In this document: one piece after another, positions 1 to 64,000 of the stretch
Layout of the letters: each line of letters begins with the position of its first letter
How positions within the stretch are numbered: position 1 is the stretch's first letter
Assembly: GCA_016699555.1 (NCBI GenBank)
Contig: CP064981.1
Span: 27,456 to 91,455, forward strand
DNA length: 64,000 nt
Reading direction: 5' to 3'
DNA from: Candidatus Iainarchaeum sp.
GTDB taxonomy: Archaea; Iainarchaeota; Iainarchaeia; Iainarchaeales; VGJJ01
Translations under genes and position numbers: made by a program
The notes under the pieces: generated by a model
The model's database searches: none
What the model was told of the DNA's origin: nothing
Seen by the model: only the letters and a program-made list of their open reading frames with translations

Positions 1-695
1 CCCGAACGCAATTCCGCCGCCATGTGACGCAAGGCAAACGACAATTCCGACGCACAGGCTTCGCCGCGCTGGATGGCATTCGATTTGGGGATGAGCAGTC
101 CCACGATGATGGTGATGAGGGAAAGGAATAACCCAATGATGAAAGGAAGGATCAAACTCAACGTAACCAAAAGCGGAGTCAGCACCAGACCGCGGCGTGC
201 GCCTATTTCGCGCAAGAGAAAGAATAGGAGCTGCAACCCGAAGACGCTGAAAACGAACACGAGAACGGAAACGATAGAAATCAGCGCCACCCATTGGCGC
301 GCGGAATAGTTCATGTTGGCGCTGTAGAGATAGTAATTGAGCGTCTTCATCTGCGGGAATTTTTCCACGATCTTTCCAACGGCATCAAGGGGACCGCGCA
401 TGTAACGGTACAATCGCCCCATGCTCCGCACGAAAGGAGAAGATTTCTCGGAGAGCTGTTCCGCGCCACCGAATTCAAATTGCTTCTTGTCATTGCCGGA
501 GATGATGTCCTTGAGCTCGGCGAGTTGGCCCGAGACGTCATTGAACTGCATGCCTTGAGACTCATATTTCCCCTTCATGCGCTGCACGATCTGATTGATC
601 TGGCGCTCGTCGAAGTCCGCCACTTCATCCCCTGCATCTTTCTGCACGGCCTTGCGCTCCTCGATGCGCTTCTTGATCCCCGAGAACTCCGTCAT
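1..695 (-). CDS. Partial (C-terminus off window) polytopic membrane protein, type II secretion system F / FlaJ-TadC-like, partner of the adjacent ATPase
   Basis: Manual reverse-strand translation from the ATG at 695..693 reads MTEFSGIKKRIEERKAVQKDAGDE...LISIVSVLVFVFSVFGLQLLFFLL... with no stop to the window edge. Its start overlaps the ATPase stop (ATGA). It is missing from the ORF track only because it runs off the window. Confidence 0.6.
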   Translation of the reverse strand, partial: MTEFSGIKKRIEERKAVQKDAGDEVADFDERQINQIVQRMKGKYESQGMQFNDVSGQLAELKDIISGNDKKQFEFGGAEQLSEKSSPFVRSMGRLYRYMRGPLDAVGKIVEKFPQMKTLNYYLYSANMNYSARQWVALISIVSVLVFVFSVFGLQLLFFLLREIGARRGLVLTPLLVTLSLILPFIIGLFLSLITIIVGLLIPKSNAIQRGEACASELSFALRHMAAELRS

Positions 696-2632
696 GCGGA
701 TTCCTCGACGAATTGCTGCGTGAGCTGGGAGACGGTCTTGAGGTCGCGCACTTTCCTCTCTACCAATCCCTGCAGGAAGCGCTCGCGACGGTTGATTTCC
801 ACTTCGATCTCATCCTTGGATTTTCCCGTCAATTGAGAGAGGCGCTCGAGATAGTGCACGGGAACATTGGTGCGTATCAATTCGTCCTTGATCGGGTCCC
901 ACGTGAAAATGGCGTTCGTGGAAGGTTTGCCCTGCAACACTCCCGTTACTTCCGCGATCTCCGTTACACGGCGATAGCTTCCCTTGGTGGAGGAATGGAA
1001 AATGTTCGCGACCACGACAAAATTCAAACCCGAGAGCATGACGGAAGGGACTTCCATCGGGGGAGAGGTCACACGGATGAGCGTTTCTTCCGCGGAGTTG
1101 GCGTGCACCGTTCCCATCGATCCATCGTGTCCGGTATTCATCGCAGTAAAGAGAGAGAACGCCTCATTATGACGCACTTCTCCCACAATGATGCGGTCCG
1201 GGCGCATACGCAGGGAGTTCTTGGTGAGGATATCCAACGTCAGCTCGCCTTTCCCTTCCAAGCCGGGAGGACGCCCTTCCAAGCGGATCCAATGCGTAAT
1301 GGGCAGACTCAATTCCGAGGTGTCTTCGATGGAGATGACGCGCTCGTTGGCGGGAATGAAGGAGCACAGCACATTCAACAGCGTGGTCTTTCCGGAGCTG
1401 GTCCCTCCCGAGATGAGCATGTTGGCGGGTTGCGCCTTCATCCCATCCGAGCACATCCACAGGAATGCGGCCGCTTGGGGAGTGAGCGTCTTGTAAGTGA
1501 TCAGATCTACCATGGAAATGGGATCCGCGCGGAACTTTCTGATGGTCAGCGTGGAACCCGAAACCGATGCAGGCGGGATCGTCGCATTCACACGCGAACC
1601 ATCCAACAAACGCGCGTCCAGCAAGGGAGAGGAAATGTCCACGCGCCGCCCCACTTCACGCGCAATGCGATTGATCACGTCTTCGATTTCGTCGTCGGTG
1701 GTGAATTGGATGTTGGTGATCATCATGTCGTACTTGCGATGGAACACATACACCGGGACGCGGGGCCCGATGACCATGATTTCTTCGAGGCGATCGTCTT
1801 TGATGAGATCATCGATCAGCCCATATCCCACCATCTCCGAAACGACGGCTTCGGCATAGAATTCGTACTTGGTGGGAGGGACTTTCATCTCAGGGGAAGC
1901 GCGCAAGATGTCCAGGACTTGTTGGCGGTACACCGTACGCTTCTGCTCGGGATCGCGGATCTTGTAGGGCGTTATTGTGATGAGGCGCGTGGCGACTTCT
2001 TTCAATGTGTTGATGATCGCGCGCTCGCTCACGGTGGGACGGGCAACGGGCACATAATAGTAGAGCAGGGACTCATTCTGCACGCGATAGATTTTGGCCT
2101 TGCCGTATTCTTCCAACAACGTCTTGGGCCTAGTCTCCATGACGGACTCGAAAGAGGGAGTATCCTTCTCCTGCGCCAGCGTCTTCAGATCCTGCACGAC
2201 CTTAGAGAAGTCGGTCGGAGATTTGGATGGCTCAGGCGATTTTGCCATCGTCGTCGGAATCGGTTGCGCCGCCGCAGGACGCATGGGCGCAGGGGCCGCA
2301 GGCGATGGACGGGGGGTCGTCGCTGGGGTGGGAGCGACTGGAGCGCTCATCCCGCGCAATTGGGAAAGCTTTTGCACGAGGGCATTCATCTCATCCTCGC
2401 GCATGCCCACTTGGGGAGCAGCGGAAGGAATATCGGCTACTGCCGAACGCGGAGGAGCGACAGATGCCGGGGCCGCTGAAACAGGCGTTGTAGGAGTGGA
2501 GCGGGGCGCCGTTGTCGCCATGGGAGCGGGGATAGGTGGTTGCGTGGAAGAAGGCTTAGCGGCGCTCGTAGCCTTTGGCGCAGCCTCGATAAGCCCTTTC
2601 AAATAATCCTTGGAACGCAACTCTTCGGCCAT
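692..2632 (-). CDS. Type II/IV secretion-system ATPase (FlaI/PilB/GspE family) with a Pro/Ala-rich low-complexity N-terminus
   Basis: Walker A GGTSSGKTTLLNVLCSF; conserved GspE-family core (RPDRIIVGEVR, GHDGSMGTVHANS). Confidence 0.85.
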   Translation of the reverse strand: MAEELRSKDYLKGLIEAAPKATSAAKPSSTQPPIPAPMATTAPRSTPTTPVSAAPASVAPPRSAVADIPSAAPQVGMREDEMNALVQKLSQLRGMSAPVAPTPATTPRPSPAAPAPMRPAAAQPIPTTMAKSPEPSKSPTDFSKVVQDLKTLAQEKDTPSFESVMETRPKTLLEEYGKAKIYRVQNESLLYYYVPVARPTVSERAIINTLKEVATRLITITPYKIRDPEQKRTVYRQQVLDILRASPEMKVPPTKYEFYAEAVVSEMVGYGLIDDLIKDDRLEEIMVIGPRVPVYVFHRKYDMMITNIQFTTDDEIEDVINRIAREVGRRVDISSPLLDARLLDGSRVNATIPPASVSGSTLTIRKFRADPISMVDLITYKTLTPQAAAFLWMCSDGMKAQPANMLISGGTSSGKTTLLNVLCSFIPANERVISIEDTSELSLPITHWIRLEGRPPGLEGKGELTLDILTKNSLRMRPDRIIVGEVRHNEAFSLFTAMNTGHDGSMGTVHANSAEETLIRVTSPPMEVPSVMLSGLNFVVVANIFHSSTKGSYRRVTEIAEVTGVLQGKPSTNAIFTWDPIKDELIRTNVPVHYLERLSQLTGKSKDEIEVEINRRERFLQGLVERKVRDLKTVSQLTQQFVEESA

Positions 2633-2763
2633 CGCTAAAACCCGCGCAATTTTTCGAATGCAATGAGTTGGCGTATATAAGCGTGGGGGATTTTGTTTTG
2701 GAGCAATCGGTTAAATCCCTTTGAAAAGGCAGATGCGCAGGGCATAGACTCAGCTTTAAATAG

Positions 2764-3228
2764 GTGGATTTCTTGCCTCAGTCAGAGGTTGAAGCCCATA
2801 TGCGACGCATTATCTTATTCCGGTTAGGCGCGAGGGACGTGCACCTGCCCAAATTGTTCGGTGCATTCATCATGTTAGCCGCCACACTCATGCTCTTACA
2901 CAGCTTAACGGGGATGTTCGATTCCTGGGAAAACGTGAAAGCCGTGCATGCCTGTATCGACGCAGCCAATTCGAACACGATTGCATTCGAGGCATGCCAG
3001 ACACAAGCATTTGATGCCTTTGGCATCCTGTTGCGCGCCAACCAATTCCGCTTGACGGATCTGCAGGTCGCATTCGGTTTGCTCGATAACGTCGCAGCCG
3101 TATTCTTCTGGGTCGCCGCGCTGATCGTGGGAATGGTATTCTACCGCTCCTGGAGATTGACGCTTCCGATCGAAGAAAATGTCATGGAGATGAAAAGCAA
3201 GCGATTCTCTCCACGCATGAAGAAATAA
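2764..3228 (+). CDS. Hypothetical membrane protein
   Basis: ORF with two hydrophobic segments; no recognisable domain. The true start may be the downstream ATG near 2800. Confidence 0.3.
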   Translation: MDFLPQSEVEAHMRRIILFRLGARDVHLPKLFGAFIMLAATLMLLHSLTGMFDSWENVKAVHACIDAANSNTIAFEACQTQAFDAFGILLRANQFRLTDLQVAFGLLDNVAAVFFWVAALIVGMVFYRSWRLTLPIEENVMEMKSKRFSPRMKK

Positions 3229-3279
3229 TAATTCGTAAGAAGTGGAAAAATTCCACTTCCCATTTTCTATTTTTATTCT

Positions 3280-4656
3280 CTATATGACGACGACTTTGAC
3301 TTTGCCGTCGTCGAACTTCCCTTTCTTGACGCCAGCGATCAATTGCACGTTGGCTTTTTCGGCCGCATCATAGAGGCGCTTGGTGATGATGCCATCCGCC
3401 ACGATGGTGTGGACGTTCTTGGCATTCTTGAGTTTTGCGACCATCTCACGCACCGCTACCTCTTGCAATTGCTTGCCTTTTTCGTCCAAGAAAAGAGCGA
3501 CCAATTTCCCTTTCACTTTTCCGAGCAGAGGGATGAGCTTGGCATGCTCCTCACTGGTCTCCGCAGGAGGCAAGCGAGAAGGTTGTACTCCTGAGGAAAG
3601 GCCGAGGGGATTCTCGTCCACGTCCTTCCCGAACGCATGATGCATGCCCGGGGCTCCCGGTGCACCACGGAGAGGACGACGCATCCCCGGAGTGGAAAGC
3701 GGGCGCTGCATGGGCATTGGAGGCGCTTCGGATTCGAATTCACGCGGACTGCGCGCCTCCCCGCGTGGAAAAGAAGGCGGAACGCGCGCGGGGCGAACAC
3801 CTTGGCGTGTTTCACGAGCGGAAACACCGATGTGTTCCAAGAACTCTGCAACGGGTTTTCTGCGATGCAGCGCTTGCACGATCTCTTTCTGCTGCAACTC
3901 CTCGACTTCTTTTCCGTCCGGCGCAACAGCAACGAATGCGATGCGCGCGATCTGATGCAATTTACGCGCATTCAATTCTCCGCCGCGATCCCCATCCGCG
4001 AAGAGCGTGAGCGTTTTACGTTGAGAAAGGCGGATAATCTCTTGCGGGATGTGGCTTCCACCCATTGCGATCGCATTCTTGATGCCGCAGCGCAGGAGAT
4101 TGACGACATCGGCTCGGCCTTCCACCACAATCACTTCTTCGCTCGAATCGATTTCGGGACCGGCGGGAAGTCTTTCTCTTCCATACTCGGTAATCTTTTC
4201 CACGCGCGCTTCGACGCGGACTTCTTCGGCAAGGTCGTCGATCTGGGGACCTTGTTTTTCTTTCAGGCGATTCAACAATTCTTTGGCGCGCTTGGCGATT
4301 TCGGCGCGTTTATCTCTGCGCGTGTCTTCAATGGCTTCCACATTGAATTGCGCCTCGCACGGACCGACTTTATCGACTGTTTCGATGGCCGCTGCGAGAA
4401 CGGATGTCTCGGCCATGTCCATGGAAGAAGGCACATGCAATTCACCGAATGTATTCCCGCCTTCCTGATGGGAAATGACTTCGATGCGGCCGATGCGTCC
4501 ATTCTTTTGGAGTTCGCGCAAATCCATCTCTTCGCCGAGCAATCCTTCGCTCTGTCCGAAGATGGCACCGACGATGTCGGGTTTGTCGACGACGCCTTTG
4601 ATCTGGAATTTTATTTTGACTTGATATTTGACTGCTTCAATGTAAGCTTTTGCCAT
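3280..4656 (-). CDS. dnaG: Archaeal DnaG-type primase (Toprim domain)
   Basis: Toprim motifs VIVVEGRADVVNLL and LFADGDRGGE; N-terminal MAKAYIEAVKYQVKIKF typical of archaeal DnaG. Confidence 0.85.
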   Translation of the reverse strand: MAKAYIEAVKYQVKIKFQIKGVVDKPDIVGAIFGQSEGLLGEEMDLRELQKNGRIGRIEVISHQEGGNTFGELHVPSSMDMAETSVLAAAIETVDKVGPCEAQFNVEAIEDTRRDKRAEIAKRAKELLNRLKEKQGPQIDDLAEEVRVEARVEKITEYGRERLPAGPEIDSSEEVIVVEGRADVVNLLRCGIKNAIAMGGSHIPQEIIRLSQRKTLTLFADGDRGGELNARKLHQIARIAFVAVAPDGKEVEELQQKEIVQALHRRKPVAEFLEHIGVSARETRQGVRPARVPPSFPRGEARSPREFESEAPPMPMQRPLSTPGMRRPLRGAPGAPGMHHAFGKDVDENPLGLSSGVQPSRLPPAETSEEHAKLIPLLGKVKGKLVALFLDEKGKQLQEVAVREMVAKLKNAKNVHTIVADGIITKRLYDAAEKANVQLIAGVKKGKFDDGKVKVVVI

Positions 4657-4680
4657 GTGTAATCACTACCTTTTTTTCTC

Positions 4681-4986
4681 TCATGGAGATTTGTTTTGTT
4701 TCGTTGTTGGGGCCAGCGCTTGACGGATTTTCCGTTGGACTTCTTCTTCGGAAAGAAAGATTTCCAACACCTTATGGTGGCTCTTCTCGCCTTTCACGAT
4801 TCGCGTGTCGCATTGGAATAATCGCGCGGTTTCGCGTTCCAATTCCTCATTGGCTTCGTTATGGTGGGGCTTGGAAACGAGGTGGATATGCCACTCTCCG
4901 CTCCAATCATCCCGACGCAAGAAACCAAACTTCTTCTTCTCCGGGTGTACGCAGATGCGCAGTAGGATCCCACGAGATGAGGACAT
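4681..4986 (-). CDS. Hypothetical small protein upstream of dnaG
   Basis: 101-aa ORF on the same strand, 25 bp upstream of dnaG; no domain recognised. Confidence 0.35.
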   Translation of the reverse strand: MSSSRGILLRICVHPEKKKFGFLRRDDWSGEWHIHLVSKPHHNEANEELERETARLFQCDTRIVKGEKSHHKVLEIFLSEEEVQRKIRQALAPTTKQNKSP

Positions 4987-5147
4987 ATTCCCTCGAACTG
5001 GTTAAGCGTGAATGTGAAATAATGCCCGTCAAAGACTGCCATTATTACCACCTATTATGTCGCGATGTTTATAAAACCGGCTTTTGGCGGAAAGGTGGTG
5101 GATTTCCCCGGCTAAGGGATAAATAGCCCACTTCCATCTATGAGGGA

Positions 5148-5537
5148 ATGACACGCTACAACAAAGGCGCAAATGCCGAACGCGAGTTGTTGAAGGCATT
5201 ATATGAAGCCGGAATGGCCGTTTGCCGTGTCGCGGGAAGCGGAAAAAACGACAAACCCATGCCCGACGCGGTCGCATTGAAGGATGGAAAGATTTTCGCA
5301 TTCGAATGCAAGGCATGGAAAGCCGATAATTTGAATATTTCTCGCGTGCAAGTGGAGGAGTTAGAAAGTTGGTGCAAGACCGCTGGAGCGCAATTCGTGA
5401 TTGCGTGGAAGATCCCCCACAAGGGATGGAGGTTCTTCGGAAAAGAGCACTTGCACGAGACGGGAAAAGCCTATGCCATTTCCCGAGAAAAAGCCTTCGA
5501 AATAGGCAAGAATCTGGACGATTTCAAGCTGGGCTGA
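5148..5537 (+). CDS. hjc: Holliday junction resolvase Hjc
   Basis: ERELLKALYEAGMAVCRVAGSGKNDKPMPDAVALKDGKIFAFECK matches the archaeal Hjc PD-(D/E)XK core; length 129 aa. TATA-like ataaata lies about 25-30 bp upstream. Confidence 0.8.
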   Translation: MTRYNKGANAERELLKALYEAGMAVCRVAGSGKNDKPMPDAVALKDGKIFAFECKAWKADNLNISRVQVEELESWCKTAGAQFVIAWKIPHKGWRFFGKEHLHETGKAYAISREKAFEIGKNLDDFKLG

Positions 5538-5573
5538 GACAGTCTTAAATGCCCTTTGCGTGGATTATTACCT

Positions 5574-5732
5574 ATGCAACCCCTTGAATTGACCATTGTG
5601 GAATTGGAGCAATTATACGAAAAACAAGCCTCCTACCGGGCACGCGTTTACTTGGAATGGGCCATCGAGAATTTGAAAAAGTTCCAGCACTTGGATGTCG
5701 CGGGCGCCGTGAACCGCACGAAGCGACAATAA
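5574..5732 (+). CDS. Possible small ORF (52 aa) below the ORF-track threshold
   Basis: Manual translation MQPLELTIVELEQLYEKQASYRARVYLEWAIENLKKFQHLDVAGAVNRTKRQ; no domain. Confidence 0.2.
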   Translation: MQPLELTIVELEQLYEKQASYRARVYLEWAIENLKKFQHLDVAGAVNRTKRQ

Positions 5733-5777
5733 TCCATTTCCTATCCGCAAGCGCATTTGCTGTGTCACATTATCGCG

Positions 5778-6476
5778 TCACACCAGCGTAGCGACGAACA
5801 TCATGGTCACTCCAACTAGCGCCATGACGATGAAAATGATGACTGAATCGATCGTCAACGCCGAACCGAAGTTCAACACGAACAACGCTAAATCCGCCAG
5901 CACGAAGAGGATGCCAATAATGAGTACGATCGTGGAGATGATCCGATTCTTGGAAGAAATCCCCTTCAAGCGCAACTCATCCTGATCCGCCTTGATCTGT
6001 TGCACGTCTTTTCCGAGCGTGTTGAGGGTGATGCGCACGCGCTCGGAAAGCTCAGTGAATTTTTGCACCGTGTCAGAGATCTGCGATTGAAAAGAACGGG
6101 ACTGGTTGGTGATCTGGTTCTCGTATGCCACCAAATCCTGTTTCACGGACTGTGTCAGGGCACCACGCAATCCTTCAACGGAAGACTTGGCTTCGGTCTG
6201 CATGAAAGAACGCATGTCGTTCTTTTGGGTCTCGATTTCCTGCTTCACCACTTTCCCTATTTCGCTGCGCAGCAACGCAAACGTATCGGCTTGCGCCAAG
6301 AGAAGAAGGCGCTGCGATTTCTTTTGGTCGATCCCGAGTTGAGCGAGAGTCTGGAGAATGGCTTCTTCGCTTTCCCCTTCGGCCACCATGTTGCGGATAA
6401 TCTCGATGATGGACGGCTCCCCGCTCGAGGGAGTGGAGGCATCAGCCGTATTGGATTGCGCAGGCATGTCAGGCAC
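5778..6476 (-). CDS. Coiled-coil protein with C-terminal transmembrane anchor
   Basis: Long Q/E/K-rich helical region followed by two C-terminal hydrophobic helices. Confidence 0.45.
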   Translation of the reverse strand: MPDMPAQSNTADASTPSSGEPSIIEIIRNMVAEGESEEAILQTLAQLGIDQKKSQRLLLLAQADTFALLRSEIGKVVKQEIETQKNDMRSFMQTEAKSSVEGLRGALTQSVKQDLVAYENQITNQSRSFQSQISDTVQKFTELSERVRITLNTLGKDVQQIKADQDELRLKGISSKNRIISTIVLIIGILFVLADLALFVLNFGSALTIDSVIIFIVMALVGVTMMFVATLV

Positions 6477-7187
6477 CGGTTCCTGTGGAGGTCGTCGCGG
6501 AAGGAGGCTCTGTCACATCGATGCTATGCAGTCCTTCTCCCAACGTACGCCATGCAGTCAGAACGCGTATTTTAATGGGGAGGTCTTCCTCGCCGAGCGT
6601 GGGGGTGAAAGCGATACCGGTAGAGGAGCAATCGTTCGCGGGAATCACCCAATCGACGGGCGCGGGCACCCATTCGGGGCGTGTCGGGAGTTCCATGGCC
6701 AATTGCAGTTGTTGGGGAGAAGAAGCCGTATTGCACCCCGAAGCGATGACCTCAACATCCTGCCCCACATAGCCGATTGGAGGATAGGAGAATTGAAAGG
6801 TCACCTGACCGTCATCCGGCGAAGGCATCCCAACGGGAATGAGCGCACGCGTGGTGAGATGGAAAGGCGCCATGACCTGCAATTCCACTTGCCCCGACTC
6901 ATCGACCATCGCAGGGGTTAACATGATGGTGCGCGATTCGCGAGGGGAGAGGAGGGGAATGACCTCCAAGGCTTGGCGTTGGCCGTCTTTCACATAGACG
7001 ATGGACACATCCCTGATGGCATGCACGGAATCATTGGACACCATCACATCATTCCCGCTCCCGCTCGGGGAAACACCGATCGTGAGGCCGGTATTGAAGA
7101 AGAGGAAATAGACCAATGCGAATCCGAACACCGCATAGATGGCGATCATGACACGATACACATGACTTCGGCGCGCGGAGAAATCCA
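6469..7187 (-). CDS. Hypothetical secreted/membrane-anchored protein
   Basis: ORF track gives 6469..7392. The internal ATG at 7187 (MDFSARRSHVYRVMIAIYAVFGFALVYFLFF, a signal anchor) avoids overlap with the GTPase gene and is the likelier start. Confidence 0.4.
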
Positions 7188-7315
7188 TGCCAGGAAAAGA
7201 GAAATTTGCCTTAAAAGGAATTACTTTCGCTGCGGCTTCGTCTTGCTCTTTCCTTTCTGCCAGCACAGTTCCGGCTGTGCGGTGCGGGATCGAGGCATTT
7301 CGAGTGAAATGCCTC

Positions 7316-8071
7316 TCATTTACGTTTACTCTTTCCTTTCTGCCAGTCGTGCCAGAGCTGGATGGACATCGTCCGCGTATCCGGCAAGCCACCCTTCCTG
7401 AGGCGATTCATCTTCTCCGCGAGCTTCTCGAGGGCCTCTTCCGCGTTCATGGTTCCGATGTCGAAATCATACTGCTTCTTGAGCCAGTTTCCCCACAACG
7501 CGCTCTTGCGCAACCACCCCAATAGTTCGACGGCCGGGTTCTCGATGTCCTGCACTTGATTGGGGGATTTGGCGTTCACGAGCAAGAGCTGGAACTCATT
7601 GCGCTGGTCGTATGGAATGACGCCGGGCGTGTCGAACACGTACACGTCCTCTTTCAATTTGATCAAGGATTTCCCGCGCGTGAAACCGGCTTGCTTGGAA
7701 GTGGGAGCGGAGTGCCTTCCCGTCAATGCATTGATGACGGAAGACTTCCCCACATTCGGAAAACCCACCACGGCAATCTTTCCGCCCTGCGGGAGCTTTG
7801 AGAAGATGAGCGCGCGCAAGTGATTGATATTCTTTTTAGGCGCGCAGGAAATGGCAATCGTATAGAGATTCGGCGCGCGCGCATTCTCATAGTCCGCTTT
7901 GTTATCGACGAGATCGAGTTTGTTGAACACGAGAATAACAATTTTTCCATTGCGCAACAACTTTCTTTCCAGATCCACGTTCTGCATCATATCCGCAAAG
8001 CGTGCATCCACTACTTCTAAGACGACATCTGCTTCGTCCATGGCGAGAAAGGCATGCTTGAAGAGCGACAT
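7316..8071 (-). CDS. Circularly permuted GTPase (YlqF/RbgA-like, G4 before G1)
   Basis: NKLDL (G4) precedes GFPNVGKSSVINAL (G1) and DTPG (G3). Confidence 0.7.
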   Translation of the reverse strand: MSLFKHAFLAMDEADVVLEVVDARFADMMQNVDLERKLLRNGKIVILVFNKLDLVDNKADYENARAPNLYTIAISCAPKKNINHLRALIFSKLPQGGKIAVVGFPNVGKSSVINALTGRHSAPTSKQAGFTRGKSLIKLKEDVYVFDTPGVIPYDQRNEFQLLLVNAKSPNQVQDIENPAVELLGWLRKSALWGNWLKKQYDFDIGTMNAEEALEKLAEKMNRLRKGGLPDTRTMSIQLWHDWQKGKSKRK

Positions 8072-8155
8072 ATACTATCACGCCGAGCGGGAGATTATAA
8101 TGGCGACGCACCCCAAAAACGAAAATGCGCATCGTGCATAGGGGAAGAAAATCCA

Positions 8156-9100
8156 TTACTTCCTAGTCCCCATCCTCTTCTTTATCCCTTCAATTATTTG
8201 CCGGATACGCTCACGCGTCAATGGAGCCGTATTCGTCCGCCGCGCAAGGATTTCAGCAATATCGACATTCGAATTCCCATTTAGCTTTTCCTTTAGGATA
8301 ATCCTCTCACGTGGCGTAAGCCAACGCGGCAATTGCATTGAGGTTGCAAGAGAGACAACCGCTGCAGGCCTTGCTACGGCCTCGTCGTTTAGGAGTGAAA
8401 CATCAGAAGGCGCATCCTTGTTCGTACGCTTGCGGCGATTTTCGTGCCTCAATGCATCCATCCCTAGATATCTAGCACATTTATAGAGATGGCTACTGAT
8501 TTGACTATATTTCGGATCGAATCTCATCATATGTTCTACGAGCCGGGGCAAGATTTCATTAAATATTTCTTCGCGTTTTGTATGCGATCTGATTTTCACT
8601 TTTCGGGATAGCGCACTCATCACAAGATTGCGATTTGCCGAGATGAATTGAATGGCTGCAGCCTCTGAAGCGAAGTAGCCGGAATGGAACTGTTTGGGTT
8701 TCCCATAAACCGGACAAATACCCTTCGTGGACAACCACGCACTTAGACGATTAAATTTATCCCGTGCGAATTTTTCACGCAGTGCTGCCATAAACTCCTT
8801 CCGTGCCGCAGCATAATCCCTAAAATTACGCGCAGCATCGAGTCGAGCGCGAAATCGTTCCAAAATTTTTAATCCCTCGGACCGTATGTGCATTGTATTT
8901 TGCCGTCGTGCAGCTGCTGCCTTTCTCGCCTTGACCCATTCCTTTTTCTCAGCGGACAACATGCTATTCTTTGCCCGAGCAGCCAAGGACAATATCCTAC
9001 GGCTTTCACCATACGAAAGTGTTCCGGATTCTTTTTGTTTCGCGTGATGCGATAATAGTCGTTGCATCCGCAAATAATGCGTTGAGTACGTGCGAGGCAT
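8156..9100 (-). CDS. Protein with sigma-70-like region 2 and region 4 HTH
   Basis: LVEHMMRFDPKYSQISSHLYKCARYLGMDALR resembles sigma region 2. LTPRERIILKEKL...NVDIAEIL...TRERIRQIIEGIKKRMG resembles region 4.2. Confidence 0.5.
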   Translation of the reverse strand: MPRTYSTHYLRMQRLLSHHAKQKESGTLSYGESRRILSLAARAKNSMLSAEKKEWVKARKAAAARRQNTMHIRSEGLKILERFRARLDAARNFRDYAAARKEFMAALREKFARDKFNRLSAWLSTKGICPVYGKPKQFHSGYFASEAAAIQFISANRNLVMSALSRKVKIRSHTKREEIFNEILPRLVEHMMRFDPKYSQISSHLYKCARYLGMDALRHENRRKRTNKDAPSDVSLLNDEAVARPAAVVSLATSMQLPRWLTPRERIILKEKLNGNSNVDIAEILARRTNTAPLTRERIRQIIEGIKKRMGTRK

Positions 9101-9116
9101 AGGGATTAAACCATCC

Positions 9117-9467
9117 TCACAATAATTTCAATCTTCCCGTGTAGCGATGCAATTCATTTTCGGGAGCGGGGCCGATCCCTAAACAGGTTTTGCTCCCGGG
9201 CGCCACTTGGGTGTGTCCTGCATCCGTGATGAGCGCAGCGGGGAATTGCCTTTTCACTTGTTCGAACAATTCCAATAATTCTCTTTCGGTTTGCACTTTT
9301 ACGACGATCTTCTTCATCCCTTCTTCCAGCCAATCATCGCACCAATTCTTGTATTTGGATTGCTGGGCCTTGAGATAGGATGCTAGTGAGGCATGCGCCA
9401 CTTGAGCGGCCATCTTCCCTTTGTCCATTTGGAGATCCATCCGAACGACGAGGACTTGCTGGTACAT
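9117..9467 (-). CDS. pth2: Peptidyl-tRNA hydrolase, archaeal/eukaryotic PTH2 type
   Basis: KMAAQVAHASL...KIVVKV...ITDAGHTQVAPGSKTCLGIGPAP is the PTH2 signature. Confidence 0.8.
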   Translation of the reverse strand: MYQQVLVVRMDLQMDKGKMAAQVAHASLASYLKAQQSKYKNWCDDWLEEGMKKIVVKVQTERELLELFEQVKRQFPAALITDAGHTQVAPGSKTCLGIGPAPENELHRYTGRLKLL

Positions 9468-9552
9468 TCCAGAAAGATACCGGCTACGCGATTTAAACCT
9501 GCCCTTGAAAAAAATAAGCGACCGCCGAGAAGCGGCTGCAAAGAGAAAACGA

Positions 9553-9921
9553 TTATTGTGCCGATTCTTCGGAAGCCAATTGAGTGGCTTCGCTTCCGCC
9601 CAACGCTTTCAAGTCGCGCAAGTAAATGGTCTTCGTAATGCCATTCTCGTCCCACAAGGAAGAGAAGGACTTCCCTTCATTCATTTCCAACCAAATCTGT
9701 CGTTCGGTGGGGTGCTCATAACCCTTTAATGTATACAAGCGGTTGTAGGCCAACAACACGCGGTTGCCGTGGATGCCTTTCAGCGTAAAGAGGTGATTGC
9801 CATCGCGCAAGGGCTCAAAAGAGTCCCCTTCGGACACGGAAAGGGTCTTGGTGGAGCGGTTCTTCTTGAATGGAGGCTTCCAATCCTGGCTCATCTCTTG
9901 GATCTCAAAAACGGCTTGCAT
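9553..9921 (-). CDS. Hypothetical protein
   Basis: 122-aa ORF in coding-dense context; no domain. Confidence 0.35.
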   Translation of the reverse strand: MQAVFEIQEMSQDWKPPFKKNRSTKTLSVSEGDSFEPLRDGNHLFTLKGIHGNRVLLAYNRLYTLKGYEHPTERQIWLEMNEGKSFSSLWDENGITKTIYLRDLKALGGSEATQLASEESAQ

Positions 9922-10023
9922 AGTTGTTCATCCCCTGGAGTTATCATGCGCCCAAAAAGGCAATACTGCTATCAGAAGGCTTCTGAGATTTTTAAGGGTT
10001 GGGGCGGAAAGCCCCCCTGGTGC

Positions 10024-10758
10024 TCAAGCCACCCTCGCTCGACGGCGGCGTTCTCGAGCATCCTCTTCCATCTTGATAGCGCGCTCACGACGGGCATCTT
10101 GGCGGCTGGCGCGCAAGGAATAAATGGTGTGGTGGCGTATCCGATGGATGTCCGCCCCCAGGTCACGATAGTGCGCCGCTTGGGCAGAATCCACTTCCTT
10201 GGCCTTGACGCGCAGATCACGCTGAAACCGACGCAATGCCCTAAGCGCGGCAGAGGTAGGCTCATACATCTGGATGAGGCGAACGGCACTCTGCTGGACC
10301 TTCGGATCCGGAGAACGCATCAGACGGATCAACGAGGGCATGAGTTCTCTGCGATAGGTATCGATCATGGCCGTATTGCCAGGGATGTCTTTGGACCACG
10401 TCGTCGCTGTCCTATCCCAATTTTCTTGCAACGCTTTGAGGGCCTCCAGCTGTACGGCAGGCGTGTCACGGGCCAATACCTCTTTTACCACGCGCGAGGC
10501 ACCCGCATTGAATTGGCGCACGAACGAACGGATGACCGCGCCACGTTGTTCAGGAGAGTCCGAATTGAGACGCTGCAAATTGGCATGCGCCGTGGGGTGA
10601 AATCCTTTCGGGATCTGCTCGAGCAAAAAATCGCGATAATTCATTCCACTCCCCACGGGCTTGCCTTTTGGCACTTTCATTTTAGCGTGGCGTCCTGCAC
10701 CGAATAAGCGTTGGTTGAGAGGGATTCGAGGACGCGATGGGCGCGGAGCGGAAGCCAT
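10024..10758 (-). CDS. Hypothetical alpha-helical protein (possibly HEAT-like), Arg-rich C-terminus
   Basis: 244-aa ORF; no catalytic motif recognised. Confidence 0.4.
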   Translation of the reverse strand: MASAPRPSRPRIPLNQRLFGAGRHAKMKVPKGKPVGSGMNYRDFLLEQIPKGFHPTAHANLQRLNSDSPEQRGAVIRSFVRQFNAGASRVVKEVLARDTPAVQLEALKALQENWDRTATTWSKDIPGNTAMIDTYRRELMPSLIRLMRSPDPKVQQSAVRLIQMYEPTSAALRALRRFQRDLRVKAKEVDSAQAAHYRDLGADIHRIRHHTIYSLRASRQDARRERAIKMEEDARERRRRARVA

Positions 10759-10830
10759 GTATCAAGGATGAAATCCGGGTATTTAATCTTCGCGGCGGAT
10801 GCGCGTGCACACGCTTAAATCCATGCGCAC

Positions 10831-11928
10831 ATGAACATGGGTATGGGCTTCGCGCAATTACTCGAAAAAGTGGTCTCCTTCATCAAGGACTCCCAGACCT
10901 CGCGCGAGAACGTGGGAAAAGCCATCCGCACGCTGAACGGAAAGCAATTGCAAGCGGTGGAAGCAGGGGAACAGCAGCTCGCGTATGGACTCCAAAAGCC
11001 CCTTCTGCAAGGCAAGTTCGCCGGAGTGGATTCCGGATTCATCTCACAGAGCTTCTATGCGCTGGACCTGATGATGATCCGTTCCGCGGGCGTGTGCTTC
11101 GAATATGAGAAAGGGAAGGTCGCGCGATCCAATTACTTCCCCAACTCCTTCGGACCGCCAGAGCCCATCGTGAATACGGACGGATTGGAGAAAGACGAAT
11201 TCCACAAATTCGTTTCCTTGACCCGATTGCAAGCCGAAGCGAACAATGCCGCTGCGCTCATCCGCGAGCACAAACCCCACGTGCTGTTCATCGATGGAAG
11301 CCTCATCCCCATGCCCGCGGACAAACCCGGGAGCGATTCCAAGCTCAAGAAAGAATACCATCAGACCATCGAAGCATTCCAATACCTCTACGCGGCCGCG
11401 CGCGAGCATGATTGTTTGCTCATCGGCACGATCGAAGACTCGCGCTCGGAGCGATTGAAGGAATTGCTCAAGGAAAAGATACTTCCCAAGCACGAATTGC
11501 AACTGGACGGGATGAACTCCCTGCAGGACGCATCCATCCTCGACAAGACGCTCAACGCAGGAGAGAGGAGCTTCGCTTTCACCTATGCAGCTGATACGCA
11601 CAAGCACGCTATCCTCATGGACTTCCCCTTCCCCATCGCATCCCAGTTGCACGCGTGCTATGTGAAGCCTTCGCAGTGGGATTACCCCATCCGCTGCGAA
11701 TTCTTTTCAAACGCAGAAAATCTCACTATCACCGCTACGCGCGTGGGGGAATACGTTTATGCGCAGTCGTCGCTGCACAAGGAATACGCATTCCCATCCG
11801 TTCTGATCGAAGCCGACCTGCGCGCGGGATTGAAGCCCGAAGAGATCGAGATGGTCTCGGACAAGATATTTTCCAAAGTGGGAAGGCACACCATCCACTT
11901 ACGACGAAGAGACCGCAGGCCCTTTTAG
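10831..11928 (+). CDS. nurA: NurA 5'-3' nuclease
   Basis: N-terminal GVDSGF and central HVLFIDGSLIP match NurA-domain catalytic aspartate motifs; length 365 aa. Confidence 0.7.
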   Translation: MNMGMGFAQLLEKVVSFIKDSQTSRENVGKAIRTLNGKQLQAVEAGEQQLAYGLQKPLLQGKFAGVDSGFISQSFYALDLMMIRSAGVCFEYEKGKVARSNYFPNSFGPPEPIVNTDGLEKDEFHKFVSLTRLQAEANNAAALIREHKPHVLFIDGSLIPMPADKPGSDSKLKKEYHQTIEAFQYLYAAAREHDCLLIGTIEDSRSERLKELLKEKILPKHELQLDGMNSLQDASILDKTLNAGERSFAFTYAADTHKHAILMDFPFPIASQLHACYVKPSQWDYPIRCEFFSNAENLTITATRVGEYVYAQSSLHKEYAFPSVLIEADLRAGLKPEEIEMVSDKIFSKVGRHTIHLRRRDRRPF

Positions 11929-11947
11929 CAAGAGCCAAAAAACCCGA

Positions 11948-12295
11948 TTACTTGCCCTCTGGCGGCAAATACGGGGATGCAGGAAGTGCATGAATCCAGT
12001 CTCGCCGGGGCCCTTCCCCATGGATCAATACACTCGCATTCTCTCCCAAACGGAAGTGCGCGAAATACGATGAACGAAAATCATCCAATTCCGGGTGCTC
12101 TTTGCTCCCCGCGAAATGAATCCAGGAAATCAATCCATCCGCGTACGTCGACTCATCCGCTCCACTTTCTACGTGCTTCCATGGATCGGGAATACCCACT
12201 TGACCATACGGATTCACAGACGTCTGCGCCGATACCAGCATGGCCAGCCCCAGCACTAGCAACAGCCCACTTGCCCAGACCACGAATCGTTTCAT
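11948..12295 (-). CDS. Small secreted protein (Sec signal peptide)
   Basis: MKRFVVWASGLLLVLGLAMLVSAQT signal peptide. Confidence 0.4.
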   Translation of the reverse strand: MKRFVVWASGLLLVLGLAMLVSAQTSVNPYGQVGIPDPWKHVESGADESTYADGLISWIHFAGSKEHPELDDFRSSYFAHFRLGENASVLIHGEGPRRDWIHALPASPYLPPEGK

Positions 12296-12389
12296 TCCAT
12301 CACCTTACAAGACCCACGCGACACGCGAAGCTTTTAAGCGAATCATATCCGCGCACGAAATATTTCGAACAAGTTTGACGATTGCCTAA

Positions 12390-13688
12390 TTATTCGACCG
12401 GAAGAAATTGTTGCATCCGGTCATAGGGGACATTATACTGCTGTACCGTCATGCACGCATATTTTTCCCCCAAATCGGGCATATTCTTATCCGCGACCAT
12501 ACAGTTTCCAATGAAACTGAAATCATCTGGAGAAAAATAAACCGTATACGGCGCAACCGCAATACGCGCACCCGGGTTGTCCGTATAACCCAAATACTCG
12601 TCTACACGCCCCGTCGCATAATAGGCACGCACCACGTCATCATAGTTGATTTTCCCCGTCTTCACGTAATTATCGGGCATCTGGTCGAAAGGACCATCAT
12701 ACCAGTTATTCGCCAGCACATTCTCGCCTTTCGCGCCCACCAAGAGTTTGCGCTTATTCTCGACATCATGGAAGAAGACCAAATCCGTCCGATTGCCGCG
12801 GATGAGTTTTTTCTCGGGGAGATATTGGTGGAATTGTTCCGGGACAAACACATCCTCATCCAACACCCAATACACACGATTCGTCTTCTGATTATACAAC
12901 AGGAAAAAATTCAATCCACTCTCATCGAACGTCGTGCCGATATATTTTTCCTCTGGCAGGAGCCCGAATGAGTGTGGAGGCGCCAGCCCCACGTCATTGA
13001 GGATGAATTTCACCGTCTTGTTCTCCACGGTAACATCATACTCAAAATCCGAAATCTTTTTCACGAAAACACCATTGGCATCCGTGTACTCGGCACCGTT
13101 CCCAATCCTTTCACTGCCCAATTCCAACGCAGGATTCTCGTCATACACGATATAGCCCATCCCGAAATGACCCGTATCGCGATCCTTGGCGAACAAGGAA
13201 AAGGAACCCTTCACATTATACCCGTGCGCCGTAAAACGGAAATAGAAATAATTCTCGGTGGGATACACCACCACTCTGTCGGGGAGATTGGCAAAAATAT
13301 AATTCAATACCGTCCACGAATCAAAAAGATTCAAGTCCGAGTTAAGACCATCGATGTATTCGAAATTCGTGAGTAGTGACCCATTCGAAGAGCCCGCAAG
13401 CCCGAACGAATTGTTGGCAGGAGAAGACGCCACGGGGAATGAGGGAGAAGAAATGCTCGACAAATTAGATTGAGCACCGCCGGGTGGAGAAGCCGGCGAG
13501 TAGAAAAATATCATATAGCCAAACGCCACGATAATGAGCGCAATCAACACCCATTGATGCATCCCTCCTCCAACGCGCGCAAACGCGCGATCATCCACAC
13601 CAGCCAATCCTTTTTCCATTCCAATCACATCCACTACCGCGTATGCGGGTGCAACATTATTTAATGGCACTCCATGGCCCGGAGTCAC
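12390..13688 (-). CDS. Hypothetical secreted/membrane-anchored protein
   Basis: 432-aa ORF with an N-terminal hydrophobic anchor and a Ser/Asn-rich linker. Confidence 0.5.
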   Translation of the reverse strand: MTPGHGVPLNNVAPAYAVVDVIGMEKGLAGVDDRAFARVGGGMHQWVLIALIIVAFGYMIFFYSPASPPGGAQSNLSSISSPSFPVASSPANNSFGLAGSSNGSLLTNFEYIDGLNSDLNLFDSWTVLNYIFANLPDRVVVYPTENYFYFRFTAHGYNVKGSFSLFAKDRDTGHFGMGYIVYDENPALELGSERIGNGAEYTDANGVFVKKISDFEYDVTVENKTVKFILNDVGLAPPHSFGLLPEEKYIGTTFDESGLNFFLLYNQKTNRVYWVLDEDVFVPEQFHQYLPEKKLIRGNRTDLVFFHDVENKRKLLVGAKGENVLANNWYDGPFDQMPDNYVKTGKINYDDVVRAYYATGRVDEYLGYTDNPGARIAVAPYTVYFSPDDFSFIGNCMVADKNMPDLGEKYACMTVQQYNVPYDRMQQFLPVE

Positions 13689-14401
13689 AATCCAAGCGCA
13701 CGATAGATATCCGAAATCGCATCACGGTGACCGTTCCTCTCTAATGCATCAAAGAAAACAAGCACGCGTGCATCAGGAGTGTTACGTCGAATAGTACGAA
13801 GCAACGTGGGGTCCTTCCAAAATGCGCGCGCCGGCCCTGCAGAGCCGCCATTCGCACGCTTGCAAGCATCGAATAGCCGGGGGACTGCATCCAAGTAACC
13901 CGCTACTTCGCGCGGAGAAAGATCGGGGCTCAATTGTGTTGCCATTTCGGATAGCGTAACGACCGTCTTGGCAGAAATCTCAGGAAACCCGCGCAGCCTG
14001 CCTTTAGGATCTTGCGCATCGGGCTTCCCGTCCAGGGCCTCTACCCACTGCCGTGCCACGCTGCGGACAAATTCTTCGCGCTTAGCAGGAGGGAGGTGAT
14101 TGCCTAAAATAGCATGGTGCTTACCCCCAATCACGTCGACCAAATGCTCAGCCTGCAAATCCTTCACGGTGTATTTCCACAATTCATTCGCGTGCAAAGG
14201 CATTACACGCACCGCCGGGGGCTTACCATTCTTCGGAGGATGGGTGCGCTTCCAGGCTTCTCTGCCTCCAACCCCTAGCGCCGTCGCGACTGCCGCCACG
14301 AGAATCCATTTCTTGGTCCTGGAATTCCACACACGCTTCGTCAGTCGGCGCATGCGCACGAAGCGCGGCTTGCGGGGGGTAGGAGGGGCCATGCGACTCA
14401 C
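13685..14401 (-). CDS. Hypothetical membrane-anchored protein
   Basis: N-terminal basic stretch followed by WILVAAVATALGV; ATGA overlap with the upstream gene. Confidence 0.45.
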   Translation of the reverse strand: MSRMAPPTPRKPRFVRMRRLTKRVWNSRTKKWILVAAVATALGVGGREAWKRTHPPKNGKPPAVRVMPLHANELWKYTVKDLQAEHLVDVIGGKHHAILGNHLPPAKREEFVRSVARQWVEALDGKPDAQDPKGRLRGFPEISAKTVVTLSEMATQLSPDLSPREVAGYLDAVPRLFDACKRANGGSAGPARAFWKDPTLLRTIRRNTPDARVLVFFDALERNGHRDAISDIYRALGL

Positions 14402-14408
14402 AAGCTAT

Positions 14409-15848
14409 TCATGGATTAAAAACATACGTCGTAGGACCGTGTTCCGCTTCGGGACTCGTTGAGTGCTGCCAACCGGGTTCGGTGTACGAGGATGGGGGCA
14501 CCGACTTTCCGTTGCCGGAAAACCCTTGCACCGATTGGTGGATCCAGTCGTTAGGAACATAGTATGTGTCGTCGGGACCGCCATTCACGTGACTATTTCC
14601 CGTCCCAGGAGCGTAACGCGTGTGGTCGGGCGAACTGGGGTTGAAAATGTGAGCGGTGCCGGGACTAACATAATCCGTTGCATCCACGCGCAAACGACCG
14701 CCGGGATTCAATCCAACACCCGGATTTGGCCAAGTGCCTCCCCACTCGGTCGCGTGAAAGAATCCTGGAGGCACATAGGTGGTGTACTCTCCGTAATCTG
14801 AATTCGAGACATGAAACCAGCCCGGGGGCAAATAATTCGTTGCCGAGTCCTCGGGCTCCATCAATCCGCCTCCATTGCTGGAAGGAGGAGAAAGCGTCGC
14901 ATGGAAATAATCCCCCGGAAGATAATTGGTCGTGTTGGGGCCCAGCGCCTTATGTTCCCACCCGGGAGGATGCCATGTCGTAGCAAAGGGGCCAGCCGTG
15001 ATGTGATCCCACCCCGCTGGAGCATAACTGGATGCCAACGGTCCCGCAACCGATTTGTGCTCGTGCGGAGCATAACGCGTAGTGTCCGGACCATATTTGA
15101 TGTGAGTCGCATCCGTGAGACCAGGACCCCAAACATAGGTAGAATTCTGAGCCTGATCCGGGGACTCAAAAATGTGAAAGCCACCAGGTCCAATCAAATC
15201 CGTCTGGTCGGGGCCGGGTTCGCTACCATGGAAGCCGGTGCCGCCAAACCCTCCGCCGGGTGGAAGCCACATCGTCGTGAGTGCTTGGTGATACCAGTCG
15301 GGCCCGACATACACCGTCTGATGGGGCCCGGGAAAATTCTTGTGACTCCAGCCCGGAGGAAAATAGCGAGTGTAATCAGGACCCTGAATCGCTCCGTGCA
15401 CCATATCCGTACGGATGACACGCGTCTTTTCAGGACCCGAAGCCACGTGGACAAGCCACGTATAAGTCGTGTGATCGGGATAGCCAGGATTATAGATATG
15501 ATGAAATACACGCCCCGTGGTGGGAGGCAATTGACGCGTGGCTTCTGTGCCATCGAAGACGTGCAATGTCGTAGGATTCAAGCCCCCGGTGGTATGATCA
15601 ACCGTATTGAAAGGGCCCTGTCCACTCGAAGGAACAGGCTCTCTGCCCGAACCCGAAGGCGGACGCGCGGATTGCAGTTCAATCCCGGGATCAGCCTCCA
15701 AATGCGAATCAGCCATGGGCAACACCACAAGGCCAGTGGACATCGACAACACGGCATCACGAGGAATGGCAATCATCCCTAGCGCCAAAAAAAATAAGCC
15801 AACCACTACTACCGCATACACGATTACTCGCATGAAAAAAACCACCAA
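14409..15848 (-). CDS. Secreted protein made of about 12 tandem 24-aa repeats (GP[DN]xTxY-PPGW-H)
   Basis: N-terminal TM helix; repeated YxPPGWxH / GPDTTRYAP units visible by eye. Confidence 0.5.
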   Translation of the reverse strand: MVVFFMRVIVYAVVVVGLFFLALGMIAIPRDAVLSMSTGLVVLPMADSHLEADPGIELQSARPPSGSGREPVPSSGQGPFNTVDHTTGGLNPTTLHVFDGTEATRQLPPTTGRVFHHIYNPGYPDHTTYTWLVHVASGPEKTRVIRTDMVHGAIQGPDYTRYFPPGWSHKNFPGPHQTVYVGPDWYHQALTTMWLPPGGGFGGTGFHGSEPGPDQTDLIGPGGFHIFESPDQAQNSTYVWGPGLTDATHIKYGPDTTRYAPHEHKSVAGPLASSYAPAGWDHITAGPFATTWHPPGWEHKALGPNTTNYLPGDYFHATLSPPSSNGGGLMEPEDSATNYLPPGWFHVSNSDYGEYTTYVPPGFFHATEWGGTWPNPGVGLNPGGRLRVDATDYVSPGTAHIFNPSSPDHTRYAPGTGNSHVNGGPDDTYYVPNDWIHQSVQGFSGNGKSVPPSSYTEPGWQHSTSPEAEHGPTTYVFNP

Positions 15849-15987
15849 TCCCAGTGATACATCACCCCCGCACTCCTAAATATATAAGTCTTCGGCATAA
15901 TGCGCCAATAGAATAAGACAATTGTTGAATTATCCCCTACTGGCGCAAGGCCAAACCTAATATACGTCGGAAGCCGCAATCATCTGA

Positions 15988-16752
15988 ATGCCCAGGACCA
16001 TTCAAGAGATGCAAACAGAGTTGCAGAAATTGCTCAAGAAACGGGAGAACGAACACCCCTTCGTGCACCTCGCAGCGTTCATGGAAGAGACCGCGGAACT
16101 ATCGCAGGATTTGAGCCAACACCTCGCGGACAAATATCATGCCACTCCAGAAGAAAAAACACAAACCGAAGAACGAATAGGAGATGTGCTCGTGAGCGTA
16201 GCGGCGCTCGCCAATTATCTCGGAATGGACTTGGAATCCGCCTACGAAAAGAGCATCCGAAAAGTACGCGCACGCCATCATACGGAGTGGACGCTGAAGG
16301 ACGCGCTTGCATATCAGGCGGGAGAGAAACACTTCGTTTTTGACTCTCCCACGAATTGGCTGGAACAATTGAAGCTGGAATTCCAGAACATCCCCGTCCA
16401 CATCGATAACGACCTCCGCATATCCGAGAAGTTCCTCCCATGGCTGCAAGAAGGAAAGAAGAAAACCCTCTTCCGATTCGAAAAAAATGCCATTTGCGTC
16501 CCTTCAGCGCCGGAGTTGGTGCTATATGAGAGCAGCGCCGAGCCCTTGCTCACGCTGGGAACCATCGCGCTCACGGGATTCATCATCAAACCCTTCCGGG
16601 AGCTGCATGATGAGGATGCCCGCGCACAGGGATACAATTCCAAAATCGAATTCATCACCGCGATGAAAAACCTCTATGAGCCGCGCGGGTTGACGGATGA
16701 CTCGTTGATTTCCCTCTATCACATCCAGGGATTCAAGACCATGAACGGATGA
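15988..16752 (+). CDS. MazG-like NTP pyrophosphohydrolase fused to an ASCH/PUA-like domain
   Basis: EETAELSQ...EERIGDVLVSVAALANYLGMDLE is a MazG/HisE-like all-alpha NTP-PPase motif. The C-terminal half is ASCH-like (EGKKKTLFRF). Stop overlaps the herA start (ATGA). Confidence 0.55.
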   Translation: MPRTIQEMQTELQKLLKKRENEHPFVHLAAFMEETAELSQDLSQHLADKYHATPEEKTQTEERIGDVLVSVAALANYLGMDLESAYEKSIRKVRARHHTEWTLKDALAYQAGEKHFVFDSPTNWLEQLKLEFQNIPVHIDNDLRISEKFLPWLQEGKKKTLFRFEKNAICVPSAPELVLYESSAEPLLTLGTIALTGFIIKPFRELHDEDARAQGYNSKIEFITAMKNLYEPRGLTDDSLISLYHIQGFKTMNG

Positions 16753-18350
16753 ACGCCATCCAAACGCATAAAATGGTAGCAGGACGTCCATGGTGTATGG
16801 ATGACAAAGAAATAGGCACGGTCATTTCCTCCCTCGAAGGACCTTCTCCCACGGAAGTGGATTTCGTCGTCACGCAAGGAAAGGTGCACCGCGGGCAGTT
16901 CGTGGAAATCCCGTATGCGGATGGGAAGATGATGTGTCTCGTGGAGAACGTCATCAAGACCAACAAATACTTCGAGCGCGCCGATAGCGTCAAGGAATTC
17001 GAGTCGCAAGGGACGAAACTCTTCGAACAGTTCCCCGTGCACGAGTGGGAATACTTGCTTGCGAAGACGAAACCGCTAGGATTGTTCGTGGAAGGAGAAA
17101 AACAAATACGCCGGCCCTCATTCCCACCCTCGCCCGGAAGCAAAGTGTTCAATGCGCATCCCGAGAACATTGTGCAATTCCTCGGACTGGATACCGAAAA
17201 AGGGATGCAACTCGGAAAGCTGGAATTCCATCCCGTGGAAGTGAAAGTGAATCTTTCAAAGCTATTGCAGAAACACCTCGCGATTTTGGCGATGAGCGGA
17301 AGCGGAAAATCCTATACGGTCTCTTGCCTCCTCGAAGAGCTCCTCAATCGCAAGGCCGAGCATGGGCGCGTGGGAATAGTGGCATTCGATGTGCACGGGG
17401 AATACACCAATTTTGCAGAACCCCCATCGGATGCAAAATATACTGATTTCTCCACGCGCACTCGACTCATCCGCGCACGCGATTTGCGGATTGGCGTACC
17501 CAAAATATCCGCAACCCTATTCGGGAGCCTCATGCCCAATGCCTCTCCCGCACAGAAACGCGAACTCGGGAAGATCATCGAGGAGCTGCAGAAGAAGATG
17601 AAAGAAGGATATGGCGCCTACGATTTGAACGACATCCGTGCGGCGCTTCTCGCAGAGCTCAATGAAAAAGAAGGAAAGAATACGACCATCCAGACGCTCT
17701 TGGGATGGTTGTATGAATTAGAAGAGCTGCACCTCTTTGGCAAAGCCGATAATCCATCGCTATTGGACTTGGTGCAGCCCGGGATACTGACCGTGGTGGA
17801 CCTCAACGATGTGCTGTCGCAGAAAAAAAAGCAAGTCATCGTCTCTTACTTGGCCAATCGCCTCTTCAATGAGCGACGCAGCAAGACGATCCCTCTAACG
17901 GTCATCGTGTTGGAAGAAGCCCACAATTTCATCCCCCAAAACACCCCCAAAGAGGGAAGCATGAGCAAGTATGTTTTCCGAACGATTGCGCGCGAGGGAA
18001 GAAAATTCGGCGTGAGCTTGTGCTTGATATCGCAGCGACCGGTGCAGTTGGATACTACTACACTCTCTCAGTGCAATACCCAATTGCTCTTGCGCATTAC
18101 CAATCCCTATGACATCAAGCACATCGGAGAGAGCTCAGAAGGACTCTCGGGAGAAAGCGCATCCATGTTGAATTCCCTGCGCGTGGGAGAAGGAGTATTA
18201 GTGGGAGAAGCCGTGAACGCGCCCGTGTTCTTCAAAGTACGCGAACGCAAATCACAACCCAGCAAGCACGAGGGAACGCTCGAGAAGGCGGGGATCGATT
18301 ATGAAGTCAACGCGGCGAAGAACAGGAAAGAGACGGAAGACTTGCTGTAG
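16749..18350 (+). CDS. herA: HerA DNA helicase/translocase
   Basis: Walker A AILAMSGSGKSYTV, Walker B VIVLEEAHNF, FtsK/HerA-type C-terminal region; 533 aa. Confidence 0.85.
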   Translation: MNAIQTHKMVAGRPWCMDDKEIGTVISSLEGPSPTEVDFVVTQGKVHRGQFVEIPYADGKMMCLVENVIKTNKYFERADSVKEFESQGTKLFEQFPVHEWEYLLAKTKPLGLFVEGEKQIRRPSFPPSPGSKVFNAHPENIVQFLGLDTEKGMQLGKLEFHPVEVKVNLSKLLQKHLAILAMSGSGKSYTVSCLLEELLNRKAEHGRVGIVAFDVHGEYTNFAEPPSDAKYTDFSTRTRLIRARDLRIGVPKISATLFGSLMPNASPAQKRELGKIIEELQKKMKEGYGAYDLNDIRAALLAELNEKEGKNTTIQTLLGWLYELEELHLFGKADNPSLLDLVQPGILTVVDLNDVLSQKKKQVIVSYLANRLFNERRSKTIPLTVIVLEEAHNFIPQNTPKEGSMSKYVFRTIAREGRKFGVSLCLISQRPVQLDTTTLSQCNTQLLLRITNPYDIKHIGESSEGLSGESASMLNSLRVGEGVLVGEAVNAPVFFKVRERKSQPSKHEGTLEKAGIDYEVNAAKNRKETEDLL

Positions 18351-18352
18351 TA

Positions 18353-18901
18353 TCATTTTTTCAAAAAATAATCCAAAATCAATTCCATCCCCGCTTTGCG
18401 TGTCTTTTCTTTCAGCGAGAAAATGGACTCGCTCGCTTCAAGGGCAAATCTCTTCTGCGCGATGACCTCTCCTGTGTCCATGCCTTCATCGATCACATGC
18501 AGCGTGGGACCGCTCTCAAGGGGTTTGGCCTGCAGGATATCACGATAGACCTTTTCGGGCAAGCCCTTGAATTGGGGCAAGAGCGAGGGATGGAGATTCA
18601 GCACCTTGCGCGGGAACACATCCAAGACGCGATTGGAAAAAAGCAAATCGAATTCCCATGCGATCACCACATCCACGCGGTGGCCCATCCACTCCTCCAA
18701 CAGGGCAAACTCAAACGCCTCGTGGGACGGGAAATCTTCTCTTCGGAGCATGCGCACCGGGAACTGATCCGAACGCATATGGCCGCGATTGCATATCACT
18801 TGGACCAATTCCACATCGGGAAGGGGATTGTTCCACCATTGCGCGAGCCAGAAACCCAGCTCGGGAGAAGAAGTGATGACGGCTACGCGGGTCTGGACCA
18901 T
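18353..18901 (-). CDS. purN: Phosphoribosylglycinamide formyltransferase (formyl-transferase domain)
   Basis: NLHPSLLPQFKG and HVIDEGMDTGEVIAQ motifs. Confidence 0.65.
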   Translation of the reverse strand: MVQTRVAVITSSPELGFWLAQWWNNPLPDVELVQVICNRGHMRSDQFPVRMLRREDFPSHEAFEFALLEEWMGHRVDVVIAWEFDLLFSNRVLDVFPRKVLNLHPSLLPQFKGLPEKVYRDILQAKPLESGPTLHVIDEGMDTGEVIAQKRFALEASESIFSLKEKTRKAGMELILDYFLKK

Positions 18902-19007
18902 AACTATTACTCATCCCCCAGAACTAAAACCCCATGGTTCCAACGCCCTAGCAATGGCGGTTTGGGGTTGGAATAGGGATAAGCTTGCACAAAACCGCGT
19001 GTAGTGC

Positions 19008-20297
19008 ATGCATCCCAATGCGTATAGTTTAGTTCATGCAGCGGCAGCCACCGATAAGCCTGCCATTCATGTGGTCTTCTCCACTCCCCTGAAGAAAGTG
19101 ACGAAGCAGTACGCATTCTTCCCCTCACTCTACCTCCCCCGCACTTCCACTAATCTCTTCGAAACCATCCTCCAATCCTCCACATTCCCCAAGCACCAAT
19201 GCATCACGCACGCACAAAGCCTGCAAATCATTGCACGCGATTTCTTAGAGCTCAAAAAAATCGCATTTTCTATTTTTGCTCAAACCAATTATCTCCCATT
19301 ACTCGTTGAACCCGAAAGGCAATTCCTCCTCACGCAGAAGTGGAGGTATTTCCAGGCATTCGATGAACAATTCAAACCGCTCCCCTACTCTTTTACCGAT
19401 GCACAACTCCCGGGATTCGTCGAGCCCATCTATGCCACGCTCAAAAGCCTGCACGTGCATAACCCCAAAATGCAAGCGGAATGGAATGAACGCATCACGT
19501 GCGCGCACGAGCTATTGCACCCCATCACGGAGAAGCTACTCACGCTCAATGAGAAAGTGGAAATGAGTTTGGATAACCAACTCTTCTCCAAGCAAATGCC
19601 TCTCCCCATCGAGACGGCAACGCCCATCGAAACCATCCAATGGAGCGTGGCACAGCGCGAAGAAGCCAAGCAGCGCATCATCACCACGCCCCTTGATGCG
19701 GAAGGGAAATGCAGCTGCTGCATCCCGCGCTCTTTCATGGAAGCGCATGTGCTGCCCCACAGCATGGTAAAGGCAACCACCACGCAGGACGGGCTCTATA
19801 TCCACACGCAACACGCCCCCACCAGCCAGCAATTCCACGCCGCGCAACCCGGAAAAGAAAAAAGAGAGGCGCGCGCAAAAGAGTATGCGCTCAACCATTA
19901 TCCTCTTGGACCGCTCGTGCGCAATCAAACCATTACGCTTCCCCTGCAAGAAGCCATCCAAGAGATGCGCACGGGAAATGTGAAGATCGCATTTTCCCCC
20001 GCCGAGGCCAAGTGGAAGTGCAGGAATGAGACGCCTTTTGCACTGCAAGCCGCCCAACAATCCATGCACCAACGCGCACAACTGCATGCCCAACAACAAA
20101 ATGCATTGCTCCAACCCTACATGACGCAGTTCCAACTCTATTACACCCAATTCGCCGCCCAAGACCCGCGCGTGCAGCTCCATGTGCAGGCCGAAAAGCT
20201 CTCCCAGCAGGTGCAGGAAAACATGCCCTGGCACCTCATCCGCGGAGACACCAAGTGGCGAAGCAAATCCCTCACGAATAGCCTCCTCATCGGATAG
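19008..20297 (+). CDS. Hypothetical Gln-rich protein
   Basis: 429-aa ORF; no domain recognised. Confidence 0.4.
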   Translation: MHPNAYSLVHAAAATDKPAIHVVFSTPLKKVTKQYAFFPSLYLPRTSTNLFETILQSSTFPKHQCITHAQSLQIIARDFLELKKIAFSIFAQTNYLPLLVEPERQFLLTQKWRYFQAFDEQFKPLPYSFTDAQLPGFVEPIYATLKSLHVHNPKMQAEWNERITCAHELLHPITEKLLTLNEKVEMSLDNQLFSKQMPLPIETATPIETIQWSVAQREEAKQRIITTPLDAEGKCSCCIPRSFMEAHVLPHSMVKATTTQDGLYIHTQHAPTSQQFHAAQPGKEKREARAKEYALNHYPLGPLVRNQTITLPLQEAIQEMRTGNVKIAFSPAEAKWKCRNETPFALQAAQQSMHQRAQLHAQQQNALLQPYMTQFQLYYTQFAAQDPRVQLHVQAEKLSQQVQENMPWHLIRGDTKWRSKSLTNSLLIG

Positions 20298-20426
20298 GGA
20301 TCCAACCCCCAATAGAACCCCATAAAACCCGCTTTTGGCCTGTTTGAGAGCCACCCAAGATTGCCTTTATATAGGTTTCTTAGGAGTTTTTGGTTATTAT
20401 CCCCCGAAAAGGGAGCCTGAACCACT

Positions 20427-20636
20427 ATGCAACTTGAACTCACACGCTTCGAAAAGGCCCGCATCATCAGCGCACGCGCACTGCAATTGGCATACGGCGC
20501 TCCTGCATTGATCAAACCCGGGAAGATCATCTCTCCCTATGAGTTGGCCAAGCAAGAGTTTGAGGAAAAAGCAACACCATTATCAGTCATTCGCAGACTG
20601 CCAAATGGACAGAACATCCGCATTGAGGTGAATTAA
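20427..20636 (+). CDS. rpoK: DNA-directed RNA polymerase subunit K (Rpo6/RpoK)
   Basis: TRFEKARIISARALQLAYGAP matches the Rpb6/RpoK core. Confidence 0.75.
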   Translation: MQLELTRFEKARIISARALQLAYGAPALIKPGKIISPYELAKQEFEEKATPLSVIRRLPNGQNIRIEVN

Positions 20637-20900
20637 ATGGGTAAAGCCGTTCCAAAGGGAATCAAAACAAAAGCCGTCACGATTATGAACGAATTAGCCG
20701 AAGAAGTCTCGGACAATTTCGAAGCCAACAAGAAGACCATCAACTCGCTCCAACTCCCCATCGGAAAGTGGACCCGCAACGTGATGGCCGGATTCATGGC
20801 CCGCAAGATCAAGCAGAAAAAGCAAGCCGAAAAGCGCAAAGAAGAATTACGCGCCAAAGCCATCGCAAGAAGCAATCCGACGCCGATGAAAACGGAATAG
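20637..20900 (+). CDS. rps17e: 30S ribosomal protein S17e
   Basis: MGK...IKTKAV..MNEL...NFEANKK...RN.MAGFM pattern of eS17; abuts the rpoK stop. Confidence 0.6.
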   Translation: MGKAVPKGIKTKAVTIMNELAEEVSDNFEANKKTINSLQLPIGKWTRNVMAGFMARKIKQKKQAEKRKEELRAKAIARSNPTPMKTE

Positions 20901-21061
20901 TTTCATCGCGTCCGCTCTCGTTCTAGAATAATTGCACCATTCGCAATCACGCACACACTCACTCCAAGGACTATTCGGTTGTCAGCCCACCCATCTAACG
21001 GCGCTTCAATGATATGCACGCGCAGGCAGCGTTCGACAGGAGCAGGGCAAGAATCGAATGA

Positions 21062-23425
21062 CTATTCCACTCTCGTCCCATGATCGATCGTCTTGATCAC
21101 GGGAATGGTCATCCCATCCTCATTCTTCTCGCGCTGCAAGAGATAGAGCGATCCCGTAGCGGATTTCTCTATTTCGGGATTGTGCGTGATCACGAAAATC
21201 TGATCCACCAATCCCGGCAAGCGCTCGCGGAGCATCTGCGAAAGCATGCCCACGGACTTGGTGTCGAGATTGTGCGTGGGTTCATCTAAAATCATCCAAC
21301 TCAGCTGGCGCGTCAACACGAAAGCGATGGCCATGCGCAAGGTCAGCGCAGCCGCGGAGCGTTCGCCTCCGGAAAGAGAAGACTCCACATCCACCCAATT
21401 CCCTAAACGCTCTTGCACGCGCAACACATAATCATTCTCATCCGCGACGAGCTGGGCATGGATGTAATCGCGATAGGGATAGACTTGAGGCCACAATTCC
21501 TGCAAGGCCAGATTCACCGCTTCCAATACCCACTCGCGCAATTGCTGTTGAGTGGAGATGAGTGCGTTTCCCCACACGCGCATGGCCTCCTCCACTTCCT
21601 TGGAGCGCTGCAACCGCGCCAGCATGCGCTCTTTTTCCTTCTGCATGAGATCCATCCCCTGCAGGCGTGCGTGAAGGTCCTTCAGCGCCTGTTCGATGGC
21701 AATGAGTTCGCGCTCAAATGACTGCAATTGCGTGTGCATACGCGTATGCTCTTGCGAAATGGCCACGACATCCGATTCCGAAATGGAAAACCACTCCATC
21801 TGCTTCTGGTTGGAGTCCAACTCCAACCCTATTTTCCCCAATTCCTGCACACGCAACGCATTCTGGAGGGCCAAATCGATGGCGTGCGATTCTTTTGAGA
21901 CCGCATCGAGGTCGGCTTGCGAAATGGTATTTCCCATTGCAGTTAGAGCAGCTTTTGTAGTTATTGTTTCGTTTTTTGCGGTTTCTAACTCTTTTTCCAC
22001 TCGCAACAACTCTGCACATTTTGATTTTAGCACGGCAATGGATTGTTGCTTGGATTGGTTTTCCTTTAATTCATTTTTGATTAATTGTAGTTCTTGCACC
22101 AGTGATTGTGTTTGCATTGAGAGGGATTGTTGTTCATTTTGAATGGCAGTGCGTTGTGCGTGTAATTGCAATAACAGTGATTGTTTATGCTCATTTGAAA
22201 TCGTTTGTTTACATGTGGCACAAGAAGCATGCAAGCTGGCCAGATTCTTTTCTTCTTCGTGCGAGTGTTTGAGTTTCTCTTGTAATGCGAATGACTTGGA
22301 CTTTGATTCTTGGATCAGCGATTCTTTTTCCCCAATCTTTTGCTCGCAAGAGGATAACTGTCCAAGAATCTGCGTTTCAACAAATTCAACCTCCTCTATG
22401 GTGCGATTCTGAATACTCTGAAGAAGCTGGTGATGGTTTTTTTGGAGCAACTCTTCCTTCTGGATTGCCTTTTGAAGCCTTAATTCGGCCATTTGGTGCT
22501 GTTTCTGCTTTTCAATCAGACTACGATAACGTTCCAAAACAGCCTGTTTTTGGGACTGTAAATCCGCATGGGTTTTCCCTGCGAAAGAAGGATTTTCGCT
22601 CTCAAATTGAGCCACTTGGTCGCGATACAATTGCTGCTTAGCATGCAATTGTTGCTGCTTTTCTTTCAATAACTTCAATACCTTCCAATCATCTTCCATT
22701 TTCATTTTCTTTTTAGCTAACTCGACGAGTTCATCCGCCACGCGCACTTTCTGGGATTGCAATTCCTTCAAGTGCAGCGATTGCTGCGCATGACGCGAGC
22801 GGAGCTCGTTCACATCGGTCTGCTGCAGCACCAGATCCAACTGCGCCAGCTGCGCCGCATCATTCTCTTGTTTGCGCTTGAATTGAAGCGCAACTTGATT
22901 GGCGTTGTTCCTGACGATCTCATACTTCTGCAGATCCAACAGCTCATCGAATTTCTTCTTCCGCTCGCCGGGGTTGAGCTTGAGAAAATAATCGACTTGG
23001 TTCTGTTCCGAGTAAACGCCGCGCACGAACAATTCATATGAGACGCCTAATTCCTGCTCCACTCTTTCGGTCGTTTGCGTGGGTTTAGGGCCGGCGATGA
23101 GGGTTTCATCCGCATATAACCGGCCTTCATTGATCCCATTGCGTTTCAGAACACGCTCGACCTTGTACTTCTTTCCATTCTTGGAGAAACAAACCTCGAT
23201 CTTGGCAATGTCAGCCGTTGAAGGCTTTCGCGTCAAGAGATCCTCCGAGGAGACGCGCGAGGACTTGAGCGCGGGAAAGGTCCCATAGAGGCCATAGCAG
23301 ATACCGTCGAGCACCGAAGACTTGCCTGAACCGATGACCCCCACGAGGACATTGGTTCCCTTTCTAAAATTGAAAGTAGAGCGCTTATGCGTCTTCCAAT
23401 TCTCTAAAACAAGCGAGTCGATCAT
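21062..23425 (-). CDS. rad50: Rad50 ATPase (SMC-like, zinc hook)
   Basis: N-terminal Walker A NVLVGVIGSGKSSVLDGI, long coiled coil with central CATCKQ hook, C-terminal signature SGGERSAAALTLRMAIAF and Walker B ILDEPT. Confidence 0.8.
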   Translation of the reverse strand: MIDSLVLENWKTHKRSTFNFRKGTNVLVGVIGSGKSSVLDGICYGLYGTFPALKSSRVSSEDLLTRKPSTADIAKIEVCFSKNGKKYKVERVLKRNGINEGRLYADETLIAGPKPTQTTERVEQELGVSYELFVRGVYSEQNQVDYFLKLNPGERKKKFDELLDLQKYEIVRNNANQVALQFKRKQENDAAQLAQLDLVLQQTDVNELRSRHAQQSLHLKELQSQKVRVADELVELAKKKMKMEDDWKVLKLLKEKQQQLHAKQQLYRDQVAQFESENPSFAGKTHADLQSQKQAVLERYRSLIEKQKQHQMAELRLQKAIQKEELLQKNHHQLLQSIQNRTIEEVEFVETQILGQLSSCEQKIGEKESLIQESKSKSFALQEKLKHSHEEEKNLASLHASCATCKQTISNEHKQSLLLQLHAQRTAIQNEQQSLSMQTQSLVQELQLIKNELKENQSKQQSIAVLKSKCAELLRVEKELETAKNETITTKAALTAMGNTISQADLDAVSKESHAIDLALQNALRVQELGKIGLELDSNQKQMEWFSISESDVVAISQEHTRMHTQLQSFERELIAIEQALKDLHARLQGMDLMQKEKERMLARLQRSKEVEEAMRVWGNALISTQQQLREWVLEAVNLALQELWPQVYPYRDYIHAQLVADENDYVLRVQERLGNWVDVESSLSGGERSAAALTLRMAIAFVLTRQLSWMILDEPTHNLDTKSVGMLSQMLRERLPGLVDQIFVITHNPEIEKSATGSLYLLQREKNEDGMTIPVIKTIDHGTRVE

Positions 23426-23508
23426 GACATAGGACTATGCGGTCGATGATGAATAAAAAACTAGAGAAAGGAGAATGCCAAAATAGAAACAAAAAATGAT
23501 AATTTATT

Positions 23509-23530
23509 GGGTTATTGATTACAATAACCC
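23509..23530 (-). terminator. 9-bp stem hairpin (gggttattg att a caataaccc) followed on the minus strand by a T-rich tract; candidate terminator for the EF-1beta/Zn-ribbon transcript
   Basis: Perfect palindrome read directly; T-rich run cattttttgtttctatttt follows on the minus strand. Confidence 0.3.
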
Positions 23531-23559
23531 ATTCTCGGCGCGTCCGGTCGAAACACGGA

Positions 23560-23820
23560 CTACAACAACGTCATCCCTTCGACTTCAACGGAGTCAACGG
23601 ATGGCATGGATTCGATTTCTTTTGTCAACGCGTCCAAGACACCATCTACCTTTTCGGGGATAGTGTAAGCGACTTTCAATACGACGATTCCAAAACCAAT
23701 CGGGGCTTCTTGGACGTCTCTGCATTCGCCGTTCTTGGCGGTGCGCAAGGCATTCTTGGTGGTTTCAAGGTCTTCCATGTCCTTGGGGTTGACTTTGTAA
23801 ATGACGATGATTTTTCCCAT
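23560..23820 (-). CDS. ef1b: Translation elongation factor aEF-1beta
   Basis: MGKIIVIYKV...start and 86-aa length are typical of archaeal EF-1beta. Confidence 0.65.
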   Translation of the reverse strand: MGKIIVIYKVNPKDMEDLETTKNALRTAKNGECRDVQEAPIGFGIVVLKVAYTIPEKVDGVLDALTKEIESMPSVDSVEVEGMTLL

Positions 23821-23870
23821 GCTTTGCTCACCTACGATTGTTTTGGTTAATGAACGGACTAAAGATGAAG

Positions 23871-24029
23871 TTAAGGACCCATGAACTGGCAGTCAGGGCA
23901 CTTATAGGAGCGGGCAGTGGTTCGGCAGTGCATGCAGCGGACGATCTTGTGCTTGCTACAATTGGGGCACTTGAACTCGATAAAGTCGGATCCGACTTGC
24001 ATATTACAGGAGGTACAGGTTTTCACCAT
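23871..24029 (-). CDS. Small Zn-ribbon protein (two CxxC pairs) commonly linked to aEF-1beta
   Basis: MVKTCTSCN...CPNCS...CMHC...CPDC. ORF track start 24125; the internal ATG at 24029 is preferred. Confidence 0.5.
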   Translation of the reverse strand: MVKTCTSCNMQVGSDFIEFKCPNCSKHKIVRCMHCRTTARSYKCPDCQFMGP

Positions 24030-24167
24030 TTCAGAACACCTTAGATAACCAAAAACCCCTGGCAATCGTTTATAAAACGAAGCCCGAGGCTTCCGCGCAT
24101 ATGCCCCCACACAGGCCCAAAACACCCATTTATAGGGTTATTTTGAGTGTTTTCTTCTAATGCCTAG

Positions 24168-24242
24168 GGCCCCGTAGCTTAGGCTGGATAGAGCGCCAGG
24201 CTTCGGACCTGGAGGTCGGGGGTTCAAATCCCTCCGGGGTCG
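24168..24242 (+). tRNA. tRNA-Arg (anticodon TCG), no encoded CCA
   Basis: Manual cloverleaf: acceptor GGCCCCG/CGGGGUC, D-arm GCUU..GAGC, anticodon stem CCAGG/CCUGG with loop CUUCGGA (U34 C35 G36), T-arm GGGGG-UUCAAAU-CCCUC, discriminator G. TATA-like tttatag lies about 33 bp upstream. Confidence 0.8.
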
Positions 24243-24252
24243 CTTTTTTATT
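24239..24252. repeat. Left 14-bp direct repeat (TSD) gtcgcttttttatt; overlaps the last 4 nt of the tRNA-Arg and its oligo-T terminator
   Basis: Identical 14-mer at 34627..34640. Confidence 0.8.
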
Positions 24253-24284
24253 GGGATATATACAGCTGCCGCGTTTGAGACTTT
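24253..24284. repeat. Left terminal inverted repeat (32 bp) gggatatatacagctgccgcgtttgagacttt
   Basis: Exact reverse complement present at 34595..34626. Confidence 0.85.
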
Positions 24285-24322
24285 TACAACATAATTATCA
24301 GATTAATAGGGCAGTAACATTG

Positions 24323-25528
24323 CTAAAGAGAATCTGTTGAATTATTTTTGTTTGAGATTGAGTTTTCAATATTCCCTACTGGATTTATTTTATTGTAGTG
24401 GTTCCAATCATTTAGCTGTTGTATAATTCTTTCCGGAATTTTCAAGCCAAGTAGGCGATAAATTATATTTAGAATAAGACAATCAAGAAAATATTCAAAT
24501 CGATTTATTGTGTAAAACGGCATTTTTTTACGTTTAACATTTTCAATTATTATTTTTAGCAGTGGTTCTCCATGACTATAATTATTCCTAAGCTTATACG
24601 TCTCTTTAATTGTTTCATAAAATAGTTCCCATTTTAAATCAGTATATTTCCTAATGAAAACTTCAGCCTTTTTAGTAATTGTATCATCTTTAATAGTTGA
24701 AAGCAAATATTCAACATCTTCATCACTCAACTTAAATTCTTCTTTGTACTTCGTTTTTACATCAGTTCTAATTTTATTTTTGACATTTTCAAAATAGCTT
24801 TTATAATCACGCAGATGGGCGTTAATGATCATTTCAAATAAAGCCCATTGAAAAATAGCCGCGTCATGCGATTCCAAAAATTCTTTATTTCTATTAAACA
24901 AAAAATGAGTAAATAGCATTGAACTAATCCATGCAGAATTTTTTTGATATTTATTATCCCCAATTGCATCAACAAGATTTTCAATTTCTAGTCTTGTCAG
25001 CTCAAAATTTAATTTTTTATATCTCAACTTCCTGGATAAAGGGCTTTCTGTTAGATATCCTGTTTGAGTTCTCTCATCAGCAAATAAATACTTCTTCTTT
25101 GTGCCCCCTACTAGAAATTCAATTAGCTGCATTGATGACACTTCATACATTTCAGCTATGGTTAGATAGAAATCAAGTTCATGATTAGGTGTATCTGCGT
25201 TAATTTTTCGATCGTTAATTAAATCGCCAAAGTTGTGGTTTGGTTCTTTGAAGTATTCTATTAATGGAATTTTAAAAATTAAAAAATACTTGTTGTTTAA
25301 TTCATAAAATAAATCTTGGAATTCTGAAGGGTGACGCAAATCAAAGATACTTTTTGCATTGAAATATTTTTGTTCAGGAACAATTACTTTTTTGATCCCC
25401 AACTCGTTTTTACAATAGTTTTGAAAGCTTTCAACCTTAATTAATTCAAAGAAACGCGTTTTTAGTTCAGGTATTTCATTTACTGAATCAAATTGAGCAA
25501 TTACTTTCACGTCTTTTGCATTAGCCAT
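24323..25528 (-). CDS. Casposon cargo protein, possible HEPN-domain (Abi-like) protein
   Basis: C-terminal KLRNNYSHGEP contains an Rx4H HEPN-type motif; otherwise unrecognised; AT-rich codon usage. Confidence 0.4.
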   Translation of the reverse strand: MANAKDVKVIAQFDSVNEIPELKTRFFELIKVESFQNYCKNELGIKKVIVPEQKYFNAKSIFDLRHPSEFQDLFYELNNKYFLIFKIPLIEYFKEPNHNFGDLINDRKINADTPNHELDFYLTIAEMYEVSSMQLIEFLVGGTKKKYLFADERTQTGYLTESPLSRKLRYKKLNFELTRLEIENLVDAIGDNKYQKNSAWISSMLFTHFLFNRNKEFLESHDAAIFQWALFEMIINAHLRDYKSYFENVKNKIRTDVKTKYKEEFKLSDEDVEYLLSTIKDDTITKKAEVFIRKYTDLKWELFYETIKETYKLRNNYSHGEPLLKIIIENVKRKKMPFYTINRFEYFLDCLILNIIYRLLGLKIPERIIQQLNDWNHYNKINPVGNIENSISNKNNSTDSL

Positions 25529-25534
25529 AAATGG

Positions 25535-26533
25535 TCATGGATATTTTAGGAGTTGATTATTTATTTTTACAGTTGAAATATTGCAGTCAATAATATTAGA
25601 TGGTAAATTACATTGAATAATTGTAGTGGTTTTTGATTTTAGGACTCTATCAAACTCACAACTATTGCTAGCAAATGAATTTTCCATGCTATTTATATCG
25701 ATGCACGTCATCGATAGATGAGTCATAATAGCTTCGTCGTTTGTTGCATTATACAGATATATGTTTGCATTTCCATCTCGCACAATGGAACCACGAAATG
25801 GAAAATCATGGACTGTCAAATCGTAAGGGTTTGAAACGAGTTGACTTACTGGCAACATAGTGAAAATGACAACGAGAATAACCGCATAGACTCTCGAGAT
25901 TGATGTATCTTTTGACAACCCATTGAATATTTGTCGTTCCAAGTAATACAGCAACACTACAAATATTGCAAACTTAAGGAAGTCAGTACTGGTGATGACT
26001 AAATAGATTCCCCAGCCAATGAATCCCATTAGCACCAAAAATAATAGTAGACAGATAATCTTGTGTTTTTCGACGAAGTCATTTGCTCCATCCCCTAAAT
26101 TTTTTTGAACTTTCTTTAATTTAGTCTTGAGCTTTTTCAGATACCCTTCTAGGCTGGCCAAATAAATGATTATTTCAATAATTGCTTGAAGTACACTCGA
26201 TATTTTCTTGAATCCTTTATCTAACTCCTCATAGGTTCCGCGCACAATCAGAAATGCAAGTGAATAAGATAGAGTGAAAAAGTTAGTGAACATGACGATG
26301 AAGTTAAACCCATATAACTGGAATTTGTCATTCAGAATCAGTATTGAAGCTATGAAAACCAGTACGTAGGTCAAACCACCAAGCAAAATTACTTCTTTTG
26401 CAAGGTTTGTGGGGGTCGGCTCATCCTTTTCATTCCATTTCTTCGCCAAGAACAACAAGTATCCTGAAATAATCGTGAAAACGACCACCGAAGGAGTTGA
26501 AAAGATGAAGTTCTGAAAAATATCTTCAAGCAT
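25535..26533 (-). CDS. Casposon cargo polytopic membrane protein
   Basis: Roughly 7 hydrophobic helices; no domain. Confidence 0.45.
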   Translation of the reverse strand: MLEDIFQNFIFSTPSVVVFTIISGYLLFLAKKWNEKDEPTPTNLAKEVILLGGLTYVLVFIASILILNDKFQLYGFNFIVMFTNFFTLSYSLAFLIVRGTYEELDKGFKKISSVLQAIIEIIIYLASLEGYLKKLKTKLKKVQKNLGDGANDFVEKHKIICLLLFLVLMGFIGWGIYLVITSTDFLKFAIFVVLLYYLERQIFNGLSKDTSISRVYAVILVVIFTMLPVSQLVSNPYDLTVHDFPFRGSIVRDGNANIYLYNATNDEAIMTHLSMTCIDINSMENSFASNSCEFDRVLKSKTTTIIQCNLPSNIIDCNISTVKINNQLLKYP

Positions 26534-26578
26534 ATAAATGGTAAAATGGCTTCTTTTTATAATCCGAACATGAAAAAA

Positions 26579-27763
26579 TCATTCTTCGCGGACTTTCCCT
26601 AAGGTCTTTTCATATAACTTGAATATTTTTCCACTTTTTGCATTCTTTTTCATGTAATGCAATGTCCCTTTATGCAAACCATGCTCGTATGCTTTATGAT
26701 AGGGAATTGCCAGAATCTTTTGTCGCAATTCCTCTGAATCAACTCTCTTTAATTCAAACTTAGGATTGGTAAAATCAATCTCTCTCTTTTCAAAATATTT
26801 TGTAAGTTCACGTGCTTTAATGAGTATTACATTATGCCAGCTTGACATGCCTCGATCAAATTCAACTTTATTGTTGAATTGTGTTTCAATTTCCTTTAGT
26901 AGCTTCTTTGCACCACTTGGGCGCAATTTTAGATTGTAGTTTTCGGTTCGAATAAAATCTTTTGCGCTGAAAACTTCTTTTTCAATCGCTGAAATAACTG
27001 CTAAATCAATGAGAAAGCGATACGGTTCTTGTAAGTCGTAAGCCAAAGAGTTATTTCCTGAATGTTTTTCATGCATATATCCAACATGTTGATCAAGTCC
27101 GACTGCATTAATGGCCTTTAGGCATTCAGCTTCTAGAATAGAATAGCCATAGTTGAGTAAGCAATTAATTACATCACCTGCACCGCGTGGCTTCTTTTGA
27201 TATTCTCTTGTTTCAAATTCTAACTTTTCTGGGAATATTTTTGTAAGTTCTTGCCAGTAAAAGGAAGCAACTCTCCCCTCAATCATCATAATCTCAGGTA
27301 TATCTTTTACTTGTTCAATCTTATTCCATTCATTACTGAAATCCGTTTTAATTTCAGGATACTTGGGTTTGAGATAATCTAATACTAATTTTGTCCGTGC
27401 AAACTTGGCATTAATTAAAGCTTTTGAAATTTTGACACGTTCAATATAATTTTCATAAATTTTGTACTGATTAAATTTCGTTTGCACATTGGTGCTTTCA
27501 GGAGGCAATAATGTAGTTAGAAGTTTTCCATTCCAGTCTAAGAAAGAAGCCTGAATGCCATGTTTGACAAGCCAACGAATTGCATCTATGGTGATGTTTC
27601 CGTCTTGGCCATAAATAATCACATTATCCACGTCAATTCTTCGAGGTGAATAAATATATTGAGTAGGTTCTTTTCCAAATTCTGAAAAACCGTCTTTGAC
27701 ATGCAGTTTTGCTTTTTCCACTTTCAGATTAATCCCATGGCCATTAAGTAATAACAATTTCAT
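26579..27763 (-). CDS. cas1: Cas1-family integrase (casposase)
   Basis: Cas1 core MMIEGRVASFYWQ (catalytic Glu), DVINCLLNYGYSILEAECLKAINAVGLDQHVGYMHEK (His), LAYDLQEPYRFLIDLAV (Asp); 394 aa with a C-terminal extension as in casposases; no CRISPR array nearby. Confidence 0.8.
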   Translation of the reverse strand: MKLLLLNGHGINLKVEKAKLHVKDGFSEFGKEPTQYIYSPRRIDVDNVIIYGQDGNITIDAIRWLVKHGIQASFLDWNGKLLTTLLPPESTNVQTKFNQYKIYENYIERVKISKALINAKFARTKLVLDYLKPKYPEIKTDFSNEWNKIEQVKDIPEIMMIEGRVASFYWQELTKIFPEKLEFETREYQKKPRGAGDVINCLLNYGYSILEAECLKAINAVGLDQHVGYMHEKHSGNNSLAYDLQEPYRFLIDLAVISAIEKEVFSAKDFIRTENYNLKLRPSGAKKLLKEIETQFNNKVEFDRGMSSWHNVILIKARELTKYFEKREIDFTNPKFELKRVDSEELRQKILAIPYHKAYEHGLHKGTLHYMKKNAKSGKIFKLYEKTLGKVREE

Positions 27764-28119
27764 GCAACTTCACCCTTCATACTTTCTTTTGTTCTGCTAT
27801 ATGCCGCAGCATCACTTCGAATTGACTTTAACCAACCCCTTTGTTCATCTTCAAGTGTAAGAGAAAATTCGACCAAGGCTTTCTTGTATAGCTCAAGCAC
27901 GCCATGCCAACGTGAGGCTTCGAAGAAAGTACTAAATGCAGTTCTTTGATAGTCTTTTATCACCCATTTTAGCCAATGGATTGCTTTTTCGCTTTCAGCA
28001 GTTGCAAAAAGCATTAGGATTAGTTTTCCATATGCTTTGAATATGGATGCCTCGTCTACTTTTTTATCAAACTCGTTAAGTATTTTGTCAAGATTTTTTT
28101 GGACGTATCCCAGCGTCAA
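27760..28119 (-). CDS. Casposon hypothetical protein
   Basis: 119-aa ORF, ATGA-type overlap with cas1. Confidence 0.4.
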   Translation of the reverse strand: MTLGYVQKNLDKILNEFDKKVDEASIFKAYGKLILMLFATAESEKAIHWLKWVIKDYQRTAFSTFFEASRWHGVLELYKKALVEFSLTLEDEQRGWLKSIRSDAAAYSRTKESMKGEVA

Positions 28120-28582
28120 GGTGATTCATTAGTAAAATGGCGGTTGTTTCTAAAAGTTTTTCATTTTTGGTGCGCGCGACTATTCGTTCAACCTTTTCCA
28201 ATGTTTCCCAATTTAATTTTACGCGTTGTACATCTCCTAACTCCTCTAAAGCAACTAATTGTTTCTTTTCATCATCTGACGCAAGTATATCAAGAATTTT
28301 CGAGTAAAATTCGTTTTCATTTGGTAAAGTTGAAAGTGCATAAAAAATTGCATTTTCTCTTTTTTCTTTTATTCCATAAGCTTGGAAGTCATTGAATTTT
28401 ATTCGTATAATCTTCTTGTCAACATCACGCAATTCTTGGATTGCTTTGTAAATTGAGGGTTTTGATCTGCCGAGCGGCATTGCATCGCCAATTTTGCCTA
28501 TTTTTTCGAAGATTTGGTCTGAAGACTGAATCTTCTCTTTCGCCAGTAAGTCGATGATTTCTTGTTTTATGCTATCACGCAT
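28088..28582 (-). CDS. Casposon putative winged-HTH DNA-binding protein
   Basis: N-terminal SIYKAIQELRDVDKKIIRIKF helix-turn-helix-like segment. Confidence 0.4.
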   Translation of the reverse strand: MRDSIKQEIIDLLAKEKIQSSDQIFEKIGKIGDAMPLGRSKPSIYKAIQELRDVDKKIIRIKFNDFQAYGIKEKRENAIFYALSTLPNENEFYSKILDILASDDEKKQLVALEELGDVQRVKLNWETLEKVERIVARTKNEKLLETTAILLMNHLDAGIRPKKS

Positions 28583-28621
28583 GCTCTCACTTCGGTCTCT
28601 TTTGCTCTCACAATTAAGTAT

Positions 28622-28666
28622 AATTACTATAACTTATGCTATCAATTACTATATAATAGTTGCTAT
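28622..28666. promoter_or_regulatory. Divergent AT-rich intergenic region with two imperfect direct repeats (aattactata..tgctat, about 22 bp apart) between the HTH and RHH genes
   Basis: aattactata at 28622 and 28644, tgctat at 28637 and 28661; candidate operator/TATA elements. Confidence 0.3.
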
Positions 28667-28700
28667 ATTCCAGGTCTGCTCCAATGTATGTGGTGATCCC

Positions 28701-28871
28701 ATGAGTGGACGTAAACTTGTCATAACCTTGAATCCAAGCCTTAAACGTGGACTGGAGGAGGCATCAAAGCGCAGGAAATGCTCGCAAGCTGAAATTGTGC
28801 GTGGCCTCCTCTATCAAAATCTTGCCCCTTACTTGAAAGAGGTGGAAGCTGATGCCCAAACGCTTCTCTAA
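28701..28871 (+). CDS. Ribbon-helix-helix (CopG-like) DNA-binding protein
   Basis: MSGRKLVITLNPSLKRGLEEASKRRKCSQAEIVRGLLYQ is the classic RHH beta-strand plus two helices. Start chosen at ATG 28701, not the ORF-track start. Confidence 0.45.
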   Translation: MSGRKLVITLNPSLKRGLEEASKRRKCSQAEIVRGLLYQNLAPYLKEVEADAQTLL

Positions 28872-29484
28872 ACACTACAAAACTTTTTCCGACTGGAAAA
28901 AAGGACGGAAACTAACGAAATATAGTAAGAAAATAATTGAAAATCGAGCCATATTTCCAAAATCTACCTTGAAGAGGCTCAGGACTGGAATCTCCAACTT
29001 TTCCACAAAAAAATGGAATGTATTGAATTCCACTCAAAAAGTGCATCGAACAAATGCATTGAACACACTTTCTGAAATACGGAAAGGAAACTCACTCCTA
29101 AAGACGCTTAAAAAATATGGTTATTCATTAGAAAGAATAAAAGAACACTTAGGAAAAACGATTCATTTCCAAAACAATAAGTGGATTAGTAGATCACGCG
29201 ATTCAATTGAACGTTCAATGGTTATTTATGAAAATGGAAAACGAAAAGCAATTCTTGTTAATGATTCAAAGACTGCATCACGAATTGGAGAGTATTATAA
29301 TTCAGTAAAGAAGTTTTTACAAACAGGAAACGAGAAGGAATTACATAAAATAAACACAAAAATCATCGACTCAAATGGTAACACTCATTACTTAGAAACA
29401 AATCCTAAAAAGATTTTAGAAATTGAAGAAGCAAAGGAAGAACCCGAATTCACAGAAATATATTCAGAGGAAGATTCTCCATGA
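28852..29484 (+). CDS. Casposon basic Lys/Ser-rich protein immediately upstream of HNH and PolB (function unknown)
   Basis: 210-aa ORF overlapping the RHH gene stop and the HNH gene start (operon). Confidence 0.45.
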   Translation: MPKRFSKHYKTFSDWKKGRKLTKYSKKIIENRAIFPKSTLKRLRTGISNFSTKKWNVLNSTQKVHRTNALNTLSEIRKGNSLLKTLKKYGYSLERIKEHLGKTIHFQNNKWISRSRDSIERSMVIYENGKRKAILVNDSKTASRIGEYYNSVKKFLQTGNEKELHKINTKIIDSNGNTHYLETNPKKILEIEEAKEEPEFTEIYSEEDSP

Positions 29485-29813
29485 TGAAGTGTTTGCTGTG
29501 CATTGAAACTGAAGAAACAGTCCCACTTCGATTTGAAATGCACCACCTATCTGGTAGAAAATATTCTGACGAAACAGTTCCACTATGCCCAAACTGTCAC
29601 GCTAAAATAACAAAAATTCAAAACAAATTTCCTCCAAAGATACGTTCACAAAAGAATCGCAAAGACACATTAATTTTCAGTATTACAAGCACAACCGCGC
29701 TCATGAAAACGGGGGCTGAAAACGGCCTTCGTATGCTAAAAGAATTAACGGAGCTGATACAAAATGACTCAAAAAATAGCCGTGAGAATCTTGTCGAACA
29801 AGAAAAACAATGA
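29481..29813 (+). CDS. HNH endonuclease
   Basis: CLLC...HH...VPLCPNCH is the HNH zinc/ββα-Me motif. Confidence 0.7.
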   Translation: MMKCLLCIETEETVPLRFEMHHLSGRKYSDETVPLCPNCHAKITKIQNKFPPKIRSQKNRKDTLIFSITSTTALMKTGAENGLRMLKELTELIQNDSKNSRENLVEQEKQ

Positions 29814-32370
29814 AAAACAAGAGTATATTCCAAAAATTGTCTCTCCATATCAAGGCGTACTCGTTTTTGATTGTGAAACAACAACAGATGCAGTTCAAAA
29901 CCTAAAATTTGGCTCATACCAGTATCGTGTTAATGACATCATTCAAGATATTGGCATTTTTTACAACCCTACTGAGGTAACTGCAGAAGAACTAAACTAC
30001 CTTCAAACTGCTAGCAGTCAAAAACTAATCCAACTGTATACACGCGAACAATTTGTTGCCAAACTAGCTGACTACGCCCTGAAGATACGGGCACTATGTA
30101 TTGGACACAACTTGGTATTTGATATTTCGCGATTATGTGTTGGAACGGGATATTGTAGAGGCGCGTACAACAGCGGATTTTCACTCAAACTATCGGAAAA
30201 CAAAAGTATTCCTCGCATTAAAACAACGCGTATCAATGAGCGAAAAGTATTATTACGATTTGGAAAAGCATTAGATGGCACGAACTTTGGAGGCCATTTT
30301 TTAGATACCCAAACGTTAGCCTCGGCATTATTGGACACTAAACACATTTCATTGAACGCGTTGGCAAAGGAGCTTGGAATCGATGAGCAAAAATTAGAAG
30401 TAGAAAAACATGGAATGATTACACCGCATTATATTGACTATAATTTGAATGATGTGATGCTTACTTATTTGGTTTTTGCAGAACTAAAGAAAAAATATGA
30501 AGAATACGGTCTCAGCTTACCGATAACAAAAGTCATTTCAGGTGCATCCATTGGAAAAGCGTTCCTGCGAAAAATGGGAATAAAGTCTTTCCTTGAGCAA
30601 AACAAAACATTCCCCATGGAAGTATTAGGGCAATGCATGTCAGCCTATTTTGGTGGGCGTTGCGAGGTAAAAATGCGAAAAACGCCTGTACGAACAACAG
30701 TATTAGACTTCACAAGTATGTACCCAACTGTTTGTCATCTAATGAATCTTCAACGATTCATGCTAGCTAAAAGAATTGATACACAAAAAATAAATGTACA
30801 GAAACTATTAGAAGAATTGACCCCTGAAAAATTATTTGATCCAAAAACATGGCCATCACTTCTCATTTTATGCAAAATAAAACCAAACAAGGACTGTTTA
30901 CCCGTACGTAGCGACTATGGTGGAAAAACGCTCAACGTGGGAGTCAATTATTTTACATCAAGTGAATCTTTTTACTATTGGTTGCCAGACTTAGTATATA
31001 GCAAGTTCATAACTGGAAAAACCTCAGTAATTGAGGAAGCTTTGGAATTTGTTCCTGTTGATGTTCAGGAAACGGTAAAACCAATAAGTGTCTTTGATGT
31101 GGAATTTAATCCGTTGAAACATGACTTTATTCATAATCTGGTTCTACAACGAAACAAATTGAAAAAAGTGAATCCCGTTCAGGCGCAGGGATTAAAAATT
31201 TTGGCTAATGCCACTTCTTATGGCATTTTTGTCGAATTAAACCCAGAAAAAGAACCATCCCCACTAACTGTTTATTCGAGAAAAGTTTTTGAAACAAATT
31301 CTATACATGAGCAAGCAGGTGAATTCTTCAATCCGATTGTTGGCGGACTGATTGTTTCGGGGTCAAGGTTGCTATTAGGAATGATAGAGGTTGAGCTAGC
31401 AAAAATTGGCAAGACCCATTATGCGTGTGACACCGATTCAATGTTCGTTCCGCCTGAAACGGCTGATTACTTGCAAGAAAAATTTCAACCTTTATCACCT
31501 TATCAAGGACATATATATTTACACGAGAAGCAGGCAGATCAAACTCCTATATATTTACTAAAGAAGGAGTACGAAAACGTGTGGTTCTATGGTGTGAGTT
31601 CCAAAAGATATGTTCTATTCGAGAAAAAGGGCACGAAACTAAAGATTCTCGACCAAAAAGGAAAGAAAGGATACAAGCTACATGGACTTGGGTATATCCT
31701 CAATCCCTTTGGCAAAGATCCTGATTGGCATAAACAATTCTGGGAAGATGGACTGAAACTGCACTACAATCAGCTATCAGAACAGGATATCATTGCAAAG
31801 TATGGACAATACTATTGTATATCACAATTAACAGTCTCCAGTTGGGATGCTTATCGCCGATTTCGATACTTCAACAAAGGAAAACCTTTTCGAGAGCAGA
31901 TAAAACCGTTCAATTTTATGCTATTGGGGTTTGGTCAACAAAATGATGTCAAACCATTAGCACCTTACACGAAAAACTATCAAGCAATCGTTCACGAACC
32001 ATTTATTGACTACAAAACAGGCAAAACTTTGATTGGGATTGAATATTGGCAAAACTTGGCAGATGTATTTTTCAATTACTTTAATCATCCCGAAGCAAAA
32101 ATGGATGGTACTGTTGGCTTGCTAAGACTTAAGTACGTGACTTCTGACTTGACTGCTTATATAGGGAAAGAAGGGCGCGATATTGACACGCAAATCATGC
32201 GTAAAAGTCCAATTACGGCCGTTATTCCTCAAAAGGATCTGCATACATATGTATGTATGTTGACGAAAGAAGAGGCAAAGCAACTTCATATTTCACGAGC
32301 AACTTTTTATCGCTTGAAAAAGAATCCAGAGAAACTTTCTGTTGCCATAATACAAAAATTGTTACATTAA
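29764..32370 (+). CDS. polB: Family B DNA polymerase with 3'-5' exonuclease motifs (casposon PolB, likely protein-primed type)
   Basis: Exo I VFDCETT, Exo II YNLNDVMLTY, motif A LDFTSMYPTV, motif B KILANATSYGIF, motif C YACDTDSMFV. Confidence 0.85.
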   Translation: MTQKIAVRILSNKKNNEKQEYIPKIVSPYQGVLVFDCETTTDAVQNLKFGSYQYRVNDIIQDIGIFYNPTEVTAEELNYLQTASSQKLIQLYTREQFVAKLADYALKIRALCIGHNLVFDISRLCVGTGYCRGAYNSGFSLKLSENKSIPRIKTTRINERKVLLRFGKALDGTNFGGHFLDTQTLASALLDTKHISLNALAKELGIDEQKLEVEKHGMITPHYIDYNLNDVMLTYLVFAELKKKYEEYGLSLPITKVISGASIGKAFLRKMGIKSFLEQNKTFPMEVLGQCMSAYFGGRCEVKMRKTPVRTTVLDFTSMYPTVCHLMNLQRFMLAKRIDTQKINVQKLLEELTPEKLFDPKTWPSLLILCKIKPNKDCLPVRSDYGGKTLNVGVNYFTSSESFYYWLPDLVYSKFITGKTSVIEEALEFVPVDVQETVKPISVFDVEFNPLKHDFIHNLVLQRNKLKKVNPVQAQGLKILANATSYGIFVELNPEKEPSPLTVYSRKVFETNSIHEQAGEFFNPIVGGLIVSGSRLLLGMIEVELAKIGKTHYACDTDSMFVPPETADYLQEKFQPLSPYQGHIYLHEKQADQTPIYLLKKEYENVWFYGVSSKRYVLFEKKGTKLKILDQKGKKGYKLHGLGYILNPFGKDPDWHKQFWEDGLKLHYNQLSEQDIIAKYGQYYCISQLTVSSWDAYRRFRYFNKGKPFREQIKPFNFMLLGFGQQNDVKPLAPYTKNYQAIVHEPFIDYKTGKTLIGIEYWQNLADVFFNYFNHPEAKMDGTVGLLRLKYVTSDLTAYIGKEGRDIDTQIMRKSPITAVIPQKDLHTYVCMLTKEEAKQLHISRATFYRLKKNPEKLSVAIIQKLLH

Positions 32371-33065
32371 TTTTCAATTTCCTTATCTATTATAGTTATT
32401 ATCTCGTCCAAGTAACGAATAAGCTGATTAAGTGATTCTTCAGTAGCATCGACACCTAACTTTTCTTTATTAGCAATTAATTCCAATTTATCTTTTGCAT
32501 TTTGAAATCTTATTTTTACGCCTAAGAAAATGTCTTTTGCTTCTTCATAGTCAACTTTTGTCGGATTATTGACAAGCAGTATCTTCTTCCCGCCAGTTAC
32601 AAAATCTTCTAAACCTTTCACAACTTCCTCTTGAATATCTAAACTCAATTGGAGATCCGTACGAAGTTGCTGATCATATGTGAGCACTTCTTTTGTTTTG
32701 CCTAAAAGCCACCGCATCTCTGATAATTCCGCCTTTGCTAAAGGAATAATTGCATCAGCTTCATCAAAATGGTTGAATTCTATGTAAGCAAAAATTACTC
32801 CAAGATAATATGCAAAAGAGGCGTGGCGTCTTTCATAATCAATACTAATTTCTTTTACTTTTTCTAATTCTATATTATAATTATTTATTCCTGCTTCTAA
32901 ATTTTGGATTTGCTCTTTTTGGGACTGTGTTTCAAAATAAAGATTTCCTGCAGCAATCAATAGAAATAATAGTATCACTCCGTATATCCCTTGAGTTGAG
33001 GGGTTTTGATGATTTTGCATAGTGCTTGATCTCGTATGGTTTTTTTCGTCCATTGTAACGTTCAC
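32367..33065 (-). CDS. Casposon membrane-anchored coiled-coil protein
   Basis: N-terminal TM helix (IYGVILLFLLIAAGNLYF) plus coiled coil. Confidence 0.4.
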   Translation of the reverse strand: MNVTMDEKNHTRSSTMQNHQNPSTQGIYGVILLFLLIAAGNLYFETQSQKEQIQNLEAGINNYNIELEKVKEISIDYERRHASFAYYLGVIFAYIEFNHFDEADAIIPLAKAELSEMRWLLGKTKEVLTYDQQLRTDLQLSLDIQEEVVKGLEDFVTGGKKILLVNNPTKVDYEEAKDIFLGVKIRFQNAKDKLELIANKEKLGVDATEESLNQLIRYLDEIITIIDKEIEN

Positions 33066-33135
33066 CCAGGCTCAAAACTACGTTCGTTACGTTGATGTTA
33101 CGCTACTACTTATTAAGGGGTTATGCACCCCTTAT

Positions 33136-33387
33136 ATGTACGAACTTCTGAGCTACATTCGAAGAAGCTCAATAAAACGCAAAATTCTACAAAATTTACA
33201 GGAAGCTAAAACTCCAACAGATTTGAAGAAGGCTCTAGGGGTTCATAGGGAAAGTATCTCAAGGGCACTATTAGAGTTGGAGGAAAGAGGACTAGTTGAA
33301 TGTCTGACCCCAGACCAACCAAATTATCGCTATTACAAAATTACAGAAAAAGGAGATAAACTGTGTAAGCAGCTGAAAAATTACTGA
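33136..33387 (+). CDS. Small winged-HTH transcriptional regulator (PadR/ArsR-like)
   Basis: MYELLSYIRRSSIKRKILQNL...RALLELEERGLVEC; start at the internal ATG 33136. Confidence 0.45.
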   Translation: MYELLSYIRRSSIKRKILQNLQEAKTPTDLKKALGVHRESISRALLELEERGLVECLTPDQPNYRYYKITEKGDKLCKQLKNY

Positions 33388-34508
33388 ATTAGAACATGAT
33401 CCTCATCTAGTGAAGAACTCCAAACTTCGCTTTTCCATTTTTTCTTCCTTTTTGTTGGCATGTAAAAATTGTGGCTATCTTCCTCGATTTGTTTTAGCAT
33501 TTTTCTAATATTCTTCTCAAGTTCTGTTTTTGGTTTATACTTATATATTTTGCCATAAGCATTTGGGATCTTTTTAGCAATTTTTTTAGCCCACTCCACT
33601 TTCGGAATTTCAATTTTGGGGTCATATACCTTGATTGTTGCTAAAATATCTTTTTTTGACTTATTAGTTCTCTTAATTTCCTTAATGCTAATTTCTTTAT
33701 TGATTAGTTCTGATAACAACGGAATTGAAAAATCAACTGGCACCGAATCTTCAAAATTTTTCTTCCAAATAATAACTCTTCGCTTATCAATTAAACCAGC
33801 AGACACTAAATCATTTACAAATGAAATTACAGATTTATCATAATCAAGAACTAAGTAGTATTGAATGCCAGGAATCCTATATCTTCCAAGCAGTTCTTTT
33901 ATGGCTTGCTTCTTTACAGCGTCCTTGCCTTGTAAATTGATAATCTCATGGTCTCGAAATAGATTGAATTGATTTTTGTTAAAAAGAATTTCAAATGCTT
34001 CTTTCTCCGACTCGCCTTCAACCAGAATATAAAATTTAGGCTTTAAATCTTTTTGAAGTTTACCTAAACTAACAGTAAACTTGCTTACACCTTGAAGTAA
34101 TAAACCACTCCAGACTAAATGATTTGTTAATTGCATACCCTCATGATAATGCATCCTATCGTCAGTAGTGTAGTTATCTACCCACCTTACAGAAGCCCAG
34201 TGTACTTCAATAAATGAAAGAGATAATTTTACCAGTATTTCAACGTAATACTGATTTTGCAAATCAAATAGATATTGCACTGAATCAATAAAATTGTTTA
34301 AAAGTGTTTTTAGTTTTGGACAACTATCCATTGTCCCCCTATGTCCAAATACACAACTTCTCCCTCTTTTTGGATAACATGCGGGAAGATGACCTCCCAG
34401 GTGGGTTTTTAGATCTTCTAAAGTGTTAACATTTCTGAAGTCTAACTCTTGATTCATTGCCATCCAAAAAATTTTCAGCGACTTCGCATTGACAGAAACA
34501 TCTTTCAT
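33381..34508 (-). CDS. Casposon cargo protein with a C-terminal Toprim-like domain (OLD/DUF4435-like)
   Basis: FYILVEGESEKEAF (Toprim Glu) followed about 55 aa later by YYLVLDYDKSV (DxD); N-terminal Cys/His-rich segment. Confidence 0.4.
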   Translation of the reverse strand: MKDVSVNAKSLKIFWMAMNQELDFRNVNTLEDLKTHLGGHLPACYPKRGRSCVFGHRGTMDSCPKLKTLLNNFIDSVQYLFDLQNQYYVEILVKLSLSFIEVHWASVRWVDNYTTDDRMHYHEGMQLTNHLVWSGLLLQGVSKFTVSLGKLQKDLKPKFYILVEGESEKEAFEILFNKNQFNLFRDHEIINLQGKDAVKKQAIKELLGRYRIPGIQYYLVLDYDKSVISFVNDLVSAGLIDKRRVIIWKKNFEDSVPVDFSIPLLSELINKEISIKEIKRTNKSKKDILATIKVYDPKIEIPKVEWAKKIAKKIPNAYGKIYKYKPKTELEKNIRKMLKQIEEDSHNFYMPTKRKKKWKSEVWSSSLDEDHVLIQ

Positions 34509-34594
34509 TTAACAAGCAACTGTTTTTCTAATTTAATCTTATATGGTATTGATGAGAAAAAAATAGCCCCACACCATTACCAAATTATGTTGTG

Positions 34595-34626
34595 AAAGTC
34601 TCAAACGCGGCAGCTGTATATATCCC
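34595..34626. repeat. Right terminal inverted repeat (32 bp), exact reverse complement of the left TIR
   Basis: aaagtctcaaacgcggcagctgtatatatccc. Confidence 0.85.
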
Positions 34627-34640
34627 GTCGCTTTTTTATT
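34627..34640. repeat. Right 14-bp direct repeat (TSD) gtcgcttttttatt
   Basis: Identical to 24239..24252. Confidence 0.8.
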
Positions 34641-34661
34641 TCTAGAATATTTCTTAGCAAC

Positions 34662-35618
34662 ATGCCAGGACGAAAACCACTTCGTAGCAAGAAATCAAGC
34701 ACTGGATTACCCAAAAGAAGAACAAAACCTCAAATTGTCACCCCGGTAATAACATCCGATGGAAGTATTTTGATCCACCCATCGCATTATCAAAGTAGTC
34801 ATTTTGGCAGCAGACTAACACTGCTTCAAAAAAGACTGTTGGCCACACAAGAAAGGCTGATCGCCGAAGACAGTAGGCACGACAACCACCTCATTGCCAT
34901 GCGCCATGCCGACGAGTGGCACCATCAACGAGCCCATCATGACGGGGATAGCACATATATCGCCAATGATCGTATGCGAGTGGCGAAACATTATGCCCCG
35001 ATTCACACACTCTTAGAACTCGTCGGCGGGAGAGGATTAAAGGGAAAGAGCATCCTGCATGTGGCTGGGTCGACGGGAGTGTATGCGAGATATCTACGCG
35101 ATCAGCTCCAGATGCGACCGGTCGTACTCGACATCGACCGCCTGTCCCTTCACGATGCGCATCATGAAAGACAGATTAAGACAGTGGTGCGCGCGAATGC
35201 CATTATAGAAAAAAAACATACGGGCCGATACATCATTCCCAGAGGAAAACGGATTGCAGTCCCGGAATATGAAACCACGCGCTTGCCATTCGCCGACAAA
35301 AGCTTCAAATTCGTGATAAGCGATCACTTCCTGTTTGCGAACTATCATCGCGGCGTAGGCGGATTCGAGTCCCACGGGGGATCAATCGAAAGAAGCGAGG
35401 AAACGCTTCCCGAACTCAATCGTGTCCTGGAAAAAGGAGGATACGCGATCATCGGGTCGATCCATGGGCAGAGCTTGTCCGATATTAGAAGATATCAAGT
35501 CGGACATACCATCCATGGCTTCGTAGTTGAAAGGGCATACGATGGATATCTTTCCCCCGTTGCGAAAGGAAACCCGCCTATTTTCATCATCCTGCGCAAA
35601 GTAAGGGAAGCGGAATGA
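34662..35618 (+). CDS. Class I SAM-dependent methyltransferase
   Basis: ILHVAGSTGVYARYL (motif I-like), LPFADKSFKFVIS, LNRVLEKGGYAII. Confidence 0.55.
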   Translation: MPGRKPLRSKKSSTGLPKRRTKPQIVTPVITSDGSILIHPSHYQSSHFGSRLTLLQKRLLATQERLIAEDSRHDNHLIAMRHADEWHHQRAHHDGDSTYIANDRMRVAKHYAPIHTLLELVGGRGLKGKSILHVAGSTGVYARYLRDQLQMRPVVLDIDRLSLHDAHHERQIKTVVRANAIIEKKHTGRYIIPRGKRIAVPEYETTRLPFADKSFKFVISDHFLFANYHRGVGGFESHGGSIERSEETLPELNRVLEKGGYAIIGSIHGQSLSDIRRYQVGHTIHGFVVERAYDGYLSPVAKGNPPIFIILRKVREAE

Positions 35619-35623
35619 CGGAT

Positions 35624-36346
35624 TCAGTGATCGGTAAATCCGCCATCGACTACGATTGTTTGCCCCATGATATAGGAAGCGGCGTCGCTGGAAAGGAATG
35701 CGACGGTCTCCGCGATCTCAGCGGGCTTCCCCATGCGCCCTTCGGGGATTATTTTAATCATCCCTGCAGCCGCATCCTTTGTCAAACCCGCTTTCACTCC
35801 GGGCGTTTGGATGGCCCCAGGAGCCACCGCGTTCACGTGGATGTTGAACGGGATCAATTCCAATGCCAGTGCGCGCGTGAAACCCATCAAACCCGCTTTC
35901 GTCGTGCAATAGTGCACGAGCCCAGGAAATCCTACTTGCGTTCCTGCGATGGAGGCGATGTTCACGATCTTTCCATACTTCTGTTTCTGCATGTAGGGAA
36001 GGACGGCTTTGGTGGTATTGAATACGCCATTCAAATTGACATCCATTACTTTATCCCACTCCTGCCTGGACATCTTGGAGAAAGATTGGAAGGGATAGAT
36101 TCCCGCGTTGTTCACCAAAATATCCACGCGCCCAAATTTCTTGATCGTGTTCTCCACGAGGTGTTGGCAGTCCTTCCATTCCGACACATTAGCGGTCACA
36201 TGATGGTGCTTGCTGGCGCGCGACTTGCTGGAGCATACGACCACTTTGGCGCCATAACTCGCCAGCGTATCAGCGATCCCTTTTCCGATTCCTTTGGTTC
36301 CGCCCGTGACGATGGCGACTTTTCCCTTCAAGCTAATCATGTGCAT
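35624..36346 (-). CDS. Short-chain dehydrogenase/reductase (FabG-like)
   Basis: [16 protein letters not shown] Rossmann motif, NNAG, YxxxK catalytic region. Confidence 0.8.
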
Positions 36347-36413
36347 CCACCTCTATAGCGAGGAAGGAAATTCGGATAATAAATAACCTAGTATCGACTC
36401 CGATACTAGACGC

Positions 36414-36947
36414 TTAAATGAAGCCCTTTTTCTTCAACACCTGCTTGAGATTTGTCCCGCCTTTTTCGCGTAACTCATAATTGACCTGCACAATGGGCTT
36501 GTTGAGCTTCACCACGTTCTGTAATGCAATCGGCGTGCCGGAAACGATGACGTCACAGTCCACGCGATTCAGCGTGTCTTGCAATTCCTTGATTTGTTCC
36601 TTGGAATAACCCACTGCCGGCACCACCATCTCCAATTGGTGATACTTTTCATAGGCCCTGCGGATGCTTCCTTTGGCATAGGGGCGCGGATCGATGATTG
36701 CCGCTTTATGCTGTCGCGCAAAAACCGTTCCCGCGCCGAAGGGCATTCCTCCATGCGTAACCGTTGGTCCATCCTCCACTACACATACACGCTTCCCGCG
36801 CAAATTGACTTTGGTGTTGGACGTTAGCACCGAATCCGCGTGGATGATCTTGGCCTTTGGATTGAAATGGTGCGTCGCGCTTACAACGGCTTTTATTTGT
36901 GCAGGATGCGCTGAATTCTCTTTGTTGATGACGATGTAATCCGCCAT
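36414..36947 (-). CDS. C-terminal part of a split P-loop protein (COG2403 cyclic-2,3-diphosphoglycerate-synthetase-like / DUF1611-like), see the frameshift finding
   Basis: Reads continuously from the upstream ORF if one G is added in the GGGG run (plus-strand CCCC 36986..36989). Confidence 0.5.
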   Translation of the reverse strand: MADYIVINKENSAHPAQIKAVVSATHHFNPKAKIIHADSVLTSNTKVNLRGKRVCVVEDGPTVTHGGMPFGAGTVFARQHKAAIIDPRPYAKGSIRRAYEKYHQLEMVVPAVGYSKEQIKELQDTLNRVDCDVIVSGTPIALQNVVKLNKPIVQVNYELREKGGTNLKQVLKKKGFI

Positions 36948-37756
36948 ACGCAGGTTCGTCTCACCCGGATGATAACGCTGTTCATCCCCGCGCGCAGGGG
37001 ATCTACTACCACGAATAACAAGTTGGGATGATAGAAAGAGAAATCGTTATTACCTCCATCCCAAATCACCACATCCGCTTCCTTTTCGGCGGCGCGGAGG
37101 ATCTTATTGTAGTTCACGCCCGCGTATACCACAAATCCCTCGCGGATGGGACGCTCATACTCTTCGCGTTCTTCAATGGTTGTTTTGTATTTTTTGAGAT
37201 CAGATAATTTGGCGAAGCGTTCCACTTCTTGCTTCACGAGATTCCCATAGGGCATGGGGTGGCGCACGATCACGGGTTTCTTCCCCGCTTTCTTCAACAA
37301 ATGCGCGATCTTACGCGTGGTCTGGGACTTTCCGCTTCCTGTACGAACCGCACAAACCGCGATCACGGGTTTGAAGGAATGCAACATCGTGGATTTAGGT
37401 CCCAGCAGGCGAAAATTGGTTCCCGCGGCCAGTGCTTGGGATGCCTTGTGCATGACATATTCATGCGACACATCAGAATAAGCGAAAACCACCTCATCAA
37501 CGCGATATTTTTCAATCAGCTCCGTAAGTTTTTCCTCGGGAAAGATGGGGATGCCTTTGGGATAGAGTTTTCCCGCGAGCTTGGCAGGGAATTTTCTCCC
37601 ATCGATTCCGGGGATTTGGTTCGCAGTGAAGCAGACGACGTGATAGAAGGGGTTGTCCTTGTAGAAAGAATAGAAGTCGAAAAAATCTCTTCCCGCCGCC
37701 CCCATGATAATGACTTTGCGCGTGGGCGCGGGCATTGGGGTGGTGGGACCAGACAT
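36893..37756 (-). CDS. N-terminal part of the same P-loop protein (Rossmann-like N-domain plus GSGKS P-loop)
   Basis: KVIIMGAAGRDFFDFY...AVRTGSGKSQTT. The last 31 codons (MNSVIIRVRRTCVW...) look out-of-frame. Confidence 0.5.
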   Translation of the reverse strand: MSGPTTPMPAPTRKVIIMGAAGRDFFDFYSFYKDNPFYHVVCFTANQIPGIDGRKFPAKLAGKLYPKGIPIFPEEKLTELIEKYRVDEVVFAYSDVSHEYVMHKASQALAAGTNFRLLGPKSTMLHSFKPVIAVCAVRTGSGKSQTTRKIAHLLKKAGKKPVIVRHPMPYGNLVKQEVERFAKLSDLKKYKTTIEEREEYERPIREGFVVYAGVNYNKILRAAEKEADVVIWDGGNNDFSFYHPNLLFVVVDPLRAGMNSVIIRVRRTCVWRITSSSTKRIQRILHK

Positions 37757-37802
37757 TTGAACATTCCTCCGATTGCACGGCTTGAGCGTGCAGGATTGAC
37801 GT

Positions 37803-39191
37803 TCAGAGGAAACTTTCCTTGCCTTTTAAGAATGCGCTCAGGGCATGCTGGAAGGATTTGTTCTTCTTGGCCAGCGCGATAATCTGCCCTTCATCGAGGA
37901 GCGCGAACTGGTGCAGCGCCTCGCGCAGGGGAGATTTCTCGGTCTGCGCGGTCAGTTGCGCCTCTTCCTTCAACGCACCCTTGAACTCCGGGAACGCGCG
38001 TGGGATCTCGAGCACGACTTTACCTTCCTCGATGCGCGGCCCCGAAAGCGGTTTGGGGTGGGCGCGCAGGAAATGCTCGACATGCGTGGCATCGAAGACG
38101 CTCGGACCGATGCGGAGCTTGGATGATTGTAACGATGGGTTTTCCACATCAAAAATGATGAACGCGTGCTCCTGGCCATCCGTCCAGAAGAAATGACGGC
38201 GGATACAATAGTCTTTCGCCTCCAATCCGTGCTGCATCTTCTTGCTCACGCGCAATAGCTGCCCCCACATCACGTCTTCAACGGTCTCCTTGGGAAAAGG
38301 GAAATGAATGCCCATGAGCTCCTGCATCGCGAGGTGCGACTTGATCTGGGGCAGCGTCATGCTGGGAGATTCATGCGCGAAAAAGAATCTCTCTTTCGGC
38401 GCCGCAAGGAATTGGCGCGCGGCCATGATCATGCGCGCGAATTGGTTGAATGAAAGCGCGGCCGCGACGTTGCGGGACATATCAGTAGGATCGATGACGA
38501 GCAAATGCGTATTGTTGAATTGCTTGAGCGCATCCTGCGGAGTGGAGTGCTGTTCCTCCAAGTCGATCACGGTGTTGTTCTTCCATTGACTCATGGCTTG
38601 AACGGCTTTGAGGAAGGTGCCGTATCGGAGAATGAGGATCTCCACGAGATAGCCCGGCACGCCCTGGTTCTTGACGTCGGCGCCATAGGCCTGGATCCCT
38701 TTGAGGAATTGCTTCAAGAGACGCACTTCCCCGCATTGCTGCTTGGAGAGGTGCTTGCGCATGTATTGGGCATGAAAGGGAGTCCGGTCCACCGCCGAGA
38801 GCTTGTCGCTCGCTTTTTCGACTTTGTAGGTGGGGACGATTTCCACGTCAAACCCGTCGATGTTCCCGCGCACGTAGGGGTGTTCCGAATAGACTTCCTC
38901 ATGGAAGTGCTTGCCGAAAATCTTGTGCGCGAGCTGTAATCCGTTCTTCTCGAACGATTCGCGTTTGAGTTTGGGAGAATAGAAAACGAAAATATCCAAG
39001 TCCCTGTCCCCGCGCAAATGCGTATTGCGGGCCATGCTGCCGCACAGCAGCGCAGAGAGATGCGGTCCCTTCGTCTTCTTGATTTCGCGCAACAATCGGC
39101 GCACCATCGCCTGTTCGGCTCTGGCGTCGCTGGGGGACGGAGTGATCCGCTTGCGGACCTTGCTCAGAAAACCAAATGATGGGGAGGCCAT
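37803..39191 (-). CDS. cca: CCA-adding tRNA nucleotidyltransferase, archaeal class I
   Basis: LCGSMARNTHLRGDRDLDIFVFY nucleotidyltransferase motif; about 460 aa archaeal CCA architecture. Confidence 0.8.
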   Translation of the reverse strand: MASPSFGFLSKVRKRITPSPSDARAEQAMVRRLLREIKKTKGPHLSALLCGSMARNTHLRGDRDLDIFVFYSPKLKRESFEKNGLQLAHKIFGKHFHEEVYSEHPYVRGNIDGFDVEIVPTYKVEKASDKLSAVDRTPFHAQYMRKHLSKQQCGEVRLLKQFLKGIQAYGADVKNQGVPGYLVEILILRYGTFLKAVQAMSQWKNNTVIDLEEQHSTPQDALKQFNNTHLLVIDPTDMSRNVAAALSFNQFARMIMAARQFLAAPKERFFFAHESPSMTLPQIKSHLAMQELMGIHFPFPKETVEDVMWGQLLRVSKKMQHGLEAKDYCIRRHFFWTDGQEHAFIIFDVENPSLQSSKLRIGPSVFDATHVEHFLRAHPKPLSGPRIEEGKVVLEIPRAFPEFKGALKEEAQLTAQTEKSPLREALHQFALLDEGQIIALAKKNKSFQHALSAFLKGKESFL

Positions 39192-39233
39192 ACTGCACGC
39201 AAGAAAAGCGTTTACTTAATATAATCGCTTGCG

Positions 39234-40826
39234 TTGCATGCCTGCATGGTGCGATTAACCTCTTTCCCCGAAGGAAAATGGCTGCACGAAACGCCCATTT
39301 CACGCATTTACGCCGGCTTTCCTTTTCCCATTTATGCGCTGCAAGGGCATGCGTTTTCGTTGGAGCACGGCAAGCTCGCCAACGTCCTCATCCACGCGCT
39401 CGCGCATCGACAGACGGAAGCGGTGTGGAGCAGGGAGATACCCCCATCCATCAGCAAATCGTTCGCGCATGCATTCCAGTCGCGCGTAGTGGGCCTGACG
39501 GAAGCCGGAGAGATGATCGACAAGATTCCCACCCCCCATGAACGCGAGCGATTGGCGCAAGCATTCGGCGAAGTGTTGGAGGAATTCATCCCCGAGATGA
39601 GTGACCCCGGACCATTCGTGGATTATGTGCTCGATCACGGCGTTGGATTGTTCGAGCTCAGCGCGTTGCTGCGCGATCCCGAGCTGAATGAGATCATGGT
39701 GAATGGCAACAACACCCATGTCTTCGTGGAACACCAAAAGATGGGGATGTGCCAGACGAATATCTTCATCGAAGAGAACGACCCCCAGTCCGCGCGCATG
39801 ATCCTCAAGGCCGCACGCTTTTCGGGAAGAAACTTTTCGGAGCAGGAACCGCTATTGGATGCGCGTCTGCCGGATGGGAACCGCTTGAACGCGACATTCG
39901 AAACGATTACACCGCAAGGACACAGCATGACCATCCGGAAGTTCCGCTATGACACGCTTTCGCTCGTGGACCTCGTCATGAACCGCACCCTCAGCGAGGA
40001 AATGGCGGCATATCTGTGGTTGATGGTCGAAGGATTCGGCAGCAACCCCATGAACATCATCGTCTCCGGCGGGAGCGGGAGCGGAAAGACCACGCTCATG
40101 AATGCATTAGGCGCCTGCATCCCCTATCGCGAGCGCATCATCTCCATCGAAGACACGCTGGAGCTGCAATTCCCCTTACGCGAGAACTGGGTGCAGATGG
40201 AATCGAAACCCGCGATCGTGCGCCAATCCACCCACGAAAGGTTGGGAATGGATGAGCTGCTCAAGAACTCCCTCCGCATGCGACCGGACCGCGTCATCGT
40301 GGGAGAGGTGCGCGGCATGGAGGCACAGACCTTGTTCGCGGCCATGGACACGGGACACCAAGGGAGCATGGGCACGCTGCACGCCAATTCCCCCAGCGAA
40401 ACGCTCTTGCGCTTGAGCTCGGAGCCCATGAATGTGCCCAAGACATTGCTGCCGCTGCTCAACATCATCATCGTCACCCAAAAAATCCACTTCCCAGGGG
40501 AAGGGACAAAACGACGCATCGCGCAGATCGCGGAGATATCCCACTTGGAGCGGGAGCCCTTGCTCTCGAACGTGTTCGAGCGCAAGCCGGAAGCCGACAC
40601 GGTATTGCGCACCGACACGCCATCGCACTGCGTCCAGGTGCTCGCGGATGCCACGGGGAAACCACGCAAGGTCATCCAGCAAGAACTGGTCGTGCGCCAG
40701 CGCATCCTCGAATGGATGCTCCGGCAGGGAATCCATGCATATGCGGAGGTGGAAAAGATCCTCCAACAGTATGGAGTCAATCCCGTCGGAGTATTGGAGC
40801 GCGTCCAAGGGCAAGCGATGCGCTAG
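39234..40826 (+). CDS. Second type II/IV secretion ATPase (FlaI/PilB family)
   Basis: Walker A IIVSGGSGSGKTTLMNALG; RPDRVIVGEVRG; GHQGSMGTLHANS. Confidence 0.8.
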   Translation: MHACMVRLTSFPEGKWLHETPISRIYAGFPFPIYALQGHAFSLEHGKLANVLIHALAHRQTEAVWSREIPPSISKSFAHAFQSRVVGLTEAGEMIDKIPTPHERERLAQAFGEVLEEFIPEMSDPGPFVDYVLDHGVGLFELSALLRDPELNEIMVNGNNTHVFVEHQKMGMCQTNIFIEENDPQSARMILKAARFSGRNFSEQEPLLDARLPDGNRLNATFETITPQGHSMTIRKFRYDTLSLVDLVMNRTLSEEMAAYLWLMVEGFGSNPMNIIVSGGSGSGKTTLMNALGACIPYRERIISIEDTLELQFPLRENWVQMESKPAIVRQSTHERLGMDELLKNSLRMRPDRVIVGEVRGMEAQTLFAAMDTGHQGSMGTLHANSPSETLLRLSSEPMNVPKTLLPLLNIIIVTQKIHFPGEGTKRRIAQIAEISHLEREPLLSNVFERKPEADTVLRTDTPSHCVQVLADATGKPRKVIQQELVVRQRILEWMLRQGIHAYAEVEKILQQYGVNPVGVLERVQGQAMR

Positions 40827-40867
40827 CCTGAAGGAGAGTTTTTATTTCTTCAAGCCCTACTCACTGC

Positions 40868-41674
40868 ATGCACTTCCAACAATTACTCTGCATTACACTC
40901 TTATTCCTGGCCTTCGGGGCTTATGTATCGGCGGATGCCTTCCTGGTGGACCCCCTCGTGGTCAAAGCCGAACCCGGAAAGATCATCGACGCCGGCGGAT
41001 TGCAGCCGGGCGAGAGCATGGAATTGATCTTCTCCACGGACTCGGGCTATGGAAACGACGCCAAATGGGTGCAAGCCGTTTTCGGGTCCAACCCCTATGG
41101 AGAGATCGTCCAGGCCCAGAGCTCGGAAGTAGGCACGCGTTCCCTGATCACGCGCATCAGCACCTCGACACTGCTGCCTCCCGGAACATACCGTTTGCCC
41201 CTGACCCTGCGCGGCACCCCCGGACAGCTCGAGGATGAGACGTATCAGTTGCAGTTCGTCGTGGCCCAAAAACTGTTCAGCGCCACGCTATTGAATCCCC
41301 GCGTGGAAGGGAATCTCAACGAAACGCTGCACTACGAAGTCACGCTCGTGAACGATTCTTCCGCTACCGTGGAAGTGCGCGTCGAACCATCGCTCCCGCC
41401 CACGTGGAGCAGCGGCACCACGCTCATGATCAAACCCCATTCCTTCAAGAGCGTTCCATTGTCCGTGACCCCGCGCTTCGCCGGACCCAAGAGCTTCGAC
41501 ATCCACATCACCAACACGCGCACGGGCCAACATTATGATGTGTTGCATGCCAATCTCGTGGCGCATGCCAGCATCAAAGACCATTATTCCGCGGGACTGT
41601 ATGGCTTCCCCTTCTTCACCATCTCATTGGTGGCCAACTACCTCTCGAATGCGTTCTTCAGTTTGGTGCTGTGA
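40868..41674 (+). CDS. Secreted protein with signal peptide and C-terminal TM anchor, downstream of the ATPase
   Basis: MHFQQLLCITLLFLAFGAYVSA signal; C-terminal FPFFTISLVANYL. Confidence 0.45.
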   Translation: MHFQQLLCITLLFLAFGAYVSADAFLVDPLVVKAEPGKIIDAGGLQPGESMELIFSTDSGYGNDAKWVQAVFGSNPYGEIVQAQSSEVGTRSLITRISTSTLLPPGTYRLPLTLRGTPGQLEDETYQLQFVVAQKLFSATLLNPRVEGNLNETLHYEVTLVNDSSATVEVRVEPSLPPTWSSGTTLMIKPHSFKSVPLSVTPRFAGPKSFDIHITNTRTGQHYDVLHANLVAHASIKDHYSAGLYGFPFFTISLVANYLSNAFFSLVL

Positions 41675-41768
41675 AGGCAAGGCTCTCACGCAGCCAAACT
41701 AGTCGCCGAACTCTTGGACATGCTGGACCCTAAGAACACTTAACTATCTTTCCCACCCCACATTCATT

Positions 41769-43358
41769 ATGTCGCAGACTTTACAGGTCCTGGCCGAGCG
41801 ATTGTATGGGGAAATCCAAGCCGGCAAGATCCAGACCCCCAAGCAATTAGACGTTCGCAAGCGCCAGCTCTCGGAAGGATTGCAGTTACAGAACCTCCCT
41901 ACGAATCCCGATCTCCTACCCATTATCCAGCAGGCGTGCGGGCCTTTATCGCAAGAGCAGCAGCAACTCTTCTCGATTAAGCCCGTGCGCAACCTCTCCG
42001 GGGTGGCAGTGCTGGCGGCAATGGTGAAACCTCATACTTGCCCCCATGGCACATGCGTCTATTGCCCCAAGGGAATCCATCACCCCGCTCCTCCAGCCTA
42101 TACCGGAGATGAGCCCGCTGCCCAGCGGGGGTATCGCAATAACTTCGATTCTTTTTTGCAAGTGACCTCGCGCATCAAGCAATTGCAGGCCACGGGACAG
42201 AGCACGGAAAAGTGCGAACTCATCATCATGGGCGGGACATTCCTCTCGATGCCCGAGGACTACCAATACGAATTCATGCAAGGATGTTTAGATGGCATTT
42301 CGGGACAGCGACATACGACGATCCAAGAATCCGTTGCGGCATGCGAAACATCTCCTAACCGCGTGATTGGGATTACGATGGAAACGCGCCCGGACGTGGC
42401 TAAGCTCTCCGACATCCAGCGCATGCTCACGTGGGGAAGCACGCGCGTAGAGATGGGAGTGCAGTCGGTGTACGATGATGTGCTCCAGAAGCTCAACCGC
42501 CAACACACCGTGCAAACCACCATCGACTCGACGCAGCGCTTGAAGGATTCATGCTTGAAGGTGGGGTATCACATGATGTCCAAGCTTCCCCACTCTACGA
42601 TCGAACGCGATCTCGCGGCGCACCTGGAAATATTCACCAATCCCGCGTTCCGCCCGGACATGATCAAGTTCTATCCGCTTGCGGTCGTGCAAAACACCGG
42701 GGTCTATCAGATGTGGAAGCGCGGGGAGTATGAGGAGATGTCCATGGAAGAGGCTATCCGGTTCTACTCCAAGCTCAAACCCCAAATCCCCGAATGGGTG
42801 CGCGTGATGCGCGTGCAGCGCGACATCCCATCGCAGAATATCTCCGCCGGCGTGAAGAAAACGAATTTGCGCCAAGAAGTGCAACGCCACATGAAAGAAT
42901 TAGGCATCAAGTGCCGCTGCATCCGCTGCCGCGAAGTAGGATTCAAGCACCAGAACGAAGGGGTTTGGCCCGTGAAAGTGGAATTAGTTACACGCGCTTA
43001 TGAAGCATCGCAAGGGAAAGAGTATTTCATTTCCGCGGAAGACGTGGAACAGGATATCCTGCTGGGATTCACGCGCTTGCGTATCCCCCATCAACCTACT
43101 CTCCCCGAATTAGAGGATTCCGCTTACATCCGTGAATTACATGTGTATGGGCAAAGCATCCCCATCGGCGAGCAAAAAGAAAAGAGCAGCCAACACAAGG
43201 GATGGGGAAAGAAACTGCTTGCGGAAGCCGAACGCATCGCCAAAGAAGAGCACGGCTTGGATGCCATGAACATCATCGCCGGCATCGGCGTGAGAGAGTA
43301 CTACAAGAAATTGGGATATACGCAGAATGGCGCATTCGTGAAGAAGGAACTGCGCTAA
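41769..43358 (+). CDS. elp3: Elp3-like radical-SAM/GNAT tRNA modification enzyme
   Basis: CPHGTCVYCP radical-SAM cysteine cluster; C-terminal GNAT (HKGWGKKLLAEAERIA). Confidence 0.8.
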   Translation: MSQTLQVLAERLYGEIQAGKIQTPKQLDVRKRQLSEGLQLQNLPTNPDLLPIIQQACGPLSQEQQQLFSIKPVRNLSGVAVLAAMVKPHTCPHGTCVYCPKGIHHPAPPAYTGDEPAAQRGYRNNFDSFLQVTSRIKQLQATGQSTEKCELIIMGGTFLSMPEDYQYEFMQGCLDGISGQRHTTIQESVAACETSPNRVIGITMETRPDVAKLSDIQRMLTWGSTRVEMGVQSVYDDVLQKLNRQHTVQTTIDSTQRLKDSCLKVGYHMMSKLPHSTIERDLAAHLEIFTNPAFRPDMIKFYPLAVVQNTGVYQMWKRGEYEEMSMEEAIRFYSKLKPQIPEWVRVMRVQRDIPSQNISAGVKKTNLRQEVQRHMKELGIKCRCIRCREVGFKHQNEGVWPVKVELVTRAYEASQGKEYFISAEDVEQDILLGFTRLRIPHQPTLPELEDSAYIRELHVYGQSIPIGEQKEKSSQHKGWGKKLLAEAERIAKEEHGLDAMNIIAGIGVREYYKKLGYTQNGAFVKKELR

Positions 43359-43396
43359 CCCAAGCATTAAAATGAGAAATCGCTTTCACTTCATGC

Positions 43397-43765
43397 ATGC
43401 TCGAACCCATATTCATCGCCATTATCGCCGTCCTGGCGATTGTGTGCATTTTCTTATATCGCCGCACCCAAGAATTATGGGATTCCCTGCAACAGACCCA
43501 ATTCTCCAAGCAAAGCCTTTCGGTGAAATATGGCAAGACCTCGGAGCAATGGCTACCGCTTTCCGAACGCTTCCCCTATCCTAAAGAAAAATTCCGCTTC
43601 TTGGGGAATCCCATTGACGGGATCGCTTTCTTGGACAACAAAATCGTCTTTTGCGAATTCAAGACCAATAAATCCCAACTCAGCGAAACGCAAAAGCGCA
43701 TCCGCGATCTCGTGGAAGAAAAACAAGTGGAATGGATGGAAATGCGGGTGGAAGAGAATGGATAA
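43397..43765 (+). CDS. Membrane-anchored predicted PD-(D/E)XK nuclease-fold protein
   Basis: N-terminal TM helix; PIDGIAF...VFCEFKTNKSQLSETQKRI resembles a D...ExK restriction-endonuclease-like core. Confidence 0.4.
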   Translation: MLEPIFIAIIAVLAIVCIFLYRRTQELWDSLQQTQFSKQSLSVKYGKTSEQWLPLSERFPYPKEKFRFLGNPIDGIAFLDNKIVFCEFKTNKSQLSETQKRIRDLVEEKQVEWMEMRVEENG

Positions 43766-43785
43766 TACTCTAATTATTTTTCGTT

Positions 43786-44145
43786 TTACTTAATATAATT
43801 CACTTGCGGCATTTTCTCGAATGCTTTATCTCCCGTGACGAATGAACCACCATTCCTGATTGCATGGGCATACCCAAATGCATCAAAAAAAGAAAGATTC
43901 TGATTTTTGTGCTTGTGTTTGAATTTTACCGCTTCGAGTAACGTGGCTAAATCACTGGACTGGACAAATGGCAAATATTTTTTCACCCAAAATTCGGCTT
44001 CGGACTCGCTCCGATCGCGAAGAATTACTGAATAGAATTCAGCTAGGGTCAATTCGCATATCGCAAAAGGATAATCCACTATTTTCTCATAGTTTTTACT
44101 CCCTTTTGCGATTTCGACTAATGCATAGGTGTCCAAGAATTGCAT
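43786..44145 (-). CDS. vapC: PIN-domain toxin (VapC-like)
   Basis: MQFLDTYALVEI...FFDAFGYAHAIRNGGSFVTGDKAF gives PIN acidic residues. Confidence 0.65.
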   Translation of the reverse strand: MQFLDTYALVEIAKGSKNYEKIVDYPFAICELTLAEFYSVILRDRSESEAEFWVKKYLPFVQSSDLATLLEAVKFKHKHKNQNLSFFDAFGYAHAIRNGGSFVTGDKAFEKMPQVNYIK

Positions 44146-44149
44146 GCAA

Positions 44150-44398
44150 TCACCAAAACTTTGATTCGTTCTTTCTCGATTCTTTAAGCAATTCTGCAGT
44201 CGGTTTAGAGAATTTCATCGCCCCAAACATCTCTCTCAAGGGATTCGATTTCTTCTGGATCGTTAACATAATTTCATCATGCTCTTTGAGGCCCAATTTA
44301 TTGAGTTCTTTTTTGGATAATAACAATCCCATAGAATTTCCCCACTTGCGCAGTTTTCCAATCATCACGTCTGAAGCCATACTAGAACGTATATACAA
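44150..44398 (-). CDS. vapB: AbrB/MazE-type antitoxin (VapB-like)
   Basis: KLRKWGNSMGLLLSKKEL swapped-hairpin motif; 4-bp gap to vapC. Confidence 0.6.
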   Translation of the reverse strand: MYIRSSMASDVMIGKLRKWGNSMGLLLSKKELNKLGLKEHDEIMLTIQKKSNPLREMFGAMKFSKPTAELLKESRKNESKFW

Positions 44399-44455
44399 AC
44401 TGTTTATATAAGTTGCATTTAAACATTTGGACGCGAGAGCGCCGAGGTAAAAAAA

Positions 44456-44719
44456 CTATTTTGCAGAACGACGAGCGGCGGCTTTTTGATTGCGAGCATG
44501 CTTGCGCACCCCTCTTGGATCACGAGCACTTTTCAACACACGACGCAAAGCCTTACGCCGATTAAGTTGGTATTCCTTTTGTAGATCATAAACTAAAGCA
44601 GGTAAAACAACTGCTTCACGTGAGAGTGGCGCCCCATTGGGATTAACCCCATCTAAATATCTATTGAGTCTCATTGACCAACGAATTTGTTTTTTCCTTC
44701 TAGGTGGTATTTGAGGCAA
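44456..44719 (-). CDS. Hypothetical basic protein
   Basis: 87-aa Arg/Lys-rich ORF; no domain. Confidence 0.3.
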   Translation of the reverse strand: MPQIPPRRKKQIRWSMRLNRYLDGVNPNGAPLSREAVVLPALVYDLQKEYQLNRRKALRRVLKSARDPRGVRKHARNQKAAARRSAK

Positions 44720-44743
44720 ACTATTGGGATCACTTTATGCTAT

Positions 44744-45799
44744 TTAATGATACTCAATCCGATAACGCAACAACGCAGCGACTCCCCCCAATCCCGCCAA
44801 TTGCTTTCCCGGTTCATTCTTTTCCTCGAGGATAAAGGATTTGACCCCGTTCTGCGCCGCATGGTGGAGCAATTCCTTGGATTTTTCCTGGAAATCTTTC
44901 TGGAAACCGCTGGAAAGCATCAGGGTATGCGCGGCGCCTAATTGGATAGCTTTCTCGACTTCGGCAATCCCATAAATGCCTAAACCGGAATTCTTTCCAA
45001 GCTCTTTCAACAACTCATGCATCAAATCGCTTTCTTGCGCTAACTTGTACTCGCCGATGGCTTTGGTGATGAGCGGAGCGGAAAGCGCTTCCTTCACTCC
45101 CTTCATCCCAATATCCGAGGTCGCAATGGAGAGGAATTGCTTCTCACTCCCCTTGGGTTTTATTTCTTCCATATGACTCAACAACGCCTCGCGCGTGAAA
45201 CCGGGACCGGCGATGATGATCTGATTCACGGGAGACGAATAGATGATCTCCGACAACTTGGAAAAGAACTTTTCCTGCGTCGAATCGGACTTGAATTGCT
45301 TTCCGGATTTGAATGAAGAGAAATGCGCGATTTCTTTTACACCGGAACCTGAAATCTGCACTAACAACGCTTCTTCATCATCCAACACCACACACAAGGA
45401 AAGGGGTTTCTTGCTTTCCGCTTCGAATTGCTTGAGCTGTTCAACCTCATGCGCAGCCAATTGGGTCTTCTGCACCCTGATGGGCTGGAATAGGTTGAAT
45501 TGCAGCGTGTGCTGGGACTTCACTTCCACGAACTCTTCAGGGGTGCCGCGCTCGATACGCCCATTCACGCGCAACGCGGGCAAGTGATCGTCGACTTCGA
45601 TGGAAATGACGGAGAGCGTCAAATGCATCTTCAGCCGAAAAGGCTTCTGCCCGGGCTCGCGGGGCTTGATATTGCGATCCGTTTCTCCCGAGACCAAGTC
45701 ATTGGGATGGATGAGCTTGGCCAGGTTATGGAAGTCCTCTGCCGAGTGGCATTCCACTTGAAAGAAGTGCTCGAAGGCATTCAAGCCCATAATACGCAT
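44744..45799 (-). CDS. pelA: Pelota (Dom34) ribosome-rescue factor
   Basis: eRF1-like three-domain layout, C-terminal LGGVAALLRY; no GGQ/NIKS motif (so not aRF1); 351 aa. Confidence 0.7.
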   Translation of the reverse strand: MRIMGLNAFEHFFQVECHSAEDFHNLAKLIHPNDLVSGETDRNIKPREPGQKPFRLKMHLTLSVISIEVDDHLPALRVNGRIERGTPEEFVEVKSQHTLQFNLFQPIRVQKTQLAAHEVEQLKQFEAESKKPLSLCVVLDDEEALLVQISGSGVKEIAHFSSFKSGKQFKSDSTQEKFFSKLSEIIYSSPVNQIIIAGPGFTREALLSHMEEIKPKGSEKQFLSIATSDIGMKGVKEALSAPLITKAIGEYKLAQESDLMHELLKELGKNSGLGIYGIAEVEKAIQLGAAHTLMLSSGFQKDFQEKSKELLHHAAQNGVKSFILEEKNEPGKQLAGLGGVAALLRYRIEYH

Positions 45800-45857
45800 G
45801 CAAAAGCCTTAGGCCAGGGGACTTTTTTAAAAGACGCATCGCCCCAGAAGTGGTATA

Positions 45858-46054
45858 TGAAGGCGCTCAGCAAGGCAGGATGGTTCACCCTTGTCCTAGG
45901 ACTCATCCTCCTCATCGGAGTGTTTTGGCACTACAACGGATTCGTGGATGCGTCCATCGCCCTCGAAAAGATGCTTTCCTCCCTATTCTATGGCGGACTC
46001 ATCTGGTTCGGGCTCTTTTGCCTGCTGATGGCCGTCTTATTCTTGAATAATTGA
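45858..46054 (+). CDS. Possible small two-TM membrane protein
   Basis: MKALSKAGWFTLVLGLILLIGVFWHY...LIWFGLFCLLMAVLFL; alternative start inside the listed 45500..46054 ORF. Confidence 0.3.
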
Positions 46055-46096
46055 TCTTTCGCGGAAAATGGATGATGCTACACCAGAGATGAGAAT

Positions 46097-47871
46097 ATGC
46101 CCGGACAACGCATTGCGGTAATCGACCACGACAAGTGTTTCCCCGACAAGTGCGGATGGCTCTGTCAGCGCAAGTGTCCCGTTAATCGCGTGGGAAAAGA
46201 CTGCATCACGCAAAATGTCGAAAAGTTCAAAGCCGTCATCGCGGAAGAACTATGCACGGGCTGCGGGATCTGTCCCAAGATATGTCCTTTTGGCGCCATT
46301 ACGATCATCAACCTCGACATCCCCCTCGAAGAGCCCGTACACCAGTATGGGGAAAACATGTTCCGCTTGCACCGCCTGCCCATCCCGCGCAACAACGCCG
46401 TCGTGGGGATGATCGGACGCAATGGAACGGGAAAATCAACCGCATTCAACATCCTCTCAGGGATCATCGTCCCCAATCTCGGGAAGTGGAACGAGAAAGG
46501 CAATTATACCACGGTCAAAGAGCGCTTCAAGGGAAAAGAATTGCACGCGGTATTTGACAAAATCGAATCCAAGGAACTCGTCGTATCCATCAAACCCCAA
46601 CACATCGAAAGATCCCGCGCGCATTCCAAGGGAGCGTGCGCGAGCTGTTCCATTCCATCAACCAAGAGAAAACAAACTCCATCTTACAAACGCTCGAGTT
46701 GGAAAAGATCGCCGATCGCAAGTTGCCGCAGCTCTCGGGGGGAGAATTGCAGAAAGTAGCCATTGGAGCGGCCGCACTCAAGCCTGCACAATTGTATTTC
46801 ATCGATGAACCCTCTTCATACCTGGATATCCGCGAACGCTTACGCATGGCGGGATTCCTGCGCGGGCTCGTGAATGATACTACTGCGATGCTGGCCGTGG
46901 AGCATGATTTGATCCTGCTGGATTACCTCTCGGACTATGTGCACCTCATGTATGGCGAACCCGCCGTATTCGGGGTGGTTTCCAACTCCCGCGCCACGCG
47001 CGAGGGGATCAACACCTACTTGGATGGGTATGCCAAGGACGAGAACTACCGCTTCCGCGCCAATGCAATCCATTTCGACGAAAAGGCATCACGCGACGTG
47101 AAGAAACCCCTGCCCATCCTGCACTGGCCTCATTTCACCATCGAGCAAGGGACGTTTTCCTTGCACGCGGAAGGGGGGACGCTCAACCAGAATGAAGTCA
47201 TTGGAATTCTCGGCCCCAATGGTATCGGCAAAACGACATTCGTGAAAACGCTCGCGGGACTGCTTACGCCGAAAGAAGGGCCATTGCCCTCCTCCATCCC
47301 CGTCTCCTACAAACCCCAATATCTCGAGGCGCCAGAAGGGATGACGGTACAGGAATACTTGGATGCGAATGTCGGAAAAGAATTCATGCAGAGCAAGCAC
47401 TTGCTCGTTGAACCTTTACACCTCCCGGCGCTGTTCGAGAAGCAAATGTCGCAGTTGTCCGGAGGAGAACTCCAGCGCGTGGCGATCGCTTCCGCGCTCG
47501 GAAAAGATGTTCCGCTCATTTTGTTGGACGAACCCTCGGCGCACTTGGATGTGGAACAGCGCCTGCAAGTGGCCAAGACCATCCGCAGTCTCGCGGACAC
47601 GCAGAAGCGCACCATCTTGGTCGTGGATCACGACTTGTTGTTCATGGATTATGTCTCCGACCGCCTGCTGTTATTCGAAGGCAATCCCGGCACGCACGGA
47701 AAGGTGCGCGGGCCCATGAGCATGGAGCAAGGGATGAATGGATTGTTATCCCAACTCGGAATCACATTACGCCGCGATCCCGAATCCAAGCGACCGCGCA
47801 TCAATAAGCCGGGTTCCGTGAAGGATATGGAACAGAAGAAGGCGAACGAATACTATTACACCAAAGCGTAA
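46097..47871 (+). CDS. abcE1: ABCE1 (RNase L inhibitor / ribosome recycling ATPase) interrupted by a -1 frameshift near 46608
   Basis: N-terminal 4Fe-4S clusters (CGWLCQRKCP, CTGCGICPKICP), two ABC cassettes (GRNGTGKST; GPNGIGKTT; LSGGELQ twice). Reading frame switches between ORFs 46097..46759 and 46636..47871. Confidence 0.8.
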
Positions 47872-47898
47872 AAAACGGTTGCGCGAAACCAGTCGGGA

Positions 47899-48690
47899 TT
47901 ATTTGTGATGCGTAATCGCGCCACGCAAGCCCGGATGCTTCTTCTGTGCATATTCATGTCCGCGCACTAACTCGAAGCGGCGCATGTAGAGAATAGTCTT
48001 GAGTATCTCGATGACGGGGATGACCACGACGAACATCAAAATGATGGAAACGAATCTCCCCACGGGAACGACTTGGTCCACGAGGTATTCGATGAGCGGC
48101 AGCAAGGCCACCAACACGGTCGAAACCACTACGACCAAAATGAAGTCGATGGGATGGGAAAGGATCACATAGAGGTTGGTGCGAATGCTCTCGAAGATGG
48201 GCTTTTCATCGATCACGAGGGATTGGGGAACGAACACGAGCGCCAGCGATAGAATCAACAACACTAAATTCATCCACACCACGCTCAAACTCAGGGCTTG
48301 ACCTAGCAGCACCAACCCGACGAACACGACGCTGATCAAGACGAAGTAGACCGCCATCACGACAAAGAACTTCTGCACCATCTCACGCAAATAGAAGTGC
48401 ACCTTGATGTGAGAGAGGTCGTTGCGCACCGCTAGGATGAGCAGCGTCAACAAAATGGCATACATGGACAAGAACAACAACCCCGCCACGGCCTGTGCGA
48501 TCACGACCTCGGGAGCGAGTTGGGCAAAGGAGTAATCGAAAAACACGCTTCCCGAGAAAAGCGCCATATTCTGGAATTGCAAGAAGAAAAAAGCGAAGAT
48601 GAGCAGGATAGCGAACGAGATGCTCAGGAGAAAGTTATCCACATACTGCTTCCGGATCTGGCCCACGAGCGAAATTTCTTCTACAACCAT
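47899..48690 (-). CDS. Polytopic membrane protein
   Basis: About 7 hydrophobic helices; no domain. Confidence 0.45.
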   Translation of the reverse strand: MVVEEISLVGQIRKQYVDNFLLSISFAILLIFAFFFLQFQNMALFSGSVFFDYSFAQLAPEVVIAQAVAGLLFLSMYAILLTLLILAVRNDLSHIKVHFYLREMVQKFFVVMAVYFVLISVVFVGLVLLGQALSLSVVWMNLVLLILSLALVFVPQSLVIDEKPIFESIRTNLYVILSHPIDFILVVVVSTVLVALLPLIEYLVDQVVPVGRFVSIILMFVVVIPVIEILKTILYMRRFELVRGHEYAQKKHPGLRGAITHHK

Positions 48691-48785
48691 ATTCCACCAT
48701 CATGGTCGCGCAGGATTAAAAGCTTGAGGCCGGGCCATGTCAAGCGGCAAGCGATGAACCCGATCCAGAAATCAACATAATATCG

Positions 48786-49343
48786 TTATGCTGCGACATG
48801 CATGTGCTTTTCGCCCCAAAAGCGGCGGACGAGCAAATAGGAAACCCACCCCAAGAGGCCCGCCAGCACAAAAACGAAGAAAGGGGACTGGAGCAGCTGC
48901 GGGATGAATTGTTCCTGCACGAAAGCAAGCGTGGCCGCGAATGAAGCCGATGCGGCATTCTTGCCCCCGCGTGCGATCTCCACGAGATAGGCGTTGTTCC
49001 AATAGTACCCCAGCATGGCGACGAACCACACCGCATAGGCAGCCACCATATACAGCAACGCGAATGGCACATTGAGCACAAATTCATCCTTGAAGTGGTG
49101 CTCATACCACTCCAACCCCAACCACATCAACCAAAAGCCGATGAAGGGGATGAACAGGAACAGGGGATCGATGAAGGCATAGCCCGTAATGGGGTCCCCG
49201 CGCAAAAAACTATACCCGAAGATATCCCACTTCGGCAAGAATTCTTGGGTAGCGTACAAGAGATAGAGCACGACGTAGGAGATGACGAACAATACCAAGG
49301 CCTTCCAGGATTTGGTGTGCATAACCAACCCATATCCCATCAA
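48786..49343 (-). CDS. Polytopic membrane protein
   Basis: About 5 hydrophobic helices; no domain. Confidence 0.45.
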   Translation of the reverse strand: MMGYGLVMHTKSWKALVLFVISYVVLYLLYATQEFLPKWDIFGYSFLRGDPITGYAFIDPLFLFIPFIGFWLMWLGLEWYEHHFKDEFVLNVPFALLYMVAAYAVWFVAMLGYYWNNAYLVEIARGGKNAASASFAATLAFVQEQFIPQLLQSPFFVFVLAGLLGWVSYLLVRRFWGEKHMHVAA

Positions 49344-49372
49344 GGTTTAAGACTGCATGGGTCGGCAACCCA

Positions 49373-50977
49373 TCAGGGGTTCAATGTGAACGCACCCACG
49401 TGGGTGCCGATCTCCCCAAATATAGGAGACCCACCCCAGTGCCCGCGCAATATCGAGTTGGCTTGCGGGTAACTCGGCAGTGAGGGCACCCCGGGAGCCA
49501 GGCGGACCCCCACAAAGTAATTCTGAGGCGTATTGATTCCAGTCAGACTGGGCAATGCGAATGTCGCACCACAATTCGCCCCAATCGGAGCCCCGGAGGA
49601 ATCCGGGACCACATTTGCGCCGGGATTCGTTGAACCAGGAGACGCAGGAATCAGCGAGGCAGTAATCAATGTTACCGCGGGATCGCTACTCGCATTCGCT
49701 AGTTTGTCGCACCACGCGCTCGTGGGAGTAGTGGGGGCAATCCGATAGAAGCGCAGATTCGGAATAACCCCGCCCAAATAAGCCGTGCACACCGCATTGC
49801 ATGCGTTCTGGGCGGCCGCCAAATTGGGCTGCCCTTGCCAGCACGGCGAGGAAGGATTATCAAAATTAGAGAACTTCAAACTGATTTGAGGAGTAAAGCC
49901 AGCTACCAACCCCGATGAGGCGAGCGGAGAAACATCAATGTGTACGACTTCCCCTTGGTCATTGGCAAAATCAAATACGCGGTTGACAGGATTAGTGAAA
50001 TACGCCTGCGCCACTGCAGGAGAACCCAACGAAGAATCGTATCCGCAACCCGCAAAGCTGAAGGGAGTCCCCAACCCCAAATCGCACCAATAGAAATCAT
50101 GCGCCGTCCCAGGAGCGGTCGAATCCAAGTTCTGGCACACGCGGAAAGAACCGGTGTAATAGTTCCAGGAAGAATAATACCCAAGCGCGTTGGTGCGCTT
50201 AATGCCTGTGGTATTGGCCTTCAACTCATACGTTGTCGGGCCCCCGGGAATCGCAGGAGGAAGCGGCTTCGCCTGGGTCACGCGCAAAGAAATATGGCCG
50301 TTCTTGGAATTCCCCTTGCCATCAAGGTCCCCTGAAATGAGCAATCCCAACTCGCGGGATTCCCCGGACTTGAGGATGAAACCCGCACTCGGAGCGGGAG
50401 AAATCAAGCTGAGGTCGCTCACCGGATTGGTGCACGCCGCAGCCGGATTCGGATTGAAGCAGAAGGGAACACTCAACGTCTGCACACAACTTGCGGAAGT
50501 CACATTGGGATCGCACACGCCCGAACAATCCCACACCGGGGGAGTCGTACCCGGATTCGCACTCACATCCGTGCATGTCCCACTCTGCACCGGGAGCAAA
50601 AAACCTACTTGAAGGCTGTTATTGAAAAAATTATTCTGGAGCGTGCACGGGACGAACCCGGCAGGAGTATAACAATTGAGCTCGGTCCCAATCCCATCGA
50701 TGTAGAGATCGCGCCACGTCGTGTTGGTCAGGCGCACCCCGACAGGATCTGTTTGGACGCCCGCGCCCCAATCCAGTTGCAGGCTGCAGTCCGCCGTCTT
50801 ACCCGTGCACAAGTCGATCTCTTCGTATTCTTGGATATTCGCCCCCAGGAAGCTTTGCCCGAGGGGAGTCAACCCGATCACGCTGAGCAGGATGATGATG
50901 ACGATGATGACGCCTCCCGCCAAGAGAAAAAGATATTCCAGCGCCGACTGGCCACGCGGAACAGAAGAGGAGTGCAT
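49373..50977 (-). CDS. Large type IV pilin-like (class III signal peptide) secreted protein, possible adhesin
   Basis: Preferred start MHSSSVPRG|QSALEYLFLLAGGVIIVIII: basic residue-Gly, Gln at +1, Glu at +5, hydrophobic helix = EppA/PibD-type prepilin signal. Thr/Ser/Gly/Pro-rich body with many Cys. Confidence 0.55.
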   Translation of the reverse strand: MHSSSVPRGQSALEYLFLLAGGVIIVIIILLSVIGLTPLGQSFLGANIQEYEEIDLCTGKTADCSLQLDWGAGVQTDPVGVRLTNTTWRDLYIDGIGTELNCYTPAGFVPCTLQNNFFNNSLQVGFLLPVQSGTCTDVSANPGTTPPVWDCSGVCDPNVTSASCVQTLSVPFCFNPNPAAACTNPVSDLSLISPAPSAGFILKSGESRELGLLISGDLDGKGNSKNGHISLRVTQAKPLPPAIPGGPTTYELKANTTGIKRTNALGYYSSWNYYTGSFRVCQNLDSTAPGTAHDFYWCDLGLGTPFSFAGCGYDSSLGSPAVAQAYFTNPVNRVFDFANDQGEVVHIDVSPLASSGLVAGFTPQISLKFSNFDNPSSPCWQGQPNLAAAQNACNAVCTAYLGGVIPNLRFYRIAPTTPTSAWCDKLANASSDPAVTLITASLIPASPGSTNPGANVVPDSSGAPIGANCGATFALPSLTGINTPQNYFVGVRLAPGVPSLPSYPQANSILRGHWGGSPIFGEIGTHVGAFTLNP

Positions 50978-51100
50978 GCCTGAGGCAATGCGTGTGAGAA
51001 TAAAAAGCCGCTCTCGAAATACCGTTCTTTCCCCGCACACGATAAAATTTGAGGCAAAAAAAAGCACCCCCTAAAAAAGGATTGGCTATGCATTTCCTGC

Positions 51101-52087
51101 ATGCACGCCACCGATACCACGCTCCAACTCCCATGGGTCGAGAAATATCGTCCCCAAAAACTCGCACAGGTCGTGGGCCAGCGAGATATCACTTCACGCC
51201 TGGAAAGCTATGTTTCTACGCGCAATCTCCCCAATATGATGTTTGCCGGTCCTGCCGGGATCGGAAAGACAACCTCTGCCGTGGCGCTCGCCAAAGAATT
51301 GTTCGGAAGCGATTTCGAACGCAATTTCTTGGAATTGAATGCATCGGACGACCGCGGAATCGATGTCGTGAGAAACACCATCAAAGAATTCGCGCGCACA
51401 CTCGCGTTCAACGCGGATTTCAAAATCATTTTCTTGGACGAAAGCGATGCATTGACCGCGGATGCGCAACAAGCGCTGCGTAGGACGATGGAAAAATACA
51501 CCAAGACGTGCCGTTTTGTGTTGTCGTGCAACTATTCCTCGCGCATCATCGAACCCATCCAATCGCGCTGCGTCGTGTTTCGCTTCAAACCATTGCAGAG
51601 CAAGGACTTGGAAGCCCAGCTCAAGCACATCGCCGAACAGGAAAAGCTCAGCGTGGACGCGAAAGCCTATGAGGCGCTCATCTATGTGTCTGAGGGGGAC
51701 TTGCGCAAGGCCGTGAATACGCTCCAAGCCTGCGCTGCGCTGGAGAAAAAAATCACCGACGACACAGTCTATTCCGTGGCGAACCGCGCAAAACCCAAAG
51801 AGATCAAGGCACTACTCGAGAAAAGTTTTGAAGGGAAGTTCATGGAAGCCCGCACGCAACTCGATGCGCTCATGAACGAGCACGGCCTCTCCGGGGAAGA
51901 CATCATCGCGCAATTGCATCGCGAATTGTTGGAGTGGCCCGAGAACGAAGTGGATTCGAAGACGAAAATCATGCTCGTCGACAAAATAGGCGAATACGAT
52001 TTCCGCATGGTGGAAGGGGCCAACGAACGCATCCAATTGGAAGCGCTCATCGCCAACATCGCACTGCTGAATGCGGCAAAGAAATAA
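51101..52087 (+). CDS. rfcS: Replication factor C small subunit
   Basis: PWVEKYRPQKL, GPAGIGKTT Walker A, DEsD Walker B (IIFLDESDALT), SRC motif (SRIIEPIQSRC). Confidence 0.85.
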   Translation: MHATDTTLQLPWVEKYRPQKLAQVVGQRDITSRLESYVSTRNLPNMMFAGPAGIGKTTSAVALAKELFGSDFERNFLELNASDDRGIDVVRNTIKEFARTLAFNADFKIIFLDESDALTADAQQALRRTMEKYTKTCRFVLSCNYSSRIIEPIQSRCVVFRFKPLQSKDLEAQLKHIAEQEKLSVDAKAYEALIYVSEGDLRKAVNTLQACAALEKKITDDTVYSVANRAKPKEIKALLEKSFEGKFMEARTQLDALMNEHGLSGEDIIAQLHRELLEWPENEVDSKTKIMLVDKIGEYDFRMVEGANERIQLEALIANIALLNAAKK

Positions 52088-52242
52088 CGCGCATTTTTGC
52101 GACAACCATTCTATCACGGAATGCCACTCGAAGACGGATCGCTATCCTCATCCCTCGCCACGCCGAGTCGGGATTGGGTCCGATTGCCGGTCGCCGCACA
52201 TAGTTTCATTTCTTCGCGACTTGGTCACTTTTTACATTGACA

Positions 52243-53028
52243 TTAAGTCAGGCGGTATTTTCCGAGCAAGGGTTTTTTGGAATTGACAACGACCCCTTTT
52301 TTGTCGACGATTTCAAGCTCTACCAGTTTTCGTTTAAAATTTTCCCCGCGCAATTTGAATATTTCCAGTCCTCTCCCCCGAGAACCATTTTCGTATAGGA
52401 CATTGTAGATGGCGATAATCCCATCCGACAAAAAACTAATCGCCGCCCCCTTCTCGTCCCCCTGATATCCTCCGATGTGGGTGGGGACCGGAGTCTCTCG
52501 AATGAGGAGGGAACTGATGTTGTGTTTCTCCAGGTAGCGGAACAATTGTTCCATGTAAATACGGAAACGATATTCTTCTCCACTGAAAGCCGAAGAAATA
52601 GAGGTAAGTGAATCCACCAAAATCAAGTCGGGCTTGAAATCTCCCGGAATCAAAACAGGCTGCACATCAATCAACAATTCCTTCTTCGCCTCACTCAACA
52701 ATGCCTCGACGCTTCGCGCAATATCCAACGCGTTAAACCGCTTGATACAGAGTAATCCTTTCTTCTCGTACTGAACGGGATCGAATCCAAAAGAACGCAT
52801 GTGCTCACGGAGACGCTCTTCCCTCTCCTCAAAACTCATGTACAAGACCTTATGACCCGCCCGGCACATATTTTGACCCACTTGCAGACAAAAGAGGGTT
52901 TTACCCGAGCCCGGTCCGCCCTCTATCAGGATAGCAGAACCGGATGGAATCCCATTGTTAAGGAGATCATCCACGCCCTCAATTCCAGTCTTGTAAAATT
53001 CATTATTCATCAACGGTCGAGAAGGCAT
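52243..53028 (-). CDS. KaiC/RadA-like RecA-superfamily ATPase (single domain)
   Basis: GIPSGSAILIEGGPGSGKTLFCLQ Walker A in a KaiC-like context; 261 aa. Confidence 0.65.
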   Translation of the reverse strand: MPSRPLMNNEFYKTGIEGVDDLLNNGIPSGSAILIEGGPGSGKTLFCLQVGQNMCRAGHKVLYMSFEEREERLREHMRSFGFDPVQYEKKGLLCIKRFNALDIARSVEALLSEAKKELLIDVQPVLIPGDFKPDLILVDSLTSISSAFSGEEYRFRIYMEQLFRYLEKHNISSLLIRETPVPTHIGGYQGDEKGAAISFLSDGIIAIYNVLYENGSRGRGLEIFKLRGENFKRKLVELEIVDKKGVVVNSKKPLLGKYRLT

Positions 53029-53055
53029 ATGAATTCCTATTGGAAGAGGGTACTT

Positions 53056-54054
53056 TTATACCTTGCCTTCTCCCATGTTTGAGAGTGATCGCGGGTCCGG
53101 CGATTTTTTTTTAAAAAAACCTTTGAACTCTGATTTCTGCAGAGCCTCGGTGGATACTGCAATTTTTCGAGTGATGTCACGAACCATGGCATTGTAGACT
53201 TTGATTCGAATCTTGTAAATGGAATCCGGAATCGATCCCTTAACAAAAAATTCATCCTGTGCGCGACGAATTTCGTCCCGCAAGGTATTGCGTTCGAGTT
53301 CAAGTGCATTGATACGAGAGATAGCCATGTAGCGTTTCAGCCTGTTTTTGAAAATAAGGAAAAAAACCAACAACACGCCCCCTGCTCCAAGGATGGTAAA
53401 CTTGTTCGTGTCCAAAAATGAAAAAACATTCGCGGTTGCCGCCTCTGCGGCGGCTTTGGCTTTAGTATCCAGGGATTGGAGCTCGACAATCTTATCCTCC
53501 CCCGCATTGGCGGATTCCTTGGCCGTTTCGAAACGCTCGGCATTGAGTTCCCGCTTCGCTGAAGCCAACAACGCCTCCACGGGAGCAGGATCGATGGAAT
53601 CCTTCGCCTCCCCCAAATGTTTTTCGAGGGCGACAATTTCATCTTTGGCTTCATAAGCGAGAGAAATGATCCTATCTAATTCTGAGATCTTTTTGTAGAC
53701 ATCCGTGAAATTTTCCTTTTTACCGGATTGGACGAGGGGATACTCGATTTCATAGTAGGAGTGCGCTGCAATTAATCCGTCCGAAACACGAACCGTTTTG
53801 AGGCCCGCCGCACCCATCTTGCCAATGGTATCCTGCATATTCTCTAACTCCTGCAGGACGGCCTTGTCCTTCGCCAAGAAAATAGCATTGGCATCCGAAA
53901 GGGGGGAGGGAGTCTCTAACCCTTGAAGGGACAGGATTCCTGGACCGGTTTCGCTCGCCAACCCCGTTGTCAATGGAGGGAGGGCGGAGAGAACCACCAA
54001 GAAGAGCACGAGGGAAAGGGGATTCATTTCAACACCTTGTAATAGATTTGCCAC
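53056..54054 (-). CDS. Surface protein with signal peptide, C-terminal TM anchor and basic cytoplasmic tail; partner of the giant protein
   Basis: N-terminal MNPLSLVLFLVVLSAL signal; C-terminal ILGAGGVLLVFFLIF TM then coiled-coil tail; overlaps the giant gene stop by 31 bp. Confidence 0.5.
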   Translation of the reverse strand: MANLLQGVEMNPLSLVLFLVVLSALPPLTTGLASETGPGILSLQGLETPSPLSDANAIFLAKDKAVLQELENMQDTIGKMGAAGLKTVRVSDGLIAAHSYYEIEYPLVQSGKKENFTDVYKKISELDRIISLAYEAKDEIVALEKHLGEAKDSIDPAPVEALLASAKRELNAERFETAKESANAGEDKIVELQSLDTKAKAAAEAATANVFSFLDTNKFTILGAGGVLLVFFLIFKNRLKRYMAISRINALELERNTLRDEIRRAQDEFFVKGSIPDSIYKIRIKVYNAMVRDITRKIAVSTEALQKSEFKGFFKKKSPDPRSLSNMGEGKV

Positions 54055-57000
54055 AACCCGCGCAAGAGACCATTCGTCGTGCGCAAGACCCTCTTTGCTT
54101 CCGAAACCATGATGTCCTTTTCAATCTGACTAAAACGACTGTTGAGGCTCTTCATTTTCGTATCATAGATCCGGGTCTCCGTATCCCCTTTATTGAAGTA
54201 AGATTCCTGCGTCCCCTTAATCTCTTCAATAATACGCTCGCGCTCATCTCGAAGTTTGGCGGATCGCGTCTTAAATTTGAGAAGGTTGTTCCGCTGGTTC
54301 TCCAACTGAATGCCCTTTTCCACGACACGCGAAAGCCTCCCCTCAAAATGGGACGCGGTCTCATGATAATCATTGATGGAGAGTTTTCCCAAGACAAAAC
54401 AATCGTTTTGAGCATTCTTGATGAGGGAAAGCAGGAGATCCTGTTCCGATTTAAGGGCCTTAATTCGACGACCCAGGAGGGCGTGGCGAAGGTATAAGGA
54501 GCCCAGGAACATGACCACAATAATCACGAACCCCGTAGCCGTGAGGGGCTTGGCATTCTTGATGACGAATGCCGTGATGTTGATCGCCCCCTTCGTCTCC
54601 AATAGGAATACGTTCTCCGCATCTGCAATGCGCTGGGCCGCTTGATCGAACTCCCCGCGATTGAATGATTGTTCAGTCAACGTGATGAGGCGCAGGGTCT
54701 TAGGGACTTCCAGGCCATCCTCTTTCGCCTGATCAATTCCCTTCTGCAAGGCGGCAAGCTTTTCGCTCACGGACTGGGCAAACTGGTACTGGGACTTGAT
54801 CTTTTCCGTGAGAACGGCCATATCCTCGTACGCTTTTTCGTCAAAAAGGATCTGGGCCTGCTTCTGAAGTTTAACCAGGGGAGAAATTTCCCACCCACGA
54901 GCATTCATGTCTGCCAAGATGGTTTTGGTTTCCGCCAACAAATTAACCGCCATCCCCTTGGTGACTTCACGAATTTGAAGAATGATCACTCGCTCCTCCT
55001 GGAAAGCCTTGGGCCTGAGCCATTTCTTCCCAACCAATACCCCGTCAATGGTAAACGTCAATTCATGTCGACCGCTCGTAAAGTAGGAAGGAGAAGAAAT
55101 CTCCACGCGCAATTTCTTTTCTTCGGATGGAGCAAAGTCTCCCAAGTATCTGGGGGTCACGCTCAAGTATTTGGACAAGAGCCCCTCCACCGTCACATTG
55201 ATGTTTTGGAGCGACTTATCCTCGAACGGATTTGTGATAATCACTTCAAACACCGAATTCTGTCCACGGAGGAGCTCGAACTCTTCCTGAGAGCTCTTGA
55301 AAAAATTACTCGCATCTTCGGAATTGGAAAATATTCCGCCGCCTCCCAAAGAACTGCTGCTACCGCTGCCGCCTCCGCCACCCCCACCGCCTCCGCCACC
55401 GCCGCTCGCAGTAGTAGTAGTGCTACTCGAACTCCCCGAAGAACCCCCACCGGCTTCCACCACTTCGATGGAAATGGAAGTGGAGCGCGTCTTATTGTCA
55501 TCCCCGCAACACGTGCCCGTGGCAATCACCGACTGATCGCCCGCCGTGGCGTCATCCGCAATTGAAACGGTGATGGAATTGGTGAGGATACTGTTAACCC
55601 CCAGAATCGCAGTGGAGACGGATTGAGTTCCCGAAATAATGCTCCACCCAGAGGGAAGAGTCCAGGTTAATTCCACGTTGTTTCCATCTGAATTTCCTTG
55701 ATTCGTGATTTTAGCGATAAATTGTTTGTTGTCGTCTCCCTGCGTCACAAATAGGGGATACGTGGGAATGGTGACGTTGAGAAATGGCCCCCCAGCCAAA
55801 CTAATAATAGTACCCGAACTCGTCGCACTCGATGGGGAGGCCTGCGCTTCCGAAGGGTCGGCCGTGATGGTGAGGCCATCGCTCCGCTCCACGGATTTGG
55901 TATTGACGAGGGTGTACAACAACCCATTGGAATCGGGATTCACGACTATCGAATACCCGTCCCCTTGGGGGGTGTTATTGTAGAAAATCTTGGAGGTGGG
56001 GTCCCAATTCGAAGTCACGGAGAAGGTAAGGGCCAAGTCACCCGTATTTACGATGTTAATATCCCCCACGACGACGTTAGTATCGAGACTCCCGCTCAAC
56101 GAACCAAAAGAAGAAGGGGAAAAGGACCACGAATAATCCGTGTACGCGAAAAAGGTCGCAGAGGAAGAATTAGAATCATTCCCCTGCGTGTCAAGGGCGT
56201 AAATTCGGTACTCGAATATCTTGTTCAGGTCGCTCGGAATAAAATAATTGTAGTCATATTCGTAATTGTAATCCGTGGGCTGCGAGACCAGGGACATGGA
56301 AATCGAATTCCAATCACTCCAAGAAGAATTCTCGTCATAGAACCAGCGCACCTGCAGATCGACTTGAGAAAGACCCGTGTATTCGGTAACGTTCACATCA
56401 AAATCGACCCACTTGCCGGGATCAATTCCCGCATTGGTGTCCGGACTAATGGACACCCCCCACGCGTCGGGGGGAGTGACATCTCCCACTGAAAACTGGA
56501 AAGAAGTAAACGCATCATTGGATGCAATATCAAACACGTGCACGTTCACATCTACCGTCCCCGCATTCATCGCATTGGCATCCACCACGTAATTTGGGGT
56601 CGCGTTCGTATCGGAAAACGATTGACGGACCTGGACATTGAGATCTGGTCCCAGGATGTTAATATCCACGTAATTCAGTTGAAGATTATCCCCGACGACC
56701 GCCCACACGTTCACGTCAAGATCGTCATTCACATCCGATGGAGTGCGACCGGAGCTGAGGATCACCGGCGAAATCGCATCGTTGGCCGAGGTGCTGCTCA
56801 CAGAAAAGGATCCAGGATTCTTGAGGCTGAAAAAAATCATGTTCAAGTCACTGGCGCCAGACCACGCGTTGAAGGGAGCGCGTGCGACGCGTGAATTGAA
56901 TTGATCTTCATTCGAGACGGAACCGGAATAAAGCTGGCGCGTCCAATACTCATAATCGGACTGATCATAAAAATTAGACGCGATCACCGGAGATGGATTG

Positions 57001-60000
57001 TCCGACCGATTGATGAAAACGGTTCCGACCCCATCCCCATTCGCAGGGGAATAAACGCCCCAATAATTAATGTCGCCCATCGACGAGACTCCGGAACCTG
57101 CACCGTCCGTCACTGAACTGGGAGTAAAAACATTGTTTTTGAAGTATCCAAAATTCGTAAAATTCCCATCGGCGAGGGCAACGTAATCATCATAGAGGTA
57201 TGACCACGATTGCGACTGCGTAGGCGAGACATTCGTGTCGATCAGGAAGAACGGCTGTTTAGCGTAAAAATAGTAAGTGAGATTGTAATCCAAACTACCG
57301 GAAGTCCCTCCCACAGAAAACTTGGAAAAAAGGCCTCCATTAACATCCAGCGAGAACGAGGGACCGGTGACCCCGTACGAAGAATAGGTAAAAATCCCCG
57401 ATTTTGACTCTGGGGAAAGCTGTAACGGGTTATTGCCCCCCACATTGGTATTGGTCCCTAACCTGTTCCAGAGTCGAGAAACCATCCCACCATAATTGAT
57501 ATCCAGTTCACTCGATAGAAGAGAGTTTTGGAACGTATATTTGTACCCGGACACTCCCAAATTGAGATCAGGAGAATATTGAGCATTCACATCATTCGGA
57601 GAATAATTCACATAGAATGTGCGCCCCTCCCCCTTATCCGAAGACACGAGAAAAACGCCCCGCCCGCTAACAAGATTGCCGTTCACGAGGTTCGTATCAT
57701 ACAATTGGGAGGGAATCTCCAAGTAATTGGTCCCATTGAAATCAAGGACGCGCACCGACGACGAAGAAGCTTGAAAATTGAAATCAAATGCCACATCCGC
57801 CGGCCAAAACCAACGGGGCAAGACATTCGGTTCCTGTACAGTCACACTAAAACGAAAAGGATAAACCTCGCCGTCCGCATCCGTGTACCCGTCCCGCCAA
57901 ACCGGAGAACGATAAAACACATTATAGTGCCATTTATTGGAAACTTGAATCGAATACCATCCAATGGAACCATTCACGGAGTACGTATATTGATGGCGGT
58001 TCACATCAGAAGTGCTCACATCCGTCATCGTAGCTAAATTGACCAAAACATTCCCATCCGAATCCACAATCGTGAGATGGGGCGCCACGACATTCCCATC
58101 AATGACAATATTGACATCCTCCCCGCTCCCAAAAAAACTACGAGGAGAACTATTCGAATACGTTTTAACCCAGACGCGAGGGGAAGACAACAAGAAGAAA
58201 TTCGCATCCGAAGCGTCAGTCTCCCCGCCGTTGGAATCCAATCCCCTCAATAGAATGAAATAATTCCCATCCACCACGTCAGAGGCGTCCCAGGGATACG
58301 AACAAGAATACACGGGTCCCCCCGCACACGTGGCACTGCTCAAAAGACCACTCAGGATGGGAGTCCCCCCTCCTAGGGAGGAAGAATAATTGATGTCCAC
58401 ATTCAAATCACTCAATGAACCATACCCCGACTCAAAATTGAAATCAACCGAAGTCACTCCTCCGACAGTTTCCCCGCCATTCGGAAAGACCACCACCACG
58501 TACGGGGCATTCTGGTCGTAGTGAAAACCCATGTCGATGAGGCCCGAATCGAGTTGGTTGGAGAGACGAGTGGTCTTGGATTGGTAAAAAGAATTAACAT
58601 CCACTCCCCCCGCCCCCACTAGCAACTGTCCGCCATTCGCATCGGTATTTAGTAAAAAATTACGATCCGAATTATCTCCGATAAAAGGATTATTGACGAA
58701 GCCCGTCTCAACATTTTGATCCCCCTCGTGTTGAGCGGACGTCCCCCCAATAGTAGTAATCCCCTGGAACGCATTATTTGAAATCGACCCCGTAAATGTC
58801 CCGCTGAGGGCAGTTCTCCCGGTTTGAAAAATATTACGCTGGACATTACCCGAAAAAGTACCAGAGTTCAGAATGGCGATGGACGTGGAACGGTTGAAGT
58901 CCGTAAATGTATTATTGTACACCGATCCGGAAAACGTCCCGGAGGCATTTTGGATGAAATTAGTATTCGTGTAATTGGTGGAAAACAAGTTGTTGTACAC
59001 GGCCCCCGAAAACGTCCCGGTGGAATTCGTGTAATACAAGGAGGTCATCGTCCCAATGTTGGAAAAACGATTATTGTAGAAATCACCCGATGAGAGGCCC
59101 GCCATGTAGATTACTTGACTTGCGGAATAGGAATTGAGATCGTCCATCACGTTATCATGGAATGATCCCGTGAAAGAACCGCTCGTGCTCTGAAAAAATG
59201 CACGATTGTTTATGTTGCGCGAAAAATTATTGTCATAAATGTTTCCGGTAAAGGAAGCATTGTTGTAGATTGCGGCGTAGTTAACAGTGGTATTGAAATC
59301 AGTAAAGTTGTTTCGATAGATATCGCCAGAAAAGATTCCACTGGCCACCGAAAATCCATACGCCAGGCCCGTCATCCTGGAGAAATTGTTATCGTGGACG
59401 GATCCCGAATACGTCCCCGTGATGGTGTACATCAAATAGGATGCAGCGGTGCTATTCACATCGGAAATAGAGTTGTTGTAAAAGTCCCCCGAAAAAGTGG
59501 AACTGTTGTAAAGGAAATAACTCGCAATAGATCGATTAAAACCCGAGAGATTATTGTCGTGAATGGTCCCTGAAAAAGTCCCCGCGTTAAAAATGATGTA
59601 ATTAGCTGCCGTGTAATTAATGTCCGACCACGTATTGCCACAAATTTGACCCGAAAAAGTACCTGCCGTGATATTGACGAAACGCATGTTCCAAGCATCG
59701 TGCATGGTGTTGTTGCAAATGCTCCCGGTGAATTCACTCCCGGTAAGTTGGAGATTAAACGCATAGGAAGCCGTGAGAGTCGTGAAGGAAGTGAAATCAT
59801 TCCCATTAATATCCCCGGAAAAAACAGTGGCGGGGGCATGGTAAATGGCATATGCACGATCCAATGTAAAATTGTTGTCCGTCACGCTACCGGAAAAAGT
59901 TCCCGCCAGGTTGAATATGCCATACCCGGTTTGCTTGAGCAAAATGTTATTGTCATGCACCCCGCCGGAATAATTCCCCGTCAGATATAGAAAGGCATAG

Positions 60001-61214
60001 TTGGAGCTCCCCGAATTGATGTCGGCTCGATTCCCATACACGTCACCCGAAAACTCGCTGGAGGTATTGGAAAAAATACCATGCGCTCGGTCAAGGGTCA
60101 GATCATTATTGTACACGTCCCCCGTATACACTCCGCTCTGGAATCGCAGCCATTGGGCAGCAAGAGTAAGGACGGCGTTGTTATCGTACACGTCCCCCGA
60201 ATAGTCTGCATTCATGCGAATTCCAAAATACGTGGAGGCTGTTCCATTGGCATTTACATCGAAATAGTTATTGTAAAAGTCCCCAGTCGACGCCACACTT
60301 GTGGCGGAAAAAACCCCGCTCGCGAGGAAGGCAGTGACGTTATTGTCATAGTAGTCCCCATTGAAGGCCGCAGAGGTATTGAGGTACAGTCCGTATGCGC
60401 CGCGCTGTGGAGTGAAATTGTTATCGTGAATGGCGCCCGTAAACGTGCCGTCGATACGGACCCCATAATACCCACCCGCGGTCGCGTTGGCATTGACATC
60501 AAAAAGGTTGTGGTAAATGTCAGCGGAAGTATCCGCACTCAATTGAAGCGCGGCGGCGGTGGCGGTCCTCCGCCCAAAATAACTAAAATTCGAATCGTGA
60601 ACGCTTCCCACGTTCAAATCCAACTGCACCCCGATGGTGGCGTATAACACTTTCAAATGAGAAAAAGAATCGGTGCTGCCGTTTCCTGCGCTTGATGTGA
60701 GGTAAAACGCGACATTATAATCCTGATTACCCGCTGTGCCGGAACAACCCGAGACTGTGCTCGTGTCCACTCCATACGTTTGATCCCGACATGAAGTGAA
60801 AATAATTTTATTAGAAGCGGTACCATTCGCCGAAAGAACGGCTCCGCTCGTGACATGAATTCCGGAAGAGGTTGAGTTCGTGTACTTGACCACGGTACCG
60901 GGAGCAATGTTCAAATCCACGTCCATGCCGGAAAAAATCACCGCGCCGGAAATAACATAGGTATTGGCATCGATGAAATTGGCATCCGACGAAATGGTTC
61001 CCGAGACCACACACACATTGTTGGTATCCCCACACGCAATAGCAGCAAAAACGGGCGAGGAAAGCAGAAAAAGGGAGAATATAGCCCCAAATAGGAAAAA
61101 ATATCGCCCACTACTAAGGGGTATTCGCGACGAGGCTTGGGCAAGGGCAATTATCGAAAACATGATCGGACAAAACCAAAAAAGCTTTTGACAGTGGGGA
61201 CCCATTTGAAGCAT
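54024..61214 (-). CDS. Giant (2396 aa) cell-surface protein dominated by parallel beta-helix-like repeats, with Gly-rich linker, C-terminal TM anchor and cytoplasmic coiled-coil tail
   Basis: Signal peptide; dozens of degenerate about 22-aa units (F[ST]GxxxDNNF / YYGxRxD / GDxYNN); poly-Gly GGGGGGGGGGGGSGSSSS; TM VIIVVMFLGSLYL near the C-terminus. Confidence 0.7.
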   Translation of the reverse strand: MLQMGPHCQKLFWFCPIMFSIIALAQASSRIPLSSGRYFFLFGAIFSLFLLSSPVFAAIACGDTNNVCVVSGTISSDANFIDANTYVISGAVIFSGMDVDLNIAPGTVVKYTNSTSSGIHVTSGAVLSANGTASNKIIFTSCRDQTYGVDTSTVSGCSGTAGNQDYNVAFYLTSSAGNGSTDSFSHLKVLYATIGVQLDLNVGSVHDSNFSYFGRRTATAAALQLSADTSADIYHNLFDVNANATAGGYYGVRIDGTFTGAIHDNNFTPQRGAYGLYLNTSAAFNGDYYDNNVTAFLASGVFSATSVASTGDFYNNYFDVNANGTASTYFGIRMNADYSGDVYDNNAVLTLAAQWLRFQSGVYTGDVYNNDLTLDRAHGIFSNTSSEFSGDVYGNRADINSGSSNYAFLYLTGNYSGGVHDNNILLKQTGYGIFNLAGTFSGSVTDNNFTLDRAYAIYHAPATVFSGDINGNDFTSFTTLTASYAFNLQLTGSEFTGSICNNTMHDAWNMRFVNITAGTFSGQICGNTWSDINYTAANYIIFNAGTFSGTIHDNNLSGFNRSIASYFLYNSSTFSGDFYNNSISDVNSTAASYLMYTITGTYSGSVHDNNFSRMTGLAYGFSVASGIFSGDIYRNNFTDFNTTVNYAAIYNNASFTGNIYDNNFSRNINNRAFFQSTSGSFTGSFHDNVMDDLNSYSASQVIYMAGLSSGDFYNNRFSNIGTMTSLYYTNSTGTFSGAVYNNLFSTNYTNTNFIQNASGTFSGSVYNNTFTDFNRSTSIAILNSGTFSGNVQRNIFQTGRTALSGTFTGSISNNAFQGITTIGGTSAQHEGDQNVETGFVNNPFIGDNSDRNFLLNTDANGGQLLVGAGGVDVNSFYQSKTTRLSNQLDSGLIDMGFHYDQNAPYVVVVFPNGGETVGGVTSVDFNFESGYGSLSDLNVDINYSSSLGGGTPILSGLLSSATCAGGPVYSCSYPWDASDVVDGNYFILLRGLDSNGGETDASDANFFLLSSPRVWVKTYSNSSPRSFFGSGEDVNIVIDGNVVAPHLTIVDSDGNVLVNLATMTDVSTSDVNRHQYTYSVNGSIGWYSIQVSNKWHYNVFYRSPVWRDGYTDADGEVYPFRFSVTVQEPNVLPRWFWPADVAFDFNFQASSSSVRVLDFNGTNYLEIPSQLYDTNLVNGNLVSGRGVFLVSSDKGEGRTFYVNYSPNDVNAQYSPDLNLGVSGYKYTFQNSLLSSELDINYGGMVSRLWNRLGTNTNVGGNNPLQLSPESKSGIFTYSSYGVTGPSFSLDVNGGLFSKFSVGGTSGSLDYNLTYYFYAKQPFFLIDTNVSPTQSQSWSYLYDDYVALADGNFTNFGYFKNNVFTPSSVTDGAGSGVSSMGDINYWGVYSPANGDGVGTVFINRSDNPSPVIASNFYDQSDYEYWTRQLYSGSVSNEDQFNSRVARAPFNAWSGASDLNMIFFSLKNPGSFSVSSTSANDAISPVILSSGRTPSDVNDDLDVNVWAVVGDNLQLNYVDINILGPDLNVQVRQSFSDTNATPNYVVDANAMNAGTVDVNVHVFDIASNDAFTSFQFSVGDVTPPDAWGVSISPDTNAGIDPGKWVDFDVNVTEYTGLSQVDLQVRWFYDENSSWSDWNSISMSLVSQPTDYNYEYDYNYFIPSDLNKIFEYRIYALDTQGNDSNSSSATFFAYTDYSWSFSPSSFGSLSGSLDTNVVVGDINIVNTGDLALTFSVTSNWDPTSKIFYNNTPQGDGYSIVVNPDSNGLLYTLVNTKSVERSDGLTITADPSEAQASPSSATSSGTIISLAGGPFLNVTIPTYPLFVTQGDDNKQFIAKITNQGNSDGNNVELTWTLPSGWSIISGTQSVSTAILGVNSILTNSITVSIADDATAGDQSVIATGTCCGDDNKTRSTSISIEVVEAGGGSSGSSSSTTTTASGGGGGGGGGGGGSGSSSSLGGGGIFSNSEDASNFFKSSQEEFELLRGQNSVFEVIITNPFEDKSLQNINVTVEGLLSKYLSVTPRYLGDFAPSEEKKLRVEISSPSYFTSGRHELTFTIDGVLVGKKWLRPKAFQEERVIILQIREVTKGMAVNLLAETKTILADMNARGWEISPLVKLQKQAQILFDEKAYEDMAVLTEKIKSQYQFAQSVSEKLAALQKGIDQAKEDGLEVPKTLRLITLTEQSFNRGEFDQAAQRIADAENVFLLETKGAINITAFVIKNAKPLTATGFVIIVVMFLGSLYLRHALLGRRIKALKSEQDLLLSLIKNAQNDCFVLGKLSINDYHETASHFEGRLSRVVEKGIQLENQRNNLLKFKTRSAKLRDERERIIEEIKGTQESYFNKGDTETRIYDTKMKSLNSRFSQIEKDIMVSEAKRVLRTTNGLLRGLWQIYYKVLK

Positions 61215-61323
61215 TTAAAGATGCGCTTTCAAACTCATACGCGCAAACACCCAGAAAGGCAAAGAATCGACCCCGACCAACATCGCACTGCTGAATACGG
61301 CAAAGAAATAACGCGCAATCTGC

Positions 61324-62610
61324 TCACTTGAAGAAATCCAATATGCGCTTCTGGTGCTGCACGCGATCCAAGAGCTTGGAGTTCTTCTTCCATACATCGA
61401 TGGGAATGGATAGTTTCGTCGCGAGATGCGCCAACGCCGCGTCCAACGAATCGAATTCTTTTTTCTCGGATTGCATGGCATTCCGCACGTTTTGGCGGCA
61501 TTGCCAGACGCCCATGGGTTGCTGATAGCCGGGACCGATTTCCCTGAATATGACGCACGCCGCCTGCTTGCGCTGCGCGTGGAGGTATTCCACTACCGCC
61601 AGGCGCGTGGCATAATATCCTCCCGCGACGTTCTCGGCATAATTCTTTCTTCCTTCGTAGAATTCATGATCGCAACTCATGTGCACACCTTTCATCTCTT
61701 TCGACCAAAAACCTCCGGGGCGATAGGCTTCCATGATATCGAAGCTCCACTCGCGCGGCAGCAAGAGGACGAAAAAGTGATTATCGAGATAATGCGATTC
61801 GAACACGTGGAATTGATCGATGCTCGGGAAGTCTTTGAGCGCTTCGATCTCCTGCTTGCCGATCGTATCGTCCACTGCCGTAATGGCCCAGCGCGTCGGC
61901 ACGAGTTTGCGATTATCTTTTTCTCCCAGCGTTCCGACGGATAAGAGCTTGTACAGATGATGCACCGGAATCTCGTCCGCGTACAACTCATTCATCGCCG
62001 TGGCCGCTTTCGCGTGGGTGTCGCTCACGAGGTAATCCACTTTCTGCGGAATCTTAGGATTCTCCTGCAACGCCAATGATTTCAGCGGCGCCTGCGGACC
62101 CATGGGAGGAGCGGCATCCGTGAAATGCAATTCCGCTTGGGGTTTTTTTGTTAATTCTATTGCGACATCCAACTTTTTCACGGACATCGCGATCTCTTGC
62201 ACTTGCTGCAATTCCTTTCCGGGATCCTTTGCGGCATGGATAGAAACGGGAATGTTGCTCCGCACGAGTTGGGTGCGATACCCCACGAGCGTCTCAAGAG
62301 GAGTACCGAACCAGCGCTCGGGATTATCCAAAAGGTCGGCGTCTTCCGAAAAATACGTGGGAGCCATCGGGGCCATCTTGACTTTGGGATACCCATAATG
62401 CGAAACGAAAACGGAAGGAGGAGAACTCCCAGCGAACGATTTTTCATTGATCTGTTGGAGGGACTGCTGCTTGGTCTGGTGCTTCTCGAGGATCCAGCAA
62501 ATGGGACCGCACCATAAACGACCACGACACTTCACACAGGTCTCGGGAGAAGGTTTGACATCGCTACTGGGCGCGCTCGTGGGAAGGGGATGCATAGCAT
62601 ATACCGCCAA
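61324..62610 (-). CDS. nreA: NreA-like archaeal DNA-repair protein with C-terminal PCNA-interacting (PIP) box
   Basis: N-terminal CxxC...C zinc-like cluster (CVKCRGRLWCGPIC); extreme C-terminus QKRILDFFK fits the Qxx[ILM]xx[FY][FY] PIP consensus; about 430 aa. Confidence 0.5.
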   Translation of the reverse strand: MAVYAMHPLPTSAPSSDVKPSPETCVKCRGRLWCGPICWILEKHQTKQQSLQQINEKSFAGSSPPSVFVSHYGYPKVKMAPMAPTYFSEDADLLDNPERWFGTPLETLVGYRTQLVRSNIPVSIHAAKDPGKELQQVQEIAMSVKKLDVAIELTKKPQAELHFTDAAPPMGPQAPLKSLALQENPKIPQKVDYLVSDTHAKAATAMNELYADEIPVHHLYKLLSVGTLGEKDNRKLVPTRWAITAVDDTIGKQEIEALKDFPSIDQFHVFESHYLDNHFFVLLLPREWSFDIMEAYRPGGFWSKEMKGVHMSCDHEFYEGRKNYAENVAGGYYATRLAVVEYLHAQRKQAACVIFREIGPGYQQPMGVWQCRQNVRNAMQSEKKEFDSLDAALAHLATKLSIPIDVWKKNSKLLDRVQHQKRILDFFK

Positions 62611-63291
62611 AAGCGTTATTTAATAGGAAATGCAACTAAGGGTGTGGAACCAAAAAAGAAACCAATCGGGATCGGCGCACTCTATCGCACAGCACTGCGC
62701 GAACTCCCGTCATATCGAGAGCGCAATGCACGCGTCATCCAAGCACTCGCTAATCCCACGCAAGCGACATCGCGCGCATTATGGAATAACTATGCCATCG
62801 TCACTTCTTACCGCGCCGCACGGAGATTCGTGCAACGCTACGAGATCCACCGCCAAAACTTCAAAGATCTATTCAGCGCGACGCTGGCGCGATCTATCGA
62901 ACTATTTCCTGTACTCGCACGACGCCATGCACGCGAACCGATTCAGCACGTATCAGGAGCGTATTTCCCTTATGTCGTGAATGCCCTAAAAGTGGAGGCA
63001 CGTAAATTGAAACCATATCGCCAGATGAAGGAGCGCGCCCCAAAGAAAGTAGGCGTGATTGAAGATCACGTGCACGGCGTCTTGGAAGAGATTCCATTAC
63101 GGAAGCGCCTGATGGTCGAAGCCTATTACCTACACGGGCTCAATACCACTGAAATCGGACGCCTGATGGACATGACGCCCGGCAGCGTACACACTACCCT
63201 CTGGAGGATTCGTAAAGAACTGCGCAAAAAAATGCGCGTCATTGAACCGCGTAAAACCCTCCGAAGGACCATCCGCGGAAGGCGCCGATAG
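62590..63291 (+). CDS. Second protein with sigma-70 region-4-like C-terminal HTH (ECF-like)
   Basis: LRKRLMVEAYYLHGLNTTEIGRLMDMTPGSVHTTLWRIRKELRKKM resembles sigma-70 region 4.2. Confidence 0.45.
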   Translation: MHSIYRQKRYLIGNATKGVEPKKKPIGIGALYRTALRELPSYRERNARVIQALANPTQATSRALWNNYAIVTSYRAARRFVQRYEIHRQNFKDLFSATLARSIELFPVLARRHAREPIQHVSGAYFPYVVNALKVEARKLKPYRQMKERAPKKVGVIEDHVHGVLEEIPLRKRLMVEAYYLHGLNTTEIGRLMDMTPGSVHTTLWRIRKELRKKMRVIEPRKTLRRTIRGRRR

Positions 63292-63335
63292 CTTGCACGG
63301 TATCGCATTAAAACCCTCCCATGCAAGAAATAGCC

Positions 63336-64000
63336 TATGATTGGCCAAAACGTCACGCTCACGCTGCCCGACGGCAAGCAATTGGAAGTAGCGCACGGCT
63401 CTACGGTACTTGATGCTATTGGGAAAATTGGAAAAAAACTCCAAGAAGCCGCCATTTCAGCCTCTCTCGACGGGAAAGAAGTCGATTTGACGCACAAAGT
63501 CGAAAAAGACGCCAAGCTCGTCGTGCACACATTCGCGAGCGCGGAAGGAAAAGAAACGTACTGGCATTCGACTTCGCACTTGATGGCCTACGCCATTACC
63601 GAGCTATACCCCGGCGCCCAATTCGGCGTCGGCCCCGCCATTGATGAAGGATTCTTCTACGATGTCGATTACGAACTGAACTTTACGCCTGAAGACTTGG
63701 TCAAAATCGAAAATAAGATGAAAGAACTCGCACAAAAGAATTTTCCTGTCATCCGACACGAATGGCCCAAGCAAAAGGCTATTGAATTCTTCAAGCAAAA
63801 TAAGCAACACTACAAAGCGGAATTGATCCAAGAGATCCCGGATGCGAGCGTTTCCGTCTATGAAGAGGGTGCGTTCAGCGACCTGTGCACCGGCCCCCAT
63901 GTCACGAGCACGGGAAAAATTGTCGCCATCAAACTCCTCAAGCTCGCAGGGGCGTATTGGAAAGGGGACGCCAAGAACAAGCAGCTCCAACGCATCTATG
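63336..64000 (+). CDS. thrS: Threonyl-tRNA synthetase, N-terminal part (runs off window)
   Basis: Manual translation MIGQNVTLTLPDGKQLEVAHGSTVLDAIGKI...WHSTSHLMAYAITELYPGAQFGVGPAIDEGFFYDVD is the TGS plus second-domain signature of ThrRS. Not in the ORF track because it is unterminated. Confidence 0.7.

Follow-up and report, generated by a model that had tools for sequence, protein, structure and literature searches.

Two very divergent sigma-70-like proteins encoded in housekeeping gene clusters of an archaeon, Candidatus Iainarchaeum

Two genes of Candidatus Iainarchaeum encode very divergent two-domain members of the sigma-70/ECF superfamily, an assignment that is confirmed at the level of sequence. 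Both lie in the window analyzed here, 64,000 nucleotides of the 1.05-Mb contig CP064981.1 of this DPANN archaeon. Transcription initiation in archaea relies on TBP, TFB and TFE, and a sigma-70-family protein retained in such a host makes one ask what role a bacterial module for promoter recognition has next to an archaeal polymerase. In our preferred reading, to which we assign a probability of roughly 45%, the two proteins derive from an ancient bacterial acquisition, were domesticated, and may now act as stand-alone DNA-binding regulators at archaeal promoters; we infer the regulatory role, the DNA binding and the loss of core-polymerase binding.

Sigma-like protein 1 (positions 8156-9100, reverse strand, the entire coding sequence with its stop codon) has 314 amino acids and corresponds to GenBank QQR92663.1. 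The original prediction of a sigma-70-like protein with regions 2 and 4 in an archaeon is borne out here by two family models and a profile comparison. Pfam Sigma70_r2 (PF04542) matches residues 153-223 over positions 2-71 of its 71 (E 4e-5), scoring 23.8 bits where the gathering score is 24. NCBIfam TIGR02937 (sigma70-ECF) aligns residues 148-310 with positions 2-161 of 165 (E 3.2e-10), and its 39.9 bits fall narrowly below the curated cutoff of 42.9. When the family profile is compared with bacterial ECF sigmas, hhalign aligns 145 columns from sigma-2 through sigma-4 at 98.9% (E 1.4e-17). The sigma-2-like domain (residues 146-228; 8417-8665, reverse strand), where the Sigma70_r2 match is full-length, is modelled as four helices and aligns with region 2 of RpoE and RpoD. 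The FDP motif noticed earlier (residues 194-196) does correspond to F/YDP in region 2 of bacterial ECF sigmas. The D..QE signature of region 2.2, in contrast, is degenerate. RpoD and RpoE retain this signature, as do three of the five bacterial ECF sigmas aligned, whereas the same position reads E..NE in protein 1, E..NE, R..DA, N..DE or S..EA across its family (family 1), and Q..KD in protein 2.

The sigma-4-like HTH domain of protein 1 (residues 258-313; 8162-8329, reverse strand) carries the recognition helix TRERIRQI, identical to residues 583-590 of E. coli RpoD in region 4.2, which we take to be the segment that reads the -35 hexamer. The domain had been called a textbook region-4.2 HTH. 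That description holds for the helix but not for the turn, which has a 4-residue insertion ahead of TRERIRQI. None of the Pfam Sigma70_r4 models matches protein 1, because of this insertion. Support for sigma-4 is thus weaker than in protein 2, and comes from the TIGR02937 alignment up to residue 310, a partial GerE match and the TRERIRQI identity. Within family 1 the closer members keep TRERIRQI and the distant members P0007 and P0008 lack it; it may therefore not be ancestral.

The sigma-like part of protein 1 is preceded by an N-terminal extension (residues 1-125; 8726-9100, reverse strand) with a pI of 11.4. The AlphaFold model shows five helices in this extension (residues 7-25, 30-45, 49-89, 93-110 and 113-125), and no family in Pfam, NCBIfam or the PDB matches it. 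Just N-terminal of sigma-2 lies the lineage-specific motif GKPKQFHSGYFASE (residues 133-146; 8663-8704, reverse strand), the most conserved stretch of the family. Gly133, Lys136, Gln137, Phe138, Gly141, Phe143, Ala144 and Glu146 are invariant among the five members, which are 24-87% identical. The model was built on a 3-sequence alignment and is of moderate confidence (pLDDT 74.8), with pLDDT below 50 for residues 131-141, within GKPKQFHSGYFASE. A Foldseek search with the full-length model gave no significant match in the PDB or BFVD; sigma-domain structures recur among the weak ones. Single-sequence phmmer searches of the PDB put mitofusin first for protein 1 and TAL-effector repeats first for protein 2, and both were rejected as compositional or repeat artefacts.

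Sigma-like protein 2 (62644-63291, forward strand; GenBank QQR92711.1) is 215 residues long and starts with GTG. It had been described as a second region-4-like paralog at 62590-63291; the region 4 stands, the start has to be moved, and a close paralogy is not supported. A start at 62590 is too long; all homologs and QQR92711.1 have 215 residues, placing the start at the GTG at 62644. Direct and profile comparisons detect no similarity between proteins 1 and 2, and the label of paralog was dropped. Pfam Sigma70_r4_2 (PF08281) matches protein 2 with 29.4 bits, above its gathering score of 25.7, and TIGR02937 aligns with residues 74-215 (E 6e-11) at 42.2 bits, again narrowly below 42.9. Beyond the region 4 noted earlier, protein 2 also has a sigma-2-like helical domain (residues 59-138 in 233-residue numbering; 62764-63003, forward strand), with model helices at 59-83, 85-115 and 121-138. 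PF04542 does not match protein 2; the TIGR02937 alignment begins at residue 74 and the Foldseek alignments with ECF sigmas include sigma-2. The sigma-4 domain (residues 156-216 in the same numbering; 63055-63237, forward strand) aligns without gaps with its counterparts in the solved structures 6jhe (SigW) and 2h27 (sigma-E), and its model superposes on solved sigma-4 domains in Foldseek with TM-scores of 0.74-0.83 and rmsd of 1.2-1.4 Å. As a whole, the AlphaFold model of protein 2 matches the full-length ECF sigmas SigL, SigW, CnrH, AlgU and sigma-E over 170-187 columns with a Foldseek probability of about 1.0. The recognition helix, GSVHTTLWR.RK, is invariant in family 2.

Both proteins consist, in their sigma-like part, of sigma-2, a linker and sigma-4 only; in the models, a disordered linker connects two helical domains, and neither protein has a Pfam match to Sigma70_r3 or r1. 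The sigma homology is convincing, and membership by the curated TIGR02937 rule is marginal. The pI of about 11 that both have fits nucleic-acid binding; the N-terminal domain of protein 1 and the C-terminal tail of protein 2 are basic. Local HMMs of the two families found no additional copies among the 470 open reading frames of the window.

The neighborhoods of the two genes are archaeal. PTH2, NurA/HerA/Rad50, Nre and RFC mark the window as archaeal by gene content, and the flanking genes and the source record agree with the earlier view of the genome. No CRISPR array was found beside the Cas1 gene in the low-GC island of the window. Sigma-like gene 1 follows pth2 (9117-9467, reverse strand; PF01981, E 4e-42), which encodes an archaeal/eukaryotic-type peptidyl-tRNA hydrolase. 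The pth2 stop codon lies 16 nt upstream of sigma-like gene 1, and the two genes therefore probably form one operon. Directly downstream, after an 84-nt gap, Pfam identifies an MMR_HSR1/RsgA-type GTPase (7316-8071, reverse strand). The adjacency of pth2 and the sigma-like gene is retained at four related loci (L002, L003, L008 and L009), with the order inverted at L003, and the GTPase is in the equivalent position at L002, L008 and L009. L002 has exactly the gene order HerA..NurA..PTH2, sigma-like, GTPase..Hjc..Toprim of the window, and its sigma-like protein is only 26% identical to protein 1. Sigma-like gene 2 is divergent from the gene for an archaeal Nre family protein (61324-62595, reverse strand; PF04894 and PF04895), whose likely start is the ATG at 62595. 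It is followed 45 nt downstream by the start of thrS, identified by translation as threonyl-tRNA synthetase (63337-64000, forward strand), which continues past the end of the window. The divergent arrangement with Nre also occurs at L004, L005, L006 and L010, ThrRS domains are in the equivalent position at L004 and L005, and the order Nre, sigma-like 2, ThrRS was found at four loci. Altogether, the sigma-like neighborhoods recur in at least seven independent assemblies. The cognate anti-sigma-like neighbor that the original prediction proposed to look for is absent from both loci: no anti-sigma domain was detected in PTH2, the GTPase, a HEAT-repeat protein, a 122-residue protein that has no Pfam match, Nre or ThrRS.

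Judged by their upstream DNA, both genes look like they are transcribed from ordinary archaeal-type TATA promoters, with TATA-like elements that precede the pth2 ATG and the sigma-like 2 GTG by ~26-27 nt. The element TTTAAAT before pth2 (9491-9497, reverse strand) is centred ~27 nt upstream of the ATG, a spacing consistent with a leaderless archaeal transcript, and is kept as TTTAAAT or TTTATAG at L009, L008 and L002. Just before this promoter, a consensus scan places a hairpin followed by a T-run (9521-9536, reverse strand), the predicted end of the upstream transcription unit. The 48-bp intergenic region between the divergent Nre and sigma-like 2 genes contains the AT-rich TATA-like core GCGTTATTTAATAGGAAATGC (62613-62633). 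Four loci share GCGTTATTTAATA without variation, with only 58% identity between their sigma-like genes. GCGTTATTTAATAGGAAATGC is flanked by the imperfect inverted repeat GCGTT-N11-AAYGC; as a candidate operator this repeat is indistinguishable from chance, since it occurs once in the window and likewise in 36 of 100 shuffles. A consensus scan for sigma-70-type promoters around gene 1 counted 8 sites where 2.9 were expected, an excess to which we attach no meaning because the AT-rich promoter regions of archaea mimic -10 boxes.

Both families are tiny. Word-indexed protein searches yielded three clusters for each family, with no members beyond these in further such searches, and a scan of GTDB species added a single locus. 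Neither family had a relative among 2.9 million viral contigs or among JGI metagenome contigs. All relatives, the 24% identical one included, have intact reading frames, and position and length are conserved. Omega stays below 1 throughout the comparisons, at 0.17 for long range and 0.3-0.5 for short range. The dN/dS of both genes is 5-20 times that of their neighbors, indicating comparatively weak constraint, and their silent-site divergence is about three-fold lower than the neighbors' despite the higher dN/dS. Gene-specific sweeps, recombination or constraint on silent sites are candidate causes of this pattern. Both genes are vertically inherited archaeal residents, neither contamination nor a recent transfer, because housekeeping synteny is kept in independent assemblies, the TATA-like elements are conserved, the closest bacterial sigmas are remote and viral relatives were not found. 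The transfer of bacterial origin originally suggested is plausible for both families, and would then necessarily be ancient: synteny and archaeal promoters conserved across deep divergence exclude a recent event. No donor can be named, because the closest bacterial-type sigmas match the family profile at E 7e-7 to 4e-4 only.

The preferred reading can be put as a sequence of events. The genes would have been acquired from bacteria long ago, probably in an ancestor of the present Iainarchaeia clade, and then domesticated, with transcription from archaeal TATA promoters within housekeeping gene clusters. The role in recruiting polymerase for initiation was most likely lost, given the archaeal transcription apparatus, the degenerate region 2.2 signature and the missing anti-sigma partner. 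Through the conserved sigma-4 recognition helix, the proteins would bind specific sequences of duplex DNA in or close to TBP/TFB promoters, perhaps those of their own genes, and would repress or activate transcription. This amounts to the ‘repurposed HTH regulators’ that the original prediction offered as one possibility, and it is the functional reading that we would favor. A complete sigma-2 domain under selection would be superfluous for a simple HTH regulator and hints at a second partner, either single-stranded nucleic acid or a polymerase surface.

Other explanations have to be weighed against the preferred reading. Bacterial contamination, mis-binning, recent horizontal transfer or a mobile element could account for the composition of gene 1 (GC 0.47, GC3 0.46), which is somewhat below that of its neighbors (GC3 0.59-0.71), and for the weak matches of both proteins to the phage sigma family PHROG phrog_1740 (E 4.5e-5 and 1.3e-7). 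Such an origin is refuted for practical purposes by the archaeal housekeeping genes on both flanks within a 1.05-Mb contig, by the synteny across the independent assemblies, by homologs that are only distant, with no close one in bacteria or viruses, and by the archaeal-type promoter elements. The proteins could also be ordinary LuxR/GerE-type or other HTH regulators that mimic sigma region 4 and have no real sigma-2. Protein 1 has a GerE/LuxR HTH match (PF00196; residues 261-286, E 5e-4, 20.0 bits against a gathering score of 23.5), limited to positions 3-28 of 57 in the model; LuxR-type EsrB and RhlR are among its weak PDB sequence matches; and Pfam Sigma70_r4 leaves it unmatched. This reading is largely refuted, however, because a sigma-2 part appears in the full-length Sigma70_r2 match of protein 1, in TIGR02937 alignments that cover both domains of both proteins, in the hhalign comparison and in the Foldseek matches of the protein 2 model to full-length ECF sigmas. 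An outcome of LuxR/TrmB-type similarity with no region 2, which had been named as grounds for rejecting the prediction, thus failed to appear; the best matches are sigma-70/ECF models over both domains. Decay is a further candidate, with the two genes as relics of an old transfer that retain little or no present function. The elevated dN/dS at close range, the degenerate canonical motifs, scores under the curated family cutoffs for both proteins and a very narrow distribution would all fit. We consider decay quite unlikely, as the frames are intact in all relatives, positions and lengths are conserved, omega falls to 0.17 at long range and each family has invariant motifs. The genome is also streamlined to ~1 Mb, and streamlined genomes tend to shed useless genes.

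Two readings would assign the sigma-2 domain a more specific partner. The bacterial sigma-2 domain binds single-stranded nucleic acid with flipped-out bases. The proteins may accordingly be translation-linked RNA binders, whose sigma-2 domains and basic extensions bind tRNA or rRNA together with Pth2 and the GTPase, or with ThrRS. The tRNA- or ribosome-related neighbors (pth2 and the GTPase; thrS), the persistence of the pth2 adjacency through the gene-order inversion at L003 and the basic pI and extensions are consistent with this. We nevertheless regard RNA binding as rather unlikely: these neighbors are generic housekeeping genes whose adjacency may mean nothing in a 1-Mb genome, the known element with the highest conservation is a recognition helix for duplex DNA, and we know of no precedent for RNA binding among sigma-70-family proteins. 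Alternatively, the pair may be true initiation or specificity factors, with the sigma-2-like domain on the clamp coiled-coil of Rpo1, serving a special class of promoters beside or in place of TFB/TFE. Structurally, the Rpo1 clamp coiled-coil corresponds to the beta-prime clamp helices of bacteria, and the homology of these coiled-coils in the bacterial and archaeal polymerases is established. A layout of sigma-2, linker and sigma-4 is kept under purifying selection in two unrelated families, and the invariant GKPKQFHSGYFASE beside sigma-2 could form a new interface. Castelle et al. (PMC8204110) leave the possibility of such a function open. On the other side, the two proteins have not conserved the residues of region 2.2 with which bacterial sigmas bind the clamp helices, and the promoters of both genes resemble ordinary TATA promoters. 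The archaeal polymerase, to our knowledge, has no bacterial-type flap-tip helix for sigma-4. We think a function in initiation unlikely. Its boldest form, in which GKPKQFHSGYFASE or a remodelled region 2.2 would dock on the Rpo1 clamp while TRERIRQI would read a -35-like element, grafting a bacterial module as a working specificity factor onto the archaeal/eukaryotic-type machinery, is a long shot. Stand-alone DNA binding after an ancient acquisition is the reading that we prefer to these.

Both proteins carry the GenBank name "sigma-70 family RNA polymerase sigma factor", and sigma-70 genes are already known in DPANN; the present pair is no discovery. A previous study reported sigma-70 genes (fam00359) on archaeal scaffolds of DPANN, with Woesearchaeota stressed, in genomes that carry TBP, TFB and TFE; it found no anti-sigma factor for them and stated that the mechanism was unclear (Castelle et al., 2021; PMC8204110). 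The question of their role was raised for DPANN in 2021, and the literature searched here offers no answer to it. The loci described here add that such genes can be old, vertically inherited and placed in TATA-driven housekeeping operons. They also add that these genes evolve fast and have lost the canonical core-binding signature while keeping the sigma-4 recognition helix. Should the pair bind archaeal polymerase, the result would be a striking hybrid across domains of life. As ordinary DNA-binding regulators, the proteins would instead illustrate domain repurposing and be of modest general interest. They are reasonable candidates for telling DNA binding from polymerase binding biochemically.

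Comparison with known systems places the pair between several groups. The DPANN sigma-70-like genes of the earlier study (PMC8204110) likewise lie on archaeal DPANN scaffolds, lack an anti-sigma factor and bear the sigma-70 label, whereas the present two families are very small and mutually dissimilar; we liken them by label and not by membership in fam00359. Bacterial group 4 (ECF) sigmas such as E. coli sigma-E (RpoE), B. subtilis SigW and M. tuberculosis SigL and SigH likewise lack region 3 and join sigma-2 to sigma-4 by a linker; the archaeal pair also shares with them a sigma-like part of ~165-190 residues, the end-to-end TIGR02937 alignment and the F/YDP of region 2. The archaeal pair differs from them in its TBP/TFB-type host, in scores just under the cutoffs and in the degenerate D..QE. 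A co-encoded anti-sigma, typical although not universal for ECF sigmas, is absent beside the archaeal genes, which sit in housekeeping operons behind TATA-like promoters and not behind an autoregulated ECF promoter. Each protein also has additions relative to ECF sigmas: the 125-residue N-terminal extension, the unique motif GKPKQFHSGYFASE and the HTH-turn insertion in protein 1, and a loop insertion in region 2 and the basic C-terminal tail in protein 2. RpoD, a group 1 sigma, has the identical TRERIRQI, but protein 1 lacks regions 1.1 and 3 and the non-conserved region and has the 4-residue insertion. The phage sigma family (phrog_1740) matches weakly over sigma-2 to sigma-4 or over sigma-4, whereas the context of the archaeal pair is chromosomal and housekeeping, not viral. 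Archaeal proteins with a sigma-region-4-like HTH, for example Tfx, have been surveyed (PMC5413776). In our preferred reading of the pair as DNA-binding regulators, the LuxR/GerE and Tfx-type proteins are the favored functional analogy: their tetrahelical HTH is related to sigma-4 and they act as stand-alone DNA-binding regulators, but they lack the sigma-2 domain that both archaeal proteins have.

The claim of the original prediction that this archaeal genome encodes sigma-70-family proteins was borne out by matches to Sigma70_r2, Sigma70_r4_2 and TIGR02937 and by the archaeal neighbours of the two genes. Both ORFs are flanked by archaeal hallmark genes (PTH2, NurA, HerA, Rad50-type SMC ATPase, Hjc, Nre, RFC small subunit, eRF1/Pelota-like protein, archaeal CCA-adding enzyme, Elp3-like radical SAM, KaiC/RadA-like ATPase and DnaG-type Toprim primase). 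The sequence of protein 1 (sigma-like 1; 314 aa; 8156..9100, minus strand) is identical to a protein on a 1,048,949-bp Candidatus Iainarchaeum (Diapherotrites, DPANN) contig. The host of both genes is an archaeon. Protein 2 (sigma-like 2; plus strand) was at first given the ORF coordinates 62590..63291. Its homologs are all 215 aa long, with a start aligned with the GTG at 62644, and the 215-aa sequence is an exact match to GenBank QQR92711.1; therefore the gene spans 62644..63291. It had been described as a second region-4-like paralog. The region-4 assignment stands, with sigma-4 scoring above the gathering score, whereas the 62590 start and the close paralogy do not: BLASTP and hhalign found no similarity between the two proteins, which, judged by sequence, are evidently not close paralogs. 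No extra copies of either family were found in the window.

In protein 1, the whole Pfam Sigma70_r2 model is covered by residues 153-223 (E = 4e-5; 23.8 bits, gathering score 24), and TIGR02937 (sigma70-ECF) matches residues 148-310 over model positions 2-161 of 165 (E = 3.2e-10; 39.9 bits, cutoff 42.9). A five-member profile of family 1 (protein 1 and its homologs) aligned over 145 columns, spanning sigma-2 through sigma-4, with bacterial ECF sigmas (98.9% probability, E = 1.4e-17); these ECFs had been retrieved with the same profile, which makes the comparison less than fully independent. In the AlphaFold model (pLDDT 74.8), a five-helix N-terminal domain (residues 7-125) is followed by a loop of low confidence; four helices resemble sigma-2 (146-228) and, beyond a disordered linker, three resemble sigma-4 (263-313). 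Foldseek returned no significant match for the whole model; among the weak matches, sigma-E region 2 structures were recurrent (TM ~0.6, rmsd 2.5-3.7 Å). Protein 2 matches Sigma70_r4_2 with 29.4 bits (gathering score 25.7) and TIGR02937 at residues 74-215 (E = 6e-11; 42.2 bits, cutoff 42.9). Every top Foldseek match of its AlphaFold model (pLDDT 73.6) is a full-length ECF sigma (SigL, SigW, CnrH, AlgU, sigma-E, BldN and SigH), with a probability of ~1.0 over 170-187 columns. Its sigma-4 taken alone superposes at 1.2-1.4 Å and aligns without gaps to the solved sigma-4 domains of SigW and sigma-E. The two proteins are very basic, with pI values of 11.0 and 11.2. It is well supported that both are diverged sigma-70-family (ECF-like) proteins, and both are named 'sigma-70 family RNA polymerase sigma factor' in GenBank.

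We aligned both families with the E. coli rpoD and rpoE sequences and five bacterial ECFs. Contact with the beta-prime clamp helices is made mainly by the D..QE signature of region 2.2, which RpoD, RpoE and three of the five bacterial ECFs keep; the same position reads E..NE, R..DA, N..DE or S..EA in family 1, where an invariant proline follows, and Q..KD in protein 2. Region 2 carries the F/YDP motif, and in family 1 an invariant motif, GKPKQFHSGYFASE, lies immediately N-terminal of sigma-2. In region 4.2, the TRERIRQI of protein 1 is identical to RpoD 583-590; an insertion of 4 residues in the HTH turn precedes it, and the two most distant family 1 members lack it. An unusual, extended HTH turn is common to the bacterial-type ECF-like protein P0012 and protein 1 (RNTETPLTQKQVRSRL and RRTNTAPLTRERIRQI, respectively). 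The P0012 turn is a hint that some bacterial ECF subgroup carries this insertion, a possible clue to the donor lineage.

Searching 1.84 billion representative proteins with the family 1 profile gave only nine matches at E ≤0.001. Four are family members of 311-322 aa, and the remaining five are ordinary bacterial-type ECF sigmas (E = 7e-7 to 4e-4). The 185,579 GTDB species genomes yielded one further family 1 locus, in an uncultured archaeon, and no relatives were found in viral contigs and JGI metagenome contigs. Family 2 (protein 2 and its homologs) has three 90%-identity clusters apart from the query's own sequence, and viral and metagenome scans found no relatives. At L002, a relative's locus whose sigma-like protein is 26% identical to protein 1, the gene order HerA .. 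NurA .. PTH2, sigma-like, GTPase .. Hjc .. Toprim is that of the window. The order PTH2, sigma-like, GTPase is kept in the family 1 loci L008 and L009; in L003 it is inverted (sigma-like, then PTH2) with adjacency retained. The family 2 gene is always flanked by a divergently transcribed Nre gene and a downstream ThrRS gene. That both sigma-like genes are long-resident, vertically inherited archaeal genes is well supported. The NurA .. HerA .. Rad50-type ATPase DNA-repair cluster (10831-23425) adjoins the pth2/sigma-like 1 operon, and its order relative to this operon is conserved in L002.

Upstream of pth2 is a 122-aa ORF (9553-9921, minus strand) with no Pfam match; L002 has an ORF of equal length (122 aa) at the same position (6512-6880). 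A terminator-like hairpin with a T-run separates this ORF from pth2 and would stop transcription of the unit upstream. The centre of a TTTAAAT element lies ~27 nt ahead of the pth2 ATG; three other loci conserve the element as TTTAAAT or TTTATAG. Sigma-like 1 starts 16 nt past the pth2 stop and is preceded by a GGATGG purine run, so the two genes are likely co-transcribed. In the 48-bp intergenic region between Nre and sigma-like 2, GCGTTATTTAATA is invariant in four loci, ~26 nt from each start codon. TATA-like elements at such spacing typify archaeal TATA promoters that give leaderless mRNAs. Both sigma-like genes seem to be integrated into the archaeal transcription system. An imperfect inverted repeat, GCGTT-N11-AATGC (62613-62633), brackets the TATA-like box between Nre and sigma-like 2, and is perfect (GCGTT-N11-AACGC) in the family 2 loci L004 and L005. 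It could be an operator; the window holds a single copy of the pattern, to which a shuffling test gave no significance.

Both sigma-like genes are under purifying selection and evolve several times faster than their neighbours, with dN/dS 5-20 times that of adjoining genes. Between closest relatives, omega is 0.50 for sigma-like 1 (dN 0.071, dS 0.14), 0.07 for PTH2 and 0.02 for the GTPase; it is 0.33 for sigma-like 2, 0.05 for Nre and 0.07 for ThrRS. The independent pair L004 and L005 gave 0.30 for sigma-like 2 and 0.04 for its neighbours, and the long-range comparison of the window with L004 gave 0.17 and 0.04. Silent changes, counted at codons with unchanged amino acid, were unexpectedly about three-fold rarer in both sigma-like genes than in the immediate neighbours. 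The rates were 7% versus 24% for sigma-like 1 (8159-9100, minus strand, against L009; p = 1e-8), and for sigma-like 2 6% versus 21% (62644-63288, plus strand, against L010; p = 3e-7) and 11% versus 17% (L004 against L005; p = 0.04). Along gene 1, nucleotide identity forms a mosaic, with values between 83% and 96% in 150-nt windows. Candidate causes of the low silent divergence are gene-specific recombination or sweeps, or silent-site constraint.

Elsewhere in the window, a low-GC island (~23900-34600; 33-38% GC versus 50-57% elsewhere) begins directly after tRNA-Arg(TCG) (24168-24243). It holds genes for Cas1 (26579-27763, minus strand; E = 4e-63) and an OLD-like TOPRIM protein (33381-34508, minus strand), an ORF of 868 aa (29764-32370) that has a Cro/C1-type HTH at its C terminus, and several ORFs without a Pfam match; no CRISPR array was found near Cas1. 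The island resembles a mobile or defence element that has integrated, perhaps a casposon-like one in which Cas1 stands alone. A giant ORF (2396 aa; 54024-61214, minus strand) has an N-terminal hydrophobic segment, long degenerate Asn/Ser/Thr/Gly-rich repeats and a poly-Gly/Ser stretch, and its C-terminal part resembles a coiled coil. Its product is presumably a surface protein.

Reviews of archaeal transcription describe the use of TBP, TFB and TFE, with no need for a sigma factor, and our literature search found no paper assigning a function to archaeal sigma homologs. We tentatively favour, with a probability of about 0.45, repurposed stand-alone DNA-binding regulators acting on archaeal promoters, because, of the known elements, it is the sigma-4 recognition helix that is conserved, the signature for core binding has been lost, and a bacterial polymerase or an anti-sigma factor is neither expected nor seen. 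The pth2/GTPase and thrS neighbourhoods suggest an RNA-linked or translation-linked role, which we consider doubtful, and docking on the archaeal polymerase seems improbable; the retained sigma-2 domain and the new invariant motif keep both alternatives alive. Decaying relics are decidedly unlikely. Hits to LuxR/TrmB-type proteins alone, devoid of region 2, would have refuted the original prediction, and this is not what was seen: protein 1 has a partial HTH match to GerE (Pfam), and both proteins match the sigma70-ECF model. A plain LuxR-type regulator is very unlikely. Contamination or recent transfer, set beside the archaeal neighbours and conserved gene order, is the least probable of all.

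The sigma-like genes in the window are real and correctly read, but genes of this kind were already known. The function of sigma homologs in archaea is a testable question and the main reason for interest in these genes. Castelle et al. (2021; PMC8204110) described DPANN genomes, above all those of Woesearchaeota, that carry sigma-70 genes (fam00359); they ruled out mis-binning, did not find anti-sigma factors and called the mechanism unclear. We looked for an anti-sigma-like neighbour among the genes adjoining either sigma-like gene and found none. In this respect the two window genes agree with the DPANN sigma-70 genes of that study, for which anti-sigma factors were likewise not found.

Follow-up and report, generated by a model that had tools for sequence, protein, structure and literature searches.

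Casposons are self-replicating transposons that are mobilised by a Cas1 enzyme, and they are presumed to be the ancestors of the CRISPR adaptation machinery. To our knowledge, few casposases have been characterised so far. In the casposons of Methanosarcina mazei, the target-site duplication (TSD) is 14 bp long and starts with the last 4 bp of a tRNA-Leu gene, and the element ends are 5'-TATATCCC (PMC6977970). The M. mazei casposase acts as a tetramer, its residues R191/R192 read the conserved 5'-CGCA with which the TSD starts, and its C-terminal region is an HTH domain according to the same authors (PMC6977970). More broadly, the target of casposons is the final 4-7 nt of a tRNA gene, which is left unaltered (PMC4046053), and their mobility has been demonstrated in vivo (PMC10359463). 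Another family-2 element, AciBoo-C1 of Aciduliprofundum boonei, encodes a DNA polymerase of the 'CDTDS' group, a group defined as 'PolB_CDTDS' in PMC7544198; it has a TSD of 14-15 bp and prefers the 3' end of a tRNA gene.

Here we describe an element found in a 64-kb window, by which we mean the whole stretch of DNA that was analysed. With a probability of about 0.9, we consider the repeats in this window to be the borders of a 10,374-bp family-2 casposon that is inserted in an Iainarchaeum-like DPANN archaeon, behind its tRNA-Arg(TCG) gene. The kind of element is already known; its host is unusual, and its tRNA target is not reported in the casposon literature searched.

Borders of the element and its target site

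The integration target is a host tRNA-Arg(TCG) gene at 24168-24242 on the plus strand (Rfam RF00005, 62.8 bits; ARAGORN places the end at 24243). The 14-mer GTCGCTTTTTTATT can be read directly on the plus strand at 24239-24252 and again at 34627-34640. A sequence-only reading of this DNA had reported an exact 14-bp duplication and a 32-bp perfect terminal inverted repeat (TIR), and direct reading confirmed both: gtcgcttttttatt is present at the two positions just given, and gggatatatacagctgccgcgtttgagacttt at 24253-24284 has its exact reverse complement at 34595-34626. At full length the TIR extends to 44 nt with one mismatch (43/44, 98%). Its left copy (24253-24296, plus strand) starts GGGATATATACA, and its right copy (34583-34626, minus strand) carries the transferred 3' end ...TATATCCC. 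The element between the direct repeats spans 24253-34626 and occurs as a single copy in the 64-kb window. Its ends, GGGATATA... and ...TATATCCC-3', have the same sequence as the casposon ends of M. mazei that were used in the 6opm structure.

The concern that the 14-mer might be a common motif rather than a duplication was not borne out, as with up to one mismatch it occurs at only two places in the 64 kb, where 0.04 are expected by shuffling. At least two copies were found in 0/100 shuffles, and the 32-mer with up to 3 mismatches matches only the two ends of the element (0.00 expected). The repeat cannot be extended beyond 14 bp in either direction, with G (left) versus C (right) as the preceding base and G versus T as the next. 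That it is a target-site duplication, as had been proposed, is upheld by the characterised relatives, which make 14-bp TSDs starting 4 bp before the tRNA 3' end (PMC6977970).

The TSD starts with the last 4 nt of the tRNA-Arg (GTCG, 24239-24242), and the left end of the element is joined 10 bp downstream of the end of the tRNA. With the TSD starting at 24239 and the tRNA ending at 24242 (Rfam) or 24243 (ARAGORN), the overlap lies within the 4-7 nt described for casposons (PMC4046053). The earlier reading was right that the TSD contains the last 4 nt of the tRNA, but it assigned all of them to the acceptor stem; because Rfam puts the tRNA end at 24242, they are three acceptor-stem nucleotides and the discriminator base. 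It also held that an intact tRNA is regenerated by integration. The tRNA is indeed intact, but the left TSD copy is original DNA and the mature tRNA loses no bases, so that nothing is regenerated. Likewise, the insertion point was correctly located, but the term "attachment site" belongs to the vocabulary of recombinases, whereas the target site here is of the transposase type and no integrase is encoded in the element. The earlier reading left the kind of element unnamed; we name it a family-2 casposon.

The host proteins are recorded from a Candidatus Iainarchaeum metagenome-assembled genome (MAG), with named relatives in the Diapherotrites or Micrarchaeota. The element has a GC content of 34.7% versus 51.5% and 52.2% in its flanks, a 17-point gap. 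In relatives of the host (Rad50 90%, 84%, and 73% identical), the order Rad50, aEF-1beta, Zn-ribbon gene, and tRNA-Arg is conserved. A comparison with the uninterrupted locus had been suggested as a check, and it could be made in part: these relatives carry the tRNA-Arg without the element, but a base-for-base empty allele was not recovered. Their sequence departs directly after GGGGTCGCTT, and the next gene differs (358 aa versus 318 aa). Metagenome scans by exact DNA pattern (tRNA 3' end plus TSD; tRNA 3' half) did not find the empty site either. On the right side, the sequence before insertion is therefore deduced solely from the duplication, and an empty-site or excision junction would read ...CCGGGGTCGCTTTTTTATT joined directly to TCTAGAATATTTC.

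The casposase

The element encodes a Cas1-family integrase of 394 aa (26579-27763, minus strand), which matches Pfam Cas_Cas1 (PF01867; 3.7e-63) and TIGR00287 (9.8e-62). It also matches the M. mazei casposase (PDB 6opm, E 1.2e-141) over residues 1-391, which is full length and includes the C-terminal extension. The Cas1 domain models stop at about residue 293-326, and the remainder up to 391 aligns with the C-terminal region of the M. mazei enzyme. By this alignment, the protein is predicted to have the family-2 C-terminal HTH extension, which is absent from CRISPR Cas1. The catalytic residues E162/H231/E246 align to E162/H232/E247 of the M. mazei casposase, and this E/H/E set is kept here and in all 131 aligned homologs. 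K190/K191 occupy the positions of the target-reading R191/R192.

The closest known casposase overall is 67% identical. A distance tree of 131 casposases gave no clade around the window protein (bootstrap 1/50) and we therefore claim none; the 'EYQK[KR]P' loop is noted as a shared feature and implies no clade. A search of a viral collection with the window Cas1 and a scan of it for the TIR gave no matches.

CRISPR Cas1-Cas2 and this enzyme share a homologous catalytic fold and chemistry, staggered integration beside a recognised upstream sequence, and a duplicated segment (PMC6977970). In contrast to the CRISPR system, the scans given next showed neither Cas2 nor a CRISPR array in the element, what is inserted is the 10-kb element, and the duplication is 14 bp long versus the 25-50-bp repeat of CRISPR. 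Among the 12 element ORFs scanned, there was no match to Cas2 or to any other Cas family, and a listing of direct repeats for 23-36 kb showed no multi-copy repeat family. The gene annotated in the MAG as 'CRISPR-associated endonuclease Cas1' is that of a transposase and not evidence of CRISPR immunity, and for annotation 24253-34626 should be treated as mobile DNA.

Polymerase, HNH nuclease, and other core-position genes

A protein of 868 aa (29764-32370, plus strand) is a predicted family-B DNA polymerase from the divergent 'PolB_CDTDS' group, an assignment made from motifs, a profile, and orthologs. Its translation contains the motifs DCETT, HNLVFD, YNLND, DFTSMYPT, KILANATSYG, and YACDTDSM, the last with the motif C "CDTDS". 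There is a PHROG DNA polymerase match (5.1e-9), and the protein is ~40% identical to its relatives over ~850 aa. A direct Pfam scan of the window polymerase gave no PolB match, and as a single sequence against the PDB it gave only noise. A profile of 7 polymerase orthologs matches archaeal (replicative) PolB structures only (best 2e-6), and the ortholog from one relative, L030, passes Pfam DNA_pol_B with 38.7 bits (cutoff 23). Residues 838-866 have a sub-threshold HTH_26 match (20.3 bits, cutoff 22) and possibly form a C-terminal HTH.

A putative HNH-type nuclease of 110 aa is encoded at 29481-29813 on the plus strand. Its CxxC...HH...CxNCH...N pattern is invariant in 8 orthologs, and its matches are weak but concordant (PHROG HNH endonuclease 8.6e-4; PADLOC endonuclease 4e-4; McrA, 6ghc, 0.018). 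The assignments of the polymerase and the nuclease thus draw on motifs, weak profile matches, and orthologs rather than on strong direct matches, and we regard both as probable. The third gene of this block (28852-29484, plus strand) encodes a conserved casposon core protein of 210 aa with orthologs that are 31-49% identical and in the same position in L002-L006, L029, L030, and L032 (introduced below). This protein had no family or structure match, and no HTH was detected in it. Cas1, the 210-aa protein, the HNH nuclease, and PolB form a core whose arrangement is kept in Methanolobus casposons as well as in L029, L030, and L032.

The gene directly upstream of cas1 (27760-28582, minus strand) is split in the window copy into orf164 (28088-28582) and orf119 (27760-28119) by one additional A in a run of A6/A7 near 28094-28100. 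The gene is intact and encodes 273 aa on L001, an independent Logan contig that differs from the window by one 1-nt indel in 4,371 nt. The frameshift could be decay or an assembly error; assembly error is at least as likely, because the frameshift lies in a homopolymer and the L001 assembly has the intact gene. The 273-aa gene is the positional counterpart of a 266-326-aa gene upstream of cas1 in L029, L030, and L032, with no detected sequence similarity to these counterparts and no family match.

Taken as a casposon, the element has a Cas1 with an intact catalytic triad, its own family-B polymerase, and TIRs flanked by a TSD. Features of family 2 are the HNH gene, the C-terminal extension of the casposase, and the tRNA-end target with the gene unaltered. 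The PolB described for family 2 is RNA-primed-like ('PolB_CDTDS') rather than protein-primed and ends in an HTH; of this, the window polymerase shows the CDTDS motif C and profile matches to archaeal replicative PolBs, and for the HTH a sub-threshold match. The two HTH core proteins of family 2, one with HEAT repeats, were not recognisable by sequence in the element. The 14-bp TSD and the ...TATATCCC-3' ends of the M. mazei-type subgroup are present, while its CGCA TSD start and R191/R192 are absent (GTCG and K190/K191 here); these are features of the subgroup and do not define the family. The host is a DPANN archaeon, outside the Euryarchaeota range first described for family-2 casposons, which concerns distribution and not a defining property. 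We also considered an insertion sequence or DDE transposon; no transposase family, be it DDE, HUH, or serine, was matched in the element ORFs scanned, and Cas1 is the sole integrase-like enzyme.

Related casposons in methanogens and DPANN archaea

The family-2 casposons of M. mazei (e.g., MetMaz1FA1A3-C2) share with the window element a casposase that aligns over its full length with the same E/H/E, identical termini, PolB and HNH genes, and a 14-bp TSD that starts 4 bp before the tRNA 3' end and runs into AT-rich DNA. The window element is also within the 6-16 kb size range of the family. They differ in their target, which is tRNA-Leu with a TSD starting CGCA rather than tRNA-Arg(TCG) with GTCG, in the 4 bp before the cut (CCCT versus CGGG in the window), in their host, which is a methanogen rather than a DPANN archaeon, and in their cargo genes. 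By description, AciBoo-C1 differs as well, with tRNA-Pro as its target, other recognition motifs, and a thermophilic euryarchaeon as its host.

Casposons on Methanolobus/Methanosalsum contigs (L002-L007) encode, in the same order, Cas1 proteins that are 49-56% identical to that of the window, PolB proteins that are ~40% identical, and 210-aa and HNH proteins that are 33-41% identical. Their TIRs start GGG(A/T)TATA, their TSDs are 14 bp long, and over the 16 nt of T-arm that precede the cut (GGGTTCAAATCCCTCC) their target tRNAs match the window tRNA-Arg exactly. Unlike the window element, these casposons lie downstream of tRNA-Leu(TAA); their TSDs are CGCA-type, and their target-reading loop has RR. 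The exception among them is L002, which has a TR loop and a CGTA-type TSD.

Three Woesearchaeota-like DPANN contigs, L029 (GCA_964602245.1), L032, and L030, carry uncharacterised casposons that are related to the window element. The casposase of L029 is 63% identical and is the closest among those whose complete element could be delimited. L029 shares with the window the KK loop, the first 12 nt of the TIR, and CGGG directly upstream of the cut; L032 shares the KK loop, the start of the TIR, and the insertion geometry, and its right end was not found. Their targets are different, namely tRNA-Gln(TTG) in L029 and tRNA-Ile(GAT) in L032. The hosts of L029, L032, and L030 have a GC content of ~30-35%, and therefore these elements do not stand out by composition, unlike that of the window. 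In the intact relatives L003, L005, and L029, there is an exact 14-bp TSD that starts 4 nt before the tRNA 3' end, and the TIRs start GGGATATA. We found no description of casposons in DPANN archaea in the literature searched, though one may exist elsewhere, and no report of tRNA-Arg as a target in the casposon literature searched. These elements extend casposons to DPANN archaea, in both Iainarchaeota and Woesearchaeota-like genomes.

Target choice

The casposase of the window can be aligned with the solved M. mazei enzyme residue for residue, yet it is found at another tRNA and with another motif at the start of the TSD. We infer that this switch of target (tRNA-Arg, with GTCG and not CGCA) may be linked to the lysines that replace the two target-reading arginines. 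The covariation of loop and target covers 9 casposases whose TSD motifs are known or inferred and which are not phylogenetically independent; for L028 and L030 the ends, and for L032 the right end, could not be delimited, and the comparison is therefore confined to these 9. Together with its relatives at tRNA-Gln and tRNA-Ile, the window element offers a testable hypothesis of Cas1-type target choice, in which residues 190/191 of the loop and the 4 bp flanking the cut on each side are involved.

A broader reading, which we put forward tentatively and hold to be somewhat doubtful, is that there is a DPANN-borne group of family-2 casposons with a re-targeted casposase (RR to KK) for which any tRNA with CGGG at the start of its acceptor 3' strand would serve as a target, with insertion 4 nt ahead of the tRNA end; the tRNA would be tRNA-Arg in the window, tRNA-Gln in L029, and tRNA-Ile in L032. 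The 17-point GC gap would then reflect a recent inter-phylum transfer, in which a DPANN cell and a partner archaeon may have been involved. If this is true, there would be a natural 'specificity code' for Cas1-family integrases, and casposons would cross phylum boundaries into ultra-small archaea.

Proposed mechanism and alternative explanations

On the basis of homology to the enzymes of M. mazei and A. boonei, we propose that the Cas1-type casposase would bind both ends of the element, which finish ...TATATCCC-3'OH, and recognise the 3' part of the tRNA gene. The two 3'-OH ends would be joined to opposite target strands, 14 bp apart, with the top-strand joint between G24238 and G24239, 4 nt before the tRNA 3' end. 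Host repair would fill the two 14-nt gaps and thereby create the direct repeat, while the tRNA and its T-run would stay intact. The element's own family-B polymerase would copy the element, with the HNH nuclease and the conserved 210-aa protein as presumed accessory factors.

The 3' ends of tRNA genes are classic targets of integrative elements, and the tRNA-Leu of M. mazei serves casposons and tyrosine-integrase elements alike (PMC4779613). The locus might thus be a provirus or plasmid-like integrative element that a tyrosine or serine recombinase brought into a tRNA att site, with the 14-mer as the att core, for which the earlier term "attachment site" would be apt. We consider this the least probable of the alternatives and close to negligible, as 0/12 scanned element ORFs match integrase or recombinase families (Pfam, NCBIfam, PHROGs, PADLOC), the element has long perfect TIRs that att-site elements do not have, the direct repeat shares only 4 nt with the tRNA, and its length and position match casposase products exactly. 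It is also very improbable that a low-GC casposon of another organism was joined into a DPANN contig during assembly. The sequence does come from a metagenome-assembled genome, its GC differs by 17 points between element and flanks, and many of the nearest named relatives of the element are in methanogens; however, both junctions lie within one contig with host gene order on either side, and Cas1 and Rad50 are on the same 1,048,949-bp contig in the public record. A chimeric join, moreover, would not yield a 14-bp tRNA duplication at the position and length typical of the transposase.

A more serious question is whether a genuine casposon insertion has become an immobile relic, as many described casposons are decayed (PMC4779613). 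The 1-nt frameshift splits the gene upstream of cas1, a single copy was seen in the 64-kb window, and with the closest casposase only 67% identical there is no sign of recent spread. Against this, the TSD is perfect, the TIR is perfect over 32 nt (43/44 overall), the Cas1, PolB, HNH, and 210-aa ORFs are full length with the catalytic residues intact, and the GC content has not drifted towards that of the host (34.7% versus 52%). The frameshift, too, is in a homopolymer, and the gene is intact in an independent assembly of the same element. We therefore regard a dead relic as rather unlikely. With its exact 14-bp TSD, perfect 32-nt TIR, and foreign GC, the window casposon looks freshly inserted, and we infer that this copy probably is, or recently was, active.

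Cargo genes

Apart from the core, the element carries several genes that can be regarded as cargo. Two of them, on the minus strand, encode proteins of 401 aa (24323-25528) and 332 aa (25535-26533) with no recognisable family; neither had a match in Pfam, NCBIfam, PADLOC, or PHROGs. The 332-aa protein is 100% identical in L001, as is the 401-aa protein over the 358 residues present there, the end of that contig cutting the gene. A 232-aa ORF (32367-33065, minus strand) had only sub-threshold matches in Pfam and NCBIfam. The ORF of 375 aa at 33381-34508 on the minus strand has a weak OLD-type TOPRIM / AbiLii-like signal (Pfam OLD-like_TOPRIM 1.1e-4, slightly below the cutoff; PADLOC AbiLii 1.7e-4). 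We considered the cargo as a possible defence system and did not retain this idea, as PADLOC gave only the weak AbiLii/TOPRIM and generic HTH matches. A small ORF of up to 105 aa (28554-28871, plus strand) had no Pfam, PADLOC, or PHROG matches and one marginal tblastn match in L005 (8.8e-4); by eye, its C-terminal half is a putative ribbon-helix-helix. A winged-helix transcription regulator of 121 aa (33022-33387, plus strand), which may be cargo or a regulator of the element, matches Pfam HVO_A0261_N (7.2e-9) and HTH_45 as well as a PHROG transcriptional regulator (7.9e-10), and it has a homolog in L028. Judged by eye, the 332-aa protein seems hydrophobic.

Borders and identity of the element

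The 14-bp sequence GTCGCTTTTTTATT occurs at 24239-24252 and again at 34627-34640, and inside these copies lie GGGATATATACAGCTGCCGCGTTTGAGACTTT (24253-24284) and its exact reverse complement (34595-34626), so direct reading of the sequence bore out to the base the two repeats named in the sequence-only reading. As the direct repeat cannot be extended at either side, its length is exactly 14 bp; the inverted repeat reaches 44 nt, one mismatch included. Elsewhere in the 64-kb window there is no match to the 14-mer with up to one mismatch (0.04 expected) or to the 32-mer with up to three (0 expected). The tRNA-Arg(TCG) gene was placed at 24168-24243 by ARAGORN and at 24168-24242 by Rfam (62.8 bits). 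The interpretation as a target-site duplication (TSD) and terminal inverted repeats (TIRs) at the tRNA end was right. The duplication does hold four tRNA bases and a T-tract, but not all four belong to the acceptor stem as had been proposed: with the Rfam tRNA end, it comprises the last three acceptor-stem bases and the discriminator base, then C and a T-rich tract.

By its published definition, a family-2 casposon combines Cas1, PolB, and HNH with TIRs and a TSD located at the extreme 3' end of a tRNA gene (PMC4046053), and the element belongs to this known kind. It matches very closely the best-studied example, that of Methanosarcina mazei, whose ends in the crystal structure are 5'-TATATCCC (PMC6977970). 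The two share the same eight terminal bases, and the catalytic residues E162/H232/E247 of the M. mazei casposase align with E162/H231/E246 in the window. Its DPANN host, its tRNA-Arg target, and its changed target-reading residues (discussed below) are new and make this element a clean natural variant for testing site choice by Cas1-type integrases.

Gene content and state of the copy

The GC content is 34.7% across the 10,374 bp of 24253-34626, compared with 51.5% and 52.2% in the flanks. The Cas1-family protein (394 aa) matched Pfam at 3.7e-63 and TIGR00287 at 9.8e-62, and its residues 1-391 aligned with PDB 6opm (E 1.2e-141), the M. mazei casposase (PMC6977970). An 868-aa protein carries the full family-B polymerase motif set, with YACDTDSM as motif C. 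The protein itself had no Pfam PolB match; it matched a PHROG DNA-polymerase family at 5.1e-9, a profile of it and six orthologs matched only archaeal PolB structures (best 2e-6), and its ortholog in L030, a Woesearchaeota-like DPANN contig, passes Pfam DNA_pol_B. It is exactly the sort of divergent PolB described by Kazlauskas et al. as the “PolB_CDTDS” group, which includes the polymerase of the Aciduliprofundum boonei casposon (PMC7544198). There are also an HNH-type protein (110 aa) with an invariant CxxC..HH..CxNCH..N pattern and weak HNH matches, a 210-aa conserved protein kept in every relative examined, a winged-helix regulator, and three ORFs without a recognisable family. A cargo ORF at 33381-34508 (minus strand) is weakly OLD-TOPRIM/AbiLii-like (Pfam 1.1e-4, PADLOC 1.7e-4, below curated thresholds) and might be a passenger gene related to defence or nuclease activity. 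Family-profile scans including Pfam, PADLOC, and PHROG identified no transposase or integrase of another class among the element's ORFs.

Neither the TSD nor the 32-nt TIR has a mismatch, and none of the four core genes is truncated. The same element on an independent Logan contig (L001, SRR11674035) shares 99.98% identity with this copy over 4.37 kb, the sole difference being one base in an A-run that is A7 in the window (28094-28100) and A6 in L001. With the extra A, a 273-aa gene immediately upstream of cas1 (27760-28582, minus strand) is broken into orf164 and orf119, which reflects either a mistake in the assembly or a recent inactivating mutation.

While anatomy and homology are shown here, the probable mode of action, activity included, we infer from the homologous enzymes of M. 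mazei and A. boonei (PMC6977970, PMC5137440, PMC10359463). A casposase tetramer would hold both ...TATATCCC-3'OH ends, recognise the tRNA 3' region, and join these ends to both strands of the target at points 14 bp from each other, and gap repair would then duplicate these 14 bp; the element is presumably replicated by its own polymerase. As the tRNA and T-tract are contiguous on the left side, the gene is undamaged, in agreement with the earlier claim that integration leaves it intact.

Related casposons and target choice

Our genome scan recovered Methanolobus and Methanosalsum casposases 49-56% identical to that of the window, with the gene order Cas1, 210-aa protein, HNH, and PolB in common. 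Two intact elements of this set (L003 and L005) have exact 14-bp TSDs, CGCATCGCTTCTAA and CGCACCTGCGCATT, and TIRs starting GGGATATA, and their target is tRNA-Leu(TAA). The nearest casposases in a large protein database are 67% and 63% identical. On the Woesearchaeota-like contig L029 (assembly GCA_964602245.1; casposase 63% identical), an intact element of 11,159 bp stands behind tRNA-Gln(TTG), with an exact 14-bp TSD, GCTACTTTTTATTA, and the same first 12 TIR bases as in the window. On a similar contig, L032 (casposase 58%), tRNA-Ile(GAT) is followed by CTCATTTTAAGTTT and then GGGATATATATAACG; its TSD is deduced, as the right end lies outside the fetched DNA. Junction comparison places the cut 4 nt upstream of the tRNA 3' end in all these cases behind a tRNA.

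In several Methanolobus and Methanoregula loci (L004 3930-19831, L006, L021, and L003), two or more casposons, or solo TIRs, follow one another with only a shared 14-bp TSD between them, an arrangement resembling the tandem arrays described for Methanosarcina. In L003 (14041-14070), the right TSD CGCATCGCTTCTAA is directly followed by another GGGATATAGG TIR.

The M. mazei TSD starts with CGCA, a motif critical for its enzyme (PMC6977970), whereas the window TSD starts with GTCG. In 6opm, base-specific contact with the target is limited to R191 and R192, which touch the guanines facing the two CGCA cytosines (PMC6977970), and these residues align with K190/K191 in the window casposase. Among casposases whose TSD could be paired with sequence, RR occurs with CGCA (M. 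mazei, L003, L005, L004a, L004b, and L007), and KK with GTCG (window), GCTA (L029), and CTCA (L032, deduced). Positions -4 to -1 are CGGG in all three KK-type targets and CCCT or CCCC in the tRNA-Leu targets, and mutating these four positions was also detrimental to the M. mazei enzyme (PMC6977970). The T-arm stretch GGGTTCAAATCCCTCC is identical in the window tRNA-Arg and the Methanolobus tRNA-Leu targets, and such upstream sequence is needed for integration in vitro (mut12-17; PMC6977970). This comparison of a few, related sequences suggests a possible re-targeting route for KK-type casposases. A clade around the window casposase was unsupported in our distance tree.

The Methanolobus sp. 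WCC5 casposon (L002, 3777-12661) has an apparent imperfect 14-bp TSD (GTTTAAAACGTACG / GTTTAAAGCGTACG) that on the other strand starts with CGTA, not CGCA, and in its casposase the target-reading residues are TR. There is no tRNA at the junction, the sole one found in the locus being a tRNA-Val (997-1070) about 2.7 kb from the element end.

Host, insertion status, and possible origin

The element is flanked by archaeal genes, namely those for DnaG, HerA, Rad50, aEF-1beta, a CCA-adding enzyme of archaeal type, Elp3, and NreA. Rad50 and the casposase both have 100% identical counterparts recorded as “Candidatus Iainarchaeum archaeon”, which lie on one 1,048,949-bp contig. Because the other named relatives of this Rad50 belong to Diapherotrites or Micrarchaeota, sequence kinship identifies the host as a DPANN archaeon.

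The order Rad50, aEF-1beta, Zn-ribbon gene, and tRNA-Arg is kept in three related contigs (Rad50 90%, 84%, and 73% identical). L024 and L025, two loci from host relatives, have a short spacer behind tRNA-Arg, with the next gene about 28 bp on and no casposon, and a third, L027, likewise lacks one, so the insertion is absent from these relatives. The window is near-identical to them through the tRNA (L024 identical) up to GGGGTCGCTT (GGGGTCGTTT in L027) and then diverges, and gene order is shared again from an SDR gene on. The right-side comparison does not give a base-for-base pre-insertion allele, and exact-pattern scans of metagenomes yielded no empty site. To the right of the casposon, the window has a 318-aa gene (34662-35618, plus strand) whose GC is host-like (49.6%) and which weakly matched Methyltransf_11. 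The closest relatives carry another gene there, StiP/PRTase-like and 358 aa long, so the region behind tRNA-Arg varies independently of the casposon.

The element's GC is near that of low-GC DPANN contigs (26-38%) and far from the 52% of its own host, a composition suggesting that it came recently from a donor of lower GC. All named near relatives of aIF5B, the host marker adjoining L029, are Woesearchaeota or Nanoarchaeota, and a 54% identical casposase annotated as coming from a Woesearchaeota MAG lies in the same core gene order. In the papers examined after full-text searches, casposons and DPANN lineages appeared together only as incidental co-mentions.

Elsewhere in the window, a 2,396-aa ORF (54024-61214, minus strand), in which Pfam matched only an NPCBM-associated NEW3 domain (residues 1828-1898), probably encodes a giant protein on the surface of the DPANN host. 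Between the Elp3 and Pelota-like genes (43000-45000), GC falls to 43-46% and there are only short ORFs of up to 147 aa. Two FlaI/T2SSE-type secretion ATPase genes (692-2632, minus strand, and 39234-40826, plus strand), one of them in the conserved gene block that follows the casposon on its right side, may be part of host pilus or archaellum-like systems.

Follow-up and report, generated by a model that had tools for sequence, protein, structure and literature searches.

Casposons, self-replicating transposons whose integration is carried out by a Cas1-type enzyme, have been defined and characterized biochemically in a series of publications (Krupovic 2014; Krupovic 2016; Beguin 2016; Hickman 2020; Gehlert 2023). 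The family-2 casposons of Methanosarcinales (e.g., MetMaz-C1 and MetMaz1FA1A3-C2 of Methanosarcina mazei, and the elements of Methanolobus and Methanococcoides) encode a casposase with a C-terminal HTH (PDB 6OPM), a family-B DNA polymerase (PolB) of the CDTDS group described by Kazlauskas 2020, an HNH nuclease, a 210-aa protein and an HTH/helical protein whose gene lies upstream of cas1. Their genes form two divergent operons, their inverted repeats have the terminus GGGATATA / ...TATATCCC, and their 14-bp target-site duplication starts 4 nt inside the 3' end of a tRNA gene. The targets of family-2 casposons listed in Table S1 of Krupovic et al. 2014 are tRNA-Pro, tRNA-Leu and tRNA-Arg genes and intergenic sites. 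The tRNA-Arg entry is MetArv-C1 of Methanocella arvoryzae MRE50, which has a 14-bp duplication. In AciBoo-C1 of Aciduliprofundum boonei, the model for site-specific integration, the last few nucleotides of the tRNA are part of the duplication, and the functional target consists of the duplicated segment and the upstream segment encoding the T-loop.

The features of Methanosarcinales family-2 casposons recur in a ~10.4-kb element located at positions 24253–34626 of the window, i.e., the whole 64-kb stretch of DNA that was analyzed. The host is Candidatus Iainarchaeum according to the NCBI label, and thus a DPANN archaeon by label; the contig belongs to a metagenome-assembled genome (MAG). The element is flanked by inverted repeats and an exact 14-bp duplication. 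We conclude that the chromosome of this DPANN archaeon very probably carries an integrated family-2 casposon that is essentially intact. The features of the locus are as follows.

24168–24243, plus strand: tRNA-Arg(TCG) gene, the integration target (ARAGORN 24168–24243; Rfam tRNA 24168–24242, 62.8 bits)
24239–24252, no strand: left copy of the target-site duplication GTCGCTTTTTTATT, directly abutting the left arm
24253–24296, plus strand: left terminal inverted repeat, GGGATATATACAGCTGCCGCGTTTGAGACTTTTACAACATAATT, with the terminus GGGATATA common to family-2 casposons
24323–25528, minus strand: cargo ORF (401 aa) containing the R-x4-H motif RNNYSH at aa 314–319
25535–26533, minus strand: cargo ORF (332 aa) whose translation contains long hydrophobic stretches, directly downstream of cas1 in the same orientation
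26579–27763, minus strand: casposase of 394 aa, homologous to Cas1 and extended by a C-terminal HTH (Pfam Cas_Cas1, 3.7e-63, aa 13–293)
27760–28582, minus strand: family-2 core gene upstream of cas1, with an N-terminal HTH-like and a helical region (profile match, relatives)
28701–28871, plus strand: small ribbon-helix-helix (RHH) protein, 56 aa from an internal ATG (Pfam RHH_1, E 0.019, below the cut-off)
28852–29484, plus strand: family-2 core protein of 210 aa (homologues in 12 related elements)
29481–29813, plus strand: divergent HNH (beta-beta-alpha-metal) nuclease of 110 aa (CxxC...HH...CxNCH), overlapping the start of polB
29764–32370, plus strand: family-B DNA polymerase of 868 aa, casposon "PolB_CDTDS" type (motifs, homologues, model)
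32367–33065, minus strand: cargo ORF of 232 aa that, by inspection, is hydrophobic in an N-terminal segment and has many charged residues in one region
33022–33387, plus strand: winged-helix transcription regulator (Pfam HVO_A0261_N 7e-9, HTH_45, MarR_2)
33381–34508, minus strand: OLD-like TOPRIM protein (375 aa), stand-alone and lacking an ATPase domain, its N-terminus rich in Cys (Pfam OLD-like_TOPRIM)
34583–34626, minus strand: right terminal inverted repeat, ending ...TATATCCC, also present in the independent contig L051
34627–34640, no strand: right copy of the duplication GTCGCTTTTTTATT, directly abutting the right arm

The two repeat arms are 44 nt long and complementary at 43 of 44 positions; the outermost 32 nt are perfect and are followed by the single mismatch. 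The terminal 14-mer GGGATATATACAGC occurs within the 64-kb window only at both element ends (0.18 occurrences expected by chance), and a 14-mer at a fixed position, as in the duplication, would match by chance with a probability of ~9e-9. The first 4 nt of the duplication are the last 4 nt of the tRNA-Arg gene (GTCG, 24239–24242), so the tRNA gene stays intact. The right copy is followed, 21 nt downstream, by the ATG with which a host methyltransferase gene (34662–35618) starts. The element contains 34.7% GC as compared with 51–52% in the flanks, i.e., 17 points below the genome (~52%).

The casposase aligns over its full length (aa 1–391) with the M. mazei casposase 6OPM (E 1.2e-141), while its best match to a CRISPR Cas1 reaches only 1.8e-34. 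It retains the catalytic residues E162, H231 and E246, as read against Hickman 2020, and is 50–57% identical to the casposases of Methanosarcinales and at most 67% identical to any database protein. NCBI annotates this protein as "CRISPR-associated endonuclease Cas1". A search for a CRISPR array, cas2 and other cas genes found none. The core gene upstream of cas1 matches the profile of its positional equivalents in six relatives (E 2e-9, profile positions 9–255 of 290); HEAT repeats were not detected in it by Pfam.

The opposite operon (RHH–orf210–HNH–PolB) is led by the RHH gene, which is conserved in four related elements (L003 and L007–L009). Homologues of the 210-aa protein are found immediately upstream of HNH–PolB in the 12 related elements (E 1e-27 to 1e-43); the core as described includes two "HTH proteins", of which this is probably one. 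The HNH protein matches PHROG HNH families (9e-4 to 9e-3) and a PADLOC endonuclease (4e-4), and its family profile has the McrA HNH domain as its top PDB match (6GHC, E 5.7e-4). The 868-aa protein gave no Pfam hit to a polymerase family. Nevertheless, its motifs, its homologues and its AlphaFold/Foldseek model identify it as a family-B polymerase belonging to the "CDTDS" type of casposons. It has an intact 3'-5' exonuclease (Exo I–III) and carries motifs A and B, YACDTDS and KxY; its homologues are casposon polymerases of Methanosarcinales; its profile finds only PolBs in PDB. All 50 matches listed by Foldseek for the model (pLDDT 87, pTM 0.83) are PolBs as well, with E from 1e-14 to 2e-11. 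It is ~40% identical to the Methanosarcinales casposon PolB and at most 69% identical to any database protein. Its C-terminal helical, HTH-like tail matches HTH_26 (aa 838–866, E 7e-4); the C-terminal tails of Cas1 and PolB have no BLASTP similarity to each other.

The repeats, the duplication, the casposase, PolB, HNH and the other core genes, together with the lack of CRISPR and cas2, therefore describe a canonical family-2 casposon; of the defining features tested, none failed. The preliminary description had read this block as a casposon with Cas1, PolB, an HNH nuclease and RHH and winged-helix regulators, and all of these were found where it had placed them. Its further observations hold as well: the perfect 32-bp repeats (now extended to 44-nt arms), the 14-bp duplication at the 3' end of tRNA-Arg(TCG), a Cas1 with three catalytic motifs apart from any CRISPR array or other cas genes, and a polymerase with exonuclease motifs and motifs A–C. 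The comparison of Cas1 with casposases that it had proposed came out in favor of a casposase, as the E-values above demonstrate.

Related elements occur in public archaeal MAGs, some of them labelled DPANN, where they adjoin tRNA-Gln, tRNA-Thr or intergenic DNA. They include four casposons of uncultured archaea: L003 (MAG "archaeon" WC462) and L002 (GCA_964602245), both at tRNA-Gln, L028 ("Candidatus ainarchaeum sp.") at tRNA-Thr, and L029 (Aenigmarchaeota) at an intergenic site. None of the four is described in the literature searched. Their core genes match those of the window element. L002, L003 and L029 have the same terminal 10–14 nt (GGGATATATA...) and an exact 14-bp duplication on both sides, and L028, of which one end only is on its contig, has GGGATATA in common with the window element. 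Unlike the latter, the four have other tRNA genes or sites as targets, other cargo and a GC content near that of their own hosts. The core synteny, with the HTH/helical gene and cas1 facing RHH, orf210, HNH and polB, was observed in L002, L003, L005–L009, L027 and L028, and the terminus GGGATATA with a 14-bp duplication in nine related elements. In each of the eight tRNA-adjacent relatives examined, the T-loop box GTTCRAATC precedes the start of the duplication by 12 nt, and this start lies 4 nt inside the tRNA 3' end. Thus, the register at tRNA genes is constant, yet the duplicated sequence differs among relatives.

The best surviving alternative is that the family-2 casposon is dead, i.e., an immobilised relic unable to transpose, which we consider unlikely. 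A 1-nt frameshift splits the conserved core gene upstream of cas1 into ORFs of 164 and 119 aa in this assembly, and the inverted repeats contain one mismatch. An empty tRNA-Arg site, which the preliminary description had proposed to look for, and a second copy of the element were searched for and not found, so that the mobility of the element is putative. However, the break is a 1-nt difference within a homopolymer (T7 at 28094–28100), and the gene is intact (273 aa) in the otherwise identical short-read Logan contig L001. Therefore a homopolymer error is the likelier source of the frameshift. In addition, the casposase has its complete triad and the polymerase all of its motifs, the two copies of the duplication are identical and the GC content has not ameliorated, which together with the intact gene argues for a young insertion. 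The low GC content (35% in a 52% GC genome) suggests a recent acquisition; in combination with the exact duplication and the near-perfect repeats, it indicates that the acquisition was recent and from a low-GC donor.

A reading of the element as a separate casposon family, outside family 2 and with a target specificity of its own, is very unlikely. In its favor are the host from outside Euryarchaeota, the unique cargo genes and the limited identity of Cas1 and PolB to database proteins (at most 67% and 69%); moreover, in rough neighbour-joining trees both fall within a small clade of uncultured sequences, grouping with those of L003, L004 and metagenomic neighbours. On the other hand, none of the defining features of family 2 that were tested failed, the identity to Methanosarcinales casposases reaches 50–57% with the same terminus and 14-bp duplication, and the features of family 4 (225-bp repeats, 35-bp duplication, no HTH-HEAT gene) are absent. 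The record of MetArv-C1 from 2014 means that tRNA-Arg is not a new target class. MetArv-C1 itself differs in size (14.5 kb), in its 134-bp repeats starting GGGGATAATGATATCCCC and in its duplication CCCGCTGGCTTTTA, which indicates that it belongs to another lineage and occupies the 3' end of another tRNA-Arg. AciBoo-C1 differs in the tRNA-Pro target, the 15-bp duplication and the repeat sequence. In comparison with Methanosarcinales family 2, the window element has tRNA-Arg(TCG) as the target, with the duplication starting GTCG instead of the conserved CGCA of tRNA-Leu, a DPANN host, diverged proteins (Cas1 ~50–57%, PolB ~40% identical), a cargo of OLD-like TOPRIM and orphan ORFs, and a GC content 17 points below that of the host. 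Hence the suggestion of an undescribed lineage or target specificity is only partly sustained. The cargo does differ and the host phylum is not among the casposon hosts described in the literature searched, while the core genes, the terminus and the duplication are ordinary for Methanosarcinales family 2 and the target is already recorded. The element type and the tRNA-Arg target being known, what is unusual is the tiny DPANN archaeon as a host; this host outside the Euryarchaeota described so far, labelled as such by NCBI for a MAG, is mildly new, and so is the GC contrast between element and genome.

An assembly artefact, with a low-GC casposon of another organism misjoined into a 52% GC contig, is extremely improbable. 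It would agree with the 17-point GC difference, with the host contig being a MAG and with the Logan assembly breaking the element into short contigs. But a chimera would not yield a target-site duplication, and here both sides carry exact copies of a 14-bp host sequence, with the tRNA intact. Moreover, a separate short-read contig (Logan SRR11674035, L051), 100% identical to window positions 30195–34974, extends across the right repeat and the duplication into 334 nt of host flank, and thus independently confirms the right junction alone. Finally, a stray CRISPR adaptation Cas1, as the NCBI annotation would have it, or a plasmid or provirus with a tyrosine integrase, for which tRNA 3' ends are classic attachment sites, has a negligible probability and was ruled out: a CRISPR array, cas2 and other cas genes are absent, the protein resembles a casposase far more closely than it does any CRISPR Cas1, the searches revealed neither an integrase nor a capsid gene, and the combination of inverted repeats and a short duplication is the mark of a transposase.

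By analogy with the M. mazei and A. boonei enzymes, the casposase of this family-2 casposon would bind both inverted-repeat ends, terminating 5'-...TATATCCC-3'OH, and the 3'-OH groups would attack the two target strands 14 bp apart. Gap filling would then produce the 14-bp duplication and regenerate the tRNA end. The element's own oligo-T-containing copy would retain the downstream sequence of the tRNA, and the distal copy would front the next host gene. The target choice is presumably guided mainly by the T-arm and acceptor segment of the upstream tRNA gene, a guidance shown experimentally for tRNA-Pro and tRNA-Leu in two model enzymes. PolB is presumed to copy the element, a role unproven for any casposon, and the HNH protein, the 210-aa protein, the HTH/helical protein and the RHH and winged-helix regulators may be accessory or regulatory. 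For the winged-helix regulator, the longest ORF is 121 aa and the gene call in Logan contig L051 is 83 aa (about 33136–33387).

The cargo set (the OLD-like TOPRIM protein, the 401-aa orphan and further orphan ORFs) is lineage-specific. The 401-aa ORF has no Pfam, NCBIfam or PHROG match and finds only itself among 5.8e9 proteins; with its R-x4-H motif and a weak PADLOC Csm6-like match (E 0.018), it could be a candidate HEPN-type protein. The 332-aa ORF, without a family match in the domain and PADLOC searches, is apparently a membrane protein by inspection, and the 232-aa ORF gave sub-threshold matches only in domain searches. The 375-aa protein matches Pfam OLD-like_TOPRIM (1e-4, down to 7e-7 in relatives) and PADLOC AbiLii (1.7e-4), and its aa 158–340 align with the C-terminus of AAA_15/AAA_21+TOPRIM proteins. 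Residues E164, G165, D222 and E253 are invariant. The top PDB match of its model is Gabija GajA (E 3e-3), and we regard it as a candidate nuclease or defence-type gene.

The element is a casposon that occupies 24253-34626 of the window (10,374 bp) and is flanked by terminal inverted repeats (TIRs) of 44 nt. The two arms are complementary at 43 of 44 positions: 32 nt are perfect, then come one mismatch and 11 further matches. The terminus, GGGATATA, is the same as in published family-2 repeats, and the 3'-OH ends read ...TATATCCC. Within the window the terminal 14-mer is confined to the two ends of the element. An exact 14-bp direct repeat, GTCGCTTTTTTATT, abuts both TIRs (24239-24252 and 34627-34640); a 14-mer match at a fixed position would occur by chance with p ~9e-9. 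The features used in this analysis are the following (strand is given where assigned).

24168-24242/3: tRNA-Arg(TCG) gene (ARAGORN; Rfam, 62.8 bits)
24323-25528, minus strand: orf401, a cargo ORF of 401 aa
26579-27763, minus strand: Cas1 casposase, 394 aa
27760-28582: gene upstream of cas1, two ORFs (164 aa and 119 aa) in this assembly
28701-28871: putative small RHH protein, weakly supported
28852-29484: orf210, a core ORF of 210 aa
29481-29813: HNH protein, 110 aa, pattern CxxC...HH...CxNCH, just upstream of polB
29764-32370: family-B DNA polymerase (PolB), 868 aa, recognized by motifs, homologues, profile and model
33022-33387: winged-helix regulator, well supported
33381-34508, minus strand: OLD-like TOPRIM protein, 375 aa, stand-alone, no ATPase

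According to the tRNA coordinates, the duplication starts 4 nt before the tRNA end and thus overlaps the last 4 nt of the tRNA-Arg(TCG) gene, which remains complete. Family-2 sites are intergenic or lie in the 3'-distal 4-7 nt of a tRNA gene that is left intact, and the latter is the case here. The GC content of the element is 34.7% vs 51-52% in both flanks. The possibility that the element was joined to its surroundings in a chimeric assembly was rejected on the strength of the exact duplication, the intact tRNA gene and the right junction. Contig L051, assembled from short reads (Logan, SRR11674035), is 100% identical to 30195-34974; it spans the right TIR and the duplication and extends 334 nt into host DNA. 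Since this independent contig crosses the right junction, the junction is not an artefact of a single assembly. Another contig from the same run, L001, reproduces 24455-28825 bar one base.

In the region 34627-34662, the distal copy of the duplication, CTTTTTTATT, precedes the ATG of a host methyltransferase gene by 21 nt. This T/A-rich stretch may double as the tRNA terminator and as a TATA-like promoter element of the downstream gene, in which case the duplication would preserve both.

Cas1 matches Pfam Cas_Cas1 over aa 13-293 (3.7e-63). Its best match in PDB is 6OPM, the structure of the Methanosarcina mazei casposase (E 1.2e-141, aa 1-391), vs 1.8e-34 for the best CRISPR Cas1. The active site of the M. 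mazei enzyme is formed by E162, H232 and E247 (Hickman 2020), to which E162, H231 and E246 correspond here. The approximately 100 residues after aa 293 align with the C-terminal region of 6OPM through aa 391; this region is an HTH domain that is essential in M. mazei (Hickman 2020). No CRISPR array was detected within the 64-kb window, and neither cas2 nor other cas families had a match among the ORFs of the element and seven flanking ORFs (the main ones at 21062-24125 on the left and 34662-37756 on the right). With no cas2 and no array, a CRISPR-Cas adaptation module or a CRISPR remnant was rejected, and the preliminary description was correct that this Cas1 is not accompanied by an array or other cas genes.

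The polymerase carries Exo I FDCET, Exo II HNLVFD, Exo III YNLND, motif A DFTSMYP, motif B KILANATSYG, motif C YACDTDS and KRY. The 868-aa ORF has no significant match in Pfam, NCBIfam or a single-sequence PDB search, and it could be identified only through a profile of the family and a structural model. Among its 464 homologues in databases are genes annotated as 'DNA polymerase' in Methanolobus, Methanococcoides and Methanosarcina (about 40% identity). A profile built from 24 homologues matched only family-B polymerases in PDB. The AlphaFold model (pLDDT 87, pTM 0.83) gave the same answer: all 50 Foldseek matches listed are family-B polymerases (phi29, Pol II, Pol alpha, 9°N/KOD, RB69; E 1e-14 to 2e-11). 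Kazlauskas et al. (2020) described 'PolB_CDTDS' as a divergent cluster around the casposon polymerase of A. boonei, kin to the main and the protein-primed PolBs. Judging by its motifs and the model, the polymerase of the element fits this non-protein-primed PolB_CDTDS type.

The HNH pattern is kept in 10 relatives, and the best PDB match of the family profile is the HNH domain of McrA (5.7e-4). The ORF also has weak HNH/endonuclease matches in PHROG and PADLOC, and in Pfam alone the HNH match falls short of significance (E 2). Judged by pattern and profile, the HNH assignment holds for this divergent protein. Homologues of orf210 stand directly upstream of HNH-PolB in 12 related elements (E 1e-27 to 1e-43). 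In this assembly, one extra base in a 7-nt homopolymer (28094-28100) splits the gene upstream of cas1, which is a single 273-aa ORF in L001. A profile built from its positional equivalents in six relatives matches the 273-aa protein along almost the entire length (E 2e-9). The HTH/helical gene and cas1 are opposed to the RHH, orf210, HNH and polB genes, and the layout is the same in the relatives. A promoter and terminator scan, with bacterial consensus sequences in an archaeal host, gave counts at the shuffle level.

The T7 run at 28094-28100, which splits a conserved casposon gene, is one base shorter in the otherwise identical short-read contig L001 and, on this comparison, is probably a long-read homopolymer error. 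Similar frameshifts may therefore exist elsewhere in the contig.

The casposon identification made in the preliminary description was right: the casposase, PolB, HNH, TIRs, 14-bp duplication and tRNA 3' end were all confirmed. By its features, the element is a genuine, nearly pristine casposon of family 2 as defined by Krupovic et al. (2014, 2016). It possesses a casposase with a C-terminal HTH, a non-protein-primed PolB, an HNH protein and two conserved accessory proteins, together with inverted repeats, the 14-bp duplication, a tRNA 3'-end target and no array or cas2. The duplication is 14-15 bp in characterized members (Krupovic et al. 2014, 2016). The described family-2 core includes two conserved HTH proteins, one with C-terminal HEAT repeats, and a PolB whose C-terminal HTH is similar to that of Cas1. 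Pfam detected neither HTH nor HEAT in orf210 and the 273-aa protein. The C-terminal tail of PolB is helical with a weak HTH_26 match (E 7e-4), and BLASTP did not align it with the Cas1 tail. Rough neighbour-joining trees, which are midpoint-rooted, contain no family 1, 3, 4 or CRISPR outgroups and show closest database sequences only, group both Cas1 and PolB with the element of the archaeal MAG WC462 (L003).

Other identities were rejected. Family 1 is characterized by a protein-primed PolB, a Cas1 without HTH and a target at the 3' end of the aEF-2 gene (Krupovic 2014, 2016); here Cas1 carries an HTH tail, the PolB homologues are the family-2 set and the target is a tRNA gene. Family 4 has repeats of ~225 bp, a 35-bp duplication and no HTH-HEAT gene (Krupovic 2016), and the element has 44-nt repeats, a 14-bp duplication and an HTH/helical gene. 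An integrase-type island was also rejected.

The element had been regarded as plausibly an undescribed lineage or target specificity, with tRNA-Pro as the described family-2 target. Neither suggestion of novelty stood. The element is neither a new lineage nor a new mechanism. Targets of family 2 listed by Krupovic et al. (2014, Table S1) are tRNA-Pro, tRNA-Leu, tRNA-Arg and intergenic sites, so tRNA-Pro is indeed recorded and the description was incomplete. Since MetArv-C1 is listed there at tRNA-Arg with a 14-bp duplication, tRNA-Arg is not a new target class. MetArv-C1 differs from the element in its repeats and in the duplicated sequence.

Two unclassified archaeal MAGs, GCA_964602245 (L002) and "archaeon" WC462 (L003), contain related elements whose boundaries were determined, as do an Aenigmarchaeota MAG (L029) and Methanolobus and Methanosalsum genomes (L005-L008, L010). 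In a "Candidatus ainarchaeum sp." MAG (L028) only the right end was delimited, as the element runs off the contig. A Woesearchaeota contig (L027) contains the core genes, and casposon ends were not found on it. All delimited relatives begin with GGG(A/T)TATA, and the elements with both ends delimited have a 14-bp duplication, either exact or with at most two mismatches.

Eight elements are adjacent to tRNA genes: tRNA-Arg (the one in the window), tRNA-Gln (two), tRNA-Thr (one) and tRNA-Leu (four). The start of the duplication is invariant across the eight, exactly 4 nt short of the tRNA end and 12 nt past the T-loop box GTTCRAATC, and the duplicated sequence differs among them (GTCG..., GCTA..., GGCT..., CGCA...). 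This register is the one reported for M. mazei (4-bp overlap, 14 bp; Hickman 2020). It is also close to that of A. boonei, in which the functional target consists of the duplicated segment and the upstream 18 bp encoding the T-loop. The constant register combined with a varying duplicated sequence, together with the M. mazei and A. boonei geometry, suggests that the upstream tRNA segment would position the casposase. One conserved end (GGGATATA) and one fixed register (14 bp, 4 nt inside the tRNA 3' end) thus serve four tRNA species. The fixed register provides a simple testable hypothesis on target measurement by casposases and, by analogy, by Cas1 at leader-repeat junctions. The general view of casposons is unchanged, and it is the comparative tRNA-targeting pattern that is useful.

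Several of the related loci deserve separate mention. The uncultured Methanolobus contig L007 carries two different family-2 casposons in tandem (3930-12290 and 12305-19831) beside tRNA-Leu, with the same 14-bp duplication in both. The Aenigmarchaeota element (L029, 4173-13584) is a 9.4-kb casposon with repeats identical over the 25 nt compared, an intergenic 14-bp duplication and a Cas1 of only 311 aa. Contig L030, whose PolB has the source label Nanoarchaeia, contains casposon-type HNH and PolB genes at 9646-12637, with no repeat pair found and no called gene with a Cas1 Pfam match within 10 kb; possibly this is what remains of a casposon that decayed or was domesticated.

An empty site, composed of the tRNA end, one copy of the duplication and the right flank, had no match in JGI metagenome contigs. 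The repeat pattern GGGATATATACAGC-N7-TTTG had 1 + 19 matches in viral and metagenome contigs; one of them, L047, is the L003 element, and the others are chance matches that lack casposon genes. A casposase scan of genome contigs returned Methanosarcinales, Methanoregula and Thermoplasmatales only. Neither the source genome nor DPANN genomes were returned, because the scan relies on exact peptide patterns. Exact-protein look-ups for the methyltransferase, an SMC-like ATPase and orf401 found no junction or empty-site contigs on record. Neither an empty site nor a second copy was found in these searches, and the mobility of the element is presumed; in vivo transposition has been demonstrated for MetMaz-C1 only. 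The roles of PolB, HNH and the accessory proteins would be those proposed in the literature on other casposons.

The host carries the label Candidatus Iainarchaeum / Diapherotrites, i.e., DPANN, in accordance with the preliminary suggestion of a DPANN-like archaeon, and the contig is 1.05 Mb long. The surrounding host genes of the window are of archaeal type (RFC, Nre, a Pelota-like protein, an HVO_2753-type zinc finger). No casposon in DPANN is described in the literature searched, in which journal coverage is incomplete, and a 2023 review still treats family 2 as euryarchaeal. The host phylum thus appears unreported for casposons, in the sense of absence of evidence only.

The CRISPR adaptation machinery is presumed to descend from casposons. 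To our knowledge, only a few dozen of these elements are on record, nearly all in methanogens, Thaumarchaeota and a small number of bacteria. The element adds a clean, apparently young copy from a DPANN archaeon. In databases, elements of this kind are at present mis-annotated as "CRISPR-associated Cas1" and "hypothetical protein".

The exact duplication, the near-perfect repeats, the intact catalytic motifs and the GC deficit of 17 points indicate that the insertion is recent and came from a low-GC donor; in relatives the gap between element and host is 0-12 points. The closest Cas1 sequences are 67% and 63% identical and the closest PolB sequences 69% and 49%, all from uncultured samples. 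A broader scenario is conceivable, though we consider it rather doubtful. In it, the element would belong to an undescribed, widespread family-2 population of DPANN (Iainarchaeota, Woesearchaeota, Aenigmarchaeota). Instead of one specific tRNA, its casposases may recognize the T-arm and acceptor end that tRNA genes have in common, which would let it hop among tRNA-Arg, -Gln, -Thr and -Leu genes and among hosts. A 35% GC element in a 52% GC genome would then be a fresh cross-lineage transfer, possibly via symbiotic cell-to-cell contacts of DPANN.

Four cargo ORFs have no counterpart in the related elements. The orf401 product contains an R-x4-H motif (RNNYSH, aa 314-319) and has a weak Csm6-like match in PADLOC (aa 224-372). 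It may be a HEPN RNase by these sequence signs; this is a guess, as the homology search against 5.8e9 proteins returned the query alone. A 332-aa cargo ORF apparently encodes a membrane protein, and a 232-aa one is without a family match. The N-terminal region of the TOPRIM protein is Cys-rich, with C44, C52 and C63 nearly invariant in a small family of ~16 full-length relatives. Its TOPRIM part is similar to the C-terminus of AAA_15/AAA_21+TOPRIM (OLD/Gabija-type) proteins, and the best PDB match of its model is Gabija GajA, a weak one (E 3e-3). To judge from these similarities, it is a defence-like gene on a casposon.

Elsewhere in the window, a 41-nt direct repeat (52053-52093 and 61277-61317, 40/41 identical) recurs at a spacing of 9,224 nt, with the first copy overlapping the 3' end of an RFC small-subunit gene and the second just downstream of an Nre gene. 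The interval contains a KaiC-like ATPase, a 332-aa ORF without a family match and a 2,396-aa ORF. The repeats could border another inserted block, in which no integrase was seen. The 2,396-aa ORF (54024-61214, minus strand) has NPCBM_assoc as its sole Pfam match and contains degenerate 36-nt repeats at 58827-60449 (8 copies, 64-81% identity), and probably encodes a repetitive surface protein.
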